64,000 bases of DNA, from the NCBI GenBank assembly GCA_033764095.1, contig JANRJF010000068.1, positions 4,199 through 68,198 on the forward strand, given 5' to 3'. The notes beneath the pieces are model-generated. The model was not told the origin of the DNA and searched no databases. It worked only from the letters and a program-made list of their open reading frames with translations. The stretch comes from Deltaproteobacteria bacterium (GTDB lineage Bacteria > Desulfobacterota > Binatia > HRBIN30 > CADEER01). The position numbers and the translations under genes are program-made. This document shows, piece after piece, positions 1 to 64,000 of the stretch. Every line of letters starts with the position of its first letter. The first letter of the stretch is position 1.

Positions 1-318
1 AACCCGGCGGTCGTCACCAACTCGTTCTCGCGCCTCGAGTACGGCACCAAGGGCCGCGCGGTTGACGGGACCGCCGCCGCGGCGCCGGCGGACGCGGCCG
101 CGGCCGCTGCGGCCGGCAGCTCGCCAGCCCATCCGAGCGACGATCGCCGCCAGCGCCTCGAGCACCGGCTGCGCAGCAATCTCGCCCACCTGGCGCTGCT
201 GCAAGCGGCGCCGGGCGGTGATGCGGGCCGCGCCGAGTTGCAGAACACGTTGACCGACGCGGTGCGCGCCGACCGCGCCGCGCTGGCGGCGCTGGCGCAG
301 GACGAGCCGGCGCCGTGA
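1..318 (+). CDS. 3' end of an upstream ORF (5'-partial), possibly another pilus/pseudopilin component; Ala-rich C-terminus
   Basis: Frame 1 is open from position 1 to a TGA at 316-318. It is co-oriented with, and overlaps the start of, the following prepilin-like gene. No recognisable domain; a minus-strand ORF (14..472) is also open here. Confidence 0.3.
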   Translation, partial: NPAVVTNSFSRLEYGTKGRAVDGTAAAAPADAAAAAAAGSSPAHPSDDRRQRLEHRLRSNLAHLALLQAAPGGDAGRAELQNTLTDAVRADRAALAALAQDEPAP

Positions 319-689
319 CGGACCAGAAGGGCATGGGGCTGATCGAGGTCATCGTCGGCCTCGGGCTGCTCGCCGTCTGCATCATCGGCATGAACGCGCT
401 GGTGATGTCGCTGATCCGCGGCAACCTGAGTGCGCGGCTCACCGACCAGGCGAGCCGGCTGGCGCAGACCAAGATCGAGGAGTTGCGCGGCGCCGGCTAC
501 GACAAGGCGACGGTCGGCAGCAGCACCGATCTGTGGTGGTCGGCGGCCGCCGGCGGCAGTGTCGCCTTCCAGCGCACGACGACGATCGCCGCCGGGCCGG
601 TGGCGAACACGCGCGCGGTGACGGTGACGGTCAGCTGGACCGACCGCGGCAAGCGCAGCGAGACCTTCACCTCGGAGCTGGCGCCGTGA
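315..689 (+). CDS. Type IV pilin-like / pseudopilin (PilV/GspH-like minor pilin) with prepilin leader
   Basis: N-terminus is MTDQKG then MGLIEVIVGLGLLAV. This gives Gly at -1, Glu at +5 and a hydrophobic helix, the class III signal cleaved and methylated by prepilin peptidase. GTG start overlaps the upstream stop. Confidence 0.75.
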   Translation: MTDQKGMGLIEVIVGLGLLAVCIIGMNALVMSLIRGNLSARLTDQASRLAQTKIEELRGAGYDKATVGSSTDLWWSAAAGGSVAFQRTTTIAAGPVANTRAVTVTVSWTDRGKRSETFTSELAP

Positions 690-1429
690 AGCGTTCGGCA
701 CACCGCCTCGCCGGCCGCGCCGGGCTGACGCTGATCGAGGTGCTGGTGGTCGCCGGGCTGCTCGGCGTGGTGATGAGCCTCGCGTACGGCAGCGTCATCG
801 CGCAGATGCGCCGCCACGCCGGACAGATGCTGCTGTCCGAGGCGATGCACTCGGGGCGCAGCGCCTTCAACGTGCTCACCGACCAGATCGAGCTCGCCGG
901 CTTCGGCGTGCCCACCGCCAGCACGCCGAGCAAGGCGCCGATGCTGGTCACCACCGACCCCACCAAGCTGAGCTTCTGGGTCAGCACGCGCGCCGTTCAT
1001 TCGTACCTCACCGCCGCGGCGGCGCTGGGGGCGACGACGGTGAAGCTGTTGTCCACCAGCGGGTTGAAGGTCGGCGGCACGGTCTACATCGCCGACGCGA
1101 CGCGCTGGTACAGCGGTACGATCAGCGCCGTGCGCAACGACGCGATCGACGTGAAGCCGGCGCTGACCTACAACTTCCCGGCCGGGTCGTCGCTCACGCC
1201 GGTCGAGCTGGTGACCTTCGACTACGCCGACGGCGCGCTGCGCCGCAACGGCAAGGTGCTGATCCCCAACGTCACCAGCCTGGCCTTCACCTACGATGCG
1301 AAGACGCCGGCGGCGGTGCGCATCGTGACCGTGGCGCTCAGCGTCCAGACGCGCGCCGCCGAGGCGCGCGTCGGGCGCCGCACGGTCAGTCTGGCGACGC
1401 GCGTCGCGCCGCCGCAGCTCGCCCTGTGA
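686..1429 (+). CDS. Type IV pilus minor pilin, PilW-like (prepilin-type N-terminal cleavage/methylation domain)
   Basis: Internal GTG start yields VKRSAHRLAGRAG then LTLIEVLVVAGLLGVVMSLAY, a prepilin motif with Glu at +5. It overlaps the previous stop by 4 nt, consistent with an operon. The 533 start given in the track is probably too far upstream. Confidence 0.7.
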   Translation: MKRSAHRLAGRAGLTLIEVLVVAGLLGVVMSLAYGSVIAQMRRHAGQMLLSEAMHSGRSAFNVLTDQIELAGFGVPTASTPSKAPMLVTTDPTKLSFWVSTRAVHSYLTAAAALGATTVKLLSTSGLKVGGTVYIADATRWYSGTISAVRNDAIDVKPALTYNFPAGSSLTPVELVTFDYADGALRRNGKVLIPNVTSLAFTYDAKTPAAVRIVTVALSVQTRAAEARVGRRTVSLATRVAPPQLAL

Positions 1430-2676
1430 CCGCGATGCGCCGGCGACGGCTGGATCAGCGCGGCTCGGTGATGACGCTGGCGCTCGGCTTCCTGGTGGTG
1501 CTGCTGGTGATCGCCGCCGGCGTGCACAAGCTGGTGCTCGGCCAGCTGCGCTCCGCCGGATCGCTGCGCCAGTCCATCGCCGCCCAGCAGATGGCCGAGG
1601 GCGGCGTGGCGCGCGCGCGCGCCTGGTTCTCCTCGATCAGCTACCAGATGCCGGCGTCGACGCAGCTGGTCAGCGGCGTGCCGACCAAGCTCGCCAGCAA
1701 CAAGGCGGCGGTGGTGCTGCCGACCAATCACCCCGACGCGTACACCGACGCCTACGGCACCGCCCGCAAGGGCGTGGTGGAGGGCTACAAGGCGGTGCTG
1801 ACCAAGCAGACCACGTCGCTCGGAACCTACGACGTGACCGCCTCGCTGATCGCGCAGGAGCCGGAGACCTGGGAGACGCTGGCGACCGCGCAGGTCGGCG
1901 GCGTGAAGCGCGTCGTCGGCGAGCTGCTGATGCGCGAGGCGCAGGTGCTGTTCTCCGACGCGCTGTTCGGCGCCAACGGGGTCAGCCTGGTCGGCAACGC
2001 CAGCACCGACGGTTACGACGCGAGCCTCGGCGGCTATGGCGGCGCCAACCTGTTCGACACCGGCAGCGTGCGCAGCAACCTCGGCATCAGCCTCAGCGGC
2101 AACGCGACGGTGCGCGGCGACGCGATGCCGGGCCCGACCAGCACCGTCAGCCTGAGCGGCAACAGCAAGGTCACCGGACTGACCGACCCGGCGAAGAGCG
2201 ACAAGGCGCTGGCGCCGGCCAGCGTGCCGGCCAACGCCGTCGCGCTCGGTGAGCTGAAGCTGAGCGGCAACTCGACGCGCACGCTCAGCGCCGGCACCTA
2301 CGTCGCCACCTCGCTGGCGATCTCCGGCAACAGTGAATTGATCATCAACGCCGCCGCCGGGCCGGTGGTGCTGTACGTCACCGGCGCGATCGACATCAGC
2401 GGCAACGGGATCAGCAACGCACTCAAGCCGAAGGACTTCAGCCTGGTGCAGGTCGGCGGCGCGTCGGTGCAGTTCTCCGGCAACGCCGTCTATACCGGCA
2501 CCGTCTACGCCCCCGAGTCGGCCCTGTCGGTGAACGGCAACGGCGTCTTCTTCGGCTCCTACGTCGGCGAGTCGGTGAATCTGAACGGCAACGCCGTCAT
2601 CCACTACGACCGCTCGCTGCGCTCGTTGAGCGGTCCGCCCGGTCCGCTGCGCGTCGTTGCGCAGTGGCACCAGTAG
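1426..2676 (+). CDS. PilX-like pilus assembly/tip protein, unusually long (416 aa), with C-terminal repetitive SGN/NGN beta-helix-like repeats
   Basis: N-terminal hydrophobic segment MTLALGFLVVLLVIAAGV resembles the PilX N-terminal domain. The C-terminal half carries repeated motifs: LSGNSKVTG, ISGNSELI, ISGNGISN, FSGNAVYTG, VNGNGVFFG, LNGNAVIHYD. Start overlaps the previous stop (GTGA). Confidence 0.65.
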   Translation: MTAMRRRRLDQRGSVMTLALGFLVVLLVIAAGVHKLVLGQLRSAGSLRQSIAAQQMAEGGVARARAWFSSISYQMPASTQLVSGVPTKLASNKAAVVLPTNHPDAYTDAYGTARKGVVEGYKAVLTKQTTSLGTYDVTASLIAQEPETWETLATAQVGGVKRVVGELLMREAQVLFSDALFGANGVSLVGNASTDGYDASLGGYGGANLFDTGSVRSNLGISLSGNATVRGDAMPGPTSTVSLSGNSKVTGLTDPAKSDKALAPASVPANAVALGELKLSGNSTRTLSAGTYVATSLAISGNSELIINAAAGPVVLYVTGAIDISGNGISNALKPKDFSLVQVGGASVQFSGNAVYTGTVYAPESALSVNGNGVFFGSYVGESVNLNGNAVIHYDRSLRSLSGPPGPLRVVAQWHQ

Positions 2677-2678
2677 GC

Positions 2679-2703
2679 GGCTGGCGCCGTTTCGGCGCCA
2701 GCC
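2679..2703 (+). terminator. Perfect hairpin GGCTGGCGCC-GTTTC-GGCGCCAGCC 3 nt after the pilX-like stop (10-bp stem, 5-nt loop); intrinsic terminator candidate without a U-tract
   Basis: Read directly from the sequence. It lies between convergent genes. Confidence 0.5.
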
Positions 2704-2708
2704 GCGCA

Positions 2709-2790
2709 TATCGCCTATCGCCTATGGCCTATCGTCGGAAAAAGCAGAACGGATCTTCCGACGACAGGCGATCAGCGACAGGCCATAGGC
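2709..2790. repeat. Four tandem heptamers (TATCGCC TATCGCC TATGGCC TATCGTC) leading into a long imperfect hairpin (CCTATGGCC...TCGTCGGAA / TTCCGACGA...GGCCATAGG)
   Basis: Seen directly in the convergent intergenic region between the pilX-like gene and the metE-like gene. Confidence 0.5.
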
Positions 2791-2842
2791 GGTCTGAGGC
2801 CGCGATGGGTGGTCGGCGGCCGGGCGCGAGCTCCAGCGGCGC

Positions 2843-4003
2843 TCAGAACAATCGCTGGCTGGCCAGCGCGGCGCCGTCGCGCAGCGCGCGCAGCTTCTCC
2901 CACGCCACCTCGTGCGCCACCGCGCCGAGGCCGGCGGCGGTGTCGAAGCCGCAGTCGGTGCCGGCCAGCACGCGGCGCGGGTCGCCGACCGCGTCCGCCG
3001 CGCTCTCGAGTCGTTGCGCGACGACCTCGGGATGCTCGACGTAGTTGGTGGTCGGATCGATGACCCCGGCGATCAGCAGCCAGTCGTCGGGCAGGCGATG
3101 GCGGGTGAAGCACCGGTGCTCGTGGGCGTGGCGAGGGTTGGCCAGCGAGAGCACCAGCGCGCCGACGCGCGCCTGGTAGAGCAGCGGCAAGAGGTCGTCG
3201 AGCGGCGTGTCGAGCGTGTGCGGCCCCTCGTAGTTGCCCCAGCAGAGGTGCAGGCGCACCTGCGCCGCCGGCACGTGGGCGAGCGCGCGGTTGAGCGCCG
3301 CGACGTTCGCCTCGACCCAGGCGAGAAAGTCGCGCAAGGGGCGGTCGGCGAACGAGGTGTGGCGCTCCATCGCCAGGTCGGGGGCGTCGATCTGCAGCAC
3401 CAGGCCGCGCGCCGCCACCGCTTCGTACTCCGGCGCCATGGCGGTCGCGACCGCGTCGCGGTACTCGGCCTCGCTGGCGTAGTGCGCGTTGCGCATGGCA
3501 GCGACGATGATGCCGGGCGAGGCGGCGGTGACGAAGCGCTCGGCGAACGGCGTCGGCGCCGCGGCGCTGAGGCGCAGCAAGCGGTCGAGCTCGGCGGCGA
3601 GCGGTGCGCCGTCGGCGTGGTGCACCGGACCGATCGCCTGCGGCGTGCGCAGCAGGCTGACCATGTCGCGCTGGAGCTCGGGCAGCTTGAGCTGCAGGAA
3701 GCTGGGGAAGGCGACCAGGTCGCGCATGATCGGCCGCTGCTCCTGGCCGCCGAAGCCGGACAGGCGGTCGCGCACGTAGGTGATGAAGCTCTCGCGGCCC
3801 TGCTCGCCGTCGTTGCCGACGTCGATGCCGCAGGCGCGCTGCTGCGCGATGACCTCGCGCGTCGCCGCTTCGACCGCCTCCGCCAGCGCCCCGGCGTCCA
3901 CCGCCGCGCCGCGGCTCTGCGCCACCAGCAGGTCGACCAGTGCGCGCGGCCGCGGCAGGCTGCCGGCGTGGGTGGTGAGGATGCGCTCGGCGCTGTGCAA
4001 CAT
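2843..4003 (-). CDS. Cobalamin-independent methionine synthase MetE C-terminal-like / UroD-like methyltransferase family protein
   Basis: 386 aa starting MLHSAERILTTHAGSLPRP. Motifs such as LHLCWGNYEGPH and DCGF are typical of the MetE C-terminal/UroD fold. Start chosen at an internal Met. The surrounding longer ORFs are in other frames. Confidence 0.7.
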   Translation of the reverse strand: MLHSAERILTTHAGSLPRPRALVDLLVAQSRGAAVDAGALAEAVEAATREVIAQQRACGIDVGNDGEQGRESFITYVRDRLSGFGGQEQRPIMRDLVAFPSFLQLKLPELQRDMVSLLRTPQAIGPVHHADGAPLAAELDRLLRLSAAAPTPFAERFVTAASPGIIVAAMRNAHYASEAEYRDAVATAMAPEYEAVAARGLVLQIDAPDLAMERHTSFADRPLRDFLAWVEANVAALNRALAHVPAAQVRLHLCWGNYEGPHTLDTPLDDLLPLLYQARVGALVLSLANPRHAHEHRCFTRHRLPDDWLLIAGVIDPTTNYVEHPEVVAQRLESAADAVGDPRRVLAGTDCGFDTAAGLGAVAHEVAWEKLRALRDGAALASQRLF

Positions 4004-4071
4004 GCGGCGGTCTGATACAGGGCGTGCGGGTGGCCCGTCCACCGCGCGGTCGCCATGTGGAGGAGGTGGGA

Positions 4072-4806
4072 ATGCCGAGGTTGCTGAAGCGCGCGGCGCT
4101 GGGATGCGCGGCGCTGGCCGTGATCGGCTGCGGCGGGCGGTCGGCTCCGTCGCCGGGCCCGCCGGCGCCGGTGGTAGCGCCGCCGGTCAACGCCGCCGAG
4201 TTGGTGCGAGCGCTGCGCGGTGGGGGCTTCGTGCTCTTCGTGCGCCACGCCGCCAGCGCGCCGGGCGACGACGGGGCGCGCGTCGTGATCGAGGACTGCC
4301 GGACGCAGCGCAACCTCACCGCCGTCGGGCAGGCGCAGGCGCAGGCGATCCACGCCGCGCTGACGCGCCTGCGCATCCCGATCGGCGAGGTGCGTGCGAG
4401 CCCCTACTGCCGCGCCGCCGACACCGCGCGCCTCGCCTTCGGCTACATGTTGCTCGACAACGACCTGCGCCCGCTGCGCGACGGGCACAGCGCGACGCAC
4501 CTCGCCGCCGTGCGCCACCTGCTCGCAACGCCGCCGGTGCCGGGCACCAACGCGGTGCTGGTCGGTCACGCCGACACCTTTGCCAAGCTCACCGGCATCG
4601 AACTGGGTGAGGGCGACACCGCCGTGGTGCGGCCCGAGCCGGGCGGCGGCAGTTGGACCGTCGTCGGTCGCATCGCCGCCGCGCAGTGGAGCGCCCTCGC
4701 GATCGCGCGCGCCGTCGCTCCGTCGACCGAATCGAACCGCCGCGCCGGCGCGGCGGCAGTCGCGACCGCACCGGTGTCGACCGCCGCGGCCGCCCGGGAG
4801 GGGTGA
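4072..4806 (+). CDS. Histidine phosphatase family (phosphoglycerate mutase-like) lipoprotein
   Basis: Start MPRLLKRAALGCAALAVIGCGG carries a lipobox and follows a GGAGG RBS. FVLFVRHAAS matches the RHG motif region of the histidine phosphatase superfamily. Confidence 0.6.
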   Translation: MPRLLKRAALGCAALAVIGCGGRSAPSPGPPAPVVAPPVNAAELVRALRGGGFVLFVRHAASAPGDDGARVVIEDCRTQRNLTAVGQAQAQAIHAALTRLRIPIGEVRASPYCRAADTARLAFGYMLLDNDLRPLRDGHSATHLAAVRHLLATPPVPGTNAVLVGHADTFAKLTGIELGEGDTAVVRPEPGGGSWTVVGRIAAAQWSALAIARAVAPSTESNRRAGAAAVATAPVSTAAAAREG

Positions 4807-5237
4807 TGACTGGACCGTTGGCATGGTTGTTCCCACCCGTCGTCGAGGGACGCGGCGCGGTGGGTCTGCTGATCCTGCGCCTGATCGCCGGCGCGGCGTT
4901 CCTGCAGCACGGCTGGGGCAAGATCCAGGCGCCGTTCGATTGGATGGGACCGGAAGCGCCGGTGCCGGGTGCCCTGCAGGGACTGGCGGCGGCCGCGGAG
5001 TTCTTCGGCGGCGGCCTCGGCTGGCTGGTCGGCTTCCTCACCCCGATCGCCTCGCTCGGCGTGCTGGCGACGATGAGCGTTGCGGTGCTGTTCCACGCCG
5101 GCCGCGGCGATCCATTTGTCGGCACCGGCGGTCCGTCGTACGAGCTCGCGCTGGTCTACTGGGCGATGGCGCTGATGTTGACGCTGCTCGGTCCGGGTCG
5201 CTACTCGCTCGACGCGCAGCTGTTCGCCAGGAAGTAG
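4806..5237 (+). CDS. DoxX family membrane protein
   Basis: Residues LLILRLIAGAAFLQHGWGKI form the DoxX signature, followed by multiple TM helices. ATG overlaps the previous stop (ATGA). Confidence 0.7.
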   Translation: MTGPLAWLFPPVVEGRGAVGLLILRLIAGAAFLQHGWGKIQAPFDWMGPEAPVPGALQGLAAAAEFFGGGLGWLVGFLTPIASLGVLATMSVAVLFHAGRGDPFVGTGGPSYELALVYWAMALMLTLLGPGRYSLDAQLFARK

Positions 5238-5282
5238 CTCGCGCCTCGCGACCGGCGTTGTGCGCGACGTCTGAACTCGGAC

Positions 5283-5395
5283 CCCCATCCTGGCCTTCCC
5301 CCGCTGACGCGGGGGAAGGAAGCGGAGCCACGAACCGAGTTGGTGTCCTTGCTTGTCTCCTTCCCCCGCGCAGCGGGGGAAGGTCGGGATGGGGG
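5283..5395. repeat. REP-like palindromic element: two GC hairpins (CCTTCCCCCGC-TGAC-GCGGGGGAAGG and CCTTCCCCCGC-GCA-GCGGGGGAAGG) nested inside outer CCCCCATCC/GGATGGGGG arms; probable bidirectional terminator
   Basis: Read directly from the sequence. It lies between convergent genes (the DoxX stop at 5237 and the lipoprotein stop at 5457). Confidence 0.55.
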
Positions 5396-5456
5396 CCGAA
5401 CCGAATGCTTGGCAAGCCGCTCGCGTGGGCTTCCGAACAACGCCGACCCCAGGTCC

Positions 5457-6464
5457 TCACTCACAACCGACGACGACCAGATCCCGGCACGACGACACGA
5501 CTTGTTCCGGGACGCCATTCCCGTCCGCGTCGAGGCTGACGCCGCCGTCGAGTCCGATTTCCGCCGCCGCGCCGCTCGGCAGTCGCAGGCTGCCCGATCC
5601 TGACGGACACGTCGCGGCGCCGTCGGTTTCGACCTCGAATCCGAACCCTCCCGCGCAGGCGAGGTCGGCGTCGCCGCTAAGCCGCGTGCCGGCGCTCAGC
5701 ACCAGGTCGTGCAGCGCCGCGCGCACCGTGCGCCCGCCGGCGGCGTCGCTGAACGTGGCGACCCCGTTGCCCACCACGCGCGCCGCCGCGCCGCCGTCGA
5801 GCCGCCGCGCCAGGCGCAACCGGTCGCTGTCGATGCGGATGTCGGTGCCGTCGTCGCGCCGGATTCCGACCCGACCGCTCAATTCGACGTCGGCCTGCCG
5901 CGCGCCGCCGAGCGGCGTGACCTTCTCCGTCAGCTGCGGCGCGTCGAACGCCTCGACGACGCGCGGGCCGTCGCGCACCACGGCCTGGAACTGGCGGTAG
6001 CGATAGGTGCGCGGCAACGCGTCGGGCAGCTCGCCGCTACGGCAGACGTCGGGCGCGGCGATCGTCACGCGCAGCTCGCCGTCGAGCGTGACGCGGTACC
6101 CGCTCGCCGCGTCGAGCAGCTCGCACTGCGCGGCGCGGGAGGTCACCACGGCGCGCCCGCCGTCGGCGCGGCAGTTGGCGGCGAGCACGCCGCCGTTCAG
6201 GCACTGGGCCGCCTGCGCCGGGCCGTCGGACATCGCCGCGATGCCGGAAGTCGCCGGCGCATCGCCGCTCAGTGCGCGCAGCGCGGCGATGAAGGTCAGT
6301 GCCGCGCCAGCGCCGGTCTCGACCGCCTGCGCGTCGCTCAAGGCGACGGCCGGAGTCGGAACCGTCTGTTCGCTCGTGTCGCCGCCGCCACCGCTGCCGC
6401 CCCCGCAGCCGGCCGCGGCGATGGTTGTCGCCAGCAGCCCGCCGACCCAACGCGCCAGTCGCAT
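5457..6464 (-). CDS. Hypothetical lipoprotein (335 aa)
   Basis: Start MRLARWVGGLLATTIAAAGCGGGSGGGG has a lipobox and is preceded by GGGGAGGG. The upstream part of the 640-aa track ORF overlaps the next gene in another frame and was trimmed. Confidence 0.5.
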   Translation of the reverse strand: MRLARWVGGLLATTIAAAGCGGGSGGGGDTSEQTVPTPAVALSDAQAVETGAGAALTFIAALRALSGDAPATSGIAAMSDGPAQAAQCLNGGVLAANCRADGGRAVVTSRAAQCELLDAASGYRVTLDGELRVTIAAPDVCRSGELPDALPRTYRYRQFQAVVRDGPRVVEAFDAPQLTEKVTPLGGARQADVELSGRVGIRRDDGTDIRIDSDRLRLARRLDGGAAARVVGNGVATFSDAAGGRTVRAALHDLVLSAGTRLSGDADLACAGGFGFEVETDGAATCPSGSGSLRLPSGAAAEIGLDGGVSLDADGNGVPEQVVSSCRDLVVVGCE

Positions 6465-6613
6465 GACCGCCCTCCCCGGGGCGAGGAACGCATCTCCCCC
6501 CCTGCAGAAGAGACGTTGCAGCAGCCGTGACAACGTTCGTCGTGCGCGGGGATACCCGCTCGCCATGGCGACACCGTGGCGCCGCGGCTTGTCGTGGTCG
6601 TGTCTGGTGGCGT

Positions 6614-8098
6614 TCAGGGGAACGGCAGGCGGCCGCGCGGCGCGTTGGAGGCCGCGGCAGCCGGCGGGCCGTCGCGGCCATACAGCGCGGCGGTCTCGTC
6701 GGTGTAGAGCAGATGCCACTCCGGGCGCTGGTCGAGCGGAGTGGGCAGGCCGCGCGGCGCGAGCACCAGCGTGGTCGGGTAGGCGTCGAGCAGGCGGGCG
6801 CCGGCCGGGTCGCCGTCGCCGCGGAAGAAGGCGAAGCCGTCCTCGACCGTCGCCGGCGGGTAGACGGTGGCGAAGCGGCCGTCGAGCGAGACGGCGATCG
6901 CCGGCGCGAGGTGCCAGAGCGCGTAGCCGCCCCAGTCGAGCGGCAAAGCGAGGTTGCCGCGCGTGCCGCTGCTGGCGAGGTAGCGTACCGCGCCGACCGG
7001 GTAGTCGCGCGCCTCGAACACCAGGCGTGGTCCGTCGCCGGCCAGCCGCGCGCCGAGCAGCGCCAGCTGCAGCGTCGCGAGCCCGGCCAATGCGGCGGCC
7101 AGGGCGCCGGTGGCGGCGGCGGAGAAGCGAAAGCGGGCGCGCGCCGCCAGCCAGGCGAGCGCCGCGTCGGCCTGGTCGGCGAGCGGCGCCGCGGCGCAGA
7201 GTGCGAACAGCGGGGTGTGGCGCTGCTGGCGCAGCGCGAGAGCGGCGAGGCCGGCGACCAACAGCGCCCACCACCAGTGGCGGCGCAGCAGCCGTGCAAA
7301 CGGCAGCGTCGCGAGCCAGGCGGCGAGCAGGACGAGGAACGGTCGTTGCGCCGGATCGGCGAGCTGCACCGGTTGCCATTCGCTGAGCGGATGCGGCGCG
7401 CTGAGCTCGCGCACGACGTAGGCGAACAGGTCGGCGCCGTAGGGCGTCAGGCAGGCGCCGACGGTGGCGGCCAGGACGAAGCGGATGGCGCTGATCTCAC
7501 GCTTCTGGACAACCTGTTGGCCGACATAGAGCCCGAGGATGCCGAGGCCGACGACCACCGCGCCGTGTGCGTTCGACCACAGTGTGAAGGCGGCGACGAC
7601 GGCGGGTAGCGTGCGCCAGCTGGGGCGCGGGGTGCGGTCGAGCCAGACCAGCAGGGCGGCGACGGCGAGCGCGGTGACGATCTGCGGGCGCACGGCGTAG
7701 CCGCGCGACAGTGCGGCCAGCGCCAGCACCATCACCGGGCCGCGCGCCCACCAGTTGGCGGCGTGGCGGGCGATCAGCGTCCACAGCAGCGCGGCGGTCA
7801 GCAGCGCAACGGCGAGCTTGGCGAGCCACAGCGCGGTGCCGCCGCCGTGCGCGAACAGCCAGGCGAAGACGACCTGGGTGAGCCACTCGTGATCGACCCA
7901 GGCGGCGCCGGCGGCGGTGTACGACGCATCGTCGACGCGCGGCACGGCGCCGAGCGCGAGGATGCGGCGGCCGCTGAACAGGTGCACCCAGAGGTCGTTG
8001 TCGGCCTCGTTGTCGGCGAGGAAGTAGAGTGCGCTGCTGGCGATCAGCAGCATCCAGGCGCGGGCCAACCAGGTGTCGGCAGGGCCGGCGTTGCTCAC
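6614..8098 (-). CDS. Multi-pass integral membrane protein, GT-C-fold glycosyltransferase-like (function unknown)
   Basis: 494 aa with about 10 predicted TM segments rich in W, L and A, plus a C-terminal soluble domain. This resembles polyprenyl-phosphate-dependent glycosyltransferases such as ArnT, PMT and Emb. Start overlaps the SppA stop (GTGA). Confidence 0.5.
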   Translation of the reverse strand: MSNAGPADTWLARAWMLLIASSALYFLADNEADNDLWVHLFSGRRILALGAVPRVDDASYTAAGAAWVDHEWLTQVVFAWLFAHGGGTALWLAKLAVALLTAALLWTLIARHAANWWARGPVMVLALAALSRGYAVRPQIVTALAVAALLVWLDRTPRPSWRTLPAVVAAFTLWSNAHGAVVVGLGILGLYVGQQVVQKREISAIRFVLAATVGACLTPYGADLFAYVVRELSAPHPLSEWQPVQLADPAQRPFLVLLAAWLATLPFARLLRRHWWWALLVAGLAALALRQQRHTPLFALCAAAPLADQADAALAWLAARARFRFSAAATGALAAALAGLATLQLALLGARLAGDGPRLVFEARDYPVGAVRYLASSGTRGNLALPLDWGGYALWHLAPAIAVSLDGRFATVYPPATVEDGFAFFRGDGDPAGARLLDAYPTTLVLAPRGLPTPLDQRPEWHLLYTDETAALYGRDGPPAAAASNAPRGRLPFP

Positions 8099-9084
8099 GG
8101 CGCCCAGAGGTAGAGGAAGCCCGGCCCCTGCGGCAGCCCGTCGCGCGTCAGGCTGAGCACGTTGATCTGGTTGACCTGCGGCACCGTTCCACCGCTGCGC
8201 GCGTAGATGCTGTCGGCGAACTCGCTGCCGCGCAGATAGCGGATGACGGTCGCGTCGCTGACCCCGGCGCGCTGCTTGGCGCGGTCGATGGTGCCGTCCA
8301 GGTAGCCGATGTCGTCCACCAGGCCGCCGGCGTGTGCCTGCTCGGCGCTGAAGACGCGGCCGTCGACCATGGTCGCGTCCATCTCCGCCGTCAGGTGGCT
8401 GCCGCGCCGTTCGCGCACCAGGCCGACGAAGCGCTGCTGCATGTCGCCGATCAGCTGCTGCAGGACCGCGCGCTCGGCCGGCGTCATGGTGCGCAGCGGC
8501 GAGCCGATGTCCTTCATCTTGCCGGAGGCGATGGTCTGGTCGGCGACGCCGATCTTCTCCATCAGGCCGGCGACGCTGACGTTGGTGAAGATCACCCCGA
8601 TGCTGCCGGTGACGCTGGTCGGGCTGGCGACGATCTCGTCGCCGGCGAGCGCGACGTAGTACCCGCCGGAGGCGGCGACATCCAGCATCTGCACGAAGAT
8701 CGGCGTGCCGTGCTTGGCGCGGAACCGGGTGAGGCGATCGTAGATGATGTCGCTGGCGGTCACCGTGCCGCCGGGGCTGTTGATGCGCAGCACCAGCGCC
8801 TTGATGTCGTCGTCCTGATCGGCCTGGTCGAGCTCCGCCTCGAGGCGCGCCAGCGTGCTCTCCTGGCGACTCAGCCCGAGCGCGCTCTCGCGCGGCTCGC
8901 TGCCGATCACGCCGGAGAGGTCGATGAGCAGGATCTTGGCGCGGCCGCTGCCGCTGACGACGCGTTCCTCCAGCGGCTCAGGGCGGCGCGACAGCGGGTT
9001 GAACTCACCGGTGATCAGCACGCAGCCGCTGAATGCCAGGGCGAGCGGCGCCAGCAGCGCGAGGCGGAGCGAACGGCTTGGCAT
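8095..9084 (-). CDS. sppA: Signal peptide peptidase SppA (S49 family, 36K type)
   Basis: ILLIDLSGVI, INSPGGTVTASD and VASGGYYVA are S49 motifs. Start chosen at MPSRSLRLALLAPLALAFSGC (signal peptide with lipobox). The full track ORF extends 52 aa further upstream. Confidence 0.75.
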   Translation of the reverse strand: MPSRSLRLALLAPLALAFSGCVLITGEFNPLSRRPEPLEERVVSGSGRAKILLIDLSGVIGSEPRESALGLSRQESTLARLEAELDQADQDDDIKALVLRINSPGGTVTASDIIYDRLTRFRAKHGTPIFVQMLDVAASGGYYVALAGDEIVASPTSVTGSIGVIFTNVSVAGLMEKIGVADQTIASGKMKDIGSPLRTMTPAERAVLQQLIGDMQQRFVGLVRERRGSHLTAEMDATMVDGRVFSAEQAHAGGLVDDIGYLDGTIDRAKQRAGVSDATVIRYLRGSEFADSIYARSGGTVPQVNQINVLSLTRDGLPQGPGFLYLWAP

Positions 9085-9130
9085 CACCGGGGGCACTGTA
9101 TACTCATGGGCTTTCCGGCGAGGCAAGGCG

Positions 9131-10432
9131 ATGCAGAGGCGAAGGCGAAGCGCGATCGCGCTGGGGATGGCGCTGCTCGCCGCGGCCGGCGCGGCGCGCG
9201 CCGACGAGCCGCTCACGGTCAACGCCGCCAACCTCGACACCTACCGCGCCCTGCTGCCGGAGTCGGTGGCAGCCCGCGTCGCCACCCGCCAGTACACGCT
9301 GCGCGTCGCGCCGGTGGACGCGGCGCGCTTCCGCGCCAACTACAGCGACCGCTTCTGGCAGGCGACCAGGGCAAACCAGGGCCGGTTCGGCATCGACGCG
9401 GCGACCAGCGGGCTCACCGACGTCGCCACCGGCGCGATCCCCACCCAGTTCTTCGGCCTGCCGTTCCCCGACATCGATCCGCAGGATCCGCAGGCGGGGA
9501 CCAAGATCGTGCACAACTACCGCGCCCGCCGCATGCAGATGGACGGCGAGCTGCACCGCTTCGACCTCAGCGACGTGTTGGAGAACGGCGAGGTGCTGCG
9601 CACGGTGAAGATCCTGCTCTCGCAGCGCTACTACGTCGGCACCAGCGCGCCGCCGCCGGCGGCGCTGCCCGACAACACCGAGTCGCGCCAGCTCGCCGCC
9701 GCGTTGGCGCCGCAGGACCTGGAAGGCGTCGGCGTGCTGACCTGGCGATTCAACGACTGGACCACCTGGGACAAGGTGTGGGCCTTCCTGCCGACCATCC
9801 GCCGCGTGCGCCAGGTGCGCAGCTCGACGCGCGGCGACCGCATTCCCGGCTTCGAGGTGCAGGGCGACGATGCCGACTGCTACGACAACAAGACCACCTA
9901 CTTCACCTGGCGGCTGCTCGGCGCCGGCGAGGTCATCGGGCCGGTCGGCAGCGACACGCCCTATCCGCGCGAACTGCGCGACGAGCCGCCCAGCCGCCGC
10001 ACCATGGCGCTGCCGTACAACAACGCCGTGTTCGAGACGCCGGGCGCCAAGGGCGCCGGCTGGTTCACCCTCGGCAACGTCTACGTGCGCCGCCCGGTGT
10101 GGATGGTCGAGGGCACGCCGAAGGATCCGTACTACGAAGCCGGCAGGGTCGTGCTGTACGTCGACCGCGACCTGTATCACGGCTACTACAAGCTCTCGTA
10201 CAACAAGGCCGGCGAGCTCTACCGCACCAACTTCTGCGGCTCCGCCTGGGGCCGCAGCGCCAGCGGCGACTTCGCCGCGGCGACCGCGCTGCTCATGCTC
10301 GGCGTCAACGAGAAGGAGAACCGCGGCACCCCGGCCGGCCGCTTCACACTGCAGACCTTCGAGCGCGGCTTCCCCGACGACTGGTTCACCGCCGAGCACC
10401 TCGGGCGCCTGTCGGTGGAGCCGGCGCGCTGA
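9131..10432 (+). CDS. DUF1329 family protein (periplasmic/outer-membrane lipoprotein-sorting-like fold)
   Basis: Start MQRRRRSAIALGMALLAAAGAARA is a signal peptide. Length and sequence character fit DUF1329, the usual partner of the DUF1302 barrel. Confidence 0.6.
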   Translation: MQRRRRSAIALGMALLAAAGAARADEPLTVNAANLDTYRALLPESVAARVATRQYTLRVAPVDAARFRANYSDRFWQATRANQGRFGIDAATSGLTDVATGAIPTQFFGLPFPDIDPQDPQAGTKIVHNYRARRMQMDGELHRFDLSDVLENGEVLRTVKILLSQRYYVGTSAPPPAALPDNTESRQLAAALAPQDLEGVGVLTWRFNDWTTWDKVWAFLPTIRRVRQVRSSTRGDRIPGFEVQGDDADCYDNKTTYFTWRLLGAGEVIGPVGSDTPYPRELRDEPPSRRTMALPYNNAVFETPGAKGAGWFTLGNVYVRRPVWMVEGTPKDPYYEAGRVVLYVDRDLYHGYYKLSYNKAGELYRTNFCGSAWGRSASGDFAAATALLMLGVNEKENRGTPAGRFTLQTFERGFPDDWFTAEHLGRLSVEPAR

Positions 10433-10514
10433 GGCGCGCCGGCGCGTATGGCGTGTGGCCTATGGCGGGCCTATTCCATACGCCCGCAGCCATGCGCGAG
10501 TCGTCGCCGGCGAC

Positions 10515-10967
10515 TCACGCCTGCGCGGCTTCGCCGGGGCGGATCTGATCCCAGGCGTTGCGGTAGGTGGCGAACTTGCCGGCATACGAGCGGCGCGAGT
10601 CGGGCAGGTAGAAGGTCTTGCCGCTGATCGCCTCCCAGGGGATGACGAAGGCCTGCGACAGGTCGAGCTTCTGCTGCGGCACCAGCGGCACACAGGCGAA
10701 AAAGTCGCTGTAGCGCTCACCGACCTTGCCGCGATGGTGAAAATTGAAGTTCCAGGCGCGGTAGACGTAGTTGTAGTGTCGCCCGCCGACGTGGACGCGG
10801 CGGCGCGACGAGCTCGGGTAGGCGACGCGCAGGGCCAGGCGAACCCGACCGTCGACGATGAAGTCGAAGCGCGACTGCGGCGGGGCGGTGACCACCTCGT
10901 GGCCGAGGCCGGTCAGATGGGAGACGACCTCCTGCTTCGGGACTTCGTGTATCTCGACCCGGTTCAT
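10515..10967 (-). CDS. Hypothetical protein (150 aa); weak resemblance to the restriction-endonuclease-like PD-(D/E)XK fold
   Basis: Start MNRVEIHEV at the first internal ATG. Residues FDFIVDG..LALRVAY form a D...(D/E)xK-like pattern. The upstream TTG-initiated extension is unconvincing. Confidence 0.35.
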   Translation of the reverse strand: MNRVEIHEVPKQEVVSHLTGLGHEVVTAPPQSRFDFIVDGRVRLALRVAYPSSSRRRVHVGGRHYNYVYRAWNFNFHHRGKVGERYSDFFACVPLVPQQKLDLSQAFVIPWEAISGKTFYLPDSRRSYAGKFATYRNAWDQIRPGEAAQA

Positions 10968-11140
10968 CGTCCGTTGCGAGGTCGTGCGTCGGCTCGGCGA
11001 CATCAGCCCGTTCGGCCGCTCTTTCTGGTCAGACCACCTATGCTCCAGCCGCGCCGGGTATAACCCGACACCGGGCGCTTGCCAAGCAAAAAAACGGCGC
11101 GACAACTGCATTGCATTGCCTCGCCCGTGGAGCGGCGAGG

Positions 11141-11908
11141 TCAGCTCTTGCGGCCTCGGGCGTTTGGCTTGGCGGGCCTGGTCGCGGGCTTCGGCTTGCC
11201 GACCCAACGCGATCGCGTCGGCGTTTTCTTCGGCTCAGGCGGGGTCGTCTTGCCCGGGAACGGGCAGATGTCGATCAGGACGCAGGCAGGGCAATCTGGT
11301 TTGCGGGCAAAGCAGACGCGTCGGCCGTGGTACTGCAGCAGGTGGCAGAAGCGGATCTGGCGCTCGGCGGGGACCATCGCGGTGAGATCGGCCTCGATTC
11401 TGTCCGGCTCGGTCTCGGTGGTCAGGCCGAGGCGCTGCGACAGCCGGCCGACGTGCGTGTCGACGCCGATGCCGGGCAGGCCGAAGGCGTTGCCGCGCAG
11501 GATGTTGGCGGTCTTGCGGCCGACGCCGGAGAGGGTGAGCAGGTCGTCGAGCTGACGGGGCACCTCGCCACCGAAGCGCTCGACCAGCTGCTGGCAGCAG
11601 GCGCGGACGGCCTTGGCTTTCTGCCGGTAGAAGCCGGTTGGGCGCACCCATTCCTCCAGGTCTTCCTGGCTGACGGCGGCGAAGTCGCGCGCGGTCGGGA
11701 AGCGGCGGAAGAGCCCCGGGGTGACCTCATTGACCTTCGCGTCGGTGCACTGCGCGGCGAGGATGAGGGCGACGAGCAGCTCCAGCGGCGAGGTGAAGTC
11801 GAGCGCCAGCTTGGCGTCCGGGTGGGCGCGGTCGAGGCGCTCGTAGAGCGCGTTGATCGGCGCCGCCTTGCGGGCGCGGCGCGGCGGGGCGGCGGGGCGG
11901 GACGCCAT
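11141..11908 (-). CDS. nth: Endonuclease III (Nth), DNA glycosylase/AP lyase with a [4Fe-4S] cluster
   Basis: HhH-GPD motif LLTLSGVGRKTANIL and C-terminal CX6CX2CX5C (CFARKPDCPACVLIDIC). The basic Lys/Pro-rich C-terminal tail is unusual. Confidence 0.85.
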   Translation of the reverse strand: MASRPAAPPRRARKAAPINALYERLDRAHPDAKLALDFTSPLELLVALILAAQCTDAKVNEVTPGLFRRFPTARDFAAVSQEDLEEWVRPTGFYRQKAKAVRACCQQLVERFGGEVPRQLDDLLTLSGVGRKTANILRGNAFGLPGIGVDTHVGRLSQRLGLTTETEPDRIEADLTAMVPAERQIRFCHLLQYHGRRVCFARKPDCPACVLIDICPFPGKTTPPEPKKTPTRSRWVGKPKPATRPAKPNARGRKS

Positions 11909-11955
11909 CGGGGAGGGTGGAGCGGCGGCGGCCAGCTGCCGCCGCCGCTCGCGGG

Positions 11956-12780
11956 TTACATGTACGAGCCGCCGGTGACCAGGACGACGTGGCCGGTGAC
12001 GTAGTCGGCCAGCGGCGAGGCGAGGAACAGCACCGGGCCGGCGGCTTCCTCCGGCGTGCCGGCGCGGCCGAGCGGCACCATCTGGATCGCCATCTGGCGC
12101 ATCTGGTCGGGGATGCCCATCTCGACCGTGTTGCCGTCCACCTGTTCCTTCATCGACTTGTCCTTCGCCGCGGTGAGCCGCGTCTCGATGAAGCCGTAGG
12201 CGACGGCGTTGACGTGGATGTTCAGCCGCCCCCACTCCTTCGCCAGCGTCTTGGTGACGCCGACGATGCCCATCTTGCCGGCCGAGTAGTTCACCTGGCC
12301 GGCGTTGCCGGCGACGCCGGAGGTCGAGGAGGTGTTGACGACGCGGCGGATGACGCGTTTGCCGGCCGCCGCCTCCTGCTTCGCCCACTCGCGCCAGTAC
12401 AGCGAGGCGGCGCGCAGGATGCGGAAGGGGCCGGTCAGGTGGCAGTCGATCATCGCGTACCACTGCTCGTCGCTCATCTTGTGGATGACGCCGTCGTAGG
12501 TGTAGCCGGCGTTGTTGACGATGATGTCGAGCGCCTTGAACTTGTCGACGGTGGTCTTGATTAGCGCGTTGGGGAACGCGGCATCGGTCACCGACCCGGC
12601 GACCGCGAGCGCCTCGCCACCGCTCTTGCGGATCGACTCGGCGGCCTCCTCGGCGACGTTCGGGTCGAGGTCGTTCACCACCACGCGCGCGCCATGCTGG
12701 GCGAACAACTCGGCCACCGCGCGGCCGATGCCGCGCCCCGAGCCGGTGACGATCGCCACCTTGCCTTCGATGAGCTTCAT
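11956..12780 (-). CDS. SDR family NAD(P)-dependent oxidoreductase
   Basis: MKLIEGKVAIVTGSGRGIGRA (TGxxxGxG), NNAG and YSAGK (YxxxK). Strong AGGAGG RBS upstream. Paralogous to the gene at 38115-39062. Confidence 0.8.
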   Translation of the reverse strand: MKLIEGKVAIVTGSGRGIGRAVAELFAQHGARVVVNDLDPNVAEEAAESIRKSGGEALAVAGSVTDAAFPNALIKTTVDKFKALDIIVNNAGYTYDGVIHKMSDEQWYAMIDCHLTGPFRILRAASLYWREWAKQEAAAGKRVIRRVVNTSSTSGVAGNAGQVNYSAGKMGIVGVTKTLAKEWGRLNIHVNAVAYGFIETRLTAAKDKSMKEQVDGNTVEMGIPDQMRQMAIQMVPLGRAGTPEEAAGPVLFLASPLADYVTGHVVLVTGGSYM

Positions 12781-12919
12781 GCGACTACCTCCTGGGGGAA
12801 TCGGCCCTCTGTAGCCCAAGCCGGCGGGCCGGCAAACCACACCCGCCCTTGCCCGACCGCGGCAAACCTGACACCTGGCAGGCCAGGCACCGGAGGCGGC
12901 CCTGGAGGAAATTCGAGAC

Positions 12920-13828
12920 GTGCAGATCGATCGGGCGACCGGCGCGAGCGTGCTGGTGCGCGACCTGTGGAAGCTGCTGCGGCCGACGCAGTGGTCGAAG
13001 AACGCGGTGCTGTTCGCCGCGCTGATCTTCTCCAAGCACCTGTTCGTGGCCGGCGATCTGCTGCGCGTGACGGTGGCGTTCGTCTGCTTCTGCGCCGTCG
13101 CCAGCGGCGCCTACGTGATGAACGACCTGCGCGACTGCGAGCGCGACCGGCAGCACCCGCTCAAGTCGCGCCGTCCGCTGCCCTCCGGCCGCGTCTCGCG
13201 CGGCGCCGCCCTGGTGCTCGCCCTCGGCCTGATGGCGACCGGCGTGGCCGGCGCGGCGCTGCTCGACCGCGGCTTCGCCGTGCTGGTCGTCGCCTACCTG
13301 CTGCTGCAGATCCTCTACACCTTCTCGTTCAAGGAGAAGGTGATTCTCGACGTCATGTCGATCGCCACCGGGTTCGTCATCCGCGCCGCCGCCGGCGGCG
13401 TGGTGATCAGCGTGCCGGTGTCGCCCTGGCTGATGATCTGCACCTTCCTGCTGGCGCTCTTCCTCGGCTTCGCCAAGCGGCGCCACGAGCTGGTGCTGCT
13501 GGAGGGACGCGCCGAGGAGCACCGCGCCTCGCTGCGCGAGTACAGCCCGTATTTCCTCGACCAGATGATGTCGGTGGTCACCGCCTCGGTGGTGGTGGCG
13601 TACGCGATCTACGCCGCCTCGCCGGAGGTGCAGGAGAAGCTCGGCACCGACAAGCTCTACCTGACGATTCCGTTCGTGCTGTTCGGCATCTTCCGCTACC
13701 TCTACCTGGTGCACCAGAAGGAAGAGGGCGGCGATCCGACGCAACTGCTGCTCTCCGACCAGCCGCTGCTGCTCGACGTCGTGCTGTGGATCCTCACCGC
13801 CGCGATCGTGCTCTACTGGGGCGCATGA
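12920..13828 (+). CDS. UbiA-family prenyltransferase, decaprenyl-phosphate phosphoribosyltransferase (DPPR synthase)-like
   Basis: Motif NDLRDCERDRQHPLKSRRP is the Asp-rich motif characteristic of DPPR synthases (Rv3806c family). About 8 TM helices. GTG start. Confidence 0.7.
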   Translation: MQIDRATGASVLVRDLWKLLRPTQWSKNAVLFAALIFSKHLFVAGDLLRVTVAFVCFCAVASGAYVMNDLRDCERDRQHPLKSRRPLPSGRVSRGAALVLALGLMATGVAGAALLDRGFAVLVVAYLLLQILYTFSFKEKVILDVMSIATGFVIRAAAGGVVISVPVSPWLMICTFLLALFLGFAKRRHELVLLEGRAEEHRASLREYSPYFLDQMMSVVTASVVVAYAIYAASPEVQEKLGTDKLYLTIPFVLFGIFRYLYLVHQKEEGGDPTQLLLSDQPLLLDVVLWILTAAIVLYWGA

Positions 13829-14196
13829 GCGGCGGCGGGCCGACGCGCGGCGACCGGGTCGACAAGCCCTGGGGCCACGAGCTGATCTGGGCGCGCACCG
13901 ACCGGTACGTCGGCAAGATCCTGCACATCCGCGCCGGCGAGGCGCTCAGCCTGCAGTACCACCAGGTGAAGGACGAGACCCTCTACCTGCTGCGCGGCGC
14001 GCTGCGGCTGGAGGTGGGCGACGACGAGCGCAGGCTGGAGACGCTCGACCTGGTGCCGGGCGATGCGATCCACCTCTGGCCCGGGCGGCGGCACCGCATG
14101 ACGGCGTCGAGCGACTGCGAGGTGCTCGAAGTTTCGACGCCCGAGCTGCACGACGTCGTGCGCCTGGCCGACCGCTACGGTCGCGCCGGCGGCTGA
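13825..14196 (+). CDS. Cupin domain protein (small, type II phosphomannose-isomerase-like barrel)
   Basis: PWGHELIW...LSLQYHQVKDETLYLLRGALRLEV carries cupin motifs G(X)5HXH and G(X)5PXG. ATG overlaps the previous stop. Confidence 0.6.
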   Translation: MSGGGPTRGDRVDKPWGHELIWARTDRYVGKILHIRAGEALSLQYHQVKDETLYLLRGALRLEVGDDERRLETLDLVPGDAIHLWPGRRHRMTASSDCEVLEVSTPELHDVVRLADRYGRAGG

Positions 14197-14207
14197 GCAC
14201 GCCGCGC

Positions 14208-15131
14208 ATGCGCGCGCTGATCACCGGCATCGACGGCTTTGCCGGTCGTCACCTCGCCGCGCTGCTGGCGGCGCGCGGCCACGCCGTGCACGGGCTGGCG
14301 CGCCGGGCGGTCGCGTCGCCGGCGGGCGCGACGGTGCACCCTGCCGACGTCACCGACGCCGACGCCGTCGCGCGCGCGGTTGCCGCGGCGGCGCCCGAGC
14401 GGTGCTTCCACCTCGCCGGCATCGCCTCGGTGCCGGCGGCGATCGCCGACCCGTCGCTGGCGTTGCGCGTCAATGCGCTCGGCACCCAGCACCTGCTCGC
14501 CGCGGTGGCGCGCCACGCACCGGCGGCGCGGGTGATCGTGATCGGCTCGGGCGACGCCTACGGCGCGGTGCCGGCGGCGGCGCTGCCGGTACGCGAGGCG
14601 CAGCCGCTGCAGCCGCGCAGTCCCTACGGCGCGAGCAAGGCCGCGGCGGAGATCATCGCCGGCCAGTGGGAGCGCGGGGGCGGGCTCGACGTCGTCTGCG
14701 TGCGCGCCTTCAATCACACCGGGCCCGGCCAGCGCGCCGGCTTCGTCTGCGCCGACTTCGCCCGCCAGCTGGTCGCCATCGCCGCCGGCACGCTGCCGCC
14801 GCGCGTCGCGGTCGGCGATCTCAGTCCGGTGCGCGACTTCAGCGACGTGCGCGACGTCGTCGCCGCCTATGTCGCCATCGCCGAGCGCGGTGCGCGCGGC
14901 GCGGTGTACAACGTCTGCAGCGGCGTTGGGCGCAGCGTACGTGAGGTGCTCGATGCGCTGATCGGGCTGGTCGGCGTGCCGGTGGAGGTGACGGTCGATA
15001 CCACCCGCCTGCGCCCCGCCGACGTGCCGGCGCTGGTCGGCGATGCGTCCGCCCTGCACGCCGCCACCGGCTGGGCGCCGCGCATCGCCTGGGAGCAGAC
15101 GCTCGCCGACCTGATCGCCTCGCTGCGATGA
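14208..15131 (+). CDS. NAD-dependent epimerase/dehydratase family protein (NDP-sugar epimerase/reductase-like)
   Basis: MRALITGIDGFAGRHL is a Rossmann GxxGxxG. YGASKAAAE is the catalytic YxxxK. About 300 aa, typical of extended SDRs. Confidence 0.75.
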   Translation: MRALITGIDGFAGRHLAALLAARGHAVHGLARRAVASPAGATVHPADVTDADAVARAVAAAAPERCFHLAGIASVPAAIADPSLALRVNALGTQHLLAAVARHAPAARVIVIGSGDAYGAVPAAALPVREAQPLQPRSPYGASKAAAEIIAGQWERGGGLDVVCVRAFNHTGPGQRAGFVCADFARQLVAIAAGTLPPRVAVGDLSPVRDFSDVRDVVAAYVAIAERGARGAVYNVCSGVGRSVREVLDALIGLVGVPVEVTVDTTRLRPADVPALVGDASALHAATGWAPRIAWEQTLADLIASLR

Positions 15132-15146
15132 GATCTCCTATCGAAC

Positions 15147-16295
15147 CTAGGCGACGTAGGCGAACAGGGTATACGTGTTTGAGATCAGATAGACCCCGTT
15201 ACCGACCGGAGCATCTGTACTGGCCCCCAGGTTGCCGATGTTGATCAGCTGAACACCATTCGCAGCGTTGAAGGCCCGATTCGGCCCAGCAGTAAAAAGT
15301 ACACCGTTGGCAACGGTGACGCCGATCGGAGATCCCGCCGCGGTCATCCAGTTCTGCGCACCGGTCGTCGCGTCGAACGAGCGGACCGCTCCGTTGCCAG
15401 TCGCGATGTAAACCTGACCATTGTCGATAGCGGGCGCAGACGTTGCGGTGATGCCAGCCGCGGCCCACAACGATGTGCCGTTCGTCGCGTCCAGCGCGCG
15501 CAGGGTGGAGCCAAATCGGCCGAACAGCTTGCCGTTCGAAATGGCGAGATCATTCACCACGCCGCCGAACGCGGGGCTCGTCCACAAGACTTGTCCGGTG
15601 CTCAGATCGAGCGCCTTCACGACCCCGCCGGTACCGTAGTAGACCGCAGTATCCACTACGGTCCAGGTTGTGGCTGCTCCCGCGTTGCTGGTCCACACTG
15701 TCGCGCCACTGCTCGCCGCCAGCGCGCTCACCCCGGTTGTTGTACTGAGATAGAGATTTGCCCCAACCAGGCCCGGTGATGAGAGTCCGTTAACTCCAGA
15801 TACAGTCGCGCTCCAGGACAGCGCTCCGTTCGTCGAGAACGCGTATACCTGGTTGGGTGGTCCCGAACTCTGCGACTGGGCGACGTACACGAACGAGGCT
15901 GTGGCAGCAGGCGTCGCGGTCTGCCCGGTGACCCAGTCGTTGCCGCCAGTTACTGATGCACTCCACAGCTCGACACCCGTGTCCCATTGATATGCATGCA
16001 AGTTTCCGTCGCCGCCGTTTACGAATACCTTGTTGCCTGCGAGGACTGGATTGCCAGCGTAGTAGTGCTGATAGGTTTTGAGCGGGTCGCCGATCGGAGC
16101 CTGCCAGAGTTGATGCAGATTGGCCGCGTTGTCGGTGGAAATTGCGTTAGCCTGATTGCAGCACCCCTCGTTCATATTGAATCCAGACCGCGTGGCACTG
16201 CCACGGAACTGCGGCCAGTCACACCCGCCGAGCAACACCAACGACGAGGCGATGCCTACGGTCACTTTCATCCATCGACGTTGAGTTGCGATCAT
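15147..16295 (-). CDS. PQQ-like beta-propeller repeat lipoprotein (BamB-like fold); composition-atypical gene
   Basis: Lipobox LVLLGGC. Repeated ...G.VYA/LWT... propeller-blade motifs. GC clearly lower than neighbours. The start could alternatively be the Met 8 codons downstream. Confidence 0.6.
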   Translation of the reverse strand: MIATQRRWMKVTVGIASSLVLLGGCDWPQFRGSATRSGFNMNEGCCNQANAISTDNAANLHQLWQAPIGDPLKTYQHYYAGNPVLAGNKVFVNGGDGNLHAYQWDTGVELWSASVTGGNDWVTGQTATPAATASFVYVAQSQSSGPPNQVYAFSTNGALSWSATVSGVNGLSSPGLVGANLYLSTTTGVSALAASSGATVWTSNAGAATTWTVVDTAVYYGTGGVVKALDLSTGQVLWTSPAFGGVVNDLAISNGKLFGRFGSTLRALDATNGTSLWAAAGITATSAPAIDNGQVYIATGNGAVRSFDATTGAQNWMTAAGSPIGVTVANGVLFTAGPNRAFNAANGVQLINIGNLGASTDAPVGNGVYLISNTYTLFAYVA

Positions 16296-16563
16296 GCTCC
16301 CTCCACGGAAGGTTGAGTGCCGCAGTATAGCGGTCGACCCACGTGCAGGGGGGGTAGCGCGAAGCGATAGTCAACGTCCAGATCTAAACTCGCTGCACAG
16401 AGTATGTGCCTTGCAGGTATTGACGCGGTTGCGAGCGACAAAGCCGGTGCAAGTCAAGGTGGCGCCGCTACGGAGGCTGGCAGCCGCAGCCGCGCGGCCA
16501 GAGGGCCGGGCTCGTCGGAGGTTGCCCACTCGACGCCGCTGAATGGGCAACCTCTGACGCGAA

Positions 16564-18474
16564 TTAGTTCAGCTGGTAGGTGACGCGCAGCGCGACCTGA
16601 TCGCGATCGCGGAAGAAGCCGAGCGATTGGTAGGCGCCACTGATGTACTGGTAGTCGGCCTGGAACAGCAGCCAGTCGTTCCAACGATACGTGATCGTCG
16701 GGTGCAGTGCGGCGGTGCCGCGCACGAATTGGATGTAGGTCAGGCGCGGCGAGAGGCGGCCGTGCAGGTAGTCGGTCTGCAGCGTGATCTGGCCCTGCGC
16801 ATCGACGCCGTAGGCGTTCACGTAGTCGTCCTGGAAGGCGCCGCGCTGGCGGAATTGCGTGCAATCGCCGTGGCCGTTCCCCTTGACGCATACCGGGCCT
16901 GGCTTGAGCTGGCCGTTCATGCGGAAGTGGTTGGCCGGATTACTGCCGTCGTACGACGTGTTCCACGAGCCGACGATCGACGAGCTCAGCACGAAGCTGT
17001 TGGTCGGATTGAGGAAGCGGGCGAAGAAAAAGCGGTCGAAGCCGAGCTCGTAGCGCAAAATATCGTTGTAGGGCACGTGACCGGGGCTGGCGAGCTGGTT
17101 CGCGCCGTTCTTGCATGGCTGGTTGTTCTGCGGGTTCTCCGGACAGATGTTCAGGTTGGTCTGCGGCACGAAACCCTGCTCATGCTCAAACAGCTGCGCG
17201 TTAAGGCGGAAGATGCCGTCCACTGTCTCGCTGAAGAACGTCGCGGCGAGACCATAGACCATGGCCGGCTGGTGCTGCAGCGCGACGATGAAAAAGTTGG
17301 TTCCCGGTCCGTCGGGATTGCTGCCGGTGGGCTGACCGATCTGGATCGGCCGGCTGTCGGCATAGCCGATCTTCTTCGGCACTGGGTTGGGGAAGGTGCG
17401 GTAGACCCACGCTTGTGCGGTCAGGAATCGGTTCACGACGGTCTGAAACCGCACGCCCCAGCGGCTGCTGCCGATGTCCGCCTTGGGGATCTGGTCGAAG
17501 AGGACGAACTGGAAGCTGGGCGGGAAGACGCCGCCCGGGTAGCGAAGCGGATCGGAAAGAAGCTGCGGATCGACGCCGCGCGGCGAGTACGGGCTCAGGC
17601 CGACCGGATAGGGGGTGATGGCGACCGTCGAGTCGATGCCGCCCGGCACCCAGTAGCCTTCCAGGAATCCGCTCGACAGCGGACCGAGGGTATCGAAGAT
17701 GTTGTAGCTGGTGCGCACCGTGTACAGCGGGATGCGCGCCTCATCGATGTCCTGGAAGAAGCCCGGCGCGGCCAGGGTGAGGTCGAAGGGATTGCTCTGG
17801 TCGAGCAGTGCGACCGTGTCGGACTCACCCCAGGAGATGCTCTGCTTGCCGACGCGCAGGAAGAAGGGGCCTTTCGAGTAGCTCAGGTAGAGCTCGTTGA
17901 CGCGCGCCTGGTCCGCGTAGATGTCGCGCGGATCGGTCAACTCGGCGCCCGGGAACACGTCGGTGAACTGACGCGGCTGTTGGCAGCCGGAGCCGGCGAC
18001 GCGCGGGTTGCAGAGCTTGATGTTCTGCCCGCGGAAGTACCACCCGCCGACGCGCGGGTTCTGCGGCGTGACGCCGTTGTTGAACGACCGATTGAGGACC
18101 AGCTGCGACTGGTTGAACTGCTGCGAACCGTAGTCGTAGATGCCGTCGTAGAAGCCCCACGCGGCGATGCGAAAGCGGAAGTCGTCCGGCGACAGCCAAT
18201 CGAACGAGCTGCCGTTGAGGAAGTTCGTGTACGGCGTCAGCTTGGCGTCCATCTCCGGGTTGAAGAAGAAGCGGTTCTGGATCAGCTGGCCGGTCTTCGT
18301 GTCGGGCTCGGTGAAGACCTGCGAGTTCTCCGTGCGGATCGACGCCTGCGAGTAGATGCGCGCGCGCAGCGTGACGTTCTGGTCCTCGTCGAGGAAGATC
18401 GCCTGCGCCGTGACGGCAACCAGGCACACTGCACCACCAGCCAGCCACGCCAGCCAGGCTTGCCGTCTGAGCAT
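16564..18474 (-). CDS. DUF1302 family outer-membrane beta-barrel protein
   Basis: Start MLRRQAWLAWLAGGAVCLVAVTAQA (signal peptide) is preceded by GGAAGGAGGGGGAG. About 636 aa, aromatic-rich with a C-terminal ...YQLN terminus, typical of outer-membrane barrels. FLDEDQNVTLRARIYSQ at the mature N-terminus fits DUF1302. Confidence 0.65.
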   Translation of the reverse strand: MLRRQAWLAWLAGGAVCLVAVTAQAIFLDEDQNVTLRARIYSQASIRTENSQVFTEPDTKTGQLIQNRFFFNPEMDAKLTPYTNFLNGSSFDWLSPDDFRFRIAAWGFYDGIYDYGSQQFNQSQLVLNRSFNNGVTPQNPRVGGWYFRGQNIKLCNPRVAGSGCQQPRQFTDVFPGAELTDPRDIYADQARVNELYLSYSKGPFFLRVGKQSISWGESDTVALLDQSNPFDLTLAAPGFFQDIDEARIPLYTVRTSYNIFDTLGPLSSGFLEGYWVPGGIDSTVAITPYPVGLSPYSPRGVDPQLLSDPLRYPGGVFPPSFQFVLFDQIPKADIGSSRWGVRFQTVVNRFLTAQAWVYRTFPNPVPKKIGYADSRPIQIGQPTGSNPDGPGTNFFIVALQHQPAMVYGLAATFFSETVDGIFRLNAQLFEHEQGFVPQTNLNICPENPQNNQPCKNGANQLASPGHVPYNDILRYELGFDRFFFARFLNPTNSFVLSSSIVGSWNTSYDGSNPANHFRMNGQLKPGPVCVKGNGHGDCTQFRQRGAFQDDYVNAYGVDAQGQITLQTDYLHGRLSPRLTYIQFVRGTAALHPTITYRWNDWLLFQADYQYISGAYQSLGFFRDRDQVALRVTYQLN

Positions 18475-18656
18475 CTCCCCCCTCCTTCCGTTCGCACGCG
18501 GTGCCGCGTGTTCCATCGTCGACGTCCGTGCCTGCGAGCCCACCACTCACGCGCGCTCGGCGCGCGCTGCACGTGCGTTGTCCGATTCGAAGACGCCGCG
18601 TTGTAAGCGCGGCGGTTTTGCGCTGTCAAGGCCGCCGGACCGCAGTGCGTCACGCC

Positions 18657-21098
18657 TCAGCCGCGGCGCGCCGCCGCGACGGCGATGACGCCGTCGGCGG
18701 AGAGCGTGACGCTGACCGCGCCATCGCGATCGGTGCGCCAGATCTCGGCGCCGGCGCGCGCGTAGGCGCGCTCGACCTCCGGATGCGGAAAGCCGAAGCG
18801 GTTGTCGGCGCCGGCGGAGATGACGGCGAGGCGCGGCGCGACGGCGCGCAGCCACGGCGCCGAGCTCGAGGTGCGGCTGCCGTGGTGCGGCACCTTGACC
18901 ACGTCGCTCGCCAGCGTCGCGCCCCAGCGCTGCACCAGCGCCGCCTCGCCGGCCGCTTCGAGATCGCCGGGCAGCAGCACGGCGCGGCCGCCGTAGCGCA
19001 GCTGCAGGACCAGCGAATCGTCATTGTCGCCCGGCAGGCGCTCGGCCGGCGGGTGCAGGACGCGCAGCGTGACGCCGTCGATCGACCACGCCGCGCCCGC
19101 CGGCGGTTCGACCAACGCGACGCCGCCGGCGGCGAGCGCGCGGTGCAGGCTGGCGAAGGACGGCCCGCGTCCGGCGCTGCCGTTCCACCACAGGGCGCGC
19201 GGCGCGAACGTTTCGGTGAGGAAGGCGAGGCCGCCGTAGTGATCGAAATCGGGGTGGGTCAACGCCAGCCAGTCGACGTGCGCGATCTTGCGCCGCCAGA
19301 GCTGCGGCGCGACGACGCGTGCGCCGACGTCGAAATGGCCGCCGAGGCCGCCGCCGTCGACCACCAGCACATGCCCGGCGGGGAACTCGACCAGCGTGCA
19401 GTCGCCCTGGCCGACCGAGACGAAGGTGAGGCGCAGGGCGCCCGGCGCCGTGCGCGCCAGCGCCCAGGCGCCGGCGTCCACCGTCAGCGCGAGGGCGCAG
19501 CCGAGCACCGTACGCCGCCGCCAAGCGGAGTCGCGCAGCAGGCAGGCGCCGAGCAGTCCATAGAGCAGTGCCAGCTCCAGCAGTGACGGCGTCACCACCC
19601 GCACGCTGGCCAGCGGCCAGGCGGCGAGCCACGCGGTCAGCCGGTCGGCGGCGCGCACCGCCAGGTCGACGACGGCGAAGAGCGGCGCCACCGCCGGCGG
19701 CGCGATCGCCACCGCCAGCGTACCGAGCAGGCCGGCGCCGATGGTCAGGCCGCCGAGCAACGGCAGCACCAGCGGGTTGGCGAGCGGCGCGATCAGCGAC
19801 ATCTGATTGAAGTGCCAGGCGATCAGGGGCGTGGTGGCGAGCACGGCGCAGGCGCCGACTGCCTGCGAGACCACCACCCAGCGCAGCCAGCCCCAGCGGC
19901 CGTCGCGCAGGCGCAGCAGATGCGCCTCTGCCCAGGCGTCGAAGCCCGCGATCAGCCGCGGCGCGCCGAGCACGATGCCGAGGACGGCGGCAAAGGAGAG
20001 CTGGAAGCCGATGTCGCGCGGCGCCCCCGGCGTGCACAGGGCAATTCCGGCGGCCGCCGCCGCCAGCGGCGCCAGCCAGTCGCGCGGCCGCTCGAGCAGC
20101 AGCGCCGCGGCGACCAGCACGCCCATCGCCTCGGCGCGGCGGGTGGCGACGTTGTCGCCGGCCAGGGCGCCGTACAGGACCACCGGGAGCAGGCTCGCAG
20201 CGGTGGCCAGGTGCGGCACCACGCCGCGCAGCAGCAGGCGCTCGCTGCGCGCCAGCAGCCAGCGCAGCGCGGCGAAGGCGGCCGCGGCGACCAGTCCGAT
20301 GTGCAGGCCGGAGATCGACAGCACGTGGCTGACGCCGGCGCGCGCGAAGCGCTCGCGCACCGCGTCGTCGAGCCCGGCCATGTCGCCGAGCAGCAGCGCG
20401 GCGGCGATCGGCACGGCGGCCGGGTCGAGGTGCGCCGCCAGCGCCGCGGCGGTCGCGGCGCGCCAGTCGTCCAGCCAGGTCCAGGCGTCGCGCGCCGCGG
20501 GCAGGCGCGTCCAACCGCGATCGTCGGCGGCGAACGCCGTCAGCGCGATGCCGCGCCGCGCCAGGAACGCCTCATAGTCGTACTCGTCCGGATTGCCGAA
20601 GTTGCGCGGCCGCCGCAGCGGCAGCAGCGCCTCCAACGCATCGCCGCGCCGCCAGGGCTGCTCGACGCGACGCAGGGTGATCGAGACGCACACCGGCAGC
20701 GGCTGCCACTCGGCGCCGCGGCGCGCGGTCTGCAGCGCGACCACCATTCGCGTCGCGTGCGGTTGGCGCTGCGGTGGCTCGACGATCGTGCCGCGCACCC
20801 AGGCGCGACTGCCGGCAACGCGCATGGCCTCGCCGTCGTCGCGCGCCGCACCGACCTGCCAGAGCCCAACTGCCGCGGACAGGGCGAGTAGCGCGATCGG
20901 CCAGGCCGCCACCGTGCGCCGGTGTGCCGCCAGCGTCAGCGCGGCGATGGCCAACGCCGCCACACGCGGTGCCGTTCCGGGGCACAACGGGGCGAGCAGC
21001 TGTCCGACCAGCAGGCCGGCGGCGAGCCAGTAGAGCGGCGTGATCGGGCGCCGAGCGCTGCGCGGCATGCGCGCGTCGTGTCGATGTGGCGCAGTCAA
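18657..21098 (-). CDS. comEC: DNA internalisation competence protein ComEC/Rec2 (multi-TM channel plus C-terminal metallo-beta-lactamase domain)
   Basis: N-terminal competence domain with many TM helices. HPDFDHYGG and VKVPHHGS are MBL-fold metal ligands. Start could be the Met 10 codons downstream. Confidence 0.8.
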   Translation of the reverse strand: MTAPHRHDARMPRSARRPITPLYWLAAGLLVGQLLAPLCPGTAPRVAALAIAALTLAAHRRTVAAWPIALLALSAAVGLWQVGAARDDGEAMRVAGSRAWVRGTIVEPPQRQPHATRMVVALQTARRGAEWQPLPVCVSITLRRVEQPWRRGDALEALLPLRRPRNFGNPDEYDYEAFLARRGIALTAFAADDRGWTRLPAARDAWTWLDDWRAATAAALAAHLDPAAVPIAAALLLGDMAGLDDAVRERFARAGVSHVLSISGLHIGLVAAAAFAALRWLLARSERLLLRGVVPHLATAASLLPVVLYGALAGDNVATRRAEAMGVLVAAALLLERPRDWLAPLAAAAAGIALCTPGAPRDIGFQLSFAAVLGIVLGAPRLIAGFDAWAEAHLLRLRDGRWGWLRWVVVSQAVGACAVLATTPLIAWHFNQMSLIAPLANPLVLPLLGGLTIGAGLLGTLAVAIAPPAVAPLFAVVDLAVRAADRLTAWLAAWPLASVRVVTPSLLELALLYGLLGACLLRDSAWRRRTVLGCALALTVDAGAWALARTAPGALRLTFVSVGQGDCTLVEFPAGHVLVVDGGGLGGHFDVGARVVAPQLWRRKIAHVDWLALTHPDFDHYGGLAFLTETFAPRALWWNGSAGRGPSFASLHRALAAGGVALVEPPAGAAWSIDGVTLRVLHPPAERLPGDNDDSLVLQLRYGGRAVLLPGDLEAAGEAALVQRWGATLASDVVKVPHHGSRTSSSAPWLRAVAPRLAVISAGADNRFGFPHPEVERAYARAGAEIWRTDRDGAVSVTLSADGVIAVAAARRG

Positions 21099-21105
21099 AA
21101 TACTA

Positions 21106-21141
21106 GCCTGGCAATCTACATATTAAATTTACACCAGGCTG
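21106..21141. promoter_or_regulatory. 7-bp inverted repeat AGCCTGG-N22-CCAGGCT around an AT-rich core, in the divergent comEC/comEA promoter region
   Basis: Seen directly. This is the only markedly AT-rich stretch in the neighbourhood (caatctacatattaaatttaca). Confidence 0.3.
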
Positions 21142-21225
21142 GCTACTGCAGTACAGCGGGCGTACCCGGCTCCCGCGGGATCCAACACAAGTGGCGGCGC
21201 ACCAACGCCGCGAAAGGAGGGTCAC

Positions 21226-21570
21226 ATGACGACAGGTAGACTGATGATCGCAGCGGCGCTGTTGGCGCTGCTGCTCGGAACGGCACGGCACGCCGGCGCC
21301 GAGGCGCCGGTGAATCTCAACACCGCCTCGGCGACGGAGTTGGAGGGGTTGAAGGGGATCGGGGCGGCGAAGGCGCAGGCGATCGTCGAGCACCGCGAGA
21401 AGAACGGCCAGTTTCAGAGCGTCGACGACCTCAAGCTGGTGCGCGGCATCGGCGACAAGATGCTCGAGCAGTTGCGGCCGCAGGTGACGGTGGGGGGTGG
21501 CAAGGCGGAGGGCGCGGCGGCCGCAGCGCCGATGGCGCCCGCGGCGCCGGCGGCGAAGAAGCAGCCGTAG
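21226..21570 (+). CDS. comEA: ComEA family DNA-binding competence protein (helix-hairpin-helix)
   Basis: Signal peptide, then VNLNTASATELEGLKGIGAAKAQAIVEHREKNGQFQSVDDLKLVRGIG, the canonical ComEA HhH motif. Confidence 0.85.
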   Translation: MTTGRLMIAAALLALLLGTARHAGAEAPVNLNTASATELEGLKGIGAAKAQAIVEHREKNGQFQSVDDLKLVRGIGDKMLEQLRPQVTVGGGKAEGAAAAAPMAPAAPAAKKQP

Positions 21571-21734
21571 GTAGCTCTCAACGACACGTCCCGTCGGGAG
21601 CCGGGACGCACGCCGTACGGCCGACGGTTTCCTTGACAACCAGTCGCTGCCTCGGGCAGTCGGTTAGGTCGTTTGATTGAAACCGAGGATCTCGCGCGCG
21701 TGGCGTTCCGCATGCCGGTGAAGAAAGAATAGAA

Positions 21735-21837
21735 CTCAACGCAGAGGCGCAGAGTCACAGAGGGCGCAGAGGCATGCAGAAGAGAAATACTGCTCGTCCT
21801 CTCTGCGCTCTTCGCGCCTCTGCCCCTCCGCGTTGAG
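21735..21837. repeat. Long imperfect palindromic element with arms CTCAACGCAGAGGCGCAGAG / CTCTGCCCCTCCGCGTTGAG; related to the elements at 23033 and 25513
   Basis: Seen directly. It shares CTCAAC(A/G)CAGA and GTTGAGTCTC with the 23033-23188 element. Confidence 0.55.
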
Positions 21838-23017
21838 TCTCCGGGTTTGGGAGGGGCATTTGGGCAATCTGTCAGGTAAGTACGCGATCGTCGGCGTCGG
21901 TACCTCGCGCTTCGGCAAGCTGCAGGGCGTCAGCACGATGGGCTTCACGCTGGAGGCCAGCAAGGCGGCGATCGACGACGCCGGGCTGCCGCGCGACGCG
22001 ATCGATGGCGTGCTGGTGATGATGCCGGCGATCATGGGCGAGCAGCACGGCTGGGCGGCGCGCGTCGCAGCGTATCTCGGTGTGGAACCGACCTTCTCGG
22101 CGACCATGGATCTCGGCGGCGCCACCGCCTGCGGCTCGGTCGCCACCGCCATGGCGGCGATCGACGCCGGCTACTGCACCAGCGTGCTGTGCTGCTTCGC
22201 GACGCAGAACTGGCCGCAGGGTGTCGCCATGCAGCTTTTCGGCTCGGAGTTCCAGGTGCCGTACGGCGACGTCGGCGCGCTCACCCTGATGGGCCACATC
22301 AAGCGACGCCAGATGCACGAGCACGGCTACACGCACGAGCAGTACGGTGCCGTGGCGGTCACCTGGCGCGCGCACGCGCTCAACAATCCAGACGCGCAGA
22401 TGAAGAAGCCGATGACGCTCGACCAGTACCTCGCCTCGCGCTGGGTGGTCGAACCGCTGCGCTTGTTCGACTGCTGCCCGAACACCGACGGCGGTGGCGC
22501 CTGCGTCGTCACCTCGGTCGAGCGCGCGCGCGATCTCGCCAAGCGCCCGGCGCGCATTCTCGGTGCCGGCCAGAGCCACTCCGCCGAGATGATCCAGCCG
22601 ACCGGCCGCGATCCCGGCCGCATCTCCGGCAGCAAGGCGGCCGACCAGCTGTACGCCATGGCCGGCGTGACGCCGCGCGACATCGACTGCGCGCAGCTCT
22701 ACGACGCCTTCACGCCGCGCGTCATGCACGACCTGGTCGCCTACGGTTTCTGCGCACCGGGCGAGGCCGGCGCGTTCGTCGCCGCCGGCAACTGCACCTA
22801 CGGCGGCCAACTGCCCTGCAACACCGCCGGCGGCCTGATCTCGGAGGGCCACCTGTCGGGCTTCGGCCACATTCGCGAAGCGGTGCGCCAGCTGCGCGGC
22901 GAGGCCGGTCCGCGCCAGGTGCCGGATACCGAGCTCTGCCTGGTCACCGGTTACGGTGGCGCGCCGCACGAAGCGCCGCCGACGGTGAGCTACAGCGGGT
23001 TGATCCTGGCGCGCTGA
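21833..23017 (+). CDS. Thiolase-like protein, SCP-x / lipid-transfer-protein type (non-condensing acetyl-CoA C-acyltransferase-like)
   Basis: KYAIVGVGTSRFGK at the N-terminus and catalytic-region Cys/His motifs (CGS, GHIKRRQ, NTAGGLISEGH). TTG start at 21833 lies inside the repeat. The true start may be the TTG at about 21860, after GGGAGGGG. Confidence 0.7.
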   Translation: MSLRVWEGHLGNLSGKYAIVGVGTSRFGKLQGVSTMGFTLEASKAAIDDAGLPRDAIDGVLVMMPAIMGEQHGWAARVAAYLGVEPTFSATMDLGGATACGSVATAMAAIDAGYCTSVLCCFATQNWPQGVAMQLFGSEFQVPYGDVGALTLMGHIKRRQMHEHGYTHEQYGAVAVTWRAHALNNPDAQMKKPMTLDQYLASRWVVEPLRLFDCCPNTDGGGACVVTSVERARDLAKRPARILGAGQSHSAEMIQPTGRDPGRISGSKAADQLYAMAGVTPRDIDCAQLYDAFTPRVMHDLVAYGFCAPGEAGAFVAAGNCTYGGQLPCNTAGGLISEGHLSGFGHIREAVRQLRGEAGPRQVPDTELCLVTGYGGAPHEAPPTVSYSGLILAR

Positions 23018-23032
23018 CCCCGCCTGAAACTG

Positions 23033-23188
23033 CTCAACACAGATGAACACAGACCCCGCTCCGCCCGCCCGATGATTCACGGAGCCTCAACCCATCCTGG
23101 AAATGGGAAATGAAAAGGTTGGTGGAGGGTGGGGCTCTGTGGTCATCGGGGTAGGGGGGCGGGCGGATCTGTGTTCATCTGTGTTGAG
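23033..23188. repeat. MITE-like palindromic element: about 32-bp terminal inverted repeats CTCAACACAGATGAACACAGA...CCGCCCGCCC / GGGCGGGCGGATCTGTGTTCATCTGTGTTGAG flanking about 90 bp
   Basis: Seen directly. The GATGAACACAGA core is shared with the element at 25513. Confidence 0.6.
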
Positions 23189-23213
23189 TCTCTGATCTGA
23201 AGAAGAGGGACGC

Positions 23214-23621
23214 ATGTTCGGAGCGATCGAGAAGCCGTTGCCGCGGCCGACTGAGGACAGCGCGCCGTTCTGGGAAGCGGCGTTCAGGGGCGAGCTGCGC
23301 CTGCAGCGCTGCGGCGACTGCGGACACGTGCGCTTTCCGCCTTCACTGTTGTGTGCACGCTGCCTGTCGGCGAACAGCGAGTGGGCGAAGATGAGTGGTC
23401 GCGGCACGGTCTACAGCTGGGTGATCGTGCACCAGTCGCAGCATCCCGCCTTCAATCCCGATGCGCCCTACAACGTCGTCATCGTCGAGCTGGAGGAAGG
23501 GCCGCGCATGCACGGCACCTTCGTCGGCGACAACGATGACATCCGCATCGGCCTGCCGGTCGAGGTGGTGTTCGACAAGGTCAGCGACGACACCGCGCTG
23601 GTGAAGTGGCGCGCCGCCTAA
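23214..23621 (+). CDS. Zn-ribbon / OB-fold protein (DUF35 family), typical partner of SCP-x-type thiolases
   Basis: CGDCGHVRFPPSLLCARC zinc ribbon followed by an OB-fold region. Placed immediately after the thiolase-like gene. Confidence 0.7.
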   Translation: MFGAIEKPLPRPTEDSAPFWEAAFRGELRLQRCGDCGHVRFPPSLLCARCLSANSEWAKMSGRGTVYSWVIVHQSQHPAFNPDAPYNVVIVELEEGPRMHGTFVGDNDDIRIGLPVEVVFDKVSDDTALVKWRAA

Positions 23622-23700
23622 ATTCGCCCCCTCGTCCGTCCGATTCCCTCCCCCGCCCAGCGGGGGAGGGCTAGGGTGGGGGCCCCGCACAGGAGCCACG

Positions 23701-25536
23701 ATGCCAATCGCCAGCCGCGCCAAACCGAACCGCGCCGCCCGCAAGCCGGCGCGGTCACGCGCCGCCACGCCCGCCGTCGACGCGGTGACCGCGGAGATCA
23801 TCCGCGGTGCGATGGAGACCGTCTGCTACGAGATGGCGACGCACGTCTCGCTCACCGCGACGACGCCGATCCTCAACCAGTCGAACGAGCGCAACGCGAC
23901 GATCCTCGACGGCCGCGGCGCGCTGGCGGCGCTCAGCGTCGGCATCCCGCAGTTCATGCTCAGCTCGACGCTGCCGGTGCGCTTCGCGCTGCAGTTCTTC
24001 GGCGCCGACGGCCTGTTCGACGGCGACGTGCTGGTCGCCAACGATCCCTACCACGGCGGCGGTCACCTGCCGGACTACAACATCTTCGCGCCGGTCTTTC
24101 ACCGCGGCGAGCTGGTGCTGATCGCCTCGATCCAGTGCCACCACGCCGATACCGGCGGCGGTATGCCGGGCGGCTACAACGTCGACGCGCAGGACATCTG
24201 GGCCGAAGGTGTTCGCTTCCCGGCGCTGAAGATCTTCGAGAAGGGCGTCGAGCGCAAAGACGTCTCCTACTTCATGAAGGTCAACAACCGCACCCCGACC
24301 TTCGTCGGCGACCTGCGCGCGCAGATCGGCGCGGCGCAACTCGGCGTGCGGCGGCTGAAGGACGTCATCGCCCGGCACGGCGTCGCCGCGGTGCGCGGCG
24401 CGGCGCAGTACATGATCGACTATGCGGCGCGGCGCTTCCGCGAGGAGGTGCGCGGCTGGCGCGACGGCGTGTACGAGTCGGACGTCTTCGTCGACCACGA
24501 CCCGAAGGGCAACAAAGACATCCACATCCACTGCAAGGTGACGGTGAAGGGCGAGCGGCTGACCGTCGACTTCAGCGGCTCCGACACGCGCGACAACCTC
24601 GCCGCCTACTCCACTTTCGGCAACACGCGCGGCTACGTCGTGGCGCAGATCGCCAGCATGATGGATCCGACGATTCCCAAGAACGAGGGGTTCTTCGATT
24701 CGATCGAGCTGATCGTGCCGGAGGGCTGCTGCCTCAACCCGCCGAAGAACAAGTCGGTCGCCGCCGGCACCCATCACCCCGGCACCGAGGTCGGCGAAGC
24801 GATCGCCAAGGCGCTGGAGCAGGTGATCCCCGAGCGCTGCTGCCCGCAGATCTACAAGATGGGCATGCCGACGGTGATCTTCGGCACCAACCCGAAGACC
24901 AAGCAGCTCTTCATCGACCACTCGGTCGACACCTTCGGCGCCTACTGCGGCGCGGTGAAGGGGCAGGACGGCTGGGGGGCGATGAACGTCAGTTTCGGCA
25001 ACCTGATTCGCGCCACCGGCGAGATCAACGAGAGCATCTTCCCGGTGCGCCACCTGGCGCGCGACTACGCCACCGACAGCGGCGGCGCCGGGCGCTGGCG
25101 CGGCTGCCCCGGTACCAAGTACGTGAAACAGATCCTGGCGCCGTCGCAGATCTATACCTACGTCGTCGGCCGCAAGTACCCGATGCCCGGTATCGCCGGC
25201 GGTCACGACGGCGCGCCCAACGAGCTGCGACTGCGCGCCGGCACCGAGCGCGAGCAGCTCGTCGAGACCACCGCCTTCTACGTCCCGCACGAGCCGGGCG
25301 ACCGCTACGAGTACCGCTACGGCGGCGGCGGTGGCTGGGGCGACCCGCTCGAGCGCGAGCCCGAGAAGGTGCTCGACGACGTGCTCGACGAGTACGTCTC
25401 GATCGAGGGCGCCCGCCGCGACTACGGCGTGGTGATTACGGGGACGTTGGAGGCGCTCGACCTGGCGATCGATCAGGCTGCGACCGTCTCGCTGCGTCAG
25501 GAAATGAAGAACGGAACCACGGATGAACACAGATGA
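23701..25536 (+). CDS. hyuB: Hydantoinase B / 5-oxoprolinase family protein (HyuB-like)
   Basis: 611 aa with GDVLVANDPYHGGGHLPD, the HyuB signature. Confidence 0.8.
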   Translation: MPIASRAKPNRAARKPARSRAATPAVDAVTAEIIRGAMETVCYEMATHVSLTATTPILNQSNERNATILDGRGALAALSVGIPQFMLSSTLPVRFALQFFGADGLFDGDVLVANDPYHGGGHLPDYNIFAPVFHRGELVLIASIQCHHADTGGGMPGGYNVDAQDIWAEGVRFPALKIFEKGVERKDVSYFMKVNNRTPTFVGDLRAQIGAAQLGVRRLKDVIARHGVAAVRGAAQYMIDYAARRFREEVRGWRDGVYESDVFVDHDPKGNKDIHIHCKVTVKGERLTVDFSGSDTRDNLAAYSTFGNTRGYVVAQIASMMDPTIPKNEGFFDSIELIVPEGCCLNPPKNKSVAAGTHHPGTEVGEAIAKALEQVIPERCCPQIYKMGMPTVIFGTNPKTKQLFIDHSVDTFGAYCGAVKGQDGWGAMNVSFGNLIRATGEINESIFPVRHLARDYATDSGGAGRWRGCPGTKYVKQILAPSQIYTYVVGRKYPMPGIAGGHDGAPNELRLRAGTEREQLVETTAFYVPHEPGDRYEYRYGGGGGWGDPLEREPEKVLDDVLDEYVSIEGARRDYGVVITGTLEALDLAIDQAATVSLRQEMKNGTTDEHR

Positions 25537-25622
25537 ACACGGATGGCTTCAGATCGTGATGAATCGAGTTCTTGATTCTCTGTCGGAGTCAATCTGTGTT
25601 CATCCGTGTTCATCCGTGGTTC
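25513..25622. repeat. Palindromic element with arms GGAACCACGGATGAACACAGATGAACACGGATGG / CAATCTGTGTTCATCCGTGTTCATCCGTGGTTCC; the left arm encodes the last 8 codons and stop of hyuB
   Basis: Seen directly. The GATGAACAC core is duplicated in each arm. Confidence 0.6.
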
Positions 25623-25641
25623 CGGCTTTGGTTCTGATGCG

Positions 25642-27699
25642 ATGAGTTACCGCATCGGGATCGACGTCGGCGGCACGTTCACCGACCTGGTGCTGGCGCG
25701 GCCGGATGGCTCGATCGCGCTGGCCAAGAGTCCGACGACGCCGGACGATCAGTCGCGCGGCGTGGTCAACGGCATCGGGCTGCTCGCCGAGGGTGAAGGG
25801 CTGACGCTGCAGGCGCTGCTCAGCAGGACCAGCGCGGTCGTGCACGGCACCACCACCGCCGACAACACGATGATCGAGATGAGCGGCGCAGTGACCGGCC
25901 TGATCACCACGGCGGGACATCGCGACGAGATCGAGCTGCGCCGCGGCTACAAGGAGGACATCTGGGATCCGGCGATCGCGCCGCCGCCGCCGATCGCACC
26001 GCGCCGGCGCCGCATCGGCGTGCCGGAGCGGCTCGACTACGAGGGCCACGTCGTCACGCCGCTCGACGAGGACGCGGTGCGCGCCGCGCTGAGGCGGCTG
26101 AAGCAACTGGGTACCGAATCGCTCGCCGTCGTCTTCATGTTCTCGTTCGTCAACTCGGCGCACGAGCAGCGCGTGCGCGCGATCGCCGCCGAGGAGTGTC
26201 CGGGGCTGCCGGTGTCGCTGTCGCACGAGGTGATGCCGTCGGCGCCGGAGTTCGAGCGCACCAGCACGACGTTGGTCAACGCCTTCGTCGGCCCGAAGAT
26301 CCAACGCTACCTCGAGCGCCTGGTGCGGGCGCTGCGCGAGGCCGGCTACGCGCGCGAGCTGCTGGTCATGCAGTCGAACGGCGGCATCATGACGCCCGAG
26401 TACATCGCGCACCGGCCGGTGACGACGCTCAGCTCCGGTCCGACCGGCGGCGTCATCGCCGCGTGCGCAGTGGCGGGCAGAGCCGGCGTGCACGACTTCG
26501 TCTGCGCCGACATGGGCGGCACCAGCTACGACATCTGTCTGATCCGCGGCGGCCAGCCGGAGGTGAAGGCGGGTTGGAACTGGCATCACCGCTACCTGGT
26601 CGGCCTGCCGATGGTGGACATACACTCGATCGGTGCCGGCGGCGGCTCGATCGCGTCGGTGGTCGCCGGCGCGTTGCAGGTCGGCCCGCGCAGCGCCGGC
26701 GCGCAGCCGGGACCGATCTGCTACGACCGCGGCGGCACGCAGATCACGGTCACCGACGCCAACCTGTTGCTCGGCTATCTGAACCCCGGCGACTTCTGCG
26801 CCGGTCGCATGACGCTCAAGACCGCCGGCGTGCGCGAGGCGATCGAGGCGCAGGTGGCGAAGCCGCTCGGCGTCGACTGGGTCGAGGCGGCGCACGGCAT
26901 CTATCGGCTGGTGAACGCCAACATGGCGAACGCGATCCGCCGCGTCGCGGCGACGCGCGGTGTCGATCCGCGCGGTCTCACCATGGTCGCATACGGCGGC
27001 AACGGCCCGGTGCACGCCACCGCGCAGGCGGACGAGCTGGCGGTCGAAGAGGTGCTGGTGCCGAAAGTGGCGCCGGCGTTTTCGGCGCTGGGGCTGCAGC
27101 TGTCCGACCACCTGGTCGACGAGATGCATGCCTACATCGCGCCGGTCGGCCAGGCGGATGTGTCACGCGTCAACGCGCTGTTCGGCGAGATGGAAGCTGC
27201 GGCGCGCGGCGTGCTCGGCAAGCGCAAGGAGCAACACAAGCGCGTCGAGGTGCGGCGCTTCCTCAACCTCTGCTACCCGGGCCAGACCTTCGACATGGCG
27301 GTGCCGGTGGCGTCGGCCAATGGCCGCCTCAAGTCAGACAGCCTGGCCGCCACCGTCGAGCGCTTCCACGCCCTGCACGAGGAGCTGCACACCTACGCCT
27401 CGCGCGATGAGCAGCCGATCCTGCGCGGCCTGCGTCTGACGCTGGTCGGCGTCACCGAGAAGCCCGACCTGCCGCGCTTCGGCCGCTCGAGCAGCAAGCC
27501 GCCGCTCAAGGGGCGTCGCCAGGCGTTCTTCGGCGGCCGCTTCGTCAGCGCGCCGCTCTACGACGGCGCCAAGGTGCGCGTCGGCCACCGCATCGCTGGC
27601 CCGGCGATCATCGAGGAGCCGTTCACGACCATCGTCCTGCACCCCAAGCAGGTGGCGACGCTCGACCGGCACGGCAACTACCACATCCGCGTCGGGTGA
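25642..27699 (+). CDS. hyuA: Hydantoinase A / 5-oxoprolinase family protein (HyuA-like), ASKHA-fold ATPase
   Basis: MSYRIGIDVGGTFTDLVL is the HyuA N-terminus, followed by ADMGGTSYD. Start set at the first ATG. The GTG at 25606 in the track lies within the repeat. Confidence 0.8.
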   Translation: MSYRIGIDVGGTFTDLVLARPDGSIALAKSPTTPDDQSRGVVNGIGLLAEGEGLTLQALLSRTSAVVHGTTTADNTMIEMSGAVTGLITTAGHRDEIELRRGYKEDIWDPAIAPPPPIAPRRRRIGVPERLDYEGHVVTPLDEDAVRAALRRLKQLGTESLAVVFMFSFVNSAHEQRVRAIAAEECPGLPVSLSHEVMPSAPEFERTSTTLVNAFVGPKIQRYLERLVRALREAGYARELLVMQSNGGIMTPEYIAHRPVTTLSSGPTGGVIAACAVAGRAGVHDFVCADMGGTSYDICLIRGGQPEVKAGWNWHHRYLVGLPMVDIHSIGAGGGSIASVVAGALQVGPRSAGAQPGPICYDRGGTQITVTDANLLLGYLNPGDFCAGRMTLKTAGVREAIEAQVAKPLGVDWVEAAHGIYRLVNANMANAIRRVAATRGVDPRGLTMVAYGGNGPVHATAQADELAVEEVLVPKVAPAFSALGLQLSDHLVDEMHAYIAPVGQADVSRVNALFGEMEAAARGVLGKRKEQHKRVEVRRFLNLCYPGQTFDMAVPVASANGRLKSDSLAATVERFHALHEELHTYASRDEQPILRGLRLTLVGVTEKPDLPRFGRSSSKPPLKGRRQAFFGGRFVSAPLYDGAKVRVGHRIAGPAIIEEPFTTIVLHPKQVATLDRHGNYHIRVG

Positions 27700-27704
27700 G
27701 GAGG

Positions 27705-28820
27705 TTACGCCGCCTTGAAGGCGCGGCCGATCTTCTTGCGGTCCTTGTTGATGTCGCGCAGCGCCGCGATGCCGGCGTCGACCACTTCGGCGCCGACCAC
27801 CTCGTCGGACTCGCCGGCGAGCTCGTCCATGTCGACCCACATCGCGTAGGTCGCCTTGGTGCGCTCGGTGATGATGCCGGCCTTGAGCAGCGTCTTGATC
27901 AGGACGCGGAAGATGTTGGTGCTCTCGCGCATCAGGCGGCGGCGATCGGTGTCGGTGAACGCCTCCATCACGGCGCCGCGCACCCACTGCCAGTCGAGGC
28001 CGAACTGGGCGTAGATCGCCTGCTTCTGCTCGGAGTTGACCAGGTTGAAGAGCAGCGTCTCGAAGCACTTCGCCGCCCAGGCCTCGACCTTCTCGTGCTC
28101 CTCCTCGCTCAGCTTGGGTACCGTGCGGTCGGCCCAGATCTTGCCGAATTTATGGTGGAAGGCTTCGTCGGTCATCACCATCTGCACCATGCGGCGCAAC
28201 AGCGGGTCGTTGGTCTTCGAGTGGATGGTGGCGAAGGCGCCCATCGCCAGGCCTTCGATCAGCATCTGCATGCCGACCAGCTTCTTGTAGACCTCGGGCG
28301 CCAGCACCAGCTCGATCATCAGGTTCTTCAGCGTCGGACCGACCGCCAGCGGGGTTCCCCAGCGGCGCTCGATGTACTTCGCGAAGGCGGTGACGTGGCG
28401 CGCCTCTTCGCGCGTCTGGTTGGCGGCGTACTCCTGCGCGCCGGGATCGCGCAGGATCATGCACAGGCTGGCCGACAGCGACAGTGCGCCCTGCTCGCCG
28501 TGCAGGATGCTGGACAGCGTGAAGCGGGTGTTCTCGTTGGCGAGGTGCAGTTGCTGGCGCTCGTCGAGCTTGTCGGCCACCGCGCTGTTCAGCTCGACCA
28601 CCATCGAGCGCGGCATGATGTACTCGTTGGTGAGGTCGAACGGCTCGGCGTAGTTCAGATACGCGGCGTCGGTCGGATCCCAGAAGTGGTCGTGCGTCGC
28701 GGCGATGATCTTGTCGAACGCGTCGGCGCGGTCGCCGTAGCGCTCCGGCTCGATCATCGAAGCGAAGTCGTCGCGATCGACGGTGTTGTAGATCGGGTCG
28801 TGGGTGATGTGCTGCGACAT
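27705..28820 (-). CDS. Ferritin-like di-iron carboxylate protein, AurF/p-aminobenzoate N-oxygenase-like
   Basis: Paired ExxH motifs TREEARHVTAF and MTDEAFHHKFG, plus LIEGLAMGAF. 371 aa. GC lower than surroundings. Confidence 0.55.
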   Translation of the reverse strand: MSQHITHDPIYNTVDRDDFASMIEPERYGDRADAFDKIIAATHDHFWDPTDAAYLNYAEPFDLTNEYIMPRSMVVELNSAVADKLDERQQLHLANENTRFTLSSILHGEQGALSLSASLCMILRDPGAQEYAANQTREEARHVTAFAKYIERRWGTPLAVGPTLKNLMIELVLAPEVYKKLVGMQMLIEGLAMGAFATIHSKTNDPLLRRMVQMVMTDEAFHHKFGKIWADRTVPKLSEEEHEKVEAWAAKCFETLLFNLVNSEQKQAIYAQFGLDWQWVRGAVMEAFTDTDRRRLMRESTNIFRVLIKTLLKAGIITERTKATYAMWVDMDELAGESDEVVGAEVVDAGIAALRDINKDRKKIGRAFKAA

Positions 28821-28971
28821 GGGCTCGACTCCTCGCGCGCCGCGACGGCGTCAGTCGGTGAACCGAACTTCATAAAGGAGGGAAGCGCGGCGCTCGTCAA
28901 GCCTGGTGCGGCGATGTGCCTGGCTATTTGGCAGACCCTGTCGTAGGGACCGCCGCAGCCTGCGCAAGAGG

Positions 28972-29598
28972 ATGAGTGTGATGATTCGATGTGTTGCAGC
29001 GATGCTGCTGGCGGTGGCGCTGTGTGGAAGCACGCCGGCGCGGGCCGACGAGGCCGCCGCCACGGCGGTGATCGAGCAGCTCGATTCGACGCTGCTGTCG
29101 GTGATGAAGGACGCCAAGACGCTCGGCTATCAGGGGCGCTACGACCGTCTGGCGCCGGTGCTGGCCAACACCTTCGACTTCGACTTCATGGCGCGCTTCG
29201 TTCTCGGCCCCGGCTGGCAGGAGCTGTCGGCCGAGGACCAGCAGCGCTGGATCACTGCATTCACCAAGGTGACCACCGCCACCTACGCCGGGCGCTTCAC
29301 CGGCTGGAGCGGCGAGGCGTTCAAGACGCTCGGCCAGGAAGTCGCGCCGCAGGACACGGTGTTCGTCAAGACCATGCTCGATCGGCCGAAGGACGAGGAC
29401 GTCGAGCTCACCTATCGCCTGCGCAAGATGCCGGTCGGCTGGCGCGTCGTCGACATCTATCAGAAGGGCACGGTCAGTGAGTTGGCGTTGCGCCGCTCGG
29501 AGTACTCGACGGTGCTGAAGCGCGACGGCTTCGCCAAGCTGCTGGCGACGGTCGATGCCAAGGCGGCGGACTACGCTTCCGGTGCGCTGACCCAGTAG
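28972..29598 (+). CDS. mlaC: MlaC/Ttg2D family periplasmic phospholipid-binding protein
   Basis: Signal peptide MSVMIRCVAAMLLAVALCGSTPARA. NTFDFDFMARFVLGPGWQELSAEDQQRWITAFT matches the toluene-tolerance Ttg2D/MlaC family. Confidence 0.7.
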   Translation: MSVMIRCVAAMLLAVALCGSTPARADEAAATAVIEQLDSTLLSVMKDAKTLGYQGRYDRLAPVLANTFDFDFMARFVLGPGWQELSAEDQQRWITAFTKVTTATYAGRFTGWSGEAFKTLGQEVAPQDTVFVKTMLDRPKDEDVELTYRLRKMPVGWRVVDIYQKGTVSELALRRSEYSTVLKRDGFAKLLATVDAKAADYASGALTQ

Positions 29599-29602
29599 GC
29601 GC

Positions 29603-30472
29603 TCACTCGTCGGCGAGTGCCGCGCCGACGTCGTCGGTGGCGGCGGCCGGCGGTGCGGCGCCGCGCCGGTGCGCTTCGCGTCGATCCCAGATCTGCGCCT
29701 CGCGCGTCTGGTAGAACGCGTTGCGCAGCGCCGAGTAGTAGTCGACCGACGACGAGCGCAGCGACGCCAGCGCCTCGCTGTACACGTCGCGCGCCGACAG
29801 GCCGGTCGAGAGCCCGAGCGAGCCCTCGTAGATGAACAGCGTCGCGATCGGCAGCACGTAGAGCAGCGGCTGGAAGAAGAAATCGACCACCGTGCCGCTG
29901 GCGTCGCGCACCGTGCTGGGGCCGAACAGCGGCATGATCAGGTAGGGGCCGCTGCCGACGCCGGCGAGCGCCAGCGTCTGGCCGAAGTCGGAGCTGTGGC
30001 GCTCCATGCCGAGCGCCGCGGCGGGATCGAAGAGGCCGCCGATGCCGATGGTGGTGTTGAGCACCAGGCGTTGGGTGGTGACCGTCGCGTCGCCCCACTC
30101 GCGTTGCAGCAGGTCGTTGGCCAGCGTCGAGACCGAATTGATGTTGAGGCAGAAGCGCCGCACCATGCGCCGGCCCGGCGGCGGGACGATGAACTGGTAG
30201 GTCTTCACGATCGGTTCGATCACCCAGCGATCGACCTGCTGATCGACCTGCAGCACGCTGCGGTTGGCGCGCTCGAACGGATCGGGGAATCCGCTCGGCG
30301 CCGCGCTGGTGTCGTCCAGGTTGAACGACTCGTCGAGCGGGATCACCTCGCGCTGCGGGGCGGTGTCGGCCGCCGGCGCCTGCGCGAGCTGGTCGGCACG
30401 CACCGGCGCGGGCGCCAGCAGGGGCAGCGCGGCCAGCGCCGCGAGCGCGAGAAGGAACTGGGGCGCCGGCAT
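29603..30472 (-). CDS. mlaA: MlaA/VacJ family lipoprotein
   Basis: Signal peptide MPAPQFLLALAALAALPLLAPAPVRA. FERANRSVLQVDQQVDRWVIEPIVKTY...NTTIGIGGLFDPA is the VacJ core. Confidence 0.7.
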   Translation of the reverse strand: MPAPQFLLALAALAALPLLAPAPVRADQLAQAPAADTAPQREVIPLDESFNLDDTSAAPSGFPDPFERANRSVLQVDQQVDRWVIEPIVKTYQFIVPPPGRRMVRRFCLNINSVSTLANDLLQREWGDATVTTQRLVLNTTIGIGGLFDPAAALGMERHSSDFGQTLALAGVGSGPYLIMPLFGPSTVRDASGTVVDFFFQPLLYVLPIATLFIYEGSLGLSTGLSARDVYSEALASLRSSSVDYYSALRNAFYQTREAQIWDRREAHRRGAAPPAAATDDVGAALADE

Positions 30473-30549
30473 CGCGCCCCGTCCTACATGGCGCGGCGCG
30501 CGCCGGCCAGCGCTTGCGGGGGGCGGCGGCGCGGCTCTACACATCGGCG

Positions 30550-31398
30550 ATGCGCTTCGGATTGTTCGGCATCAACATCGGGCCCTGTGCGAGCGGACAG
30601 GCGGCGGCGCGGGTGGCGCGCGCGGCCGAGGCCGCCGGCTTCGAATCGGTCTGGACCGGCGAGCACGTCGTGTTGCCCGATCCACAGGTGGCGCCGTCGC
30701 CGATGCCGCCGCAGGCGCCGATGCTCGACCCGGCCGTCGCGCTGACGGTCGCGGCCTCGACGACGACGCACCTGCGGCTCGGCACCGGCATCATCATCCT
30801 GCCGCAGCGCAACCCGCTGGTGCTGGCCAAGGAGCTGGCCAGCGTCGACGTCGTCTCCGACGGCCGCCTGATCGTCGGCATCGGCGTCGGCTACCTGGAG
30901 CCCGAGTTCGCGGCGCTCGGCATCCCGTTCACCGACAAAGGCGCGCGCACCGACGAGTACCTGGCGGCGATGCGGGCGCTGTGGACGATGGAGCACCCCG
31001 TCTACAGCGGTCGGTTCGTGCGCTTCGCCGGCATCGACGCCCATCCGCGTCCGGTGCAGCGCCCGCATCCGCCGGTGGTGATCGGCGGGCGCACGCCGCC
31101 GGCGTTTCGCCGCGCCGTGCGGTCCGGCAACGGCTGGTACGGCTTCGCGCTCGACGTCGACGACACCGCCGCGTGTGTCGACGGGCTGCGCCAGGCCGCC
31201 GCGCGCGACCCACGCCCGGCTGCGCTCGGCGAGCTGGAAGTCAGCGTCACGCCGCGCGGCACGCCAAATCGCGACACGGTCGCGCGCTTCGCCGCGCTCG
31301 GCGTCGAGCGGCTGATCGTCTACTGGCCGCTCAACGACGAGCAGGCGCTGCTCGACCGCCTGCACCGCTTCGCCGACGAGGTGATCGCCCCGTCCTGA
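30550..31398 (+). CDS. LLM-class (luciferase-like) flavin/F420-dependent oxidoreductase
   Basis: MRFGLFGINIG start, then ...FESVWTGEHV..., the TIM-barrel LLM family. Start set at an internal Met. Confidence 0.7.
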   Translation: MRFGLFGINIGPCASGQAAARVARAAEAAGFESVWTGEHVVLPDPQVAPSPMPPQAPMLDPAVALTVAASTTTHLRLGTGIIILPQRNPLVLAKELASVDVVSDGRLIVGIGVGYLEPEFAALGIPFTDKGARTDEYLAAMRALWTMEHPVYSGRFVRFAGIDAHPRPVQRPHPPVVIGGRTPPAFRRAVRSGNGWYGFALDVDDTAACVDGLRQAAARDPRPAALGELEVSVTPRGTPNRDTVARFAALGVERLIVYWPLNDEQALLDRLHRFADEVIAPS

Positions 31399-31504
31399 GC
31401 GGCGCGTTCGCATTATTCGATGTCGGGCTGGCGGAATATCTATTTGCCGCTAGCCTGAGCGGGTGAGCAGATGGAGAAGTGGTCCCGGTTGGTGAGCCGC
31501 GCCG

Positions 31505-31762
31505 ATGACTGAAGACCCGCACGACCTCGACGAATCCTGGTACGGCGTCCGCGGTCGGTTGATCGTCCTGTGGGGGGCGGCGCGCGTCGTCGCCGGCGTG
31601 CTGCTGATCGTCGCCGGCGTGCTCGGCACGTTGCTGCCGGTCATCCCGGGTGTCCCGCTGCTGATCGCCGGCGTCGCCCTGGTGGGTCCCAAGCATCCGC
31701 TGATCCGACCCTTCGTCGAGCGTTTCGAGCGCTGGCGCGAACAGCGCGCCGCCAAACCGTAG
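31505..31762 (+). CDS. Small membrane protein (two TM segments, PGPGW/YbaN-like)
   Basis: LLIVAGVLGTLLPVIPGVPLLIAGVALVG. Confidence 0.45.
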   Translation: MTEDPHDLDESWYGVRGRLIVLWGAARVVAGVLLIVAGVLGTLLPVIPGVPLLIAGVALVGPKHPLIRPFVERFERWREQRAAKP

Positions 31763-31788
31763 CGCGCATGGCCGCGCCAAGGGCGCGC

Positions 31789-31817
31789 CCGGCCGACACC
31801 AGGTCGGCCGGCTACCC
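31789..31817. repeat. Left copy of a 29-bp inverted repeat CCGGCCGACACCAGGTCGGCCGGCTACCC (itself a 9-bp-stem hairpin)
   Basis: The partner at 31947-31975 matches at 28 of 29 positions in reverse complement. The pair flank 129 bp, giving a MITE-like architecture. Confidence 0.55.
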
Positions 31818-31946
31818 GGTGTCTTCAGATCGGGTCGGCCAATACGGGTTCCATCGGCCGACGGTGCAACGCGCAGCCCGCGCACTGCACAGTTGCAGCG
31901 ACACCCAGGCCTGCCGGACAACCGCAGCGCTCCTCACACACGGATT

Positions 31947-31975
31947 GGGTAGCCGGCCGACCTCGTGTCGGCCGG
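31947..31975. repeat. Right copy (inverted) of the 29-bp repeat: GGGTAGCCGGCCGACCTCGTGTCGGCCGG
   Basis: See the left copy. Confidence 0.55.
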
Positions 31976-32036
31976 CGGCGCGAAGCGCCGCCGATGGACG
32001 CTTGCGACCGGTCCGACCGCGTTCTAGTCGCACGCG

Positions 32037-32693
32037 ATGTCCCGGCGCGCCGTCGCGGTTATGCTCCTCGCCGTCGCGGCGGCGGCGCTGTTCTACGCAA
32101 CGCAGCGCACGCCGGCACCGGCGCCGAATGCGACCGACGACCTGCTCGCGCGCGCGGCGCGGCAGCAGGCGGCGCATCGGCCGTTCCGCGCCGTGCAGAG
32201 CTACCTGCGCGTCGTGCAGCGGTGGCCGGAGCAGGTCGACGCCTGGGCGGCGCTCGCCGGCCTTGCGCTGGCGGCGGGCCAGTCGGGCAACGCTCGGCGC
32301 GCCGCCGAGCGTGTGCTGGTCCTGCGACCCGGTGATGCCGGGGCGGCGGCGGTGATCGCCAGCGCCGCCGCCGCGACGCCGGCGCCGACCGTGCGCCCGG
32401 GGCGTCCGCATGCCGTCACCCGCCGGCGTTGCGCGGCGGCGAAGCGGCTCTACGATCTCGGCCGCGTCGACGACGCGATCGTCGCCCTGCAGGCGGCGGC
32501 ATGGCTCGACGATCGCGCCGCGCGGCCGTACCGCGATCTCGCCAACATCTACTATCTGCAGGGCCGTCTGCCGGAGGCGATCGGCGCGCAGCGCGAGGCG
32601 GTGACGCGTGCCCCGCAGAGTCAGGCGCTGCGCCGCAACCTGGCGGCGCTGGAGGCGGGGTTGCCAACTAGGGCGCCCGGCACACCGCGGTGA
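32037..32693 (+). CDS. TPR repeat protein with N-terminal membrane anchor/signal
   Basis: Hydrophobic N-terminus AVAVMLLAVAAAALFYA and TPR-like helical repeats (RLYDLGRVDDAIVALQAA, LANIYYLQGRLPEA). Confidence 0.55.
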   Translation: MSRRAVAVMLLAVAAAALFYATQRTPAPAPNATDDLLARAARQQAAHRPFRAVQSYLRVVQRWPEQVDAWAALAGLALAAGQSGNARRAAERVLVLRPGDAGAAAVIASAAAATPAPTVRPGRPHAVTRRRCAAAKRLYDLGRVDDAIVALQAAAWLDDRAARPYRDLANIYYLQGRLPEAIGAQREAVTRAPQSQALRRNLAALEAGLPTRAPGTPR

Positions 32694-32725
32694 CGATCCC
32701 CTGCCGCGTCGCGGCGATCCGTGCG

Positions 32726-34687
32726 ATGCGTCGGCGCATGCCGCGCCGCGCGCTCATCCCGCTGCTGCTGCTGCTGGCGCTGTTCGGCTGCGCGCGTGCG
32801 CCGCAGCCGGAAGCGGGACGGGTCATCGTACTCGGCCTCGACGGCGTCGATCCGGATGTCGTCGACATGCTGGTCGCCGAGGGCAAACTGCCGCACTTCG
32901 CCGAGCTACGCGCCGGCGGCGCGAGTGGACGATTGCGCAGCAGCAAGCCGCTGCTCAGCCCGATCCTGTGGACCACGATCGCCACCGGCAAGACACCCGA
33001 CCAGCACCGCATCGGACACTTCGTCGCGGTCAATCCGACCAGCGGTGAGCAGCTGCCGGTCACCAGCCAGATGCGCCGCGTCAAGGCGCTGTGGAACATC
33101 CTGTCCGATGCCGGCCGGCGTGTGGCAGTGGTCGGCTGGTGGGCGACCTGGCCGGCGGAGTCGGTGCGCGGCGTCATCGTCAGCGACCACACCTGTTACC
33201 ACTTCCTGTTCGACGAGGGTCTGCACGGCGGCGGCGAGTCGGCGGGCAGCGTCTTCCCGGCGTCGATGGCGGCACGTCTCGCGCCGCTGGTGAAGCGGCC
33301 GAGCGACCTGCGCGGCGAGGACCTCGCCCCGTTCGTGCACGTCGACGCCGTGGCGCTCGCCCGCCCGTTCGACTTCGACGATCCGCTCGGCCACTTCCGC
33401 TGGGCGCTGGCGACGGCGCAGACCTACACCGCCATCGCCGCCGAGCTGTGGAAGACCGAGCGGCCCGACCTGCTGATGAGCTACGTGGAAGCGACCGACT
33501 CGACCGCCCACCTGTTCGGGCATCTGTTCCGCGCCCGTGGACTGGTCGGCGAGCTGGCCGAGCAACAGCGCCAGTATGGCGACGCGGTCGAGGCGATGTA
33601 CGTCTACGCCGACCGGATGGTCGGCGATACGCTGCGCCTGCTCGACGACCGCACGACGCTGTTGGTGCTCTCCGACCACGGGTTCACGCTCGGGCAGTTG
33701 CCCGACGACCCGAGCGCGACGCGGGATATGCGCCGCGTCAGCGAGCGCCAGCATCGCGAGGAGGGCATCCTCTACCTCTACGGCCGCGCGGTGCGCGCTG
33801 GCGCGCGGCTCGCGGCGCCGACGCTCGTCGACATCGCCCCGACCGTGCTGGCGCTGAGCGGCGTCGCGCCGCCGCGCGACATGCCCGGCCGCGTGCTGAC
33901 CGATGGCCTCGATCTCGTCGACCCGCCGCGCATCCTGGCGAGCTACGAGGGCGCGGCGCCCGGCGCGACCGCGCGCGCCGAGGATGCGAGCGTCGATCCG
34001 GCGATCCTCGAGCGGCTGCGCAGCCTCGGCTACCTGGAAACCGAATCGCCCCAGGGTGATCGCAACCTTGCCGCGGTGCTCTTCCAGCAGGGGCGCTACG
34101 CGGAGGCGGCGACGGCGTTTCAGGCGCTGGTGGCGCGCAATCCCGACGACGGTGCGCTGCGCGCCAGCCTGGCTGGGGCGCTCGGGGCGCTCGGCCGCTA
34201 CGACGAGGCGCTCGCCGAGCTCGACCGCGCCATCGCGCTCGCGCCGCTCAACCCGGAGGGCTACCACAACCGCGGCGTGATCCATGAGCGGCGCGGCGCG
34301 CGTGATGCCGCCATCGCCGCCTACCGCCAGGCGCTGCGCTACAACCCGCGCTATGCGCCGGCGCGCGACGCGCTGGCGCGGCTCGGCGCTTCTGACGAGG
34401 CGCCGACGCCGGTCGCCGCGGCGGCGCAGATCGCGCTGCAGCTCGCCGAACAAGCGAGTGCGCTGGCGCGGCGCGGCGACTACGCCGCTGCGATGCGGGC
34501 GCTCGACGACGCCGCGCGCGCCGCACCGCAGGTCGCGCTGATCCAGCAGTACCGCGCCAACGTCGCCTTCCTGATGGGCGATCGCGCCGGCGCGGTCGCC
34601 GCGCTGCGCGAGGGGCTACGCCTCGAGCCCGACAACAAGCTGTTCCAGGAGAACCTCAAGCGCCTGATCGTGGAAGACGGGCGCTAG
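32726..34687 (+). CDS. Alkaline-phosphatase-superfamily (type I phosphodiesterase / nucleotide pyrophosphatase) lipoprotein with a C-terminal TPR domain
   Basis: Lipobox LLLLALFGCA. VIVLGLDGVDPD and LLSPILWTTIATG are AlkP-core metal-site motifs. C-terminal TPRs (AEAATAFQALVARNPDD..., AIAAYRQALRYNPRYAPA). Confidence 0.65.
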   Translation: MRRRMPRRALIPLLLLLALFGCARAPQPEAGRVIVLGLDGVDPDVVDMLVAEGKLPHFAELRAGGASGRLRSSKPLLSPILWTTIATGKTPDQHRIGHFVAVNPTSGEQLPVTSQMRRVKALWNILSDAGRRVAVVGWWATWPAESVRGVIVSDHTCYHFLFDEGLHGGGESAGSVFPASMAARLAPLVKRPSDLRGEDLAPFVHVDAVALARPFDFDDPLGHFRWALATAQTYTAIAAELWKTERPDLLMSYVEATDSTAHLFGHLFRARGLVGELAEQQRQYGDAVEAMYVYADRMVGDTLRLLDDRTTLLVLSDHGFTLGQLPDDPSATRDMRRVSERQHREEGILYLYGRAVRAGARLAAPTLVDIAPTVLALSGVAPPRDMPGRVLTDGLDLVDPPRILASYEGAAPGATARAEDASVDPAILERLRSLGYLETESPQGDRNLAAVLFQQGRYAEAATAFQALVARNPDDGALRASLAGALGALGRYDEALAELDRAIALAPLNPEGYHNRGVIHERRGARDAAIAAYRQALRYNPRYAPARDALARLGASDEAPTPVAAAAQIALQLAEQASALARRGDYAAAMRALDDAARAAPQVALIQQYRANVAFLMGDRAGAVAALREGLRLEPDNKLFQENLKRLIVEDGR

Positions 34688-35688
34688 TCGGCGACGCGCA
34701 GCACGCCGGCGCCCTCGAAGCCGTCGTACTTGAGCTGCTGGAGCGCCTGGTTCGCATCGGCGAGATCGAACGGCACGGTGCGTGGTCGGATCGGGATCTC
34801 CGCGGCGAGCCGCAGCAACTCGATGCCGTCCTGGCGGGTGTTGGCGGTGACGCTCTGCAGCGTGCGCTCCTGGAACAGGTGACGCTGGTAGTCGAGCGGC
34901 GGGATGGCGCTCAGGTGGATGCCGGCGAGCGCCAGTGTGCCGCCGCGGTCGAGTGCCGCCAGGGCAGGGAGGACGAGCTCGCCGGCCGGCGCGAACAACA
35001 CCGCGCTGTCGAGTGGCTCGGGCGGCGCGTCGGCCGCGGCCCCGGTCCACTCGGCGCCGAGCGACGCGGCGAGGCGGCGATGGCGTGCCTCACGGGTCAT
35101 GACGAAGACGCGGCAGCCGAGGTGGCGCGCGACCTGGATGGCGATGTGCGCCGAGGCGCCGAACCCGTAGAGGCCGACGCGCCCGCCGGGGCGCAGGTTG
35201 GCGCGGCGCAGGGCGCGGTAGCCGATGATGCCGGCGCACAGCAGCGGCGCGGCCTCGGCGTCGCCGATCGCGTCGGGGAGCACATAGGCGAAATCTTCGC
35301 GCACCAGCGCGTAGTCGGCGTAGCCGCCGTCCGCCGACCAACCGGTGAAGCTCGCCGCCGCGCAGAGGTTCTCGTCGCCGCGTTGACAGTACGCGCAGAC
35401 CCCGCAGGTCGAGCGCAGCCAGGCGATGCCGACGCGCTGGCCGGCGGCGAGGCGGGTGCAGCCGGGGCCGAGCGCGTCGACCACGCCGACCACCTGGTGA
35501 CCGGGCACGACGCGCGGGCGCTGCACCGCGAGGTCGCCCTCGACGACGTGCAGATCGGTGCGACAGATGCCGCAGACGTGCACCCGCACCCGCACCTCGC
35601 CGGCGCCGGGATCGGGCGGCGGTCGTTCGACCAGTTGCAGCGGCGCGGTGTCCACCGGCGCCGGTCGCTCGAGTTGCATGGCGCGCAT
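34684..35688 (-). CDS. Zinc-dependent alcohol dehydrogenase family protein (MDR superfamily)
   Basis: MRAMQLERPAP...VCGICRTDLHVVEGD..GHQVVGVV..CGVCAYCQRGDENLC (structural Zn Cys cluster)...GLYGFGASAH. Confidence 0.8.
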   Translation of the reverse strand: MRAMQLERPAPVDTAPLQLVERPPPDPGAGEVRVRVHVCGICRTDLHVVEGDLAVQRPRVVPGHQVVGVVDALGPGCTRLAAGQRVGIAWLRSTCGVCAYCQRGDENLCAAASFTGWSADGGYADYALVREDFAYVLPDAIGDAEAAPLLCAGIIGYRALRRANLRPGGRVGLYGFGASAHIAIQVARHLGCRVFVMTREARHRRLAASLGAEWTGAAADAPPEPLDSAVLFAPAGELVLPALAALDRGGTLALAGIHLSAIPPLDYQRHLFQERTLQSVTANTRQDGIELLRLAAEIPIRPRTVPFDLADANQALQQLKYDGFEGAGVLRVAD

Positions 35689-35782
35689 GACGGCATTGTG
35701 CGGCGCGCCGTCCCGTCGCCGCAAGCGCGATCCGGGTCGCGCACTTGCCGGTTGCGCGCCGACGCGGCAGCATCGCCGCCCG

Positions 35783-37579
35783 ATGGCGTCCCGAAAGCGC
35801 AGCGCGGCGCGTCCGCAGCCGGCCGCGGTCGCGCGCGCGACGCCGCCTCCGGCCGTGGCGCCGGCCGCACCCGCCGGCCGCACGGCGCTGCGGATCTTCT
35901 TCGCGCTCTTCGTGCTCTACGCGTGCAACGCCCGCATGCTGGCGCCGGGCGACAGCATTCCGACCCGGCGACTGCCATTCAGTCTGCTGCGCGAGGGCAA
36001 CCTCAACCTCGACGAATTCAGTTGGGAGATGAGTCCGAAGGGGCGACTGCCGTACTACGTCCATCCCGCCAATGGGCACGTCTACTCCGTGTCCACCTTC
36101 GCCACCGCGGTGGTGATCGCGCCGCTCTACGTGTTGCCGGCCTGGTGGCTGGCGCGTGCCGGCGTGCCGTACGACGACGTCCGGGCGCGCGTCGTCGAAG
36201 TGGTCATGGAGCACGTCTCCGCCGCGATGCTGGCGGCGCTCTCGGCGGCGTTGCTGTTTCTGCTGCTGGCGCGACTGACGACGCGCGGCTGGGCGCTAGC
36301 GCTGACGCTGCTCTACGCGCTCGGCACCTCGACCTGGTCGATCGCTAGTCAGGCGTTGTGGCCGCACGCCCTGTCCGAGCTGACGCTGGTGGGCCTGTGT
36401 CTGGGGCTACTCGCTCGCACCCCGACGCGCGCGCAACTGGTCGGTGCCGGTCTGATCGCGGCGCTGATGGTCGCCAATCGGCCGCAGATGCTCGCCTTCG
36501 CCGCGCTCGCCACCGGGTTCGTCGCGGTGCACCACCGCCGGCATCTGCTCGCCTTCGTCGCGCTGCCAACGCTGCTGGGGGTCGGTCTGGCGGCGTACAA
36601 TCGCGCCATCTTCGCCAGTCTGACCGGCGGCTACGGTGGGCTCGGTGTACTACGTGGCGCCCCGGGGCAGGGGCTGGCCGGGATGCTGTTCAGCCCCAAT
36701 CGCGGCCTGCTGGTCTACACGCCGATCATGGCCTTCGCGCTGTGGGGCGGCGTGCGGCTGTGGCGCGTCGCCGGCGTGCCGCCGTGGTTGCGGTGGTTGA
36801 GCGTCGGCGTGCTGGCGCACGTGCTCGTGCACGCCAGCTTCCGCGCCTGGTGGGGCGGCTACACCTATGGGCCGCGCTACTTCACCGACGTGCTGCCGGC
36901 GCTGACCATCTTTCTCGTCTACGGGCTGGTGCCGTACTGCCGCCAGCGCGCCGTGTTCGCGCTGGCGGTGGCGCTGGCGATGTGGGGCATCGGCGTGCAG
37001 GCGATCGGCGTCTACGCCGCCGACGACAGTTGGAATCGTACGCCGCAGACGCTGGGCCGGTCGCTGCAGCGGCTGTGGGATTGGAACGACCTGCAGATCG
37101 CGCGCGCCGCGCGCGACGGCTTTCGCGGTGGCGAGCTGGCAGCGGTGATGCTGGACGCCTTCACCGACTCCCAGGCGGCGCGGCTGGTGCCGCTCGAGCC
37201 GACCGACCTCGCCTCGACGATCGACGTGCCCGACCTTCCCGAGACGGTGCCGGCGGGGTCGCGGATGCGGCTGACGGCGCGAATCGTGAATGGCGGCGCG
37301 CAGGCCTGGCCGGCATTCAACGGCGAAGGCGTGATCAGCGCGCGCAACCTCGTCTATCTGATGGTGCGCTGGTTCGACGGCGAGCGCATGGTCGACGGCG
37401 ATGTGCTGCCGTTGCCGGAGAACCTCGCGCCGGGCGAGGCGCTGGACATGGCGCTGCCGCTGGCCGCGCCGAAGCAGCCGGGTATCTACACGCTGGAGGT
37501 GCGCGTCACCCAGGCGCTGGACGGGCGGCGCGGTGTGATCGGGCCTGACGCTTTGCGGCGCGAGATCCGCATCGAGTGA
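35783..37579 (+). CDS. Multi-pass integral membrane protein with C-terminal extracytoplasmic domain, GT-C-fold glycosyltransferase-like
   Basis: 598 aa with about 11 TM helices (W/L/A-rich), then an approximately 190-aa soluble domain. Start set at MASRKRSAARP. Divergent from the alcohol dehydrogenase gene. Confidence 0.5.
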   Translation: MASRKRSAARPQPAAVARATPPPAVAPAAPAGRTALRIFFALFVLYACNARMLAPGDSIPTRRLPFSLLREGNLNLDEFSWEMSPKGRLPYYVHPANGHVYSVSTFATAVVIAPLYVLPAWWLARAGVPYDDVRARVVEVVMEHVSAAMLAALSAALLFLLLARLTTRGWALALTLLYALGTSTWSIASQALWPHALSELTLVGLCLGLLARTPTRAQLVGAGLIAALMVANRPQMLAFAALATGFVAVHHRRHLLAFVALPTLLGVGLAAYNRAIFASLTGGYGGLGVLRGAPGQGLAGMLFSPNRGLLVYTPIMAFALWGGVRLWRVAGVPPWLRWLSVGVLAHVLVHASFRAWWGGYTYGPRYFTDVLPALTIFLVYGLVPYCRQRAVFALAVALAMWGIGVQAIGVYAADDSWNRTPQTLGRSLQRLWDWNDLQIARAARDGFRGGELAAVMLDAFTDSQAARLVPLEPTDLASTIDVPDLPETVPAGSRMRLTARIVNGGAQAWPAFNGEGVISARNLVYLMVRWFDGERMVDGDVLPLPENLAPGEALDMALPLAAPKQPGIYTLEVRVTQALDGRRGVIGPDALRREIRIE

Positions 37580-37582
37580 AGG

Positions 37583-38056
37583 TCAGTCGAAGCGCGTGAT
37601 GGCGCGCTCGAGGCAGGCTTTGATCTCGTCGCGGCAGGCGGCGAAGACCGATTCATCGCGGCCGGCCGGATCGTCGATGTCGCCCTCGATACCGGCGAAC
37701 GCCTTGAGGGTGTAGATCGGCTTGCCTTCCGCTTCCGGCCAGCCGGCGCGCAGCATACGGATCTGCTCGTCGGTCATCGCCAGGATGAGGTCCGCCTCGG
37801 CGATCAGGTGGCGGTTGCGCTTGAGGTCGGTGGCGACGCTGTCGGCGGGAATTTCGATGCCCTCGTCGCGCAGCACCAGGCGGGCGTCGAGCGAGACCAG
37901 CGCGCCGTCGCGGGCGAACGGCGCGATACCGCCGGAGAGCACCTGCCAGCGCTGGTCGAGCGCCCGCTCGCTCAGCATGCGGCGCAGCATCGCCATGGCG
38001 ATCTGGCTGCGGCTGGTGTTGGCGTGACAGATGAAGAGAACGGTGCGCGGCGACAC
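37583..38056 (-). CDS. Low-molecular-weight protein tyrosine phosphatase / ArsC-type arsenate reductase family
   Basis: VLFICHANTSRSQIAMAM is the CX5R P-loop (CHANTSRS). A DP motif lies near the C-terminus. Confidence 0.75.
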   Translation of the reverse strand: MSPRTVLFICHANTSRSQIAMAMLRRMLSERALDQRWQVLSGGIAPFARDGALVSLDARLVLRDEGIEIPADSVATDLKRNRHLIAEADLILAMTDEQIRMLRAGWPEAEGKPIYTLKAFAGIEGDIDDPAGRDESVFAACRDEIKACLERAITRFD

Positions 38057-38114
38057 GGGAAATGGAGGGGGCCGGCGACGTGCGCCGCCGGCCCCGGCAG
38101 GTGCGAAACAGCGC

Positions 38115-39062
38115 TCAGGCGCTCAGCGCCTCCATCATGATGGCGCTGATGTTCTCCTTGGCGGTGAGGCCCTTGGCGAGCTCGGCCTTGAGCTGCGCGC
38201 CGAGCTTGTCGGCCTCCCAGGTGGCGCGCTGCGACACCTTGCCGACCGAATGCCAGCCCTGCATCAGCCAGACCGTGCCGCCGCCGACGCGGAACACCTC
38301 GCCGTGCACGTCCTTGGCGTCGTCGCTCGACAGCCAGGCGACCAGCGGGGCGATGTTGCGCGGGTCGAAGACGTCGAACTTGCCCTCCTCGACCTGCTTG
38401 CCCATGAACGCCGCGGTCGACGGGGTCGCCTCGACCGTCAAGCGGGTGCGCGCCACCGGCGCGATCGCGTTGCAGCAGACGCCGTACTTCTGCATCTCGG
38501 CGTCCATCACGATCGCCATCAACGCCACCGCCGCCTTGGCGCCGCCGTAGTTCGACTGGCCGACGTTACCGAGCAGGCCGGCGTCGGACGAGGTGTTGAC
38601 GATGCGGCCATTGAGCACGTTGCCCTTCTTGTGCTCCTCGCGCCAGTACTCGCAGGCGTGCCGGCTCATGTTGAACGAGCCCTTCAGATGCACGCCGATC
38701 ACCGAGTCCCAGTCCTCCTCGCCCATGTTGAAGATCATGCGGTCGCGCAGGATGCCGGCGTTGTTCACCACGATATTGAGCTTGCCGAAGTTGTCGAGGG
38801 CGCACTCGACGATGCGCTTGGCGCCCTTGAAGTCGCTGACGCTCTCGCCGTTGGTGACCGCTTCGCCGCCGGCCTTCTTGATCTCCTCGACGACTTCCAG
38901 CGCCGGGTGCTTGTCGGCGGTGCCGGTGCCGTCGAAATGCGCGCCGAGGTCGTTGACGACCACCTTGGCGCCCAGCTTGGCCATCAGCAGCGCCTCTTCG
39001 CGACCGATGCCGCGGCCCGCGCCGGTGATGATCGCAACCTTCCCCTCGAGCAAACCTGCCAT
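38115..39062 (-). CDS. SDR family oxidoreductase (paralog of 11956-12780)
   Basis: MAGLLEGKVAIITGAGRGIGRE...VVVNDL...NNAG...YGGAK. N-terminal 40 residues closely parallel the other SDR. Confidence 0.8.
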   Translation of the reverse strand: MAGLLEGKVAIITGAGRGIGREEALLMAKLGAKVVVNDLGAHFDGTGTADKHPALEVVEEIKKAGGEAVTNGESVSDFKGAKRIVECALDNFGKLNIVVNNAGILRDRMIFNMGEEDWDSVIGVHLKGSFNMSRHACEYWREEHKKGNVLNGRIVNTSSDAGLLGNVGQSNYGGAKAAVALMAIVMDAEMQKYGVCCNAIAPVARTRLTVEATPSTAAFMGKQVEEGKFDVFDPRNIAPLVAWLSSDDAKDVHGEVFRVGGGTVWLMQGWHSVGKVSQRATWEADKLGAQLKAELAKGLTAKENISAIMMEALSA

Positions 39063-39174
39063 TTGTCCTCCTTGAAGCTAGCGTGTGCGTGGAGTGTGGT
39101 GTGACCGGCGGCGGCGCGGACGCGCCTGGATGGGCCGGAAACCGCGAATATGTGCGCCGAAAGGTCCGGCCAAG

Positions 39175-39723
<549 letters not shown>

Positions 39724-39741
39724 CGACGAGGACTTTTTTGG

Positions 39742-39770
39742 TTGATTTCACTCTGGGCCACTCATAGTAT
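39742..39770 (+). promoter_or_regulatory. Sigma-70-like promoter TTGATT-N17-TAGTAT upstream of the secreted-paralog genes
   Basis: Read directly. The -35/-10 hexamers with 17-nt spacing lie in an AT-rich 61-bp divergent spacer. Confidence 0.4.
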
Positions 39771-39784
39771 GCGGCCGGAATCCA

Positions 39785-40702
39785 ATGCGGCGGGTAGGAC
39801 TGATCAACACGTTGGCACTGGCCCTGATTGGGCTGGCACTGACGGGAACGGCACGAGCCGAGGCACCGCCGCAGCGTCTCCCCTCCGCAGTGCTGGTCTG
39901 GCCGCTGATCACCGTCGAGGGCGGCGGCTCGGTGACCGACACGCGCGTCGAGTTGGTCAACCTGTCGCCACGGCCGATCGAGGTGAAGTGCATCTACGTC
40001 TTCCAGACCTCGTGCGGCGGAATCGACTTCCATCTCTACCTGACGCCGAATCAGCCGGCGACCTGGCTGGCCAGCAAGGGCATGTTCAACGGGCTGACCG
40101 CGGTGCCACCGTTCTCGTCGAGTGGCGAGCTCAAGTGCATCGTGCAGCCCGATGAGCAGGGCGTCGATCGCCATAACGCCATTCAGGGCCGCGCCGCGGT
40201 GTTCGGTGCCGATGGACAGACGATCGGGTACAGCGCCGTCGGCTTCCTGCGCCTGACCGACGGGCCGCTCACCAACGTCATCGAGTTGGACGGCGACACG
40301 TACTCACAGTGCCCCGACGAGCAGCACTTCCTCTTCCTCGCCAGCGAGGCCAACCCGCTGACCGAGAGCGAGATCGTCCTGGCGCCGTGCACCGAGGACT
40401 TCGAAAATCGCATTCCCACCACGGTCACGGTGCAGTTCCTGATCATCAACGAGTTCGAACAGCAGCTGTCGGCGGCGACCACGGTCAACTGCTACACGCG
40501 CAAGACGCTGCGTCAGATCAGCCAGTCGTTCACCCGCGCGACGCTGGGATCGGAGACCGGCCATGTGATCGTGCGCGGCGTCCAGTCGCCGATCCTGGCG
40601 ATGGTGGTCGACCGCTTCCTGACGCCGGACATGGCGCGCGGCACGGCGGGCAACGAGCCGGCGCTGCGCGGCGGCCGCTCGGCGGAGATCCGCATCCCAT
40701 GA
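39785..40702 (+). CDS. Secreted Cys-containing protein of unrecognised family (paralog A)
   Basis: Signal peptide MRRVGLINTLALALIGLALTGTARA. About 45% identical to the next gene over about 280 aa, with conserved Cys, NEFEQ, IVRGV.SP and GGRS motifs. Confidence 0.6.
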   Translation: MRRVGLINTLALALIGLALTGTARAEAPPQRLPSAVLVWPLITVEGGGSVTDTRVELVNLSPRPIEVKCIYVFQTSCGGIDFHLYLTPNQPATWLASKGMFNGLTAVPPFSSSGELKCIVQPDEQGVDRHNAIQGRAAVFGADGQTIGYSAVGFLRLTDGPLTNVIELDGDTYSQCPDEQHFLFLASEANPLTESEIVLAPCTEDFENRIPTTVTVQFLIINEFEQQLSAATTVNCYTRKTLRQISQSFTRATLGSETGHVIVRGVQSPILAMVVDRFLTPDMARGTAGNEPALRGGRSAEIRIP

Positions 40703-41964
40703 AGCGGACTGCGTTGTTCGCGCTGCTGGCGCTGATGCTGGCGCAGCCGTCGATCGCGGCGCCGACCGCCGCCGTGGATTGGTCGACGGTGCTCAAGGCG
40801 CTGGGCGGCGCGCTCGACTCGTGGCGCATCTCGCCCTTCAGCAACGGCACGCCGACCGTCGGGCCGACGCGCACGCGCACCCCGATCGCCGGCACGGCGA
40901 CGCGCGGCCCGTCGAACACGCGCACGGCGACGCGCACGCGGACGCCGACCAATACGCGCCCGTTCACCTCGACCGCGACCCCGTCGCGGACCGCGACCGC
41001 GACGCGGCCGCCGACCGAAACCAAGACGCCGCGGCCGGCGACCAATACGCCGACGCCGCGGCCGACCTCGACGCCGGTGCCGACGCTGGCGAGCGACGGC
41101 CGCATCGCCTTCGCCGAGGCCGAAGGCATTCCGCCAGCGCAGAAGCTCGCCTCGGCGTTCATCGTGTTCCCCTACATCGTCTCCAGCGCGACGCAGGATA
41201 CCCGCATCGAGCTGATGAACATGTCGAACCGCGAGATCGAGCTGCAGTGCTTCTACGTCCGGCAGTCCGATTGCCTGGAGGTCGGCTTCTTCGTCCGCCT
41301 GACCGCCAATCAGCCGCTGTCCTGGCTGGCGTACGACGGGGCCAGCAATCCGGTCGTCTTTTCCGCCGTGCCGCCGTTCGACGGCGTCGGGGAGATGAAG
41401 TGCGCGGTGGCCGCCGATCGGCCGGAACTGAGCGCCCACAACGCGCTGCAGGGTCGCGCGCTGATCTACGAGAAGGCGACCGGCGAGACGGTCGGCTACG
41501 ACGCCATCGGCTTCCAGCGCCTGACGCCGGGAGGCTACAGCGGGGTCATCGACCTGGACGGCTTCACTTATGAAGAGTGTCCCGATCGCCTGCACTTCGC
41601 CGTGCTGTCGCGTCAGAGCGGCGGTCCGGTGAGCGAGCTGATCACGGTGCCGTGCGCCGAGGATCTGCTCACCCAGACGCCGACCCAGACGGTCGTGCAG
41701 ATGCAGATCGTCAACGAGTTCGAGCAGGTGTTTTCGTCGTCGTACAAGTTCAGCTGTATCACCAGCCAGCCGTTCTCGAAGTTCGGCACGCTGGGCAAGT
41801 CGACGCTCGGCACCGATGCCGCTCACCTGATCGTGCGGGGCGTCTCGTCGCCGCTGATCGGCCTCGTCATCGACCGCTTCTCGGGCCAGAACAACACGCT
41901 GCACACCACCGCCAACGAGCCGTTCCTCGAGGGCGGGCGGTCCTCCACCGTCATCTTCCCCTGA
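40699..41964 (+). CDS. Secreted Cys-containing protein of unrecognised family (paralog B) with Thr/Pro/Arg-rich low-complexity linker
   Basis: Signal peptide MKRTALFALLALMLAQPSIAAP, then a 70-aa TRTRTP/TPTPRP linker, then the domain homologous to paralog A. ATG overlaps the previous stop. Confidence 0.6.
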   Translation: MKRTALFALLALMLAQPSIAAPTAAVDWSTVLKALGGALDSWRISPFSNGTPTVGPTRTRTPIAGTATRGPSNTRTATRTRTPTNTRPFTSTATPSRTATATRPPTETKTPRPATNTPTPRPTSTPVPTLASDGRIAFAEAEGIPPAQKLASAFIVFPYIVSSATQDTRIELMNMSNREIELQCFYVRQSDCLEVGFFVRLTANQPLSWLAYDGASNPVVFSAVPPFDGVGEMKCAVAADRPELSAHNALQGRALIYEKATGETVGYDAIGFQRLTPGGYSGVIDLDGFTYEECPDRLHFAVLSRQSGGPVSELITVPCAEDLLTQTPTQTVVQMQIVNEFEQVFSSSYKFSCITSQPFSKFGTLGKSTLGTDAAHLIVRGVSSPLIGLVIDRFSGQNNTLHTTANEPFLEGGRSSTVIFP

Positions 41965-42062
41965 CCGGGAAGTGCCTCCGGCGGGGAGGCCGGCGGGGTG
42001 AAGATCGCCGTTGCCGGTTCCGGCGGCGCGCCTATAATCGCGCCGCATAGGAAGCCGACGGC

Positions 42063-42203
42063 GTGCGCGAGTTCTTCTACGGGCTGATTCTCGGGGCGAC
42101 GGCGATGTACCTGTTCGAGTACTTCGACGCGCCGGGTGTGCTCGCCTACCTGAACAGTGCCACCCAGTCGGCCGTGCAATCGACGCACGGCTACTCGCGC
42201 TGA
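42063..42203 (+). CDS. Possible small membrane protein (46 aa, GTG start)
   Basis: VREFFYGLILGATAMYLFEYFD... contains one TM helix. Preceded by AGGAAG and by a TATAAT (42033-42038) flanked by a GC palindrome. Not in the ORF track because it is under 60 aa. Confidence 0.3.
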   Translation: MREFFYGLILGATAMYLFEYFDAPGVLAYLNSATQSAVQSTHGYSR

Positions 42204-42226
42204 TCCGCGGCGGCGCTCGGCGGCGC

Positions 42227-43042
42227 TCAGTTGAGTGCCAGAACGCGGCGGCCGCAGCCGGAGCGCGCGGCCTCCTGCAGGCGCAGGCGGATCTCGTCGC
42301 GTTCCATGTGACCGCGCTGACGCAGTTTGCGCAGCGTCCGCGCGATGCACTGGACGTACTCGCGCTGGTTCTCCCACTCGGCGTCGGCCGTCGGCCCCTC
42401 GCACGGGCAGGCCTGCAGCAGCGCGCAGCCGTCACCCAGCACCAGCTCGTCGGGCGGGGTTTCGGCGCAGGCGTCGCACGCGTCGCCGATGCTGTCGGCG
42501 TCGGCATCGGCCTGGTCGTTGTTGGCGACCGCGGGGCAGTTGTCGGCCGCGTCGGCAACGCCATCGCCATCGCCGTCGGGGGACGCCGCCGGATCGGGGA
42601 TCGCCACCAGCGTCACCGCAAAGCCGCTCCGGATCCCTTTCGGCGAGCTCAGGTGGAGGCGGATCTCGTCGGTGCCGCTGTGTTGCCGGCGACCGCTGGT
42701 GAGCAGCAGCGGGACGCCGTTGACGCGCATGTCGAGCACCATCGTCAGTCCGGCGTCGCCCAGCCTCTGGATGAAGCCAGCGCCGCTCAACGTCAGGGTA
42801 TCGGTCGACCAGCGCACGCTGGTGACCGCCTCGACGGCGTACTCGACCCCGGGGAGGACGCTGAGCTCAAAGGAGCCGCGCAGCGGTTCGGTGCGGGTGG
42901 TCGCCGGGTCGCAGGTCGTGCAGTGCGTGGTCAGCCGGCTCTCACCGGTGAGCACGTAGCGGATGCTGTCGGCATGCGCCGGCCGCGCGGCGCACAGGGC
43001 GCCGGCGGCGAGCAACAGGCCCAGCGCACGACGCCAGGGCAT
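42227..43042 (-). CDS. Secreted protein with thrombospondin type 3-like calcium-binding repeats
   Basis: Signal peptide MPWRRALGLLLAAGALCAARPAHA. DGDGDGVADAADNCPAVANNDQADADADSIGDACDAC is a TSP3-type Dx(D/N)xDGxxDxxDNC repeat. Confidence 0.6.
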   Translation of the reverse strand: MPWRRALGLLLAAGALCAARPAHADSIRYVLTGESRLTTHCTTCDPATTRTEPLRGSFELSVLPGVEYAVEAVTSVRWSTDTLTLSGAGFIQRLGDAGLTMVLDMRVNGVPLLLTSGRRQHSGTDEIRLHLSSPKGIRSGFAVTLVAIPDPAASPDGDGDGVADAADNCPAVANNDQADADADSIGDACDACAETPPDELVLGDGCALLQACPCEGPTADAEWENQREYVQCIARTLRKLRQRGHMERDEIRLRLQEAARSGCGRRVLALN

Positions 43043-43092
43043 GGGAAAACGATACGCGCGCGGTTCGGCGCGGGCAAGCCCAAAGGCCCGAA

Positions 43093-43365
43093 TCAGGGCA
43101 TCGGCAGGCCGCGATCGGCGCGGCGCTGCTCGAAGCGCTCGTGCTGCGCGGCGTGCATCGCTTCCTGAGCCGCCAACTGGACGCAGGCTGCCACCCGCGC
43201 TTTGGTGGTGCCAAACTCGCTGGCGACCTGATCCTGCGTGCGGCCGAGCGCCAGCGCGGAGGTCAGATCGTCACACGACGGACGGGCCGCCCGGGCGGCG
43301 ACTGCCCCGCTGCCGATGGCGCTGACGATGACGATTGCGACGAGCCACGGACGAACACCACGCAT
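43093..43365 (-). CDS. Small secreted hypothetical protein (90 aa)
   Basis: Signal peptide MRGVRPWLVAIVIVSAIGSGAVAARA. No known domain. Confidence 0.4.
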   Translation of the reverse strand: MRGVRPWLVAIVIVSAIGSGAVAARAARPSCDDLTSALALGRTQDQVASEFGTTKARVAACVQLAAQEAMHAAQHERFEQRRADRGLPMP

Positions 43366-43420
43366 GTCGCGACCGTAGGCCGCGCCGCGCGGTCAAGTCA
43401 ACGGCGAACGCCGCGCCGAC

Positions 43421-43585
43421 TCAGCTGACCGTCGCCGGGCGCTTCGGCTTGGTGACGACCACGACTTCCTGGCCGTTCACCCGCACCGTGCGCCGGTCAT
43501 TCGGCGTCGGGCTGGTCGACTGTTTGCGCGCCCGGTCGGCGCGCCAGCGGCGCAACTCGTCCTCGAGATCGTTGCTCTTCAACAT
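43421..43585 (-). CDS. Small hypothetical protein (54 aa) immediately downstream of rpoD
   Basis: ATG preceded by AGGAGGAGG at 4-nt spacing. The product MLKSNDLEDELRRWRADRARKQ...VRVNGQEVVVVTKPKRPATVS is basic. It is the C-terminal tail of a long spurious track ORF. Confidence 0.4.
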   Translation of the reverse strand: MLKSNDLEDELRRWRADRARKQSTSPTPNDRRTVRVNGQEVVVVTKPKRPATVS

Positions 43586-43635
43586 GGGCCTCCTCCTTCT
43601 CCCCTCCACACTCCCCGATCGGCCCGCTGACGCCC

Positions 43636-45432
<1,797 letters not shown>

Positions 45433-45748
45433 CTGATTCCCTCCCCCGTCTCAGCCCATCACGGTGTCACTGCACCCGAGCGGCAAGGCGGGGAAGACCC
45501 CGGCGAGCTGCGGATGCGCGCACAGTCGCGTCAAAGGGAGGGACACCAAACGTTGATGAATGAGCGGAAATGACCAGCGGTCGTCATCCGGGTGGAGAGG
45601 CCCACAGGAGATCCTACCGGGCCTCCGATTTCTAGACGGGGCCTGTAGGTGAGTCAAGGCCAACGTGGGGAAAGCAAGTGAAAAGTTCTCTCCGGGCGGC
45701 GGCGTGCCGCTCATGATCCGGGCCGACCCCGGACCCCGGCGGGCTCCC

Positions 45749-47059
45749 TCAATCGTAGTATTCGAGCCCGAGGTGGGTGATCAGCTCTTCGCCACGCAGG
45801 TGGCGGAGGGTGTTCTTGAGCTTCATCAGCTGGATGAAGAGGTCGTGCTCCGGGTAGAGGCCGGGGGCCGTCTGCGGGCTCTTGAAGTAGAAGGAGAGCC
45901 ATTCCTGCACCCCGTGCATGCCGGCACGGTGCGCCAGGTCGAGGAACAGGGCCAGGTCGAGGACCAGCGGGGCGGCCAGGATCGAGTCGCGGCAGAGGAA
46001 GTTGAGCTTGATCTGCATCGGATAGCCGCACCACCCGAAGACGTCGATGTTGTCCCAGCCTTCCTTGTTGTCGCCGCGCGGCGGGTAGTAGTGGATGCTG
46101 ACTCGGTGGACGTAGTCGCGGTAGAGTTCGGGATGGAGGTCCTCGCGCAGGATGACGTCGAGCACCGACAGCTTGCTCTCCTCCTTGGTGCGGAATGAGG
46201 ACGGCTCGTCCAGCACCTCGCCGTCGCGGTTGCCGAGGATATTGGTCGAGAACCAGCCCTTCAGGCCGAGCATGCGCGCCTTGAGGCCGGGCGCGATGAT
46301 CGTCTTCATCAGGGTCTGACCGGTTTTGAAATCTTTACCACAGATGGGCACGCCGCGGTCGTTGGCCAGCTCGACCAGGGCCGGGATGTCGGCGGTCAGG
46401 TTGGGGGCGCCGTTGGCGTAGGGAATACCGAGCTTCAGCGCCGCGTAGGCATACAGCATGCTCGGCGCGATGGCCGGGTCGCTGTTGCGAAGCCCGGCCT
46501 CGAAGGCCTGCAGCGACTGGTGCACCGGCTGCGGCTGCAGGAAGCTCTCGGTGCTGCCGCACCAGATCATCACCAGGCGATCGGCGCGTTGGCGGGCGCG
46601 AAACTCCTCGATGTCGCCCATCAACTGCTCGGCCAGCGCCATTTTCGACGCCGCCTGCTTCACGTGTGGGCCGTTCAGGCGCTTGACGTAGGTGGGGTCG
46701 AACGCCGCCGGCCAGGGCCGCACCGCCTCGAGCTCGTCGCGCACGGCGTGCAGCTGCGTGGCGTCGAGCACGCCGGCCTTGAGGGCGCTCTGGTAACAGG
46801 TGTCGGGAAAGATGTCCCAGGCGCCGAAGGCGAGATCGTCGAGACCGGCCAGGGGCACGAAGTCGCGGATCAGCGGAGTGCGGTTGTCGGTACGTTTGCC
46901 GAGCCGGATGGTGCCGAGTTGGGTCAGCGACCCGATCGGCTGTGCCAGTCCCTTGCGCGCCAACTCGACGCCGGCGACCAGCGTGGTGCTGACTGCGCCG
47001 AGACCTGGCAGCAGAACTCCGAGCCGGCCGGCGGCAGGAGCGATGCGCGCGGCGGTCAT
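45749..47059 (-). CDS. ino1: myo-Inositol-1-phosphate synthase (MIPS)
   Basis: NGAPNLTADIPALVELANDRGVPICGKDFKTGQT and SVLDVILRED are MIPS catalytic-region motifs. 436 aa. Confidence 0.8.
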   Translation of the reverse strand: MTAARIAPAAGRLGVLLPGLGAVSTTLVAGVELARKGLAQPIGSLTQLGTIRLGKRTDNRTPLIRDFVPLAGLDDLAFGAWDIFPDTCYQSALKAGVLDATQLHAVRDELEAVRPWPAAFDPTYVKRLNGPHVKQAASKMALAEQLMGDIEEFRARQRADRLVMIWCGSTESFLQPQPVHQSLQAFEAGLRNSDPAIAPSMLYAYAALKLGIPYANGAPNLTADIPALVELANDRGVPICGKDFKTGQTLMKTIIAPGLKARMLGLKGWFSTNILGNRDGEVLDEPSSFRTKEESKLSVLDVILREDLHPELYRDYVHRVSIHYYPPRGDNKEGWDNIDVFGWCGYPMQIKLNFLCRDSILAAPLVLDLALFLDLAHRAGMHGVQEWLSFYFKSPQTAPGLYPEHDLFIQLMKLKNTLRHLRGEELITHLGLEYYD

Positions 47060-47177
47060 GGCGCGAGGTGCTTAAAGGGTTCGATCCCGCAAGGCAAGGT
47101 AGCGGCGCGGTGTGCGCCTTGACTTGCCGAACCGCTTCGGGAACGGTCGCGCGCATGGGTTGGTGGGGAGGTGAGCG

Positions 47178-48590
47178 GTGAGAGCGGGCGTCGCACTGCT
47201 TGTGGCCGTTCTGGTCGCGGTCGTGGCGAGCGTCTGGTGGTTCAAGCTCGAGCCCGGCCCGCCGACGGTGACGTTCACGTCCGACGCGGCGCTGTTCGGT
47301 CGCACTGCCGCCGGTGAGGTGACGGTCACCGCCGCCGGCCGTCCACCGCTGCGCTGGGTCGAGATCCGCCTCACCGCCAACGGCCAGACGGTGCCGCTGG
47401 CGCGCGAGGAGTTTCCCGCCGACACCGCGCCGCGTCAGGCGACGGTGAAGTTCAACGCCGACCTCACCTCCAGCAACCTGACCGAGGGGCCGGCGACGCT
47501 CGAGGTCGCGGCCGACACCTACGCCTGGCACCTCTTCGGCGGGGCCCGCGGCAATGCCGTCAGTCGCGCGGTCGCGATCGACACCACGCCGCCGCGTATC
47601 GACCTGCTCACCACCCAGCACAACCTGCGCCTGGGCGGCGCCGGCCTGGCGTTGATGCGCGTCAGCCCCGACGCGACCGCGGTCGAGGTGGTCGTCGACC
47701 ACTACGTCTTTCCCGCTGTGCGCGGCTATTTTGCCGACCCGGACGCCACTCTGGTGCTGTTCGCCGTCCCGCAGGACCTGAGCGTGGCGGCGCAACCGCT
47801 GGCGCGCGCCAGCGACGCCGCCGGCAACACCACCGAGGTGGCCCTGCCGGTGACGATCAAGGACCGCAAATTCCCGGAGCGGCAGATGGCGCTCGACGAC
47901 GCGTTCCTGCAGCGCAAGGTGCCGGAAATCCTCGCCAAGGTGGGCAAGCCTGTGCCGACCAACCTGCTCGAGGGCTATCTCACCGTGAACCGCGACGTGC
48001 GCCGCGAGTCGGAGGAGAAGCTCGACGCGGTGACGGCCAGGTCGGCGAACGAGCCACTGTGGACCGGTCCCTTCCACCGCCAGTCGAACGCCGCGCCGAT
48101 GAGCGCCTTCGCCGATCGCCGCGTCTACATGTACCAGGGCCAGGCGGTCGATCGGCAGACGCACCTCGGCTACGACCTTGCCTCGCTCAAGCGCGCTCCG
48201 GTCGAAGCCGCACAGGCCGGCGTGGTGGTGTTCGCCGGCTACCTCGGCATCTACGGCGACGCGGTGGTGATCGACCACGGCTTCGGCGTCGCGACAGTCT
48301 ACGGGCATCTGAGCAGCCTGGCGGTGAAGGAAGGGCAGCACGTCCAGGAGGGCGAGACCATTGGGCAGACCGGTGAGACCGGTCTCGCCGGCGGCGACCA
48401 TCTGCACTTCTCGGTGATGTTGCGCGGTACGCACGTCGACCCGGTGGAATGGTGGGATCCGCACTGGCTGCGCGACCAGGTGACCAGCAAGCTGGCGACG
48501 CTCCCCGCCGCCAAGCCGGCGGCGGCTGTCGCCGCGGAATCGGCGCCGGCTGCGCCGCAGCCCACCGCGCATGCGCAAGCCGCACCCTGA
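47178..48590 (+). CDS. M23 family metallopeptidase (LytM domain) with N-terminal membrane anchor
   Basis: HLGYDLAS...GETGLAGGDHLHFSVMLRGTHVDP matches the HxxxD and HxH M23 motifs. GTG start. Confidence 0.75.
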   Translation: MRAGVALLVAVLVAVVASVWWFKLEPGPPTVTFTSDAALFGRTAAGEVTVTAAGRPPLRWVEIRLTANGQTVPLAREEFPADTAPRQATVKFNADLTSSNLTEGPATLEVAADTYAWHLFGGARGNAVSRAVAIDTTPPRIDLLTTQHNLRLGGAGLALMRVSPDATAVEVVVDHYVFPAVRGYFADPDATLVLFAVPQDLSVAAQPLARASDAAGNTTEVALPVTIKDRKFPERQMALDDAFLQRKVPEILAKVGKPVPTNLLEGYLTVNRDVRRESEEKLDAVTARSANEPLWTGPFHRQSNAAPMSAFADRRVYMYQGQAVDRQTHLGYDLASLKRAPVEAAQAGVVVFAGYLGIYGDAVVIDHGFGVATVYGHLSSLAVKEGQHVQEGETIGQTGETGLAGGDHLHFSVMLRGTHVDPVEWWDPHWLRDQVTSKLATLPAAKPAAAVAAESAPAAPQPTAHAQAAP

Positions 48591-49746
48591 CGAGTTACAG
48601 GCGGCCGGTGAGCAGCGCCTGGCCGAATGGGGCGTGGCGACCGATGCGAGCGTCGCGGCCCTGATCGCCCTGCTGCACCGCGATGCGAGCGCCGACGTCG
48701 CCATCGCGCACCGTCTCGGCGCCATCGCGAGCGCCGAGAGTGCCGCGGCGCTCGCGACACTCGAACGCGAAACCACCGACACACAGCTGCGGCGCGAGGT
48801 GAAGCGCGCGCGTTATCGGCTGCAACAGCGGGGCGTCGAGGTGGCGGCGCCGGCGGCGCCCACGGCCCCGGCGCCGATCCTGGCGACCCCGATCGAAGGC
48901 TACCTCTCACCGCTCGACGGCCGCGGCGACCAACTGGTCTGGCTGGTGAAGCCGCAGCCGAGCGGCGCCTTGCACTTCTTCGCCGTGCTCAACGACCCCG
49001 ACGGGCTGCGCGAGGTGGCGCTGCACGCGGTGACGCGCAAGGCGCTCAAGGCGTTGCGCGGCGAGTTGGAGCGTCGTCACGAGGTGCGCCTGGTGGCGGT
49101 CGACTGGCACTACGCCGACTTCCTCGTGCGCCGCGCCTTCGACTGGGCGCGCGCGCGCGACGCCCGCATGGATGGGGACTACCCGGCGCTGCGCGCCCAG
49201 TTCAGCCGCCAGCCGGCGCCGAGTGAGCGTCCGGGCACCAACCTGCCGGCGATCGACAACGCGGCGACCGATGATGCCGCCGCGCTCGCCGCGTCCGCCG
49301 AGATGCTCGGCGAGCCCGAAATGCGCACCTGGTTCCGGCCGCTGGAGGAGTTGCAGCCGTCGCTCGAAGAGATGTCGAGCGTACGGGAGAGCCCGCTGGT
49401 GCTGAACGAGATGCAGCAGCAGGAGCGTTTCGAATCGATCATCCAGCGCGCCGTCGACGAGTTGTTCGGCGGCGCGCAGCGCGACAGCTGGAGCCGTCGC
49501 TTCGCCGAGCAGGCGGTGTATTTCGCCGCCACCCGCCGGCCGGCGCGCGCCGCGCAGGCGTTGGCGGCGAGCGCCGCGCTGCAGCGCGGGGTCGCGGCGC
49601 ACGAGGTGCCGGTCTGCGCCCAGATCGTGCGCGCCAGCCTGGCGATGTATTTCCAGATGGCGATGCAGCGCGAGCAGGAACGCCAGCAGTCCTCGTTGGT
49701 GATGACGCCGCAACAGGCGGCGGCGCAGCGCCGCCGTCCGCGCTGA
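48571..49746 (+). CDS. Hypothetical protein (391 aa), likely co-transcribed with the M23 peptidase
   Basis: Long ORF overlapping the upstream gene by 20 nt. No recognisable domain. Confidence 0.45.
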   Translation: MRKPHPDELQAAGEQRLAEWGVATDASVAALIALLHRDASADVAIAHRLGAIASAESAAALATLERETTDTQLRREVKRARYRLQQRGVEVAAPAAPTAPAPILATPIEGYLSPLDGRGDQLVWLVKPQPSGALHFFAVLNDPDGLREVALHAVTRKALKALRGELERRHEVRLVAVDWHYADFLVRRAFDWARARDARMDGDYPALRAQFSRQPAPSERPGTNLPAIDNAATDDAAALAASAEMLGEPEMRTWFRPLEELQPSLEEMSSVRESPLVLNEMQQQERFESIIQRAVDELFGGAQRDSWSRRFAEQAVYFAATRRPARAAQALAASAALQRGVAAHEVPVCAQIVRASLAMYFQMAMQREQERQQSSLVMTPQQAAAQRRRPR

Positions 49747-49755
49747 CGCGCGGGC

Positions 49756-50496
49756 TCAGAGCGTGATCGTCAGCCCGTCGCTGGCGAGCTCTTCGGTGAC
49801 CTCGTCGCGCCGCGCGTGCACTTCCCGCCCGAGGTGCGAGAGCACCAGGCGCTTGCAGCCGAAGCGCGCGCGCTGCGCGGCGATGCGCGGGTAATCGAGG
49901 TGGAAGTCCACCCGCGTGTCGAAGAAACAGCATTCGCAGATGAACAGGTCGGTATCGCGCGATTGCGTCACCAGCGCCTCGGTCCAGCCGGTGTCGCCGG
50001 AGTAGAGGACCGTCTTGCCGGCGGTGGACAGCCGGTAGCCGAGCGACACCTCGACCGGTTGGTGCGGCACCGGAAACGAGACGAGGTCGATGTCCTTGAT
50101 CGGCGTGCGGCCGTCGCCATTCAGCTCGACGTAGTCGATCGGGAAGGGGAGCGGACGCGCCGAGATGTCGCGATACATGGCGCGAAACAACTCCGGCACG
50201 CGCGCCGCGGTGCCCGGCGGGCCGGTGATCGTCAACGGCCGGCTGCGCGGCTCGTCGAAGATCCAGCTCAGCAGGAAGAACGGCAGGCCGGCGAAGTGGT
50301 CGCCGTGCAGATGGCTGAGGCAGATGGCGTCGATCGCCTCGATCGACACCCCGTCGCGGCGCATGGCCAGCAGTGCCGAGGGGCCGCAGTCGAGCATCAC
50401 CGTCGCCGACGGCGCCTGGATCAGGTAGCTGGCGTGGCAGCGGGCGCGCGCGTTGAACGCGTCGCCCGTGCCGAGAAATCTCACCGTCACGCTCAC
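49756..50496 (-). CDS. MBL-fold metallo-hydrolase (RNase Z / cyclase-like)
   Basis: LSHLHGDHFAGLPFF (HxHxDH). Confidence 0.7.
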   Translation of the reverse strand: MSVTVRFLGTGDAFNARARCHASYLIQAPSATVMLDCGPSALLAMRRDGVSIEAIDAICLSHLHGDHFAGLPFFLLSWIFDEPRSRPLTITGPPGTAARVPELFRAMYRDISARPLPFPIDYVELNGDGRTPIKDIDLVSFPVPHQPVEVSLGYRLSTAGKTVLYSGDTGWTEALVTQSRDTDLFICECCFFDTRVDFHLDYPRIAAQRARFGCKRLVLSHLGREVHARRDEVTEELASDGLTITL

Positions 50497-50549
50497 CGTC
50501 GCCTCGTGTCGCCCGCCTTATCGCGCCTCGCCGCGCACTTTGCCATGCC

Positions 50550-53500
50550 TCAGGCGCGCGGTCGCGCCAGGCGGTCGAGCTCGCGCAGCACCACCAGGAC
50601 CGCCGGCAGGGTCGGCTGCGGCGTCGCCTTCAGGTCGCCGATCAGTCCGGCGATTCCATCCACCGCATCGCGCCGCGTCTCGCAGTACGCGGCGATGGCT
50701 GCCTCGACCGATGCCTCGTTGCGACGCTCCGCCAGGATCGCGCCGGTGATCAGGCGGCGCGACTCCAGCAGATCCTCCAACAGGCCGACGGCGGCGCGCG
50801 GCGCCCAGCGATCCTCGTCCCCGAGCGTCGACGGCATCATCTGCCGCAGCCAATCGAAGCCGAGCGCCGCGCCGAGGTGGAGGTAGGTCGCCGCGGCCAT
50901 GTCCAACGGGACGCGCGCCGCGGCTGCCACCTGAGTGATCTCCAGCATCTCGTCGAGGCATGACAAGCGCACCAGGCGCTCGGCGAGCGGCTCGGCGATG
51001 CCGAGACCGCTCAGGCCGGTCACCTCGGCCGCGTGGGCCTCGCCGCGCACCGCCGGCAGCAGGGCGGGCCACAGACGGCCGAGCTCGTCGATCGCACCGC
51101 CGAAGGTCTGGCGCAGGGCGGCGAGCGGTTGGGCGCTCGGCACCCGGTCGACCAACCAAAGGGTGGCGCGCTCCAGACCGTCGGCGAGCAGGCGGGTGGC
51201 GCGCTGCGCTGCCGCATGGCTCAACCGCCCGTCGATGGCGTCGAGCTCGGCCTCCAGTGCGGCGCCGTCGCCAAGCAGCCGGGCGCCCACCCAAGCGTGC
51301 ATCACGTCGAGCACGTCGTGCCCGCTGTCGCGCACGCTGCGCACCAGGAAGGTCATGCCCATGCCATCGACCAGGCGATGTGTCAGCTCCAGCGACACGA
51401 TCTCGCGGCGCAACGCGTGGCGGCGCAGCGCGGCGGGGAACTGCGTCGCCAGGGCGCCAGGGAAATAGCCGATCAGAAGCGGCTCGAGCTCGGGATCGTC
51501 GACCAGCGACGACTGCAGCAGGCGACGGCGGAGATCGAGCTTGGTATGCGCCAGCAGCACCGCCAGCTCCGGCCGGGTGAGGCCGCGGTAGACGCCGCGC
51601 CGCAGCCGCAGCGCATCGCGCGACGGCAGCTGCGCGCGCGCGCGGTCGAGCCCGGCCTCGCCTTCCAGGATGGTGACCAGATCGCGGAACGCGGCGAGTT
51701 GGGTGCGCGAGCGCAGCTGGTCGGCGGACAGCGCGCGCGCCTGACGGCGGTTGTGTCCGAGCACCGCGTCGCACACCGGCTCGGCCAGCTCGGTCAGCAC
51801 ACGGGCGCGGGTGGCCGCGGTGAGCTCGCCCCCGGCGGCGAGCGGCTGCAGCGCGATCTTGATGTTCACCTCGTGGTCGGAGCAGTCGACTCCGGCCGAG
51901 TTGTCGATCGCGTCGGTGTTGATGTGGCCGCCGGCGAGTGCGTACTCGACGCGCGCTCGCTGGGTCAGGCCGAGGTTTCCGCCCTCGACCACCACCGTGG
52001 CGCGCAGCTCGCTGGCGTCGATGCGCACGCTGTCGTTGGCGGGATCCGCCACTGCCGCGTGCGTCTCGTCGCTCGCCTTGACGTAGGTGCCGATGCCGCC
52101 GTTCCACAGCAGGTCGACCGGCAGGCGCAGGATGGCCTGCACGATCGCGTCGCCGGAGGGGGCCGCCGCCTCGAGCCCGAGCAGGCGGCGCGCTTCGACG
52201 CTCAGCGGGATGGCCTTGGCGTCACGCGCGTAGGTCCCGCCGCCGGCGCTGAACGCCGCCGGGGCGTAGTCGGCCCAGCTCGAACCGGGCAGGGCGAACA
52301 GCCGCTCGCGCTCTCGCGCCGCGCGCTCGGGATCGGGCGCCGGGTCGAGGAAGACATGGCGGTGGTCGAATGCCGCCACCAGCAGGATGCGGCGCGAGCG
52401 CAGCATCCCGTTGCCGAAGACGTCGCCGCTCATGTCGCCGATGCCGGCGACGCGCACCAGGTCGCGGTCGAGGTCGCGCTCCAGCTCGCGGAAGTGCTGG
52501 CGGGCGCACTCCCAGGCGCCGCGCGCGGTGATGCCGAGGCGCTTGTGGTCGTACCCGTGGCTGCCGCCCGAGGCGAAGGCATCGCCGAGCCAGTAGCCGC
52601 GCCGCTCGGCGAGCGCGTTGGCGCGGTCGGAGAATGCGGCGGTGCCCTTGTCGGCGGCGACGACGAGATAGGCGTCGTCACCGTCGTAGCGCAGCACTTC
52701 GGGCGGGTGGACGACCTGCCCGCGCTCGCGGCTGTCGGTGATCGACAGCAGCGCGTCGATGAAGGCGTCGTACGCCGCGCCGACGCGCTCGCCGTCGGGC
52801 GTGTCGGCGCCGCCGCCGGTGAGCACGAAGCCACCCTTGGCGCCGACCGGGACGATGACGGCGTTCTTCATCACCTGGGTGCGCATCAAGGCCAGGATCT
52901 CGGCGCGGAAGTCGTCCGGCCGATCGCTGAAGCGGATGCCGCCGCGCGCCAACGGGCCGCTGCGCAGGTGCACCCCCTGCAGTCCGACGCCGTGCACCCA
53001 GACCTCGATCGCCGGGCGCGGGGCCGGCAGGTGGGGCAGCCGTGTCGCGTCCAGCTTGAGCGCCAGCGGTGCGCCGGGCGCGCTGCTGTAGGCGTTGGTG
53101 CGCACGGTCGCGGCGACCGCCGCGCCCAGGGCGCGCAACGGGCGATCGTGTCGCAGGCTGGCGACCGCCGCCAGCCGCTCCCGAAAGGTCTGCTCGGCGG
53201 CGGCGACCGGACCCTTCAGGCGGTCGGGCGGCGCCAACGTCGACGCGGCGGGGTCGAAGCGAGCGGCAAACCACGCCGCCAGCGCCGCGGCGCAGGACGG
53301 AGCGGCGAGCAGCGCTGCGCGCACCGCCTGCCGCGAGGCGAGCCCGGTCTGGTGCGTGTGATCGACATAGGCGCGCAGGACGCGTACCGCCCGCCAGTCG
53401 AGCCCGGCGGACAGGATGAGGGCGTTGAGCGCGTCGTCGATCGCCAACCCGGTGCGCATCGCGTGCAGCGCCGCGATCAGCGGCGGCCCGACGCGATCGG

Positions 53501-55397
53501 CGTCGACCACGTCGGGCACGGCATCGACGCTGAACGTGTGGCGGCTGATGCGTCCCTCGGGCAGCACCAGCTCGACGATCTCCTGGCCGAGCACGCGCAA
53601 GCCGAGGTGCTCGAGCGTCGGGACGAAATCGCTCAGCGCCAGCGTGGCGTCGCGCAGGAACAGTCGGAGGGCGAGCGCAGCGCCGTCGCGTCCGGGCAGC
53701 AACTCGATCTGCTCGCGGCCGCTGGCGAGCAGCGCCTCGATACAGCGCACGTCACCGGCCGCGGCGCCCGGATCGGTCGCCGCCTTGTAGGCCGGCGACA
53801 GGGCGCGCCCGTAGCGCGATGCCAGCCGCTCCGCCTCGCCGCGCGAGGCCTCGGCGGCGAGCGCGTCGCGCAGGCCCTCGTCCCAGGTCTGCAGCAAGTC
53901 GCCGAGCGCCTCGCGCAGCGTCTCGACCGGGGGGGCGGCGAGGCGATCGGGAGCGACCACCGCGTGGTAGTGCAACCGCGCCACCGGTCGCTCGTCGAGC
54001 GCGAGCTCTTCGAGCAGCAGTGGGCCGTCGAGAACGCGCGCCACTGCCGCGCTGACCCGCGCATGCAGCGCGGTCGAGAAGCGCGCGCGCGGCACGATGA
54101 CCAGCGCAAACAGGCCGCGCCCGTGCGCGTCGGCGTGCAGTCGGACGTCCGGTTGGGCGGTGCCCTCGGCGCGCCGGATGGCACGCAGCGTCTCCTGCAC
54201 GTCGTCGAGGCGGCAGGCGAGGAGCAGCTCGCGCGGCAGGCTGTCGAACAGCGCGCGCAGCTCGCGCCAGTCGTGCGACCCCTCCAGCGCTCCCTCGCGC
54301 GCCAGGATGGCGGCGAGCCGGCGGCGCAGCAGCGGCGTCTCACTCGCCGGCTCGGCCTTGGCCTGGGTGGTGAACAGGCCGAGGAACCGCTGCGCACCGA
54401 CCACCTGTCCGTCGCCGTCGACCTCCTTGATCGCCAGGTCGTCCATCGGCGCGCTGCGATAGACCGGGCTGCGCGCGGTGGTGCGGGAGACGCTGAGCAG
54501 CGGGGGACGGTCGATCCGATCGACGAGCGGCGGCGGGAGCGCGACTGGCGCCGCCCAGCGCGAGCGCTCGGGGTCGCGCAGCAGGCCGAGGCCGCTGTCG
54601 GCCCGGACGGCGGCGAGCCGCTCGCCCGGCGTGTCGCGCAGCGCGTACTCGCGATAGCCGAGCAGCACGAAGCGCTCGTCCTCCAGCTGCTCGAGCCAGG
54701 CGGCGATCTCCTCGCGCTCGTCGTCCCAGGGCGGTGGCAGCGCGCTGGCGCGCAGCCGCGCCACCGTGCCGGCCAGCCGCTCGCGCAACGCGGCGTGGTC
54801 GCCGGTGACCAGGATGAGCGCTTCCAGATGATCGGCGAGCTGCCGCTGCCAGCGCGCGTCGGCGGGCAGGTTGGCAGCCTCGACGTGGACGAACGACTCG
54901 CGCGTCCCCTCGTCGTCGGCGGCGGCGAGCTGCGTCAGCGAGCCGTCGCTGCCGCGGCCGACGCCGAACTGCGGATGCAACAGGCGCTTCACCTCGCCGC
55001 CATTCGCTTCCAGCAGCGCGGTGATGGTGTCGACGATGAAGGGCCGATCGTCGAGCACCGTCTCGATCACCGTCACCGGCGCCGTCCAGCCGTCGCGGTC
55101 GGTGAGCGGCGTGAAGACGCGCAGCGCCAGCGGCCCGCGCGCGCGGGTGCGGAAGAAGCTGAAGGCGCCACCGGCCATCGCCGCCAGCGCGCCGCTGTCC
55201 GGCGCGGCGTCGAGCGGCGGCTGCGCATGCGCGAAGAGCGCGCTCGCGAAGCGGTCGAGCAGCGCATGATCCTCGGTCGGAAAACGCTGGCGCAGGAGGG
55301 CGAGGACCGCCGACAGGCCGCCTGTCTCGGGTGCCGGAGTCGGCCGCTCCTGGCGGCGCTCCATCAACTGCGCGATGGCCTTTTGCAGCTGCGCCAT
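50550..55397 (-). CDS. gdhB: NAD-specific glutamate dehydrogenase, large (about 180 kDa) form
   Basis: 1615 aa. The central catalytic domain with GG..VAVQG-like dehydrogenase region and the overall architecture match the bacterial giant NAD-GDH family. Confidence 0.75.
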   Translation of the reverse strand: MAQLQKAIAQLMERRQERPTPAPETGGLSAVLALLRQRFPTEDHALLDRFASALFAHAQPPLDAAPDSGALAAMAGGAFSFFRTRARGPLALRVFTPLTDRDGWTAPVTVIETVLDDRPFIVDTITALLEANGGEVKRLLHPQFGVGRGSDGSLTQLAAADDEGTRESFVHVEAANLPADARWQRQLADHLEALILVTGDHAALRERLAGTVARLRASALPPPWDDEREEIAAWLEQLEDERFVLLGYREYALRDTPGERLAAVRADSGLGLLRDPERSRWAAPVALPPPLVDRIDRPPLLSVSRTTARSPVYRSAPMDDLAIKEVDGDGQVVGAQRFLGLFTTQAKAEPASETPLLRRRLAAILAREGALEGSHDWRELRALFDSLPRELLLACRLDDVQETLRAIRRAEGTAQPDVRLHADAHGRGLFALVIVPRARFSTALHARVSAAVARVLDGPLLLEELALDERPVARLHYHAVVAPDRLAAPPVETLREALGDLLQTWDEGLRDALAAEASRGEAERLASRYGRALSPAYKAATDPGAAAGDVRCIEALLASGREQIELLPGRDGAALALRLFLRDATLALSDFVPTLEHLGLRVLGQEIVELVLPEGRISRHTFSVDAVPDVVDADRVGPPLIAALHAMRTGLAIDDALNALILSAGLDWRAVRVLRAYVDHTHQTGLASRQAVRAALLAAPSCAAALAAWFAARFDPAASTLAPPDRLKGPVAAAEQTFRERLAAVASLRHDRPLRALGAAVAATVRTNAYSSAPGAPLALKLDATRLPHLPAPRPAIEVWVHGVGLQGVHLRSGPLARGGIRFSDRPDDFRAEILALMRTQVMKNAVIVPVGAKGGFVLTGGGADTPDGERVGAAYDAFIDALLSITDSRERGQVVHPPEVLRYDGDDAYLVVAADKGTAAFSDRANALAERRGYWLGDAFASGGSHGYDHKRLGITARGAWECARQHFRELERDLDRDLVRVAGIGDMSGDVFGNGMLRSRRILLVAAFDHRHVFLDPAPDPERAARERERLFALPGSSWADYAPAAFSAGGGTYARDAKAIPLSVEARRLLGLEAAAPSGDAIVQAILRLPVDLLWNGGIGTYVKASDETHAAVADPANDSVRIDASELRATVVVEGGNLGLTQRARVEYALAGGHINTDAIDNSAGVDCSDHEVNIKIALQPLAAGGELTAATRARVLTELAEPVCDAVLGHNRRQARALSADQLRSRTQLAAFRDLVTILEGEAGLDRARAQLPSRDALRLRRGVYRGLTRPELAVLLAHTKLDLRRRLLQSSLVDDPELEPLLIGYFPGALATQFPAALRRHALRREIVSLELTHRLVDGMGMTFLVRSVRDSGHDVLDVMHAWVGARLLGDGAALEAELDAIDGRLSHAAAQRATRLLADGLERATLWLVDRVPSAQPLAALRQTFGGAIDELGRLWPALLPAVRGEAHAAEVTGLSGLGIAEPLAERLVRLSCLDEMLEITQVAAAARVPLDMAAATYLHLGAALGFDWLRQMMPSTLGDEDRWAPRAAVGLLEDLLESRRLITGAILAERRNEASVEAAIAAYCETRRDAVDGIAGLIGDLKATPQPTLPAVLVVLRELDRLARPRA

Positions 55398-55424
55398 TGT
55401 GGGGGAGGAAACCCGGCCGGCGCC

Positions 55425-55874
55425 TTAGTCGGCGGCCGGCGGCAGGTCAAACTGTACCCGCTCTCCGCCGGTATGCCAGCCGAGCGCGGTGAAGAACGGG
55501 CGTGCGCCCTCCGCTGAGCGGCGCGTCGCCAACTGCTGACAGCCGCGTCGCCGCGCGCGCGCGATCGCCGCGTTGGCGAGCGCGCGGCCAACGCCCAGGC
55601 GCCGCCTCTGCGGGTGGACGACCAGCAGCTCCAGCATCGCCTGGGGCGCGGCGAGCAGGTGACGCGCGTAGGTGACGTGCACGACGCCGCACACGGCGTC
55701 GTCGATGCTGGCGAGGTAGAGGTCGGCGCCGAGGTCGGCGACCAGGCGCCGGAAGCGGCTGCGCAACGCGCGGTCGTCGGCGCGCACGGCCAGCTCGGCC
55801 GCCGCGAGCAGGCCGGTGAGCGCCTCGAAGTCGGTCCGGCGGACCCGGCGCAGGCGGATGGGCCGAGACCGCAT
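55425..55874 (-). CDS. GNAT family N-acetyltransferase
   Basis: 149 aa. HPQRRRLGVGRALANAAIARARRRG is acetyl-CoA binding motif A (Q/RxxGxG/A). Trimmed from a 665-aa track ORF whose upstream part is off-frame noise. Confidence 0.65.
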   Translation of the reverse strand: MRSRPIRLRRVRRTDFEALTGLLAAAELAVRADDRALRSRFRRLVADLGADLYLASIDDAVCGVVHVTYARHLLAAPQAMLELLVVHPQRRRLGVGRALANAAIARARRRGCQQLATRRSAEGARPFFTALGWHTGGERVQFDLPPAAD

Positions 55875-55958
55875 GGTCGTCCTGCATAGCACAGCCGCCT
55901 GAATGGGCCACGCGAGATTGAGTGAGTTGGCGGGTCGGACATGCTCTAGTCGCCGGCA

Positions 55959-57317
55959 ATGGAGTCGGAACCGGAGCACGGCGAGCCGCTGCAGGTCACC
56001 ACCGGCGAGATGGCCTACGGGCCGCATGCCGTGGCGCGCCACGACGGCAAGGTGCTGTTCGTGCGCGGAGCGGCGCCGCACGAGGCTCTCGAGGTGGTGG
56101 TGCGGGAGTCGCACGAGCGCTTCGCCTTCGCCGAGGTGACGCGGGTGCTGCACGCGTCGCCGCTGCGCCGTCAGCCGCCCTGTCCACTGCTGCCGCGCTG
56201 CGGCGGGTGTCCCTGGCAGCACCTCGAGTACGCGGCGCAGCTGGCGGCCAAGCAGAGCATCGTGCGCGAGCAGTTGCGTCGCCTGGCCGGCCTGGACGTC
56301 GAGGTCGCCCCGGTGCTGCCCTCGCCGCGCGAGTACGGCTATCGCCGGCGCATCAAGCTGCGCGTCGACCATGGGGTGGTGGGCTTTCACGCCGCCGCGT
56401 CGCACACGCTGGTCGAGGTCGCCCACTGCCTGCTCGCCGAGCCGCAGGTGGACGCGGCGATTCCGTCCGCCGTTGCGCTGGCTGCGGCGCTGCCCGGGAT
56501 ACGGCGCATCGAGCTCAGCGGCGGCGGCGCCGGCGGGCGCGTCGTCGCGGCGGGCGAAGTGGAGGGGGCGCTGCGCGACGCCGACGCGGCGCGCGCGCAG
56601 GCGTGGCTCGCCGCCCATCCGGGGATCGCCGGCCTGGCGCTGCGCGGCCGCGGCTGGGCGCGCGCCTGGGGCGACGTCGAGGTCGCGGCCGACCCGGAGG
56701 ATGGCACCGCCCTGCGCGTGCGCGCGCCGGGCTTCACGCAGGTCAATACCGACGCCAACCGGCTGCTGGTCGATGCGGTGATCCGGGCGGTGGCACCGCG
56801 TCCGCAGCTGCGCGTCCTCGATCTGTATGCCGGCGCCGGCAATCTGTCGCTGCCGTTGCGCCGGCGGGGGGCACTGGTGACGGCGGTCGAGCAGGAAAGC
56901 CGTGCCGCCGCCGACGCGCGCGACAATGCCGCGCGCACGCCGGGCCCGCGACTCACCGTGCTCACCGAGCCGGCCGAACACGCCGTCGCCCGGCTGGCCG
57001 CCGCGGGCGAGCGCTTCGACGTCGTCCTCCTCGACCCGCCGCGCGCCGGTGCCGCCGCCTGTCTGGCGGGGCTGCTGCGGCTGCGCGCACCGCGCCTGGT
57101 GTACGTTTCCTGCGACCCGGCGACGCTGGCGCGCGACCTGAAGCGCCTGCGCGCGGCCTATCGGATCGCCCATGTGCAGCCGATCGATCTGTTTCCGCAC
57201 ACGTATCACGTCGAGACGGTGGTGCAGGCAACACTGTCTTGCGACCCCCCACCCCCCGGTGTATCGTCCGCGCCGCGTCATGAGTCGACTGCTCCGCCGC
57301 GTCGCCGCCGGTCCTGA
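55959..57317 (+). CDS. 23S rRNA (uracil-5-)-methyltransferase RlmD/RumA family (TRAM-like N-terminus, 4-Cys cluster, class I SAM methyltransferase)
   Basis: CPLLPRCGGCPWQH Fe-S Cys cluster. VLDLYAGAGNLSLPL is the SAM motif. VYVSCDPATLARDL and the PIDLFPHTYHVETV C-terminus complete the family signature. Confidence 0.75.
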   Translation: MESEPEHGEPLQVTTGEMAYGPHAVARHDGKVLFVRGAAPHEALEVVVRESHERFAFAEVTRVLHASPLRRQPPCPLLPRCGGCPWQHLEYAAQLAAKQSIVREQLRRLAGLDVEVAPVLPSPREYGYRRRIKLRVDHGVVGFHAAASHTLVEVAHCLLAEPQVDAAIPSAVALAAALPGIRRIELSGGGAGGRVVAAGEVEGALRDADAARAQAWLAAHPGIAGLALRGRGWARAWGDVEVAADPEDGTALRVRAPGFTQVNTDANRLLVDAVIRAVAPRPQLRVLDLYAGAGNLSLPLRRRGALVTAVEQESRAAADARDNAARTPGPRLTVLTEPAEHAVARLAAAGERFDVVLLDPPRAGAAACLAGLLRLRAPRLVYVSCDPATLARDLKRLRAAYRIAHVQPIDLFPHTYHVETVVQATLSCDPPPPGVSSAPRHESTAPPRRRRS

Positions 57318-57348
57318 CGCAGATGCGCGTGCAGAGGTGTGAGACCTG

Positions 57349-57594
57349 ATGGCCAAGCCGCCGAAGTCGCTTGCCCCGAAAATCACCATCATTCCGGGGC
57401 GCGGGGTCTCACAGACCATCAACTATCTGCTCAAGGATCGCGACGAGCTCGACTGGCTGGTGGCCGTCGGGCGGAACAAGGAAGGCGAGATCTTCTTCTA
57501 CGACACCGGCGGCGACATCATCGAGGACCTCGGGACGCTGGAGTACCTGAAGGAACGCATCGCCCGGGCGCACTTCGGCGACGAGCCGGAGTGA
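57349..57594 (+). CDS. Small hypothetical protein (81 aa), lower GC
   Basis: Clean ORF with a coding-like sequence (KITIIPGRGVSQTINYLLKDRDELDWLVAVGRNKEGEIFFYDTGGD). Confidence 0.45.
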   Translation: MAKPPKSLAPKITIIPGRGVSQTINYLLKDRDELDWLVAVGRNKEGEIFFYDTGGDIIEDLGTLEYLKERIARAHFGDEPE

Positions 57595-57766
57595 CGCATG
57601 GCGTCGCCGGCGCCGAGCAACTGGCGCAGCGACCGGCATTTTGGTCGTCACGATGGTGACGCCGACACGTCACTCGCGAGGTCGGGTGTCGTGGAAAGCG
57701 CCGGGTGGTCGCGGGCACGGTCTTGGCTAACACCCTCCCCAGTCCTGGCTGGACGGGAGGTGGTGC

Positions 57767-58087
57767 ATGGAAGATCTGCGCAAACAGGCGAACGACCTGC
57801 TGGTGTTCTACGGTAAGATGCAGAACCGGCTGTCGCAGGCCGGGGTGACCGACACCGGTTCGCTGGTCACCATGTTCAAGCAGCTCGAGCGCGGGCTCGA
57901 GGCGGTCTCGCTCGACGACCTCGACCCGGCGATCCAGGAAGTGACCCGCCTAGTGGATTCGCTCAACCGCATGCAGGGCGACCTGCAGGTCCTCAAGGAC
58001 CTGAAGATGCGCGTCGAGAAGACCAAGGCGGCGATCGGCGCGCGACCCGAGGACCAGCCGGCCGGCAACGGACGTCGCGCCGCCTGA
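57767..58087 (+). CDS. Small hypothetical helical protein (106 aa)
   Basis: ORF with amphipathic helix character (LVTMFKQLERGLEAVSLDDLDPAIQEVTRLVDSLNRMQGDLQVLKDLKMRVEK). Confidence 0.4.
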   Translation: MEDLRKQANDLLVFYGKMQNRLSQAGVTDTGSLVTMFKQLERGLEAVSLDDLDPAIQEVTRLVDSLNRMQGDLQVLKDLKMRVEKTKAAIGARPEDQPAGNGRRAA

Positions 58088-58111
58088 GCGACGCGACGTC
58101 GGGCTCGCCGT

Positions 58112-58999
58112 TCAGCTCGACGGCGGCGAGATCTGCCGCGGTTCAGGCGTCGGCGGCGGATCGAACAGGTCCGACAGCCGCACGCGCCGGTAGGATTCGG
58201 GCACCTCGAAGGCGGAGGCCGGCACGTCCTCCTGCTTCACCGCGGTGGCGACCCGCTCGTAGCCGCCGGCCAGGTGGTGCACGATATTGCGCAGGACGAA
58301 GCCGCGCTCGATCATGCTGCGGTACTGCGCATCGTGGTAGAGCGCGTTGTACTGCTTGGCGGACTTGCCCATCATCGCCGCGCCGGTCGTCTCCTGCTGC
58401 GCCAGGAAGCGGGCCGCGTCGAGATCGGCCGACACGTTCAGGCCGGTGGCCAGCCACAGCTCCTGGAAGAGCTCGCCGTCGACCTTCACCTCGAACTTCT
58501 CGGTGTCGTAGCCGGCGATCTTCTCGTGCTGCCCGGTGCTGGTGATCGACACCGGCAGTTGCTTGGCCTGCTCGAGGGCCTCCTTCTCCTTCCGCGCGAC
58601 GCGCTCCTTGTGCGACTCGTCGCCGCGCTCGGCAGCCTTGTTCTTCATCTTCTCCGACATGCCCATCGCGGCGACGCGGTCGCTCATCACCTGCTTCCTG
58701 TGCGCCGACATCTCGCTGACGTAGTCGTTGACCGGGCCGCCCCAGAACGTCTGCTTGCGCGGGTTGAGCAGGGTGAACCGATCGGTGGCGTAGTCGGTGA
58801 TCGTCACCACATCCGGCTGTTGCATGCGCACCTTGTTGCCGCTGATCGACTGGACGGCCGGCTGCGTCGCCATGCGCTCGCCCCTGGCGTTCACCGCCGT
58901 CGTATTCCAGTCGATGACCCACCCGGCCTGCGCCGCCACCGGCAGCAGCAGCGAGCCCAGCCCCAAGAACGCCCTGCAAATCGCGCGCGACATCAACAC
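58112..58999 (-). CDS. Secreted hypothetical protein (295 aa)
   Basis: Signal peptide MLMSRAICRAFLGLGSLLLPVAAQA. Lys/Glu-rich central region. Confidence 0.5.
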   Translation of the reverse strand: MLMSRAICRAFLGLGSLLLPVAAQAGWVIDWNTTAVNARGERMATQPAVQSISGNKVRMQQPDVVTITDYATDRFTLLNPRKQTFWGGPVNDYVSEMSAHRKQVMSDRVAAMGMSEKMKNKAAERGDESHKERVARKEKEALEQAKQLPVSITSTGQHEKIAGYDTEKFEVKVDGELFQELWLATGLNVSADLDAARFLAQQETTGAAMMGKSAKQYNALYHDAQYRSMIERGFVLRNIVHHLAGGYERVATAVKQEDVPASAFEVPESYRRVRLSDLFDPPPTPEPRQISPPSS

Positions 59000-59064
59000 C
59001 GTCCTCCACTCAATGATGACCGGCGACTCTAAAGGTGGGTGCTCGGCAAGTCAATTTTCGCGCT

Positions 59065-59937
59065 TCAGCGCAACGCGCTGGCCTGGCCGACGATCGTCTT
59101 GGTGCCGTCGTCCTTGGCGCACCACACATCGACCGGCACGCGCCAGCGACTCCCCTCGCGGATCGGCTCGCGCGCGCTGCCGCCGGTGCTGATCGCCTCC
59201 TCGCCCCAGAGGACGTTGACCAGGCTCACCTGCAGTTGTCCGCCGGCCAGCCAGCCGAGCCCGAAGGCGCGCGTCATCAGCTCCGAGATCAGGCAGATCG
59301 AGAGCATGCCCTGCACCACCACGTCGGGGAATCCGAGCGCCCGCGCCATCTCGCGGTCGGTGTGGTAGTTCTTCACCGGACCGGAGAAGGCCTCGCACAT
59401 CGCCAGCGAGACGACGCGACGGAACTCGGGCAGCGCCGCGCCGCCGGGCGCGATCTCGAAGCGGCGTTCGCTGCGCTGCTCGCGTGACTTGTCGAGCACG
59501 ATCTCGTCGGCCGGGATGTCGGCGAGGAAGCTCTGATGGGTGCGGCTGCGCTGCAGCCAGCGGCCGTCGTCGTCGGTGATCAGGATCTCGTTGACGATGT
59601 AGTCGCGGTCGCGCTTGCGATAGCGCGAGACCACGGTCGAGCGCGTGCGCACCGCCTGGCCGAGCGGCATCGGCGCGAACAGCTCCCACTCCTGCTTGGC
59701 GTGCAGGTTGCCGATCAGGTTGGGTAGGTACCAGCCGAGGTCGCGGTAGACCTCGGAGTGGTAGAGCAACGCCGGCGCGAACGGGCCACCGGCGGTCGTC
59801 TCGCGGTACAGCGGGTGCGAGTCGCCGGTGCCGGCGGCGTAGTGGGCGACGTCCGCCGCGCTCGGGATGGTGCGGCGGCCGCCGAGATCGCGGCCGACGT
59901 AGACCTCGCCAGGGGCGTAACCGAGTGCGTCCATCAC
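59065..59937 (-). CDS. MaoC-like (hot-dog fold) dehydratase, double hot-dog
   Basis: 290 aa with N- and C-terminal hot-dog halves (YHTDREMARALGFPDVVVQGMLSICLISE). Confidence 0.6.
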   Translation of the reverse strand: MMDALGYAPGEVYVGRDLGGRRTIPSAADVAHYAAGTGDSHPLYRETTAGGPFAPALLYHSEVYRDLGWYLPNLIGNLHAKQEWELFAPMPLGQAVRTRSTVVSRYRKRDRDYIVNEILITDDDGRWLQRSRTHQSFLADIPADEIVLDKSREQRSERRFEIAPGGAALPEFRRVVSLAMCEAFSGPVKNYHTDREMARALGFPDVVVQGMLSICLISELMTRAFGLGWLAGGQLQVSLVNVLWGEEAISTGGSAREPIREGSRWRVPVDVWCAKDDGTKTIVGQASALR

Positions 59938-60032
59938 CGCGGACCATAGGGAAGCGGCGCCGGCGGCGTCAACGCGCGCCGGCGGTTGCGAGTCGCCGCG
60001 CCGCCGCGCTAGGTCTCTCGCAGTCGCTCGCC

Positions 60033-60563
60033 ATGCTCACGCTGATCGGAGTCGCCGTCGTCGCCGTGTCCGTCGGCGTGCTGGCGTACCTCGGCAGTCT
60101 CCTGTGGGGCGCCGCGCGCGGGCCGCTCGGGGCCTATCTCGAGCGCCAGCAGTTCGAGCGCCATGTCGCGCGCGCGCAGCGCGGCGACCGCCTGCTGCGC
60201 GAGGGCGATCTGGGCGGCGCGCTGGCCGAGTTCGAGGCGGCGCTCTACCCGCATCCGCCGCACGCCGCGGCGATGGCCCGCGCGGTCGCCAACCACCATA
60301 CCGGCCTGCTCAGTCGGCTGATGGCGGCGGCCGACTCGGTGCAGGGGCAGCGGGTGCGGCTGATCTCGCTCGCCAAGGCGGATCGCCTGTTCCACGAACG
60401 CGCCGCGCTGCAGCAGCGCTACGTCGCCCTGCGCCAGAGTGGCTCGCGCCAGCGCCTGCGGCAGCTGGAGCAGGACTTCCGCGCCAACACCCGCGAACTG
60501 CGCGCGACGCTGAGCGCCTTGAGCGCCGAAATTGCGACCACGCGTGCGGTTCGCTACCACTGA
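60033..60563 (+). CDS. Membrane-anchored hypothetical protein
   Basis: MLTLIGVAVVAVSVGVLAYLGSLLWGA TM anchor, then a helical domain. Start set at an internal Met. Confidence 0.4.
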   Translation: MLTLIGVAVVAVSVGVLAYLGSLLWGAARGPLGAYLERQQFERHVARAQRGDRLLREGDLGGALAEFEAALYPHPPHAAAMARAVANHHTGLLSRLMAAADSVQGQRVRLISLAKADRLFHERAALQQRYVALRQSGSRQRLRQLEQDFRANTRELRATLSALSAEIATTRAVRYH

Positions 60564-60569
60564 CCGACC

Positions 60570-61367
60570 ATGTGGGCGAGAGAGCTTGAGGTGGCGGTCG
60601 CGGCCGCGCGCGAGGCCGGTCGGGTCGTCAAGGAAGTCTACGAGCAGCCGTTCGAGGTGCGCGAGAAGTCGCACGACAATCCGGTCACCGAGGCCGATCT
60701 GCGCGCCAACGCGGTCATTCAGCGGCACATACAAGACGCCTTCCCGACCGACGGCTGGCTCTCCGAGGAGACCGGCGATTCGAGTGCGCGGCTGGCGTGC
60801 CGGCGCACTTGGATCATCGATCCGCTCGACGGCACCAAGGAGTTCACCCAGCACATTCCGGAGTTCTGCATCTGCATCGCGTTGGTCGACGACGGCGATC
60901 CGGTGGTCGGCGTCGAGTACAACCCGATCACCGACGAGCTGTTCGCCGCCGCGCGCGGGCACGGCATCACGGTCAACGGGGTGTCGGTGCGCCCGACCGC
61001 GACGGCCGACGTCGCGCAGGCGCGGGTGCTGGCCAGTCGCTCGGAAGACAAGCGCGGTGAGTGGGATGCGTACAAGTCGCGCATGCGTGTCGAGCTCACC
61101 GGGTCGGTTGCATTCAAGCTGGCGCTGATCGCCGCCGGCCGCGCCGACGGCACCTTCAGCCTGACGCCGAAGCACGAGTGGGACGTCTGCGCCGGCGCCG
61201 CGCTGATCCTCGAAGCCGGCGGGCGGATCACCGACTGCCACGGCCTGCCGCTGCGCTTCAATCAGACGCAGAAGCCGTTGCTCCCCGGCATCATTGCCAC
61301 CAACGCAGCGCTGTTCGAGCCGATCCGCGCCGTGATCGCCGAGGTCGAGCCGACGCGCAAGCCCTAG
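60570..61367 (+). CDS. Inositol monophosphatase family protein (SuhB/CysQ-like)
   Basis: WIIDPLDGTKEF and WDVCAGAALILEAGG are IMPase family metal-binding motifs. Confidence 0.75.
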   Translation: MWARELEVAVAAAREAGRVVKEVYEQPFEVREKSHDNPVTEADLRANAVIQRHIQDAFPTDGWLSEETGDSSARLACRRTWIIDPLDGTKEFTQHIPEFCICIALVDDGDPVVGVEYNPITDELFAAARGHGITVNGVSVRPTATADVAQARVLASRSEDKRGEWDAYKSRMRVELTGSVAFKLALIAAGRADGTFSLTPKHEWDVCAGAALILEAGGRITDCHGLPLRFNQTQKPLLPGIIATNAALFEPIRAVIAEVEPTRKP

Positions 61368-62158
61368 CCGCGGCGGGCGCGCGCCGCGCTGGCGACCAGC
61401 CCGGGCAGGTCGGACATCACGCCGTCGACGCCGAGGTCGAAGAGGCGCGCGATCTCGGCGGCGTCGTTCACCGCCCAGACGTGCACCTCCATGCCGGCGC
61501 GATGCGCGGCGGCGACGAACGCCGGGGTGACGATCTCGATGCCCTCGAAAGCGGCCGGCACCTGGAGCGCGCGGCCGGGCGCGACGTAGTCGTCCCAGGC
61601 ATCGGTGGCGACCCGCTCCATGAAGTGCCACACGTCGCCGACGCTCATGCCGGTCGCCACCCGATCGCCGACCGCGGCGCGGATGTCGGTCATGATCGCG
61701 TCGTGCTCGGCGGCGAGCAGCGTGCGATCGAGCGCGCCGGCGGCGCGCAGCACGGCGAGCACCGGCGCGACGATCGCCGGCGCCCCCTGCTTGATCTCGA
61801 TGTTGAGGCATTGGGCCGGGAAGGCGGTCAGCACCTCGGCCAGGCGCGGCACGCGCACGCCCTGACCGCGATAGGGAAAGTGACGGCCGTCGGGAGTGAA
61901 CTGCCAACCGGCGTCGAGCGCCGCGACCGCCGCCCAGGCGTGCTCGGACACGGGCCCGCTGCCGCTGGTGGTGCGGTCGAGCTCGGCGTCGTGCAGGACG
62001 ACGATCTCGCCGTCGCGTGTCGCGTGCACGTCGAGCTCCAGGTAGTCGGCGCCGAGCGCCACCGCGAGGGCGAACGACGGCAACGTGTTCTCCGGCGCGA
62101 CGCCACAGGCGCCGCGGTGACCGAAGACGCGCGGGCGCGGCGCGGCGAAGTAGCGCAC
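61364..62158 (-). CDS. Glycerophosphodiester phosphodiesterase (GDPD family)
   Basis: VFGHRGACGVAPENTLPSF...YLELDVHATRDGEIVVLHD is the GDPD His/Glu catalytic motif. Confidence 0.75.
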   Translation of the reverse strand: MRYFAAPRPRVFGHRGACGVAPENTLPSFALAVALGADYLELDVHATRDGEIVVLHDAELDRTTSGSGPVSEHAWAAVAALDAGWQFTPDGRHFPYRGQGVRVPRLAEVLTAFPAQCLNIEIKQGAPAIVAPVLAVLRAAGALDRTLLAAEHDAIMTDIRAAVGDRVATGMSVGDVWHFMERVATDAWDDYVAPGRALQVPAAFEGIEIVTPAFVAAAHRAGMEVHVWAVNDAAEIARLFDLGVDGVMSDLPGLVASAARARRG

Positions 62159-62165
62159 GGCCGAC

Positions 62166-63404
62166 TCAGAAGGTCAGCGTGATCGGGCCGACGCGACCGG
62201 CGAGCGCCAGGGGCGAGACGCCGGTCTCCGGCGCGGTCGGCGCCGCCGGCGAACCGGGGATGGCGCGCAGCCGCGCCTGCAACTGGCGGCGCGCGCGCGC
62301 GAAGACGTCGGGACTGACGGCGGCCGCGAGCTGCGCCGGGTACTGGATCGACAGCGGGTCGACGTATTCGCCGCGCTCGAAGATGGCGAAGTGCAGATGC
62401 GGGCCGGTCGCCAGGCCGCTCTGCCCGACCCACCCGAGCAGCTGACCACGCGCGATGCGCGCGCCGTTGGCGACGCCCGGCGCGATGCCCTGCAGGTGCG
62501 CGTACGCGGACACGAGCTCGTCGCCGTGGTCGAGCTCGATGTAGGTGCCGAAGCCGTTCTTCACGCCGGCGAAGCGCACCGCGCCGGGGCCGATGGCGCG
62601 CACCGGCGTGCCGGCCGGGGCGGCGAAATCGACGCCGTGATGCGGGCGGTTGGTGGCCAGGATCGGATGGAAGCGCGCCTCGGAAAAGGCGGAGGAGATG
62701 CGCGTGAACTCGAGCGGGAAGCGCAGCGGCGCGCCGTCCAGCTGGCGGCCCTGGTCGTCGACGTAGACGCCGGCCTCGCCGTCCTCTTCGGGCGCGATCC
62801 AGTAGGCGGAGGCGCTGTCGGCGCGCCCGGCGTACTCGACCGCCAGCACGCGGCCGGGGCGCAACGGCCGTCCGTCGAGCGTCGTGCGCTGCTCCCACAA
62901 TACCTGGAAGCGATCGCCGCGGTGCAGGTCGGCTTTGAAGTCGAGCCGCCAGCTCAACAGATCGACGAGCTGCGAGGTCACCGCGTCGGGAATTCCAGCG
63001 CGCATCGCCGCATCCGGGAAGCTGCGGCCGACGCTACCGCGCGCCCCGACGCTGCGCACCCGCACCGGCTGCGGTTCGCGCCGCGCCTTCAGCCGGCCGG
63101 CGTTGCCGCGCTCGACCGCCAGCCGATCCTCGCCGTCGAGGTCGTAGCGCAACGCTACCAGGCGACCGCGCGCGTCGAGCTCCAGGCGCAGCGCGCGTCC
63201 GGCGACCAGGCGGGCGAGATCGACCACCGGTCGCGCCGCGCGCCGCCAGCGCGCGATCTCGTCGCTGGCGATGCCGTTCGCGGCGAGCAGCGCCGCGAAG
63301 CTGTCGCTCGGCGTGACGAGATGCACGACGCTGCGCACGCTGCCGGCGCGATCGCCGGCGGTGGCGCGCGGCAGCGCCGCGGCGCACACCGGCACCAACA
63401 GCAT
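62166..63404 (-). CDS. M23 family metallopeptidase with signal/anchor
   Basis: HHGVDFAAPAGTPV and GPHLHFAIFERGEYVDP. Start set at MLLVPVCAAALPRA. The track ORF begins 51 codons upstream. Confidence 0.7.
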   Translation of the reverse strand: MLLVPVCAAALPRATAGDRAGSVRSVVHLVTPSDSFAALLAANGIASDEIARWRRAARPVVDLARLVAGRALRLELDARGRLVALRYDLDGEDRLAVERGNAGRLKARREPQPVRVRSVGARGSVGRSFPDAAMRAGIPDAVTSQLVDLLSWRLDFKADLHRGDRFQVLWEQRTTLDGRPLRPGRVLAVEYAGRADSASAYWIAPEEDGEAGVYVDDQGRQLDGAPLRFPLEFTRISSAFSEARFHPILATNRPHHGVDFAAPAGTPVRAIGPGAVRFAGVKNGFGTYIELDHGDELVSAYAHLQGIAPGVANGARIARGQLLGWVGQSGLATGPHLHFAIFERGEYVDPLSIQYPAQLAAAVSPDVFARARRQLQARLRAIPGSPAAPTAPETGVSPLALAGRVGPITLTF

Positions 63405-63622
63405 CGCGCCGATGACGACCTGCGCCGCGCGCGGCAGCACGCCCCTCCGCGCACTACACACGCCGGCCGCCGGGATGGTTCGGAACCACCCGTTCCCCCG
63501 CAGCCTCACTCGCATTTTGTGTGCCGGGACCCTGCCCGAGATCGCCGGCGGGGTCAAGAAACTTTGCCCGCGCCGGATGCGGCTGGTAGACGGGCCGCGA
63601 TGGCGCGACGAGAGCCGCTCTG

Positions 63623-64000
63623 ATGCGACGTGCGCTCGTCTGGTGCGGCGGCGTCGCGTTGCTGCTCGCCGCGGTGGCGGCGGGGGGTGCGTGGTGGGCG
63701 TGGCGCGCGCTGCACACGCCGGTCGCGCCCACGGCGCCGGGCATGGTGGTGGTGGTGCCGTCGGGGGAATCGTTTCGCGCCGTGACCAATCGGCTGCACG
63801 CCGCCGGCGTGCTGCCGCATCCGTGGCTGCTGGCGGCGTGGGCGCGCCTCACCGGCCTCGACCGCTCGGTGCGCAGCGGCGAGTTCCGCTTCGACACGCC
63901 GCGCTCGCCGCTCGAGGTGCTGACGCTGTTGCAGTCCCCGACCGACAGCGGCGCGTTGGTGACCATTCCCGAGGGCCTGACGGCGGAGCAGATCGCGGCG
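63623..64000 (+). CDS. mltG: Endolytic murein transglycosylase MltG/YceG family (3'-partial; runs off the window end)
   Basis: MRRALVWCGGVALLLAAVAAGGAWWAW TM anchor, then ...FRFDTPRSPLEVLTLLQSP...VTIPEG typical of YceG. Not in the track because there is no stop within the window. Confidence 0.6.
   Translation, partial: MRRALVWCGGVALLLAAVAAGGAWWAWRALHTPVAPTAPGMVVVVPSGESFRAVTNRLHAAGVLPHPWLLAAWARLTGLDRSVRSGEFRFDTPRSPLEVLTLLQSPTDSGALVTIPEGLTAEQIAA

What the first reader, a model, noticed from the sequence alone, without database searches (positions are those of the whole stretch)
11956..15131. DPPR-synthase-like UbiA prenyltransferase with cupin, NDP-sugar-type epimerase and divergent SDR: candidate polyprenyl-phospho-pentose (DPA-like) pathway outside Actinobacteria
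The UbiA protein carries the NDLRDCERDRQHP motif of decaprenyl-phosphate 5-phosphoribosyltransferases. In mycobacteria that enzyme is followed by a 2'-epimerisation via an FAD oxidase plus an SDR reductase (DprE1/DprE2). Here an SDR, a cupin and an extended-SDR epimerase/dehydratase surround it. There is no DprE1-like FAD enzyme in the window, so the epimerisation chemistry may differ. Two GT-C-like membrane proteins (6614-8098, 35783-37579) are plausible consumers of a polyprenyl-phospho-sugar donor.
Basis: partly seen in the sequence, partly recalled or inferred. Interest (0 to 1): 0.55.

Follow-up and report, generated by a model that had tools for sequence, protein, structure and literature searches.

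The report
Lipid-ribose synthase beside GDP-rhamnose genes
A three-gene operon in an uncultured Binatia bacterium pairs a membrane enzyme that should attach phosphoribose to a lipid carrier with two enzymes of GDP-D-rhamnose supply, which looks like an ordinary, already-annotated variant of known cell-surface sugar pathways and not a new arabinose route.

Summary
The UbiA protein (12920-13828) belongs to the decaprenyl/polyprenyl-phosphate 5-phosphoribosyltransferase family. It passes two NCBIfam equivalog cut-offs, and its best solved relative is M. tuberculosis Rv3806c. Ten PRPP/Mg contact residues are identical and Tyr157 is Phe. NCBI already gives this exact protein that name.

The proposed alternative DPA-like epimerisation is not supported.
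- The "epimerase" (14208-15131) is an Rmd-type GDP-4-keto-6-deoxy-mannose reductase.
- The cupin (13825-14196) matches the isomerase domain of type II phosphomannose isomerases.
- In sister Binatia genomes a true Gmd sits between these two genes.
- The SDR (11956-12780) is FabG-like, divergently transcribed, and adjacent to UbiA only in close relatives.

No DprE1, DprE2, phosphatase partner or flippase lies beside UbiA. The first "GT-C-like" protein (6614-8098) does have a GT-C fold. The second (35783-37579) resembles AftA/AftB only weakly. Neither is tightly linked to UbiA.

The best reading is a precursor-supply operon for an envelope glycan containing D-rhamnose and pentofuranose. This parallels the Citrobacter youngae O-antigen locus described by Kelly et al. 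(2024). It is a new member of a known kind, of low to moderate interest.

The parts
12920..13828 (+). Polyprenyl-phosphate 5-phosphoribosyltransferase (DPPRS/PPPRS type UbiA), 302 aa, with no fused HAD phosphatase domain
   Evidence: Pfam PF01040. NCBIfam NF008977 303 bits against cut-off 234, and NF008978 220 against 207. PDB 8j8j Rv3806c E = 1e-39. PRPP/Mg contacts R21 K27 Y65 N68 D72 K82 R85 Q130 Y133 K138 are identical to Rv3806c, and Y157 is F152 (residues from PMC10994848). The exact protein is named DPPRS by NCBI.
13825..14196 (+). Stand-alone cupin resembling the C-terminal isomerase domain of type II phosphomannose isomerase. It is translationally coupled to UbiA through an ATGA overlap.
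   Evidence: PF07883, and PF01050 at 25.1 bits against a gathering score of 23.6. Aligns to the last ~110 positions of PRK15460 and TIGR01479 PMI/GMP models. The motifs KPWGxE, LSxQxHxxKxE, RHR and DDVVRLxDRYGR are nearly invariant in 14 Binatia orthologues. The L041 and L044 orthologues carry precomputed PF01050 hits.
14208..15131 (+). Rmd-like extended SDR, a probable GDP-4-keto-6-deoxy-D-mannose 4-reductase that makes GDP-D-rhamnose
   Evidence: PF16363 and PF01370. Best PDB matches are 2pk3 (E = 7e-70) and 6x3b (E = 2e-60), both Rmd. 39% identical to 2pk3 and 29% to PaGMD. The S/Y/K triad is present. GDP contacts N, V, R, R are kept, and the K193 position is D as in the characterised Rmd.
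11956..12780 (-). FabG/PRK07791-like classical SDR, divergently transcribed from UbiA. It is probably a lipid-metabolism gene and not part of the system.
   Evidence: Best NCBIfam hits are FabG models at 237 bits, all below cut-off, and DprE2 model NF053786 is not among the best 25. 24% identity to a bona fide DprE2. 93% and 81% identical in L005 and L011. It is replaced by MaoC, thioredoxin-TPR, RmlB or unknown genes upstream of UbiA in other Binatia.
12781..12919 (.). 139-bp divergent intergenic region between the SDR and UbiA starts, the presumed promoter region of the UbiA-cupin-Rmd operon
   Evidence: Sequence read. No sigma-70 consensus match lies inside it. No Rfam family was found.
6614..8098 (-). 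GT-C-fold membrane glycosyltransferase of a Binatia-restricted, unannotated family. It is a possible but unproven user of a polyprenyl-phosphate sugar. Its start overlaps the SppA stop.
   Evidence: No Pfam or NCBIfam hit. 175 homologues, all 'hypothetical'. AF2 model has pLDDT 95. The 27 best Foldseek PDB hits are all GT-C enzymes: STT3/PglB, AftA, ALG9, AftD, ArnT, DPY19, EmbB, AftB. Invariant A32-D33-N34-D35-L36-W37 and H39 lie after TM1. The constant neighbour is SppA, not UbiA.
35783..37579 (+). Multi-pass membrane protein with a C-terminal Ig-like domain. Its transmembrane part weakly resembles the arabinofuranosyltransferases AftA and AftB. It lies 21 kb from UbiA.
   Evidence: AF2 model has pLDDT 89. 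Foldseek: AftB 9dlh TM-score 0.37 with probability 1.0, AftA 8if8 0.31-0.34, and the C-terminal domain matches NBR1/CARDB-type Ig folds. Weak NCBIfam LA_3751/3752 putative glycosyltransferase hit at 29.5 bits. No profile relation to the 494-aa family.

Best explanation
UbiA-cupin-Rmd is a small operon that supplies precursors for an envelope glycan.

- The UbiA enzyme transfers ribose-5-phosphate from PRPP to a polyprenyl phosphate. The product is polyprenyl-phospho-beta-D-ribofuranose-5-phosphate, the lipid-linked pentofuranose donor precursor.
- The PMI-like cupin and the Rmd-like reductase belong to the mannose-6-P to GDP-mannose to GDP-4-keto-6-deoxymannose to GDP-D-rhamnose route. Gmd is encoded elsewhere in this genome, and inside the operon in sister genomes.

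By analogy with the Citrobacter youngae O1/O2 O-antigen locus, the likely product is a D-rhamnose/mannose-containing polysaccharide. It would be decorated outside the cytoplasm with a pentofuranose, by default ribofuranose.

Shown here: family membership, catalytic residues, operon structure and synteny. Inferred: the lipid carrier, the sugar product, and that the two halves serve the same glycan. The 5'-phosphatase, flippase and transferring GT-C are not next to UbiA and must lie elsewhere.
For: - UbiA family and active site: with residue roles from PMC10994848. The phosphoribose-binding residues K28, Y70 and Q135 are stated there to be non-conserved in other UbiA enzymes, and all are conserved here.
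- Operon: ATGA overlap and an 11-nt gap.
- Rmd identity.
- Cupin as a PMI domain.
- Synteny across Binatia loci whose UbiA is 64-88% identical: the cupin follows UbiA in about two-thirds and Rmd in more than half. A true Gmd lies between them in L003, L006, L014 and L021, and after the cupin in L016. A true dTDP-glucose 4,6-dehydratase (TIGR01181, 449 bits against 365) lies directly upstream in L006, L008, L013 and L015.
- Precedent: the C. youngae OPS locus holds manB, manC, gmd and rmd together with the PPPRS system (PMC11127046). A Marivivens plasmid has Gmd, GTs, an EamA transporter, DPPRS and PAP2 in one locus.
Against: - The window has no Gmd, ManB/ManC, Leloir GT, phosphatase or flippase beside the operon. 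The pathway is therefore incomplete locally.
- Cupin, Gmd and Rmd are present in a mosaic pattern, while UbiA is always present. UbiA stands alone in L009, L012, L034 and L039. Co-location could therefore be historical and not functional.
- Only two Rmd enzymes have been characterised (bioRxiv 10.1101/854612), so specificity at 39% identity is a prediction.
- No enzyme here has been assayed.
Confidence: 0.55

Rival explanations
1. The extended SDR, with or without the cupin, acts on the lipid-linked sugar. It would convert polyprenyl-P-ribofuranose to the arabino or xylo epimer without DprE1/DprE2, as the GalE-like ORF13 does in C. youngae O2.
For: - A single GalE-like SDR epimerase acting in such a system is experimentally established (PMC11127046).
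- The SDR is co-transcribed with UbiA.
- There is no Gmd in the window to feed an Rmd.
- In L004 and L011 the SDR follows UbiA directly, without the cupin.
Against: - The best relatives by far are the characterised Rmd reductases.
- The basic G-L-A-R-R segment after beta-2 suggests exchangeable NADP(H), not the tightly bound NAD+ of epimerases. This is inferred from SDR knowledge, not tested.
- GDP-contact residues are retained.
- Orthologues in sister genomes sit directly after a true Gmd.
Confidence: 0.1
2. The genes are neighbours without a functional link. UbiA makes a lipid-linked ribose for one conserved envelope process in Binatia. The cupin and Rmd are a variable nucleotide-sugar cassette for a different glycan that happens to be inserted downstream.
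For: - UbiA is far more conserved (75-88% identity in most listed homologues) than Rmd (47-67%).
- UbiA persists when the cupin, Gmd or Rmd are lost.
- The flanking genes (nth, SppA, ComEC, DUF1302) are housekeeping genes held in place by clade-wide synteny.
- In relatives with 64-65% UbiA identity, the gene after UbiA is DUF362 instead.
Against: - The stop/start overlap of UbiA and the cupin suggests co-translation.
- NDP-sugar genes gather on both sides of UbiA in several lineages, with RmlB upstream and cupin-Gmd-Rmd downstream.
- The same combination occurs in unrelated, characterised or annotated glycan loci.
Confidence: 0.3
3. The UbiA is an ordinary prenyltransferase that uses a prenyl diphosphate donor on an aromatic or other acceptor, and is not a PRPP-dependent phosphoribosyltransferase.
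For: It belongs to the UbiA superfamily (PF01040). The NDxxDxxxD motif is shared with prenyltransferases (PMC10994848).
Against: - DPPRS models score 303 and 220 bits, while every other UbiA subfamily model scores 67 bits or less.
- The phosphoribose-specific residues K, Y and Q and the K/R pyrophosphate cluster of Rv3806c are all conserved.
Confidence: 0.04

Closest known systems
Mycobacterium tuberculosis Rv3806c (DPPR synthase) and the DPA pathway (Rv3807c, DprE1, DprE2, Aft/Emb GT-C enzymes)
   Same: - Same enzyme family and the same length (302 aa).
- The alignment covers residues 12-298.
- The Mg2+, ribose, 5'-phosphate and pyrophosphate contact residues are all conserved.
- GT-C-fold proteins are present in the window.
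   Different: - No DprE1, DprE2 or PAP2 phosphatase lies in 64 kb.
- The organism is a Gram-negative-type Binatia MAG.
- The neighbours are GDP-sugar enzymes.
- True UbiA-DprE1-DprE2 trios occur in other loci: Actinomycetota L036 and L037, a Flammeovirgaceae plasmid L045, and, in a different gene order, Ktedonobacterales L033.
Three-component pentofuranose side-chain systems (Citrobacter youngae O1/O2 ORF15 PPPRS, ORF14 MATE flippase, ORF12 GT136 GT-C, and ORF13 epimerase); Kelly et al. 2024, PMC11127046
   Same: - A PPPRS of the same family, with the same catalytic N/D/D/D and R/E motifs (NDLRDCERD and KRRHE).
- It is located with GDP-mannose/GDP-D-rhamnose genes.
- GT-C proteins annotated only as 'hypothetical' are typical of such loci.
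   Different: - There is no fused or adjacent HAD phosphoribose phosphatase, and no MATE, SMR or GtrA flippase.
- The GT-C is not adjacent. The nearest is 4.8 kb away on the other strand and is coupled to SppA.
- It is not part of an O-antigen ABC-transporter locus.
- The SDR is Rmd-like and not shown to resemble ORF13.
GDP-D-rhamnose pathway (Gmd and Rmd of Pseudomonas aeruginosa and Aneurinibacillus thermoaerophilus; WbpW/AlgA type II PMI-GMP)
   Same: - An Rmd-type reductase with its catalytic triad and GDP contacts.
- A cupin homologous to the PMI domain.
- Gmd is adjacent in sister genomes.
   Different: - Gmd and the guanylyltransferase are missing from this window.
- The PMI domain is a free-standing 123-aa protein, not the C-terminus of a bifunctional enzyme.
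- The genes are operonic with a membrane phosphoribosyltransferase.

Membership tests
DPPRS/PPPRS (PRPP-dependent UbiA-superfamily phosphoribosyltransferases) | Scores above the curated cut-off of the family's equivalog models and well above other UbiA subfamilies | tested here: met
   NF008977 303.3 bits against 234, and NF008978 220.2 against 207. The next non-DPPRS prenyltransferase model scores 66.9 bits.
DPPRS/PPPRS (PRPP-dependent UbiA-superfamily phosphoribosyltransferases) | Mg2+ ligands and the first Asp-rich motif (Rv3806c N73, D77; ORF15 N247, D248, D251, D255) | tested here: met
   N68, D69, D72 and D76 in NDLRDCERD (residue roles from PMC10994848 and PMC11127046).
DPPRS/PPPRS (PRPP-dependent UbiA-superfamily phosphoribosyltransferases) | Phosphoribose-specific contacts absent from ordinary UbiA enzymes (K28, Y70, Q135, Y157), plus the K/R pyrophosphate cluster (R22, K87, R90, K143, Y138) | tested here: met
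   K27, Y65, Q130, R21, K82, R85, K138 and Y133 are identical. Y157 is F152, a substitution also reported in some mycobacteria (PMC10994848).
DPPRS/PPPRS (PRPP-dependent UbiA-superfamily phosphoribosyltransferases) | PRPP-dependent transfer of ribose-5-P to polyprenyl phosphate | not testable with these tools
   This needs a membrane assay with PRPP and farnesyl- or undecaprenyl-phosphate.
DPA (decaprenyl-phospho-arabinose) pathway | DprE1 FAD oxidase | tested here: not met
   No FAD_binding_4 or ALO hit in any predicted window gene scanned. tblastn with a DprE1 that passes NF053785 gave no hit. The rest of the genome was not available.
DPA (decaprenyl-phospho-arabinose) pathway | DprE2-type SDR reductase | tested here: not met
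   Both window SDRs (11956-12780 and 38115-39062) are FabG/PRK07791-like. NF053786 is not among their best 25 models. The first is 24% identical to a true DprE2.
DPA (decaprenyl-phospho-arabinose) pathway | Phosphatase that removes the 5'-phosphate (PAP2 Rv3807c or equivalent) | tested here: not met
   No PAP2 or HAD protein in the window. The only phosphatase-like candidates are His_Phos_1 at 4024-4806 and an LMW-PTP at 37583-38056, and neither is linked to UbiA.
Three-component pentofuranose glycosylation system (Kelly et al. 2024) | Flippase (MATE, SMR/EamA or GtrA) encoded with the PPPRS | tested here: not met
   None in the window. Comparator loci do have one: EamA in L046, GtrA in L047, and an ArnE/F-like protein in L031.
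Three-component pentofuranose glycosylation system (Kelly et al. 2024) | GT-C glycosyltransferase encoded with the PPPRS | tested here: inconclusive
   A GT-C fold is confirmed for 6614-8098. It lies 4.8 kb away on the other strand. It is syntenic with UbiA in L011, L041 and L044, but its constant partner is SppA, and in L043 no UbiA lies within 10 kb. Donor specificity is unknown.
[quoted passage not shown] | Extended SDR with TGxxGxxG and the S/Y/K triad, closest to characterised Rmd and not to Gmd or GalE | tested here: met
   2pk3 at E = 7e-70 and 6x3b at E = 2e-60. The best Gmd hit is 8e-32 and the best GalE-type hit is 5e-31. 39% identity to Rmd against 29% to Gmd.
[quoted passage not shown] | GDP-binding residues (PaGMD N179, V190, K193, R218, R279, E282; list from PMC9415975) | tested here: met
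   N, V, R and R are identical. The K193 position is D, as in the characterised A. thermoaerophilus Rmd. E282 is D.
[quoted passage not shown] | Partner Gmd supplying the 4-keto substrate | tested here: inconclusive
   No Gmd is in the window. A Gmd is present directly upstream of the orthologous Rmd in L003, L006, L014 and L021. The rest of this genome was not available.
Type II phosphomannose isomerase (cupin domain) | Match to PF01050 above the gathering score, with conserved cupin metal-ligand positions (Q/H, H, E, H) | tested here: met
   PF01050 scores 25.1 bits against 23.6. Q-x-H-x4-E and the RHR histidine are invariant in 14 orthologues. The assignment of these positions as metal ligands comes from my own knowledge of PMI cupins and was not tested.
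GT-C glycosyltransferase superfamily (protein 6614-8098) | GT-C fold with a conserved acidic motif in the first extracytoplasmic loop | tested here: met
   The model has pLDDT 95. The 27 best PDB matches are all GT-C, with a TM-score up to 0.63. D33, N34 and D35 are invariant just after TM1. That this loop faces outward is inferred from the model.

The most novel reading that the evidence does not exclude
Binatia may make a lipid-linked pentofuranose donor without any of the usual partners (DprE1/E2, HAD or PAP2 phosphatase, MATE/SMR/GtrA flippase). In genomes like this one, where no Gmd accompanies it, the Rmd-like SDR, possibly with the PMI-like cupin, may have been recruited to modify the polyprenyl-phospho-ribose itself. 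That would be a new one- or two-enzyme route to lipid-linked Araf or Xylf. It would be consumed by the Binatia-specific, unannotated GT-C families in the window.
Probability: 0.08. Interest if true: 0.6.

Novelty: new member of a known kind. Interest (0 to 1): 0.27.

Why it matters
If the main reading holds, this yet-uncultured soil and sediment lineage (Candidatus Binatia) decorates an envelope polysaccharide with a pentofuranose. It would use the lipid-linked, PRPP-derived donor route recently shown to be widespread in bacteria. The conserved operon gives a concrete handle for predicting its surface glycan (D-rhamnose plus ribofuranose). That extends a known pathway to a new phylum and does not change any concept.

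Two by-products may be more useful than the original claim. The first is a pair of Binatia-restricted GT-C-like families with no Pfam model. The second is a recurrent UbiA-DUF362 gene pair in other phyla. DUF362 belongs to the same Pfam clan as LarA racemases, so that pair is a more plausible place to look for a DprE1/E2-independent epimerase.

Tried and rejected
1. DprE2 role for the SDR at 11956-12780. Rejected because it is FabG-like, only 24% identical to a validated DprE2, and has variable synteny.
2. Hidden DprE1, Gmd, DUF362 or small flippase in the window. tblastn with validated or Pfam-assigned examples, and Pfam scans of about 50 predicted genes, found none. Two small ORFs with low second-codon-position G+C (57349-57594, 57767-58087) turned out to be soluble proteins, not SMR transporters.
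3. An apparent UbiA-DUF362 fusion in L019. This was an artefact of my ORF caller in high-GC DNA, because the two genes are in different frames.
4. Relationship between the two GT-C-like families. hhalign gave a probability of 12%, so none was shown.
5. Direct comparison with C. youngae ORF13. The sequence could not be obtained, because the supplement shows the alignment only as an image. The phage collection held only one unannotated homologue.
6. King et al. 2009 (Rmd structure paper) is not held. GDP contacts were taken from a review (PMC9415975) and mapped through 1rpn instead.
8. An exact-sequence look-up of the UbiA found no contig record.
9. No riboswitch or other RNA, and no tRNA, was found in the window. 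The promoter and terminator scan was uninformative.

Full report
**Observation**

The interval 11956-15131 holds four genes.
- A classical SDR lies on the minus strand. Its real start is at 12780, giving 274 aa.
- Across a 139-bp divergent spacer, three plus-strand genes follow in tight order.
- UbiA is at 12920-13828 (302 aa).
- The cupin is at 13825-14196 (123 aa). Its ATG overlaps the UbiA TGA.
- The extended SDR is at 14208-15131 (307 aa), after an 11-nt gap.

All four have the window's usual codon bias, with third-position G+C of 0.93-0.97. The window is about 70% G+C. The exact UbiA protein is on record at NCBI as 'MAG: decaprenyl-phosphate phosphoribosyltransferase [Deltaproteobacteria bacterium]'. 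Its named relatives at 76-79% identity are from Candidatus Binatia.

**The UbiA protein**

- It passes two NCBIfam equivalog models for decaprenyl-phosphate phosphoribosyltransferase (303 bits against 234, and 220 against 207). No other UbiA subfamily model exceeds 67 bits.
- Its best solved relative is M. tuberculosis Rv3806c (8j8j, E = 1e-39), aligned over residues 12-298.
- The cryo-EM paper on Rv3806c (PMC10994848) names the contact residues. These are the Mg2+ ligands (N73, D77), the ribose contacts (N73, Q135), the 5'-phosphate contacts (K28, Y70, Y157) and the pyrophosphate cluster (R22, K87, R90, K143, Y138). It also states that the phosphoribose sites are not conserved in ordinary UbiA prenyltransferases.
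- All of these residues are identical in the window protein. The one exception is Y157 to F, a change the paper also reports in some mycobacteria.
- The protein matches only the C-terminal half (positions 191-475) of the 482-residue model NF006088. It therefore lacks the N-terminal HAD phosphatase domain seen in C. youngae ORF15 (PMC11127046).

**The 'epimerase' and the cupin**

- The extended SDR's two best solved relatives are the characterised GDP-6-deoxy-D-lyxo-4-hexulose reductases (Rmd) of Aneurinibacillus thermoaerophilus (2pk3, E = 7e-70) and Pseudomonas aeruginosa (6x3b, E = 2e-60). The best Gmd and GalE-type hits are much weaker, at about 1e-31.
- In a joint alignment it is 39% identical to the A. 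thermoaerophilus Rmd and 29% identical to P. aeruginosa Gmd.
- It shares Rmd's short N-terminal region and the S/Y/K triad.
- It keeps the GDP-contact positions listed for Gmd enzymes in PMC9415975. N179, V190, R218 and R279 are identical, K193 is D as in Rmd, and E282 is D.
- The segment after beta-2 is G-L-A-R-R. From general SDR knowledge I read this as NADP(H) binding, as expected for a reductase, and not as the acidic residue typical of NAD+-retaining epimerases.
- The cupin passes the Pfam gathering score for PF01050 (type II phosphomannose isomerase C-terminal domain). It also aligns to the last ~110 positions of two bifunctional PMI/GMP models.
- Its signature motifs are nearly invariant in 14 Binatia orthologues.

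**Comparative context**

I examined 38 genome loci plus six further places. The counts below refer to Binatia loci whose UbiA is 64-88% identical to the window's.

| Feature | Where it occurs |
|---|---|
| Cupin after UbiA | About two-thirds of loci |
| Rmd-like gene | More than half of loci |
| Gene between cupin and Rmd (true Gmd where tested) | L003, L006, L014, L021 |
| Cupin followed by Gmd, no Rmd | L016 |
| True dTDP-glucose 4,6-dehydratase directly upstream of UbiA | L006, L008, L013, L015 |
| UbiA with no sugar-nucleotide neighbour | L009, L012, L034, L039 |

- The Gmd assignment rests on the L003 copy. It scores 438 bits against 415 on TIGR01472 and matches 1rpn at E = 4e-123.
- The upstream dehydratase assignment rests on the L006 copy, which scores 449 bits against 365 on TIGR01181.
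- UbiA is therefore embedded in a variable nucleotide-sugar cassette.
- The FabG-like SDR is upstream only in the window's closest relatives (L005, L011, L041 and L042). Elsewhere the upstream gene is a MaoC hydratase, a thioredoxin-TPR protein or an unknown protein.
- That SDR is 24% identical to a DprE2 that passes NCBIfam NF053786. The DprE2 model is not among its 25 best hits.

**What is missing**

Pfam scans of about 50 predicted genes, plus tblastn with validated or Pfam-assigned examples, found none of the following in the 64 kb:
- DprE1 or DprE2
- Gmd
- a PAP2 or HAD phosphatase
- a MATE, SMR or GtrA flippase
- DUF362
- any Leloir glycosyltransferase

Canonical partners do occur next to homologous UbiA genes elsewhere.
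- UbiA-DprE1-DprE2 occurs in Actinomycetota (L036, L037) and on a Flammeovirgaceae plasmid (L045). Ktedonobacterales (L033) has the same three genes with DprE2 and DprE1 upstream of UbiA.
- A Lactococcus plasmid (L047) has DPPRS, a HAD phosphatase and GtrA.
- A Marivivens plasmid (L046) has Gmd, glycosyltransferases, EamA, DPPRS and PAP2.

**GT-C candidates**

*Protein 6614-8098.*
- It has no Pfam or NCBIfam match, and all 175 homologues found are labelled 'hypothetical'.
- Its AlphaFold model (pLDDT 95) matches only GT-C enzymes in the PDB (STT3/PglB, AftA, ALG9, AftD, ArnT, DPY19, EmbB, AftB). It has an invariant D-N-D motif after TM1.
- Its invariable neighbour is SppA, with a 4-nt overlap in the window. 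In L043 no UbiA lies within 10 kb. The link to UbiA is therefore clade-level synteny, not an operon.

*Protein 35783-37579.*
- Its model (pLDDT 89) has a C-terminal Ig-like domain. Its membrane part matches AftB and AftA only weakly, with TM-scores of 0.31-0.37.
- It lies 21 kb from UbiA.

**Comparison with what is known**

Kelly et al. 2024 (PMC11127046) showed that UbiA-type polyprenyl phosphoribose synthases feed 'three-component' systems of synthase, flippase and GT-C. These systems add alpha-pentofuranose side chains to glycans in many bacteria. DprE1/E2 homologues, or a single GalE-like SDR (ORF13), set the pentose identity.

Their prototype locus also carries manB, manC, gmd and rmd, because the backbone is made of D-rhamnose and mannose. 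The Binatia operon reproduces that pairing of PPPRS with GDP-D-rhamnose genes. It lacks the adjacent phosphatase, flippase and GT-C.

Homologues annotated as DPPRS are common on plasmids of Rhizobium, Rhodobacterales, Bacteroidota, cyanobacteria, Lactococcus, Legionella and haloarchaea. The occurrence 'outside Actinobacteria' is therefore not new.

**Verdict**

- The assignment of the UbiA is right, and is already the public annotation.
- The proposed alternative epimerisation by the neighbouring genes is not supported.
- Most likely this is a precursor-supply operon for a glycan containing D-rhamnose and pentofuranose (confidence about 0.55).
- The main rival is co-location without a shared product (about 0.3).
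- A direct role of the SDR on the lipid-linked sugar remains possible but unlikely (about 0.1).
- It is a new member of a known kind, with interest about 0.27.

Noticed in passing
L019:6843-7910, L020:3320-4387, L023:6864-7970, L025:1005-2087, L031:6871-7953, L032:2429-3532 (not in the window): In other lineages (Zixibacteria, Phycisphaerae, 'Deltaproteobacteria' MAGs and unclassified MAGs) the DPPRS-type UbiA is followed at once by a DUF362 protein. In L025 and L031 a 120-aa ArnE/ArnF-like protein comes next. DUF362 shares a Pfam clan with LarA racemases and epimerases (PMC11770544). This pair may therefore be a DprE1/E2-independent epimerase system.
   Followed up: partly
window 6614-8098 (-) with SppA at 8095-9096 (-): A Binatia-restricted GT-C-fold family has no Pfam model. 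It is always encoded directly after signal peptide peptidase SppA, with a 4-nt overlap in the window, and next to DUF1329 (also in L043 and L044). Its substrate is unknown.
   Followed up: partly
window 35783-37579 (+), with LMW phosphotyrosine phosphatase at 37583-38056 (-) and a phosphodiesterase-TPR protein at 32690-34687 (+): A second Binatia-restricted membrane protein family has an AftA/AftB-like membrane part and a C-terminal Ig-like (NBR1/CARDB-type) domain. This architecture recalls GT-C enzymes that carry a carbohydrate-binding module.
   Followed up: partly
window 15147-16295 (-): A BamB-like PQQ beta-propeller gene has a third-position G+C of only 0.70, against about 0.93 for its neighbours. 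It is absent from this position in the closest relatives (L005, L041, L044), where DUF1302 follows Rmd directly. It is probably a recent insertion.
   Followed up: partly
window 4024-4806 (+): A histidine-phosphatase (branch 1) protein shows weak similarity to the LPS heptose-phosphate phosphatase PmrG. It is syntenic with DoxX and the GT-C protein in L041 and L042. It is the only loosely plausible sugar-phosphate phosphatase in the window.
   Followed up: no
L041:1-4507 and L042:1-4507: In a related Binatia genome, a GT4 glycosyltransferase, a 947-aa STT3/PglB-like oligosaccharyltransferase and a Glycos_transf_4 initiating transferase lie just beyond the His_Phos-DoxX-GT-C block. This cluster is not present in the window.
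   Followed up: no
window 45749-46963 (-), 60570-61367 (+), 61364-62158 (-): Myo-inositol-1-phosphate synthase, inositol monophosphatase and a glycerophosphodiester phosphodiesterase are present. They hint at inositol (lipid) metabolism in this Binatia genome.
   Followed up: no
window 10515-11207 (-): A conserved hypothetical protein between nth and DUF1329 has no family match. It is 74% identical in L011.
   Followed up: no
window 50550-55397 (-): A 1615-aa NAD-specific glutamate dehydrogenase of the large bacterial type is followed by a GNAT-domain protein (55425-57173).
   Followed up: no
window 1-64000: The whole window has no tRNA gene and no Rfam family at gathering score.
   Followed up: yes

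What the first reader, a model, noticed from the sequence alone, without database searches (positions are those of the whole stretch)
21735..25622. Family of long palindromic MITE-like elements occupying every intergenic spacer of the thiolase/DUF35/hyuB/hyuA cluster
Three elements (21735-21837, 23033-23188, 25513-25622) have 20-34-bp terminal inverted repeats. They share the cores CTCAAC(A/G)CAGA, GATGAACACAGA (TCTGTGTTCATC on the other arm) and GTTGAGTCTC. They sit upstream of the thiolase-like gene, between it and DUF35, and between hyuB and hyuA. They are too long and too widely spaced to be simple operators. They look like a non-autonomous mobile or REP-like family, or structured RNA elements, that has colonised one metabolic cluster. 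Their role is unknown and could be regulatory (attenuator, RNase E site or shared transcription-factor site).
Basis: seen in the sequence. Interest (0 to 1): 0.7.

Follow-up and report, generated by a model that had tools for sequence, protein, structure and literature searches.

The report
Cross-phylum palindromic repeats tied to GxxExxY
The three long palindromes in this metabolic operon are real, but they are not special to it: they are gene-less copies of a very widespread bacterial repeat whose arms, in full-length form, always bracket a small putative nuclease gene (GxxExxY), which points to an apparently undescribed kind of selfish DNA element.

Summary
Three long imperfect palindromes lie at 21734-21838 (A), 23033-23188 (B) and 25512-25624 (C). 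They fold far better than shuffled sequence (z -6 to -11.6). Their arms are tandem 8-10-nt units (CGCAGAGG; CACRGATGAA).

The cluster-specific reading is not supported.
- The C-type 19-mer occurs in more than 118 species genomes from about 20 phyla, in unrelated contexts.
- A-type units also occur in several phyla.
- All 12 GxxExxY (PF13366/TIGR04256, PD-(D/E)XK fold) gene loci I examined, about 9 distinct sites, are bracketed by inverted arms of this kind. One of them ends in the exact B terminus (…CATCTGTGTTGAGTCT).

In Binatia relatives the same operon shows patchy occupancy: conserved arms, unalignable loops, a nested insertion and a decayed half-element. In orthologous cassettes, changes in one arm are mirrored in the other.

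Best reading: A, B and C are non-coding (REPIN/MITE-like) members of a selfish palindromic element family linked to GxxExxY nuclease cassettes, lodged just after stop codons. The last seven codons and the stop of hyuB come from arm C. Mobility and the nuclease's role are inferred, not shown. Any effect on the operon's mRNA is unproven. I found no description of the family in the searchable literature or in Rfam.

The parts
21734..21838 (.). Element A: 105-nt palindrome. Its arms are built of about four tandem 8-9-nt units (CGCAGAGG type). Ends are ACTCAAC…GTTGAGT. It starts 1 nt after the stop codon of a deleted-ilvC remnant and ends 21 nt before the thiolase-like start codon.
   Evidence: (pair I2). 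The orthologous copy in L120 has the same ends and near-perfect arms. CGCAGAGG-type arms occur in 6 other loci: five from cyanobacterial, deltaproteobacterial, Tectomicrobia and two Planctomycetota genomes, plus one viral contig.
21734..21771 (+). Left arm of A
   Evidence: pair I2: 38 nt, 82% complementary to 21801-21838.
21801..21838 (+). Right arm of A
   Evidence: pair I2.
23033..23188 (.). Element B: 156-nt near-complete palindrome (about 61 pairs). The outer units are CACAGATGAA; the inner units have degenerated into G/C-rich sequence plus a GATGAYCACRGAGC unit. It starts 15 nt after the thiolase stop codon and ends 25 nt before the DUF35 start codon.
   Evidence: (pair I3). Orthologous copies: L120 (same ends, different interior) and L133 (with another palindromic repeat nested in its loop). 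B-like copies L130 and L131 lie in other operons. The right end …CATCTGTGTTGAGTCT is identical to the right end of the GxxExxY cassette in L127.
25512..25624 (.). Element C: 113-nt palindrome. Each arm is GGAACC + three tandem 10-nt units CACRGATGAA, the canonical form of the cross-phylum family. It overlaps the 3' end of hyuB and ends 17 nt before the hyuA start codon.
   Evidence: (pair I1). The same 19-mer occurs in more than 118 species genomes. Orthologous copies in L120 and L121 have unalignable loops. L133 keeps only a decayed left arm, L134 has a diverged palindrome, and L123/L124 are empty.
25512..25553 (+). Left arm of C. It encodes the last seven residues of hyuB (GTTDEHR) and its stop codon.
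   Evidence: The hyuB tail is …NGTTDEHR* in the window and L120, and …TDEHR* in L121. L123, which lacks the element, ends differently.
25583..25624 (+). Right arm of C
   Evidence: pair I1.
25534..25536 (+). hyuB stop codon (TGA), supplied by the second 10-nt unit of arm C
   Evidence: Family-wide, 59 of 238 forward-type arms contain the stop codon of an ORF of at least 120 aa.
21860..27699 (+). Host operon: thiolase-like (21860-23017), DUF35/ChsH2 (23214-23621), hydantoinase B (23701-25536), hydantoinase A (25642-27699). These are the host genes, not part of the elements.
   Evidence: Pfam. Synteny comEC-comEA-(ilvC or ECH)-thiolase-DUF35-hyuB-hyuA in relatives.

Best explanation
A, B and C are gene-less, short-loop members of a very large cross-phylum family of palindromic repeats. 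Each arm is an array of 3-6 tandem units of about 8-10 nt, following the pattern AAC-(C)RCRRAN…, for example CACRGATGAA, CGCAGAGG or CGCAAATGAA.

The full-length form of the family is a small cassette: the two inverted arms bracket a gene of about 125 aa for a GxxExxY protein (PF13366/TIGR04256, a minimal PD-(D/E)XK nuclease fold). The start codon of that gene is usually the ATG of the innermost arm unit.

I read the gene-less palindromes as non-autonomous or decayed derivatives, analogous to REPINs relative to RAYT genes or to MITEs relative to IS elements. They lodge immediately 3' of stop codons in transcribed spacers, persist for long periods, keep their two arms complementary, lose or swap their loops, and eventually decay.

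In this operon their demonstrable effects are structural:
- They enlarge three intercistronic spacers.
- One of them supplies the last 7 codons and the stop codon of hyuB.
- They would place 40-60-bp hairpins in a polycistronic transcript, if the cluster is transcribed as one. Such hairpins are plausible RNase III or decay-barrier sites.

Shown: the anatomy, the distribution, the link to GxxExxY, the turnover at orthologous sites, and the maintenance of arm complementarity.

Inferred: that the elements move, that the GxxExxY nuclease is what acts on the arms, and any effect on expression.
For: 1. Real and non-random.

2. Not cluster-specific.
Phyla include Planctomycetota, Acidobacteriota, Verrucomicrobiota, Cyanobacteria, four proteobacterial classes, Chloroflexota, NC10, Bacteroidota and Armatimonadota.
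- It also occurs in 32 viral contigs.
- Consensus: ACCACRGATGAACACRGATGAACACRGAT-loop-reverse complement.
- Of 135 arms, 71 have a partner within 150 nt, 15 at 150-700 nt, 44 have none and 5 sit at contig ends.

3. GxxExxY link.
- All 12 GxxExxY gene loci examined (about 9 distinct sites) are bracketed by inverted tandem-unit arms.
- Seven were found in loci chosen by arm pattern.
- Five distinct ones were sampled by protein or were incidental: L070, L167, L168/L169, L170, L171. L172-175 add another.
- Family assignment: TIGR04256 at E 1e-36 to 1e-43 and PF13366 at E about 1e-40.
- About 75% (roughly 90) of the best 120 homologues begin M-[ND]-[TA]-[DN], which is the peptide of an arm unit ATG-RAC-RCA-RAT.
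- The L127 cassette ends …CATCTGTGTTGAGTCT, exactly like window element B.

4. Life-cycle signs at orthologous spacers of Binatia relatives with 88-95% hyuB identity.
- Sites are occupied in some relatives and empty in others.
- Arms are conserved while loops cannot be aligned.
- L133 carries a second repeat nested in B and only a decayed left arm of C.

5. Arm complementarity is maintained.
- In orthologous cassettes L127, L172 and L168, differences between elements are mirrored in both arms: 9 mirrored against 1 single-arm, 7 against 1, and 4 against 2. Arm-versus-arm mismatches are 0-3 of 40.
- Across 20 hairpins the variable R/Y positions pair 77% of the time against 53% expected (p 1e-4).

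6. Position. 134 of 238 forward-type arms have an ORF of at least 120 aa ending within -60 to +35 nt, against 28 of 238 random positions.

7. No Rfam family. No paper in the library holds the motif strings or derived peptides.
Against: - No transposition event, target-site duplication or precise empty-versus-filled pair was found. The empty sites in relatives are too diverged to align.
- The exact B-type terminus is rare: 7 hits in the JGI metagenome collection. There is therefore no sign of a recent burst.
- The window contains no GxxExxY gene. I could not examine the rest of the source genome.
- Identical or near-identical GxxExxY proteins (P0123, 7 contigs) all sit in one genomic context, so the cassette looks rather sedentary.
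- GxxExxY could be cargo of the arms, or a gene that needs them for expression, rather than their mobilising enzyme.
- Positional persistence of A, B and C across 88-95% relatives, and three elements within 4 kb of a 64-kb window, could also mean the host benefits from them.
Confidence: 0.62

Rival explanations
1. Host-serving intercistronic RNA structures. The hairpins are kept because they process, stabilise or attenuate segments of the thiolase-DUF35-hyuB-hyuA transcript, for example through RNase III cleavage or 3'-exonuclease barriers, and so set the relative subunit levels.
For: - Very stable hairpins sit exactly in the spacers of co-directional, syntenic genes.
- B and C are about 10 kcal/mol more stable as sense RNA.
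- Sites are occupied in several relatives with 88-95% hyuB identity.
- Three elements lie in one 4-kb operon of a 64-kb window. The rough chance of such clustering is about 0.01 (my own estimate from about 45 spacers).
- Arm complementarity is maintained.
Against: - The same sequences occur in unrelated contexts across about 20 phyla.
- Relatives with the same operon lack them (L123/L124 have no A or C; L134 has no A or B), and L133 carries a decayed half of C.
- There is no consistent sense-strand advantage: 6 sense against 4 antisense.
- No terminator-like tail follows the stems. There is no Rfam match.
- Loops are not conserved even between relatives with 95% hyuB identity.
Confidence: 0.15
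2. Scars of former GxxExxY cassettes. Gene-less hairpins are never mobile themselves. Each is what remains after the ORF between two arms was deleted, and the cassette is the only unit that inserts.
For: - The arms and termini of B equal a cassette end.
- Loop lengths form a continuum from 11 to about 520 nt.
- Loops are unalignable between close relatives, as independent deletions would give.
- Orphan arms are common: 44 of 135.
Against: - No GxxExxY remnant is detectable in any loop, including the 217-335-nt loops of L072 and L087.
- Gene-less hairpins outnumber cassettes by more than 10 to 1 in the sample.
- No orthologous site was seen with a cassette in one genome and a hairpin in another.
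Confidence: 0.15
3. Integron-type attC recombination sites, marking thiolase and DUF35 as gene cassettes (a CALIN-like array).
For: The ends of A and B fit the attC box consensus: RYYYAAC (ACTCAAC, GCTCAAC) … GTTRRRY (GTTGAGT). Element lengths of 105-156 nt are near the attC range, by my recollection of that range.
Against: - C does not fit: CGGAAC…GTTCCG.
- The arms are continuous stems of 24-60 bp made of tandem units, not R/L boxes with an unpaired spacer.
- In full-length relatives the ORF lies inside the palindrome rather than beside it.
- The four genes form a syntenic operon conserved across relatives, whether or not the elements are present.
- No integrase or recombinase domain was found in the genes scanned across 0.5-37.6 kb.
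Confidence: 0.02
4. Classical REP/BIME or REPIN elements mobilised by a RAYT (IS200/IS605-like Y1) transposase.
For: - Extragenic palindromes lie at gene 3' ends and are often arranged as inverted pairs.
- A single enzyme gene flanked by the repeats is also how RAYT genes are arranged (PMC3116915, PMC3337134).
Against: - There is no GTAG or CGTC tag at either end. That tag defines the two REP superfamilies (PMC3733652).
- The flanked gene is a PD-(D/E)XK-fold protein, not an HUH/Y1 transposase.
- The arms are tandem decamers and are nearly identical across phyla. From my own knowledge, REP sequences are lineage-specific.
- No transposase domain was found in the scanned part of the window.
Confidence: 0.04
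5. Chance palindromes or shared transcription-factor operators.
For: None beyond the presence of inverted symmetry.
Against: - 7 motif hits against 0.24 expected.
- Fold z-scores down to -11.6.
- More than 118 genomes carry the same 19-mer.
- Stems of 38-60 bp built from tandem units are unlike operators.
Confidence: 0.02

Closest known systems
REPINs / REP sequences with their RAYT genes (Pseudomonas, E. coli; PMC3116915, PMC3337134, PMC3733652)
   Same: - Short extragenic palindromes arranged as inverted pairs that form long hairpins.
- They sit at gene 3' ends and inside operons.
- Non-coding copies far outnumber an enzyme gene that is itself flanked by the same repeats in inverted orientation.
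- Long persistence at orthologous sites, and no obvious target-site duplication.
   Different: - The flanked gene is a PD-(D/E)XK-fold GxxExxY protein of about 125 aa, not a Y1/HUH transposase, and it lies inside the palindrome.
- The arms are arrays of tandem 8-10-nt units and carry no GTAG/CGTC tag.
- One and the same arm sequence recurs almost unchanged in about 20 phyla, alongside sibling unit types in the same genomes.
- GxxExxY genes are multi-copy families (my recollection for copy number per genome). RAYTs are typically single-copy (PMC5581495).
MITEs and Correia-type elements (non-autonomous derivatives of IS elements)
   Same: 100-160-nt elements with inverted ends and no coding capacity. 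They lie in intergenic spacers, share ends with a longer gene-bearing form, and are patchily present among relatives.
   Different: - No target-site duplication was found.
- The interior is not conserved between copies; only the arms are.
- The gene-bearing form encodes no recognised transposase.
23S rRNA intervening sequences carrying a small ORF (for example the Coxiella burnetii IVS with S23p; PMC4990558)
   Same: A small ORF is enclosed by inverted repeats that pair into a long stem in the host transcript. PMC4990558 describes that IVS as a selfish genetic element inside a highly transcribed host gene.
   Different: - The ORF family differs. The four-helix-bundle fold of S23p is my recollection, not tested here; the cassettes here encode PD-(D/E)XK GxxExxY.
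- The location differs: rRNA helices there, spacers between protein genes here.
- RNase III processing of the elements described here is untested.
Integron attC sites
   Same: Imperfect palindromes of about 60-150 nt next to small promoterless ORFs. A and B end in RYYYAAC…GTTRRRY.
   Different: See the membership test: the architecture, the position of the ORF, the absence of an integrase and the conserved operon all argue against membership.

Membership tests
REP / REPIN (RAYT-associated) | Conserved GTAG or CGTC tetranucleotide tag at one end of a 20-40-nt palindrome (PMC3733652) | tested here: not met
   The ends are ACTCAACGCAG…, CTCAACACAG… and CGGAACCACGG… with no GTAG or CGTC tag. The family consensus ACCACRGATG… has none either.
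REP / REPIN (RAYT-associated) | A RAYT (Y1/HUH, IS200/IS605-like) gene flanked by the repeats in the same genome | tested here: inconclusive
   The genes scanned across 0.5-37.6 kb of the window show no transposase domain. The rest of the source genome is not available. Wherever a gene is flanked by these arms, it is GxxExxY.
REP / REPIN (RAYT-associated) | Two repeats in inverted orientation around a short spacer, forming a hairpin; extragenic, many copies | tested here: met
   Copy number within the source genome was not testable.
MITE | Terminal inverted repeats shared with an autonomous element | tested here: met
   The right end of B is identical over 16 nt (and over the 21-nt search pattern) to the end of the GxxExxY cassette in L127. 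C-type arms bracket GxxExxY genes in L018, L026, L029, L045 and L008. Whether the cassette is autonomous is unknown.
MITE | Target-site duplication flanking the element | tested here: not met
   No direct repeat flanks A, B or C, nor the clean hairpins in L003, L012, L016, L024, L081, L085, L090 and L094. There the flanks tend to extend the palindrome instead.
MITE | Internal sequence conserved among copies; multiple near-identical copies per genome | tested here: not met
   Loops cannot be aligned even between orthologous copies in relatives with 95% hyuB identity. Only 7 metagenome contigs carry the exact B end. A per-genome census was not possible.
Integron attC site | R''(RYYYAAC)-L''…L'-R'(GTTRRRY) boxes with unpaired spacers and extrahelical bases | tested here: not met
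   The 7-mers fit for A and B but not for C. The stems are continuous and made of tandem units.
Integron attC site | Array of single-ORF cassettes, each followed by its attC, usually near intI | tested here: not met
   The genes form a conserved syntenic operon that exists with or without the elements. No integrase was found in the scanned genes across 0.5-37.6 kb. In full-length relatives the ORF lies inside the palindrome.
Known structured RNA family (Rfam 15) | Match to a covariance model at or above the gathering score | tested here: not met
   No match at the gathering threshold over the whole window. Only spurious miRNA and snoRNA hits with E above 0.1 appear at the permissive threshold.
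GxxExxY-bracketing tandem-unit palindromes (the family proposed here) | Each arm is at least 2-3 tandem units of about 8-10 nt of the type (AAC)(C)RCRRAN…, and the two arms are inverted | tested here: met
   A: CGCAGAGG x4. B: CACAGATGAA x2 plus degenerate units. C: CACRGATGAA x3. The same unit types occur in other phyla.
GxxExxY-bracketing tandem-unit palindromes (the family proposed here) | A GxxExxY (PF13366) gene between the arms, in the full-length form | tested here: not met
   A, B and C have loops of 29-108 nt with no ORF. The window has no GxxExxY gene. They are therefore the gene-less form.

The most novel reading that the evidence does not exclude
GxxExxY proteins (PF13366/TIGR04256, function unknown, thousands of homologues) are the nucleases of a previously unrecognised class of selfish element. 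Its ends are inverted arrays of tandem decamers. It spreads across bacterial phyla, and its gene-less hairpin derivatives, such as A, B and C, litter operon spacers. The nuclease would recognise the arm arrays or the cruciform or hairpin they form, and would drive either transposition or homing of the cassette into gene-less hairpins.
Probability: 0.35. Interest if true: 0.85.

Novelty: new variant of a known kind. Interest (0 to 1): 0.68.

Why it matters
- **A possible function for a large orphan family.** If the link holds, GxxExxY/PDDEXK_3 gets a candidate role. In one search, 7910 of 8000 scored candidates matched at E ≤ 1e-10.
- **A possibly new mobile-element mechanism.** A PD-(D/E)XK nuclease would act on palindromic tandem-decamer ends. 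One arm sequence conserved in about 20 phyla raises the question of what constrains it.
- **Practical consequences.** These repeats appear to break metagenome assemblies: L001 ends at the left edge of element B, and most contigs carrying GxxExxY are 1-3 kb. They also create spurious ORFs (ICVHLCSSV…, MNTDEHR…) and rewrite gene ends, such as the last 7 residues and the stop codon of hyuB here.
- **For this operon.** The result removes the idea of a cluster-specific regulator. What remains testable is whether the hairpins incidentally shape mRNA processing.

Tried and rejected
- **Rfam.** The gathering search and the permissive search gave nothing meaningful.
- **Literature.** I searched for the 13-19-mers and derived peptides, GxxExxY/PF13366/TIGR04256 and the IVS protein family. 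No paper describes these repeats or their link to GxxExxY. The library is incomplete, so an earlier description cannot be excluded.
- **Sense-strand bias of hairpin stability, as a sign of RNA-level selection.** 6 against 4, inconclusive. A·C against G·T mismatches: 8 against 6.
- **XisI as a second cargo gene.** Rejected. In L055 a single arm sits inside another inverted repeat that has inserted into the 5' end of xisI.
- **Longer 'loops' with ordinary genes** (L093 MoxR-like, L074, L030). These are simply separate elements flanking normal genes.
- **Loops of L087 (335 nt) and L072 (217 nt).** No GxxExxY remnant.
- **Recent transposition, via an exact-protein look-up (P0123).** All 7 contigs share one context, and that context is a degraded version of the L127/L168 methylase/helicase locus. 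So this gives no evidence of movement.
- **Protein-based scan of viral contigs for GxxExxY.** Only one locus.
- **Sequence search of PDB with GxxExxY.** Nothing. The fold search gave a generic PD-(D/E)XK / Cas4-like fold.
- **CsrA-site resemblance (CACGGAUG against ACARGGAUG) and DnaA-box resemblance.** Considered from memory and dropped. Half the units are CACAGAT with no GGA, and the motifs lie in stems.
- **Candidate palindrome at 10438-10500.** Not significant (z -0.74).

Full report
**1. The observation**

| Element | Arms | Arm length | Complementarity | Gap |
|---|---|---|---|---|
| A | 21734-21771 / 21801-21838 | 38 nt | 82% | 29 nt |
| B | 23033-23056 / 23165-23188 | 24 nt | 96% | 108 nt |
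| C | 25512-25553 / 25583-25624 | 42 nt | 86% | 29 nt |

- Folding shows that B is palindromic almost throughout its 156 nt, about 61 pairs.
- All three fold far better than dinucleotide shuffles on both strands, with z from -6.4 to -11.6 and no shuffle doing as well.
- GATGAACACRGA (1 mismatch allowed) occurs 7 times in the 64-kb window, all in B and C, against 0.24 expected.
- CTCAACRCAGA marks both ends of A and B. GTTGAGTCTC follows both.
- The arms are not plain inverted repeats. They are arrays of tandem short units: CGCAGAGG x4.1 in A and CACGGATGAA x2.8 per arm in C.
- The genes are a thiolase-like protein, a DUF35/ChsH2 protein, hydantoinase B and hydantoinase A.
- The hyuB reading frame runs into arm C. 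Its last seven residues (GTTDEHR) and its TGA (25534-25536) are element sequence.
- The fourth spacer (DUF35-hyuB) carries a different palindromic repeat, so 'every spacer' overstates the case.

**2. The family is not specific to this cluster**

- The hits come from Planctomycetota, Acidobacteriota, Verrucomicrobiota, Cyanobacteria, Alpha-, Beta-, Gamma- and Deltaproteobacteria, Chloroflexota, NC10, Latescibacterota, Lentisphaerota, Bacteroidota, Armatimonadota, KSB1, Leptospiraceae, Tectomicrobia, Bdellovibrionota and others. The set includes isolates and closed chromosomes.
- The consensus is ACCACRGATGAACACRGATGAACACRGAT, a variable loop, then the reverse complement. That is the anatomy of element C.
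- Of 135 arms carrying the 19-mer, 71 have a partner arm within 150 nt, 15 at 150-700 nt, 44 have none and 5 sit at contig ends.
- The same loci hold sibling arms with other units: CGCRGATGAA, CGCAAATGAA, CRCGGAGN, CRCGAAGN and CGCAGAGG. The last is the unit of element A, found in six other loci: five from four further phyla and one on a viral contig.
- The motif also occurs in 32 IMG/VR contigs. In PLSDB it occurs only on a Thiodictyon megaplasmid.
- The exact B terminus is rare, with 7 JGI metagenome contigs. These include B-like elements in a macB-like ABC junction (L130) and in another hyuA-hyuB junction (L131).

**3. What the arms belong to**

Several arms sat directly in front of ORFs that begin MNTD…. 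These ORFs are GxxExxY proteins: TIGR04256 at E 1e-36 to 1e-43 and PF13366 PDDEXK_3 at E about 1e-40.

- An HMM search of all ORFs in about 1.3 Mb of fetched loci found seven GxxExxY genes. Every one is bracketed by inverted tandem-unit arms.
- One of them, L127, was found through the B-type end. It has four-unit arms and ends …CATCTGTGTTGAGTCT, identical to the right end of window element B.
- Those loci were chosen by arm pattern, so I also sampled by protein. L167 (viral contig; CGCRAAAAG units) is bracketed.
- So are L168/L169 (CGCAAATGAA x4), L170 (CACCGATGAA) and L171, and L172-175.
- The incidental gene in L070 (CCGCRGATCT units) is bracketed as well.
- In total, all 12 loci examined (about 9 distinct sites) are bracketed.
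- The start codon is normally the ATG of the innermost unit. About 75% (roughly 90) of the best 120 homologues begin M-[ND]-[TA]-[DN], which is ATG-RAC-RCA-RAT.
- The family is huge: 7910 of 8000 scored candidates at E ≤ 1e-10.
- The D…(D/E)xK residues are invariant or nearly so.
- XisI in L055 is not a second cargo gene.

**4. Behaviour at orthologous sites**

hyuB homologues are annotated Candidatus Binatia. I compared the conserved comEC-comEA-…-thiolase-DUF35-hyuB-hyuA locus in relatives.

| Locus | hyuB identity | State of the sites |
|---|---|---|
| L120 | 95% | A, B and C present with the same ends; interiors and loops cannot be aligned with the window's |
| L133 | 92% | B present with another palindromic repeat nested in its loop; only a decayed left arm of C; a degenerate A |
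| L121 | 91% | C present; a different-unit hairpin at the A site; an empty B site; an extra CACAGAGG-type hairpin in the DUF35-hyuB spacer |
| L123/L124 | 90% | No A and no C; a CACGGAG-type hairpin at the B site |
| L134 | 88% | No A and no B; a diverged palindrome at the C site |

- Between the window and L120, the arms of A are 77.5% identical and the loop about 52%. L120's arms are near-perfect, whereas the window's carry seven mismatches.
- This is the pattern of gain, persistence, decay and loss expected of interspersed repeats. It is not the pattern of a conserved regulatory structure.

**5. The arms are kept complementary**

- In three orthologous cassettes (L127, L172, L168; proteins 75-88% identical) the two arms of each element differ at 0-3 of 40 positions.
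- The elements differ from one another at 6-10 of 40 positions, and nearly all of these differences are mirrored in both arms: 9 mirrored against 1 single-arm, 7 against 1, and 4 against 2.
- Across 20 hairpins from different genomes, the variable R/Y positions pair 77% of the time against 53% expected (Fisher p 1e-4).
- This could reflect selection on a hairpin or cruciform, or arm-to-arm copying. I cannot tell which.
- I also cannot tell whether the relevant molecule is DNA or RNA, because strand-bias tests were inconclusive.

**6. Position**

- 134 of 238 forward-type arms have an ORF of at least 120 aa ending within -60 to +35 nt, against 28 of 238 random positions. In 59 the stop codon lies inside the arm. 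ORFs here are stop-to-stop, so the numbers are rough.
- A, B and C follow the rule. They begin 1, 15 and -25 nt from the upstream stop codon, and end 17-25 nt before the next start codon.
- The forward arm CAGATGAACA x3, at a 10-nt period, places TGA and ATG in all three frames. This follows directly from the sequence.
- There is no terminator tail or sigma-70 consensus at the elements.

**7. Interpretation**

The best-supported reading is that A, B and C are the gene-less form of a selfish palindromic element family whose full-length form is a GxxExxY cassette. The relation resembles REPINs to RAYT genes (PMC3116915, PMC3337134) or MITEs to IS elements.

- Mobility itself is inferred from patchy occupancy and cross-phylum spread. 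I found no target-site duplication, no alignable empty site and no multi-context identical copy.
- That the GxxExxY nuclease acts on the arms is an inference from invariable bracketing and from the fold.
- Alternatives remain open: the hairpins may be scars of deleted cassettes, or the host may have co-opted them as mRNA hairpins.
- The attC reading, the classical REP/RAYT reading, operators and chance are disfavoured. The reasons are set out in the rival explanations and the membership test.

**8. Novelty**

- Nothing in Rfam 15 matches.
- No paper in the searchable library contains the motif, its spurious peptides, or a description of repeats around GxxExxY genes.
- Palindromic interspersed repeats are a known kind. 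This variant stands out for its tandem-decamer arms, its near-identical sequence across phyla, and its PD-(D/E)XK partner gene lying inside the palindrome. As far as I can check, it is undescribed.
- The library is incomplete. Database family notes, for example for TIGR04256, could not be read, so prior mention cannot be excluded.

Noticed in passing
window 23640-23685; also window 5282-5395; L120 4940-4985; L133 about 2540-2700; L125 hyuB-hyuA spacer: A second, unrelated palindromic repeat family of the CCCTCCCCCGC…GCGGGGGAGGG(N)TAGGGTGGGGG / CCTTCCCCCGC…GCGGGGGAAGG type. It fills the DUF35-hyuB spacer, forms a REPIN-like double hairpin at 5282-5395, and is nested inside the loop of element B in relative L133.
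   Followed up: partly
window 21700-21732 (compare L120 2009-3031, L121 2069-3067): The ketol-acid reductoisomerase gene (ilvC) lies between comEA and the thiolase gene in relatives L120 and L121. In the window it has been deleted, leaving its leader fused to its last ~30 nt (GTGGCGTTCCGCATGCCGGTGAAGAAAGAATAG). Element A starts 1 nt after that remnant's stop codon. Relatives L134 and the P0007 contig have an enoyl-CoA hydratase gene at this position instead.
   Followed up: partly
window 2705-2795: Another palindrome whose arms are tandem short units, here 7-nt CGCCTAT / ATAGGCG. It lies just after a gene end and a GC-rich hairpin (DNA fold z -4.4). It may be a heptamer-unit relative of the same superfamily. 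Heptamer-unit arms (AGGAGTC, GTTCACA, CAATGAA) also occur in L015, L025, L013 and L116.
   Followed up: partly
window 31783-31981: A 35-nt inverted repeat, 91% complementary, 129 nt apart (GCGCGCCCGGCCGACACCAGGTCGGCCGGCTACCC…). Each arm contains its own small hairpin. It lies in the 640-nt spacer between a luciferase-like monooxygenase gene and a TPR gene.
   Followed up: no
L029 2209-2601 and L070 1319-1783: Two related betaproteobacterial genomes (Usitatibacter sp. and GR16-43) carry GxxExxY cassettes in what looks, from the conserved flanking sequence, like the same spacer between two branched-chain amino-acid ABC permease genes (livH-livM-like; my reading, not tested). Their arm units differ (CACRGATGAA against CCGCRGATCT), and the proteins are only 54% identical. 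The L029 protein is closer (60%) to one from an NC10 genome that has the same arms.
   Followed up: partly
L026 1780-1950: Three forward arms of three different unit types (CGCAAATGAA, CGCAGATGAA, CACAGATGAA) lie head to tail upstream of one GxxExxY gene. Only the last has a partner arm downstream.
   Followed up: no
L055 840-940 and 1770-1870; L009; L104 (one cyanobacterial MAG): Here a single CACAGATGAA arm sits in the loop of a different inverted repeat (TAGACCTCTTGCAAAAG…CTTTTTGCAAGAGGTCTA). One copy has replaced the 5' end of an xisI-like gene.
   Followed up: partly
L127, L168/L169, L172-175: In these Acetobacteraceae-like genomes the GxxExxY cassette lies between a ResIII/SNF2 helicase gene and an N6_N4 DNA methylase gene, a defence-island-like setting. 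In L172-175 short ORFs flank the cassette, and the flanking sequence matches the helicase start and methylase end of L127/L168; I read these ORFs as gene fragments.
   Followed up: no
L001 (Logan DRR729085 contig, 940 nt): A near-identical contig of the same strain ends exactly at the left edge of element B. This is consistent with these repeats breaking short-read assemblies. Most contigs carrying GxxExxY are only 1-3 kb.
   Followed up: no

What the first reader, a model, noticed from the sequence alone, without database searches (positions are those of the whole stretch)
21833..27699. Unusual gene set: SCP-x-type thiolase plus DUF35 OB-fold protein directly upstream of hydantoinase B then A, with no gamma subunit
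Thiolase-like/DUF35 pairs act as retro-aldol or thiolytic C-C cleaving modules on CoA esters (steroid side chain, benzylsuccinate pathways). HyuA/HyuB-type enzymes are ATP-dependent carboxylases or lactam/hydantoin hydrolases (acetone and acetophenone carboxylase, oxoprolinase, caprolactamase). Their juxtaposition in one co-oriented block, with B before A and no small gamma subunit, is not a textbook arrangement. It suggests an uncharacterised ATP-dependent ring-opening or carboxylation step feeding a CoA-dependent cleavage.
Basis: partly seen in the sequence, partly recalled or inferred. Interest (0 to 1): 0.55.

Follow-up and report, generated by a model that had tools for sequence, protein, structure and literature searches.

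The report
Aldolase-like thiolase pair beside ATP-dependent hydantoinase
In an uncultured Binatia bacterium, a thiolase-like enzyme that has lost its thiolase nucleophile (so it probably cuts C-C bonds as an aldolase) and its zinc-ribbon partner sit next to a two-subunit ATP-dependent hydantoinase/lactamase-type enzyme; this arrangement is inherited across the class and probably marks an uncharacterised CoA-dependent degradation route.

Summary
The four genes are real and co-oriented: thiolase-like, DUF35, HyuB, HyuA, with no gamma subunit. The organism is a Candidatus Binatia MAG. "B before A, no gamma" is not odd. HyuBA scores with the two-subunit hydrolase branch (caprolactamase, N-methylhydantoinase), which never has gamma, and caprolactamase is encoded capB-capA. 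The "thiolase" has Gly at the nucleophilic-Cys position and YDAF instead of HDCF, like the steroid aldolases Ltp2 and Sal, so retro-aldol cleavage is more likely than thiolysis. Synteny is conserved but not obligate. DUF35/thiolase lies upstream of HyuB in 24 of 47 informative species genomes. HyuB lies downstream of thiolase orthologues in 23 of 31 informative metagenome loci. The fuller block in relatives is enoyl-CoA hydratase, acyl-CoA synthetase, thiolase-like, DUF35, acyl-CoA dehydrogenase, HyuB, HyuA; the window holds a reduced version. Either module occurs without the other. The linkage outlasts changes of flanking genes. HyuBA orthologues elsewhere have independently joined other CoA-ester gene sets, including a paralogous Ltp2-type aldolase/DUF35/hydratase/ligase set and a Chloroflexi ACAD/hydratase operon. 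A shared pathway is plausible but unproven, and the substrate is unknown. It is a new variant of known kinds and moderately interesting.

The parts
21860..23017 (+). Thiolase-superfamily, SCP2/Ltp2-like protein (385 aa; longest ORF starts at 21833). Predicted non-thiolytic retro-aldolase.
   Evidence: Pfam Thiolase_C_1 1.7e-39. Best solved relatives are Ltp2 aldolase 6ok1_A (224 bits), 4u4e (218) and Sal 9myr_A. Gly at the nucleophilic-Cys position, YDAF in place of HDCF, His kept in SEGHLSG. Start at TTG 21860 behind GGAGG, matching P0121.
23214..23621 (+). DUF35 protein (135 aa): C-x2-C-x10-C-x2-C zinc ribbon plus OB fold; the usual partner subunit of thiolase-like enzymes.
   Evidence: Pfam zf-ChsH2 2.3e-12 and OB_ChsH2_C 4.8e-22. 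Best solved relatives are the Shy DUF35 domain 9myr_B (4e-26) and ChsH2 DUF35 6ok1_B (1e-19). The Cys spacing is read from the translation and matches the canonical C4 motif in PMC12329534.
23701..25536 (+). HyuB-type (beta, metal-site) subunit of a two-subunit ATP-dependent hydantoinase/lactamase-family enzyme (611 aa).
   Evidence: Pfam Hydantoinase_B 1e-127 over the full model. PDB: caprolactamase CapB 243 bits, N-methylhydantoinase 239, Apc 118, Acx 69. Metal tetrad Glu63-His-Asp-His is present and invariant in 76 orthologues.
25642..27699 (+). HyuA-type (alpha, ASKHA ATP-binding) subunit (685 aa from ATG 25642; longest ORF starts at GTG 25606).
   Evidence: Pfam Hydant_A_N, Hydantoinase_A and Hydant_A_C. 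PDB: CapA 446 bits, N-methylhydantoinase 392, Apc 354, Acx 290. Phosphate-binding motifs DVGGTFTD and DMGGTS are conserved.

Best explanation
The four genes are a trimmed copy of a co-oriented gene block inherited across Candidatus Binatia. Its fuller form is enoyl-CoA hydratase, acyl-CoA synthetase, thiolase-like protein, DUF35, acyl-CoA dehydrogenase, HyuB, HyuA. Module 1 (thiolase-like + DUF35) is predicted to be an Ltp2/Sal-type complex. It would cleave a 3-hydroxyacyl-CoA by a retro-aldol reaction, giving acetyl- or propionyl-CoA plus an aldehyde or ketone, rather than by thiolysis, because the acyl-accepting Cys is replaced by Gly and the aldolase catalytic Tyr is present. Module 2 (HyuB + HyuA) is a two-subunit (alpha-beta)2 enzyme of the hydantoinase/lactamase branch. 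By analogy, HyuA uses ATP to phosphorylate a carbonyl oxygen (amide or ketone) as the imidate or enol, and the HyuB metal site then completes the reaction, most likely hydrolytic ring opening. The two modules probably serve one CoA-dependent degradative route for an unidentified substrate. Shown: gene identities, active-site residues, synteny statistics. Inferred: aldolase chemistry, ATP-dependent carbonyl activation, and the shared pathway.
For: Identities. Aldolase-type site: the nucleophilic Cys of true thiolases (7yvy AACASG, 6hsj NNCSTGS) aligns with Gly; Tyr of YDxF equals Ltp2 Tyr294 and Sal Tyr302 (PMC12329534); GG and YD[A/G]F are conserved in the orthologues. The partner operon has hydratase, ligase and ACAD but no 3-hydroxyacyl-CoA dehydrogenase. 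Hyd-branch assignment: bit scores 243/239 versus 118/69 for HyuB and 446/392 versus 354/290 for HyuA; two subunits only; ATP and metal motifs intact. Linkage: 24/47 and 23/31 informative loci. Adjacency occurs in deep and shallow branches of the HyuB tree with different flanks (HAD, ComEA, DUF1302). Median DUF35-to-HyuB gap is 103 bp, and divergence of the thiolase-like protein and HyuB is correlated, r = 0.87. Independent re-associations: L044 HyuB-HyuA-Thl'(Tyr/Tyr type)-DUF35'-hot-dog hydratase-CoA ligase; L042 HyuBA-hydratase; L054 HyuBA-ECH; L059 (Chloroflexi) ACAD-ACAD-ECH-MaoC-ACAD-HyuB-HyuA-SDR flanked by CoA-transferases. Only one paralogous thiolase-like gene occurs in 777 kb of HyuB-anchored flanks.
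Against: Either module occurs without the other. HyuBA sits directly after ComEA in L001, L020, L024 and L026, and in unrelated contexts in L002, L028, L045 and L062. Thl-DUF35 with ECH/ACS/ACAD but no HyuBA within 3-7.5 kb occurs in L069-71, L079 and L086. A 13-kb insert including a type I R-M system separates the modules in L144/L010. Clearly unrelated genes (ComEC, ComEA, DUF1302) are almost as syntenic in the crown clade, so part of the signal is inherited collinearity. The window itself lacks ECH, ACS and ACAD and is otherwise housekeeping. Neither known aldolase acid residue is present (Ltp2 Tyr344 is His here; Sal Cys304 is Ala). No substrate can be named, and no NCBIfam equivalog cut-off is reached. 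There are no expression or biochemical data.
Confidence: 0.5

Rival explanations
1. Neighbours by descent only. HyuBA is a stand-alone, near-housekeeping ATP-dependent amidohydrolase (for example a 5-oxoprolinase or other lactamase). The thiolase-like/DUF35 pair belongs to an unrelated beta-oxidation-type operon. They are adjacent because Binatia chromosomes keep an old gene order.
For: The window and L001 are collinear across many housekeeping genes (S49 peptidase, SDR, UbiA, epimerase, DUF1302, ComEC, ComEA ... phosphodiesterase), with only Thl-DUF35 missing in L001. ComEA and DUF1302 are similarly syntenic. The modules separate in both directions and tolerate a 13-kb insertion. HyuB is extremely conserved (75-95% within the class, active-site motifs invariant in 76 of 76), as expected of a core function. 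About half of HyuBA loci have no CoA genes nearby.
Against: Thl-DUF35-HyuB adjacency persists in deep lineages where ComEA and DUF1302 are no longer neighbours (L031, L033, L034, L038-40, L107, L125), with gaps of 13-110 bp. Non-orthologous CoA-ester and aldolase sets are found beside HyuBA in L044, L042, L054 and L059, while the background density of thiolase-like genes is about 1 per 777 kb.
Confidence: 0.3
2. Ketone-carboxylase reading. The retro-aldolase releases a ketone (as Ltp2 does), and HyuBA is a gamma-less relative of acetone/acetophenone carboxylase. It would carboxylate that ketone with ATP and bicarbonate to a beta-keto acid, which re-enters CoA metabolism through the ligase.
For: Ltp2-type aldolases produce ketones (PMC12329534), and ketones are the substrates of the carboxylase branch of this family (PMC5214803). 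The tightest, most persistent linkage is aldolase-DUF35-HyuB. HyuB has Glu at the first metal-ligand position, as only acetone carboxylase does (Glu89), and this is invariant in the clade (PMC8453981). Caprolactamase itself needs bicarbonate, so the chemistry of the branches is close.
Against: Sequence similarity to the carboxylases is much lower than to the hydrolases. HyuB is 611 aa, like CapB (581), not Acx alpha (776). All characterised carboxylases have a gamma subunit and none is encoded here (PMC5214803). Acetophenone carboxylase has Asp at that position, so Glu is not diagnostic. No literature support was found.
Confidence: 0.12
3. One reading: a genuine SCP-x-type thiolase/DUF35 pair performs thiolytic cleavage of a 3-oxoacyl-CoA downstream of a HyuAB step.
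For: Thiolase fold and DUF35 partner, as in benzoylsuccinyl-CoA thiolase BbsAB. The His of the GH(P) motif is retained.
Against: Gly replaces the acyl-accepting Cys, and Tyr/Ala replace the His/Cys of HDCF, in the window protein and its orthologues. No 3-hydroxyacyl-CoA dehydrogenase is found in the conserved block. Scores against all NCBIfam thiolase equivalogs are far below cut-off.
Confidence: 0.05

Closest known systems
Ltp2-ChsH2(DUF35) steroid side-chain aldolase of Thermomonospora curvata (PDB 6OK1)
   Same: Best solved relative of the thiolase-like protein (224 bits), and ChsH2 DUF35 is the second-best for the DUF35 protein. Gly at the thiolase nucleophile position; catalytic Tyr of the YDxF motif conserved; C4 zinc-ribbon DUF35 partner (PMC12329534).
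   Different: The second catalytic Tyr (Tyr344) is His here, and the His of YDHF is Ala. DUF35 is a free-standing protein, not the C-terminal domain of a MaoC hydratase. The partner hydratase in relatives is a crotonase, not MaoC. There is no steroid-degradation context.
Sal-Shy(DUF35) bile-acid side-chain aldolase of Comamonas testosteroni (PDB 9MYR)
   Same: The DUF35 protein's best solved match (4e-26). Sal also has Gly at the nucleophile position and the catalytic Tyr (YDCY).
   Different: Sal's essential Cys304 is Ala here. Sal's DUF35 has a Cys3His zinc site, whereas this one has the canonical C4 site.
Caprolactamase CapAB of Pseudomonas jessenii (PDB 6YRA) and ATP-dependent N-methylhydantoinase (PDB 7HK5)
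   Same: Closest solved relatives of HyuB and HyuA. Two subunits, no gamma, gene order B then A in P. jessenii, ASKHA ATP motifs and a His-Asp-His metal site.
   Different: Clearly divergent from both solved relatives (243 and 239 bits over the full length for HyuB) and well below NCBIfam equivalog cut-offs (631 and 294 bits against 1000). The first metal ligand is Glu, not Asp. CapB's vicinal Cys410-Cys411 and several pocket residues are not conserved, so the substrate differs.
Predicted 2-oxoindoleacetyl-CoA gamma-lactamase subcluster of the Hyd branch (Aromatoleum, anaerobic indoleacetate pathway)
   Same: A Hyd-branch HyuAB-type enzyme proposed to act on a CoA thioester within a beta-oxidation-like pathway (PMC5214803). 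This is the same logic as a HyuBA step coupled to CoA-dependent cleavage.
   Different: That pathway's gene set and substrate are specific to indoleacetate, and nothing in these loci points to it.
Acetone carboxylase (AcxABC) and acetophenone carboxylase (Apc)
   Same: Same superfamily, and the same ATP-dependent carbonyl phosphorylation idea. Glu at the first metal-ligand position matches Acx Glu89.
   Different: Weak similarity (69-118 bits for HyuB), a longer catalytic subunit, and an obligatory gamma (plus alpha' and epsilon in Apc), none of which is present here.
Benzoylsuccinyl-CoA thiolase BbsAB (PDB 7PXP)
   Same: A thiolase-like subunit plus a DUF35 subunit, encoded next to acyl-CoA dehydrogenase and enoyl-CoA hydratase genes.
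   Different: BbsB is a true thiolase working after a hydroxyacyl-CoA dehydrogenase. Here the nucleophile is missing and no such dehydrogenase is in the block. Similarity is only 110 bits, and 116 and 39 bits against cut-offs of 750 and 250.

Membership tests
SCP2/SCP-x-type thiolase (catalytically competent) | Thiolase fold (N- and C-terminal thiolase domains) | tested here: met
   Pfam Thiolase_C_1 135 bits. Thiolase_N 24.6 bits, just under its cut-off. Full-length alignments to solved thiolase-superfamily chains.
SCP2/SCP-x-type thiolase (catalytically competent) | Nucleophilic, acyl-accepting Cys (NNC-x-TGS / AAC-x-SG motif) | tested here: not met
   Aligns with the second Gly of 'DLGGATACGS' against 7yvy 'AACASG' and 6hsj 'NNCSTGS'. 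'GG' is found in the orthologues.
SCP2/SCP-x-type thiolase (catalytically competent) | HDCF motif (His plus acid/base Cys) | tested here: not met
   The window has YDAF. Orthologues have YD[A/G]F.
SCP2/SCP-x-type thiolase (catalytically competent) | His of the GH(P) motif | tested here: met
   'SEGHLSG' aligns with 'KGHPLG' and 'RGHPVG' of 6hsj and 7yvy.
Ltp2/Sal-type thiolase-fold retro-aldolase | Catalytic base Tyr in the YDxF/Y motif and no thiolase nucleophile | tested here: met
   The Tyr of YDAF aligns with Ltp2 Tyr294 and Sal Tyr302; Gly at the nucleophile position.
Ltp2/Sal-type thiolase-fold retro-aldolase | Catalytic acid: Tyr344 (Ltp2) or Cys304 (Sal) | tested here: not met
   His at the Tyr344 position and Ala at the Cys304 position. 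A different acid (possibly that His) would be needed.
Ltp2/Sal-type thiolase-fold retro-aldolase | DUF35 (zinc ribbon + OB fold) partner | tested here: met
   An adjacent gene with zf-ChsH2 + OB_ChsH2_C and C-x2-C-x10-C-x2-C spacing. Best hits are 9myr_B and 6ok1_B.
Ltp2/Sal-type thiolase-fold retro-aldolase | Works after an enoyl-CoA hydratase, without a 3-hydroxyacyl-CoA dehydrogenase | tested here: inconclusive
   Orthologues in about 30 loci have a crotonase directly upstream, often with an ACS and an ACAD and no dehydrogenase. The window itself lacks all of these.
Ltp2/Sal-type thiolase-fold retro-aldolase | Retro-aldol activity on a 3-hydroxyacyl-CoA | not testable with these tools
   Needs enzyme assays.
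ATP-dependent hydantoinase/oxoprolinase/lactamase (Hyd branch) | Two subunits only: HyuA-type (ASKHA) and HyuB-type, no gamma | tested here: met
   Family definition from PMC5214803.
ATP-dependent hydantoinase/oxoprolinase/lactamase (Hyd branch) | ATP phosphate-binding motifs DxGGTxTD and DxGGT in the alpha subunit | tested here: met
   DVGGTFTD and DMGGTS, conserved in the orthologues (PMC8453981).
ATP-dependent hydantoinase/oxoprolinase/lactamase (Hyd branch) | [quoted passage not shown] | tested here: met
   Glu63, the His and Asp of 'GGHLPD', and the first His of 'CHHAD' align with CapB Asp41, His99, Asp102 and His124. These are invariant in the orthologues.
ATP-dependent hydantoinase/oxoprolinase/lactamase (Hyd branch) | Closer to the hydrolases than to the carboxylases | tested here: met
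   HyuB 243 and 239 bits versus 118 and 69. HyuA 446 and 392 versus 354 and 290. No formal tree with characterised members was built.
Caprolactamase CapAB (specific function) | NCBIfam equivalog cut-off (1000 bits for each subunit) | tested here: not met
   631 bits (alpha) and 294 bits (beta). CapB pocket residues, including Cys410-Cys411, are not conserved.
Acetone/acetophenone carboxylase | Small zinc-binding gamma subunit (plus alpha' and epsilon in Apc) | tested here: not met
   No additional ORF in the block. DUF35 has no other family match.
Acetone/acetophenone carboxylase | Sequence membership (NCBIfam Apc equivalogs; similarity to Acx alpha) | tested here: not met
   129 and 366 bits against a cut-off of 1500. 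69 bits to Acx alpha.
5-oxoprolinase (OPLAH type) | Activity on 5-oxoproline, or clustering with characterised oxoprolinases | not testable with these tools
   No characterised oxoprolinase sequence was available to compare. A proposed diagnostic Lys in CapA could not be mapped reliably.

The most novel reading that the evidence does not exclude
The aldolase-like enzyme and HyuBA form a new two-step unit. Retro-aldol cleavage of a beta-branched (tertiary) 3-hydroxyacyl-CoA releases a ketone. A gamma-less, hydrolase-sized HyuBA then carboxylates that ketone with ATP and bicarbonate, and the CoA ligase re-activates the product. This would be an oxygen-independent way to degrade beta-methyl-branched or isoprenoid-type (or ring-bearing) acids, and the first two-subunit ketone carboxylase. 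The persistent Thl-DUF35-HyuB trio, sometimes without HyuA nearby, could even reflect a physical complex scaffolded by DUF35.
Probability: 0.1. Interest if true: 0.8.

Novelty: new variant of a known kind. Interest (0 to 1): 0.45.

Why it matters
Binatia are abundant, uncultured soil and sediment bacteria credited with hydrocarbon and methylotrophic metabolism. A class-wide conserved block linking an ATP-dependent carbonyl-activating enzyme to a CoA-dependent hydratase/aldolase module would define an undescribed degradative route. It would also extend thiolase-fold aldolases beyond steroid side chains. The thiolase-like clade (Gly / Y-D-[A/G]-F / His) has a catalytic-residue combination matching neither thiolases nor the two characterised aldolases. 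The HyuB clade has an invariant Glu at a metal-ligand position otherwise seen only in acetone carboxylase. Both give specific, testable hypotheses. If the genes are merely neighbours, the result is ordinary: two uncharacterised members of well-known families.

Tried and rejected
(1) DUF35 as a stand-in for the carboxylase gamma subunit. It matches only the ChsH2-type families at E<=0.1, pairs with the thiolase-like gene exactly as in 6OK1 and 9MYR, and Apc gamma has a different Cys spacing (PMC5214803). Rejected.

(2) My recollection that an ATP-dependent step of anaerobic steroid side-chain degradation uses a hydantoinase-like enzyme. No paper combines Sterolibacterium, ATP-dependent and hydantoinase. 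Dropped.

(3) Literature searches for hydantoinase + thiolase + DUF35 or OB-fold returned nothing. Searches for indoleacetate/hydantoinase/thiolase and acetone carboxylase/isoprenoid/methyl ketone returned only irrelevant papers. The Binatota genome paper does not mention these genes.

(4) Substrate hints from NCBIfam for the partner ECH, ACS and ACAD. The best names (EchA19-like, long-chain or steroid-type ligases, acryloyl-CoA-reductase-like ACAD) are all well below cut-off. Not informative.

(5) The plasmid collection, to find cultured relatives with annotated context. No HyuB relative above 33% identity.

(6) The 'Lys40' marker said to separate oxoprolinases from lactamases. My residue count from the alignment did not place a Lys at that number. 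Not used.

(7) Promoter and terminator scans. None above the shuffled expectation.

(8) Checking whether L001's 4.77-Mb genome encodes the thiolase orthologue elsewhere. It was not in the top 120 hits. Unresolved.

Full report
OBSERVATION. The window is about 70% G+C, so I selected real genes by third-position GC. Four co-oriented genes fill the reported interval: 21833-23017, 23214-23621, 23701-25536 and 25606-27699. Pfam identifies them as follows:
- a thiolase-superfamily protein (Thiolase_C_1, 1.7e-39);
- a DUF35 protein (zf-ChsH2 + OB_ChsH2_C);
- HyuB (Hydantoinase_B, 1e-127, full length);
- HyuA (three Hydantoinase_A-type domains).

No further coding ORF lies between ComEA (21226-21570) and the convergent gene at 27705-28820, so there is no gamma-type subunit. 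The thiolase-like gene most likely starts at TTG 21860, behind a GGAGG site. That gives the 385-aa protein P0121, which is 100% identical and comes from a 72,881-bp MAG contig. HyuA probably starts at ATG 25642.

ORGANISM AND SETTING. The nearest HyuB homologues (75-95% identity) come from MAGs named Candidatus Binatia or, in older records, Deltaproteobacteria. The rest of the window is chromosomal housekeeping, with no enoyl-CoA hydratase, acyl-CoA ligase or acyl-CoA dehydrogenase. It includes:
- DUF1329 and DUF1302 outer-membrane proteins, ComEC and ComEA;
- HpnM and MlaA;
- RpoD and a 1615-aa NAD-glutamate dehydrogenase;
- inositol-phosphate enzymes.

WHAT THE HyuBA PAIR IS. Similarity to solved, characterised relatives (NCBIfam agrees):

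| Subunit | Caprolactamase (bits) | N-methylhydantoinase (bits) | Acetophenone carboxylase (bits) | Acetone carboxylase (bits) |
|---|---|---|---|---|
| HyuB | 243 | 239 | 118 | 69 |
| HyuA | 446 | 392 | 354 | 290 |

In NCBIfam the best models are the caprolactamase subunits, but at 631 and 294 bits against cut-offs of 1000.

The Apc structure paper states that hydantoinases/oxoprolinases have only two subunits and that gamma is absent from every Hyd complex (PMC5214803). The caprolactamase paper shows the P. jessenii genes are arranged capB-capA (PMC8453981). So "B before A with no gamma" is the normal state of the hydrolase branch and not an anomaly.

The ATP motifs (DVGGTFTD, DMGGTS) and the metal tetrad are intact. 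One peculiarity is that the first metal ligand is Glu ('SNERN'), invariant in 76 of 76 orthologues. Caprolactamase, N-methylhydantoinase and Apc have Asp there, and only acetone carboxylase has Glu (Glu89). CapB's substrate-pocket residues are not conserved, so the substrate differs and remains unknown.

WHAT THE 'THIOLASE' IS. Its best solved relatives are the steroid side-chain aldolase Ltp2 (6OK1, 224 bits), an uncharacterised Sphaerobacter protein (4U4E) and the bile-acid aldolase Sal (9MYR). The DUF35 protein's best matches are the DUF35 partners in 9MYR and 6OK1.

Alignments to true thiolases (7YVY, 6HSJ) place their nucleophilic Cys opposite the second Gly of 'DLGGATACGS'. The SCP2 motif HDCF is YDAF here. 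According to PMC12329534:
- the Tyr of YDxF is the catalytic base of both aldolases;
- a Gly at the nucleophile position precludes thiolysis;
- the catalytic acid is Tyr344 in Ltp2 and Cys304 in Sal.

The window protein has the Tyr and the Gly, but His and Ala at the two acid positions. The thiolase GH-motif His is retained. These features (GG, YD[A/G]F, SEGHLSG) are conserved among the orthologues. I therefore predict a non-thiolytic, retro-aldol-type enzyme representing a third residue combination. It meets the fold criterion for the thiolase family but fails two catalytic criteria. It meets the main aldolase criteria but not the acid-residue one.

IS THE JUXTAPOSITION CONSERVED? I fetched 59 species-representative genome loci anchored on HyuB and 80 metagenome loci anchored on the thiolase-like protein. 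I mapped ten window proteins and four partner proteins onto them.
- Among HyuB-anchored loci with enough upstream sequence, 24 of 47 have DUF35 (with the thiolase-like gene) within 1.5 kb upstream.
- Among thiolase-orthologue loci (at least 58% identity) with enough downstream sequence, 23 of 31 have HyuB within 2 kb.
- None of 9 paralogue-level pairs does.

The fuller block seen in many relatives is ECH, [ACS], Thl, DUF35, [ACAD], HyuB, HyuA. Examples are L015, L016, L082, L093 and L095. Pfam confirms crotonase, AMP-binding ligase and acyl-CoA dehydrogenase, and there is no 3-hydroxyacyl-CoA dehydrogenase. The window's lineage (L005, L013, L060, L064, L068 and others) has lost ECH, ACS and ACAD from the locus.

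SEPARABILITY.
- HyuBA follows ComEA directly in L001, L020, L024 and L026.
- HyuBA sits in unrelated contexts in L002, L028, L045 and L062.
- ECH-ACS-Thl-DUF35-ACAD occurs without HyuBA nearby in L069-71, L079 and L086.
- In one contig (L144/L010) the two modules keep their order and orientation but are 13 kb apart, separated by a type I restriction-modification island among other genes.
- Functionally unrelated neighbours (DUF1302, ComEC, ComEA) are nearly as syntenic in the crown clade.

Part of the signal is therefore inherited collinearity.

EVIDENCE FOR MORE THAN COLLINEARITY.
(i) Ordered by a HyuB tree, the Thl-DUF35-HyuB adjacency occurs in deep and shallow branches with different flanks. 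It persists where DUF1302 and ComEA are no longer neighbours, for example HAD-Thl-DUF35-HyuB with 13-28-bp gaps in L033 and L038-40.
(ii) The median DUF35-to-HyuB distance is 103 bp, and divergence of the thiolase-like protein and HyuB from the window is correlated (r = 0.87).
(iii) HyuBA orthologues lacking the orthologous pair are found beside other, non-orthologous CoA-ester genes:
- L044: HyuB-HyuA-Thl'-DUF35'-double-hot-dog hydratase-CoA ligase. Thl' is 42% identical and of the Ltp2 Tyr/Tyr type.
- L042: HyuBA followed by a hot-dog hydratase.
- L054: HyuBA followed by ECH.
- L059 (Chloroflexi): HyuBA embedded in ACAD-ACAD-ECH-MaoC-ACAD-HyuB-HyuA-SDR, flanked by family III CoA-transferases.
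In 777 kb of HyuB-anchored sequence there is only one paralogous thiolase-like gene, and it is the one adjacent to HyuA in L044.
(iv) A Hyd-branch subcluster is already predicted to hydrolyse a CoA-bound lactam, 2-oxoindoleacetyl-CoA (PMC5214803).

MECHANISM. Steps shown: the gene identities, residues and synteny. Steps inferred: the chemistry.

In relatives with the full block, an acid would be activated by the ligase, desaturated by the ACAD and hydrated by the crotonase. The Thl-like/DUF35 complex would then cleave it retro-aldol-wise to acetyl- or propionyl-CoA plus an aldehyde or ketone.

HyuA would use ATP to phosphorylate a carbonyl oxygen, and the HyuB metal site would complete the reaction. 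Given the branch it belongs to, that reaction is most likely hydrolytic opening of a cyclic amide. The substrate could be the starting compound or one of its CoA esters.

I put about 0.5 on the two modules serving one pathway and about 0.3 on mere inherited neighbourhood. About 0.12 goes to the specific variant in which HyuBA carboxylates the ketone released by the aldolase, and about 0.05 to genuine thiolysis.

COMPARISON AND NOVELTY. Each component belongs to a known superfamily, and neither reaches any curated equivalog threshold. The library searches found no description of a hydantoinase with a thiolase/DUF35 association. No relative above 33% identity exists in the plasmid collection of cultured organisms. 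I rate it a new variant of known kinds: a class-wide, uncharacterised gene block with an unusual aldolase-like catalytic set and an unusual HyuB metal ligand. Interest is moderate (0.45). The synteny evidence is real, but the link is not obligate and no substrate can be named.

UNEXPLAINED.
- The invariant Glu63 in HyuB.
- Loci with Thl-DUF35-HyuB but no HyuA within 10 kb (L033, L038-40).
- An alpha/beta-hydrolase gene between Thl and DUF35 in the deep clade.
- The identity of the catalytic acid in the thiolase-like protein.

Noticed in passing
window 27705-28820 (-): Ferritin-like/AurF-like putative diiron protein (371 aa), convergent with HyuA. The Pfam AurF score is just under cut-off (27 versus 29.6 bits) and no NCBIfam family matches. 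It is co-conserved at 79-86% identity immediately after HyuA in the window's lineage (L005, L007, L013, L048, L064, L068, L074, L077), followed by HpnM and MlaA. Function unknown.
   Followed up: partly
window 23701-25536, residue 63 of HyuB: The first metal-ligand position is Glu ('SNERN'), invariant in 76 of 76 orthologues across four phyla. Caprolactamase, N-methylhydantoinase and acetophenone carboxylase have Asp, and only acetone carboxylase has Glu (Glu89).
   Followed up: partly
L033 7708-11851; also L038, L039, L040, L032: A deep Binatia clade has HAD-hydrolase, Thl, DUF35, HyuB packed with 13-28-bp gaps but no HyuA within up to 10 kb downstream (a SulP/STAS permease follows). This is odd for an enzyme that normally needs both subunits.
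   Followed up: partly
L125 about 9140-9961; L031, L034, L106, L107 equivalent gaps: A conserved gene of about 275 aa for an alpha/beta-hydrolase (Abhydrolase_1, 9.5e-36) lies between the thiolase-like gene and DUF35 in deep-branching loci, on the same strand.
   Followed up: partly
L144 12930-19162 (same contig as L010): A type I restriction-modification system (HsdM, HsdS, HsdR) is part of a 13-kb insertion between the ACAD gene and HyuB. The backbone order tolerates island insertion.
   Followed up: no
L013 about 8380-8775; L007 about 2460-2849: A small PD-(D/E)XK_3 (GxxExxY-type) ORF is inserted between the thiolase-like gene and DUF35 in some close relatives. In the window the same spacer is 196 bp and non-coding.
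   Followed up: partly
window 8855-10432 (+) and 16564-18546 (-): DUF1329 and DUF1302 outer-membrane-type proteins. DUF1302 lies upstream of the block, on the opposite strand, in most crown-clade Binatia loci, sometimes with ComEC/ComEA (window 18657-21098 and 21226-21570) wedged in between.
   Followed up: partly
L059 3039-19915 (Chloroflexi MAG): A large CoA-ester cluster with HyuBA in the middle: CoA-transferase III, two ACADs, ECH, MaoC/FAS1_DH hydratase, a third ACAD, HyuB, HyuA, an SDR, an amidohydrolase and a second CoA-transferase III. It is a candidate system for working out the HyuBA substrate.
   Followed up: partly
window 35558-37579 (+), 39785-41964 (+), 6614-8098 (-), 48571-49746 (+): Codon-bias-supported ORFs with no Pfam family. 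35558-37579 overlaps the ADH gene 34684-35883 (-) by about 325 bp, and 39785-40702 overlaps 40309-41964, so their starts or reading frames are doubtful.
   Followed up: no
window 50550-55397 (-): A 1615-aa NAD-specific glutamate dehydrogenase (Bac_GDH_CD with ACT and helical domains). RpoD (43636-45432) and inositol-1-phosphate synthase and monophosphatase genes are nearby. All ordinary housekeeping.
   Followed up: no
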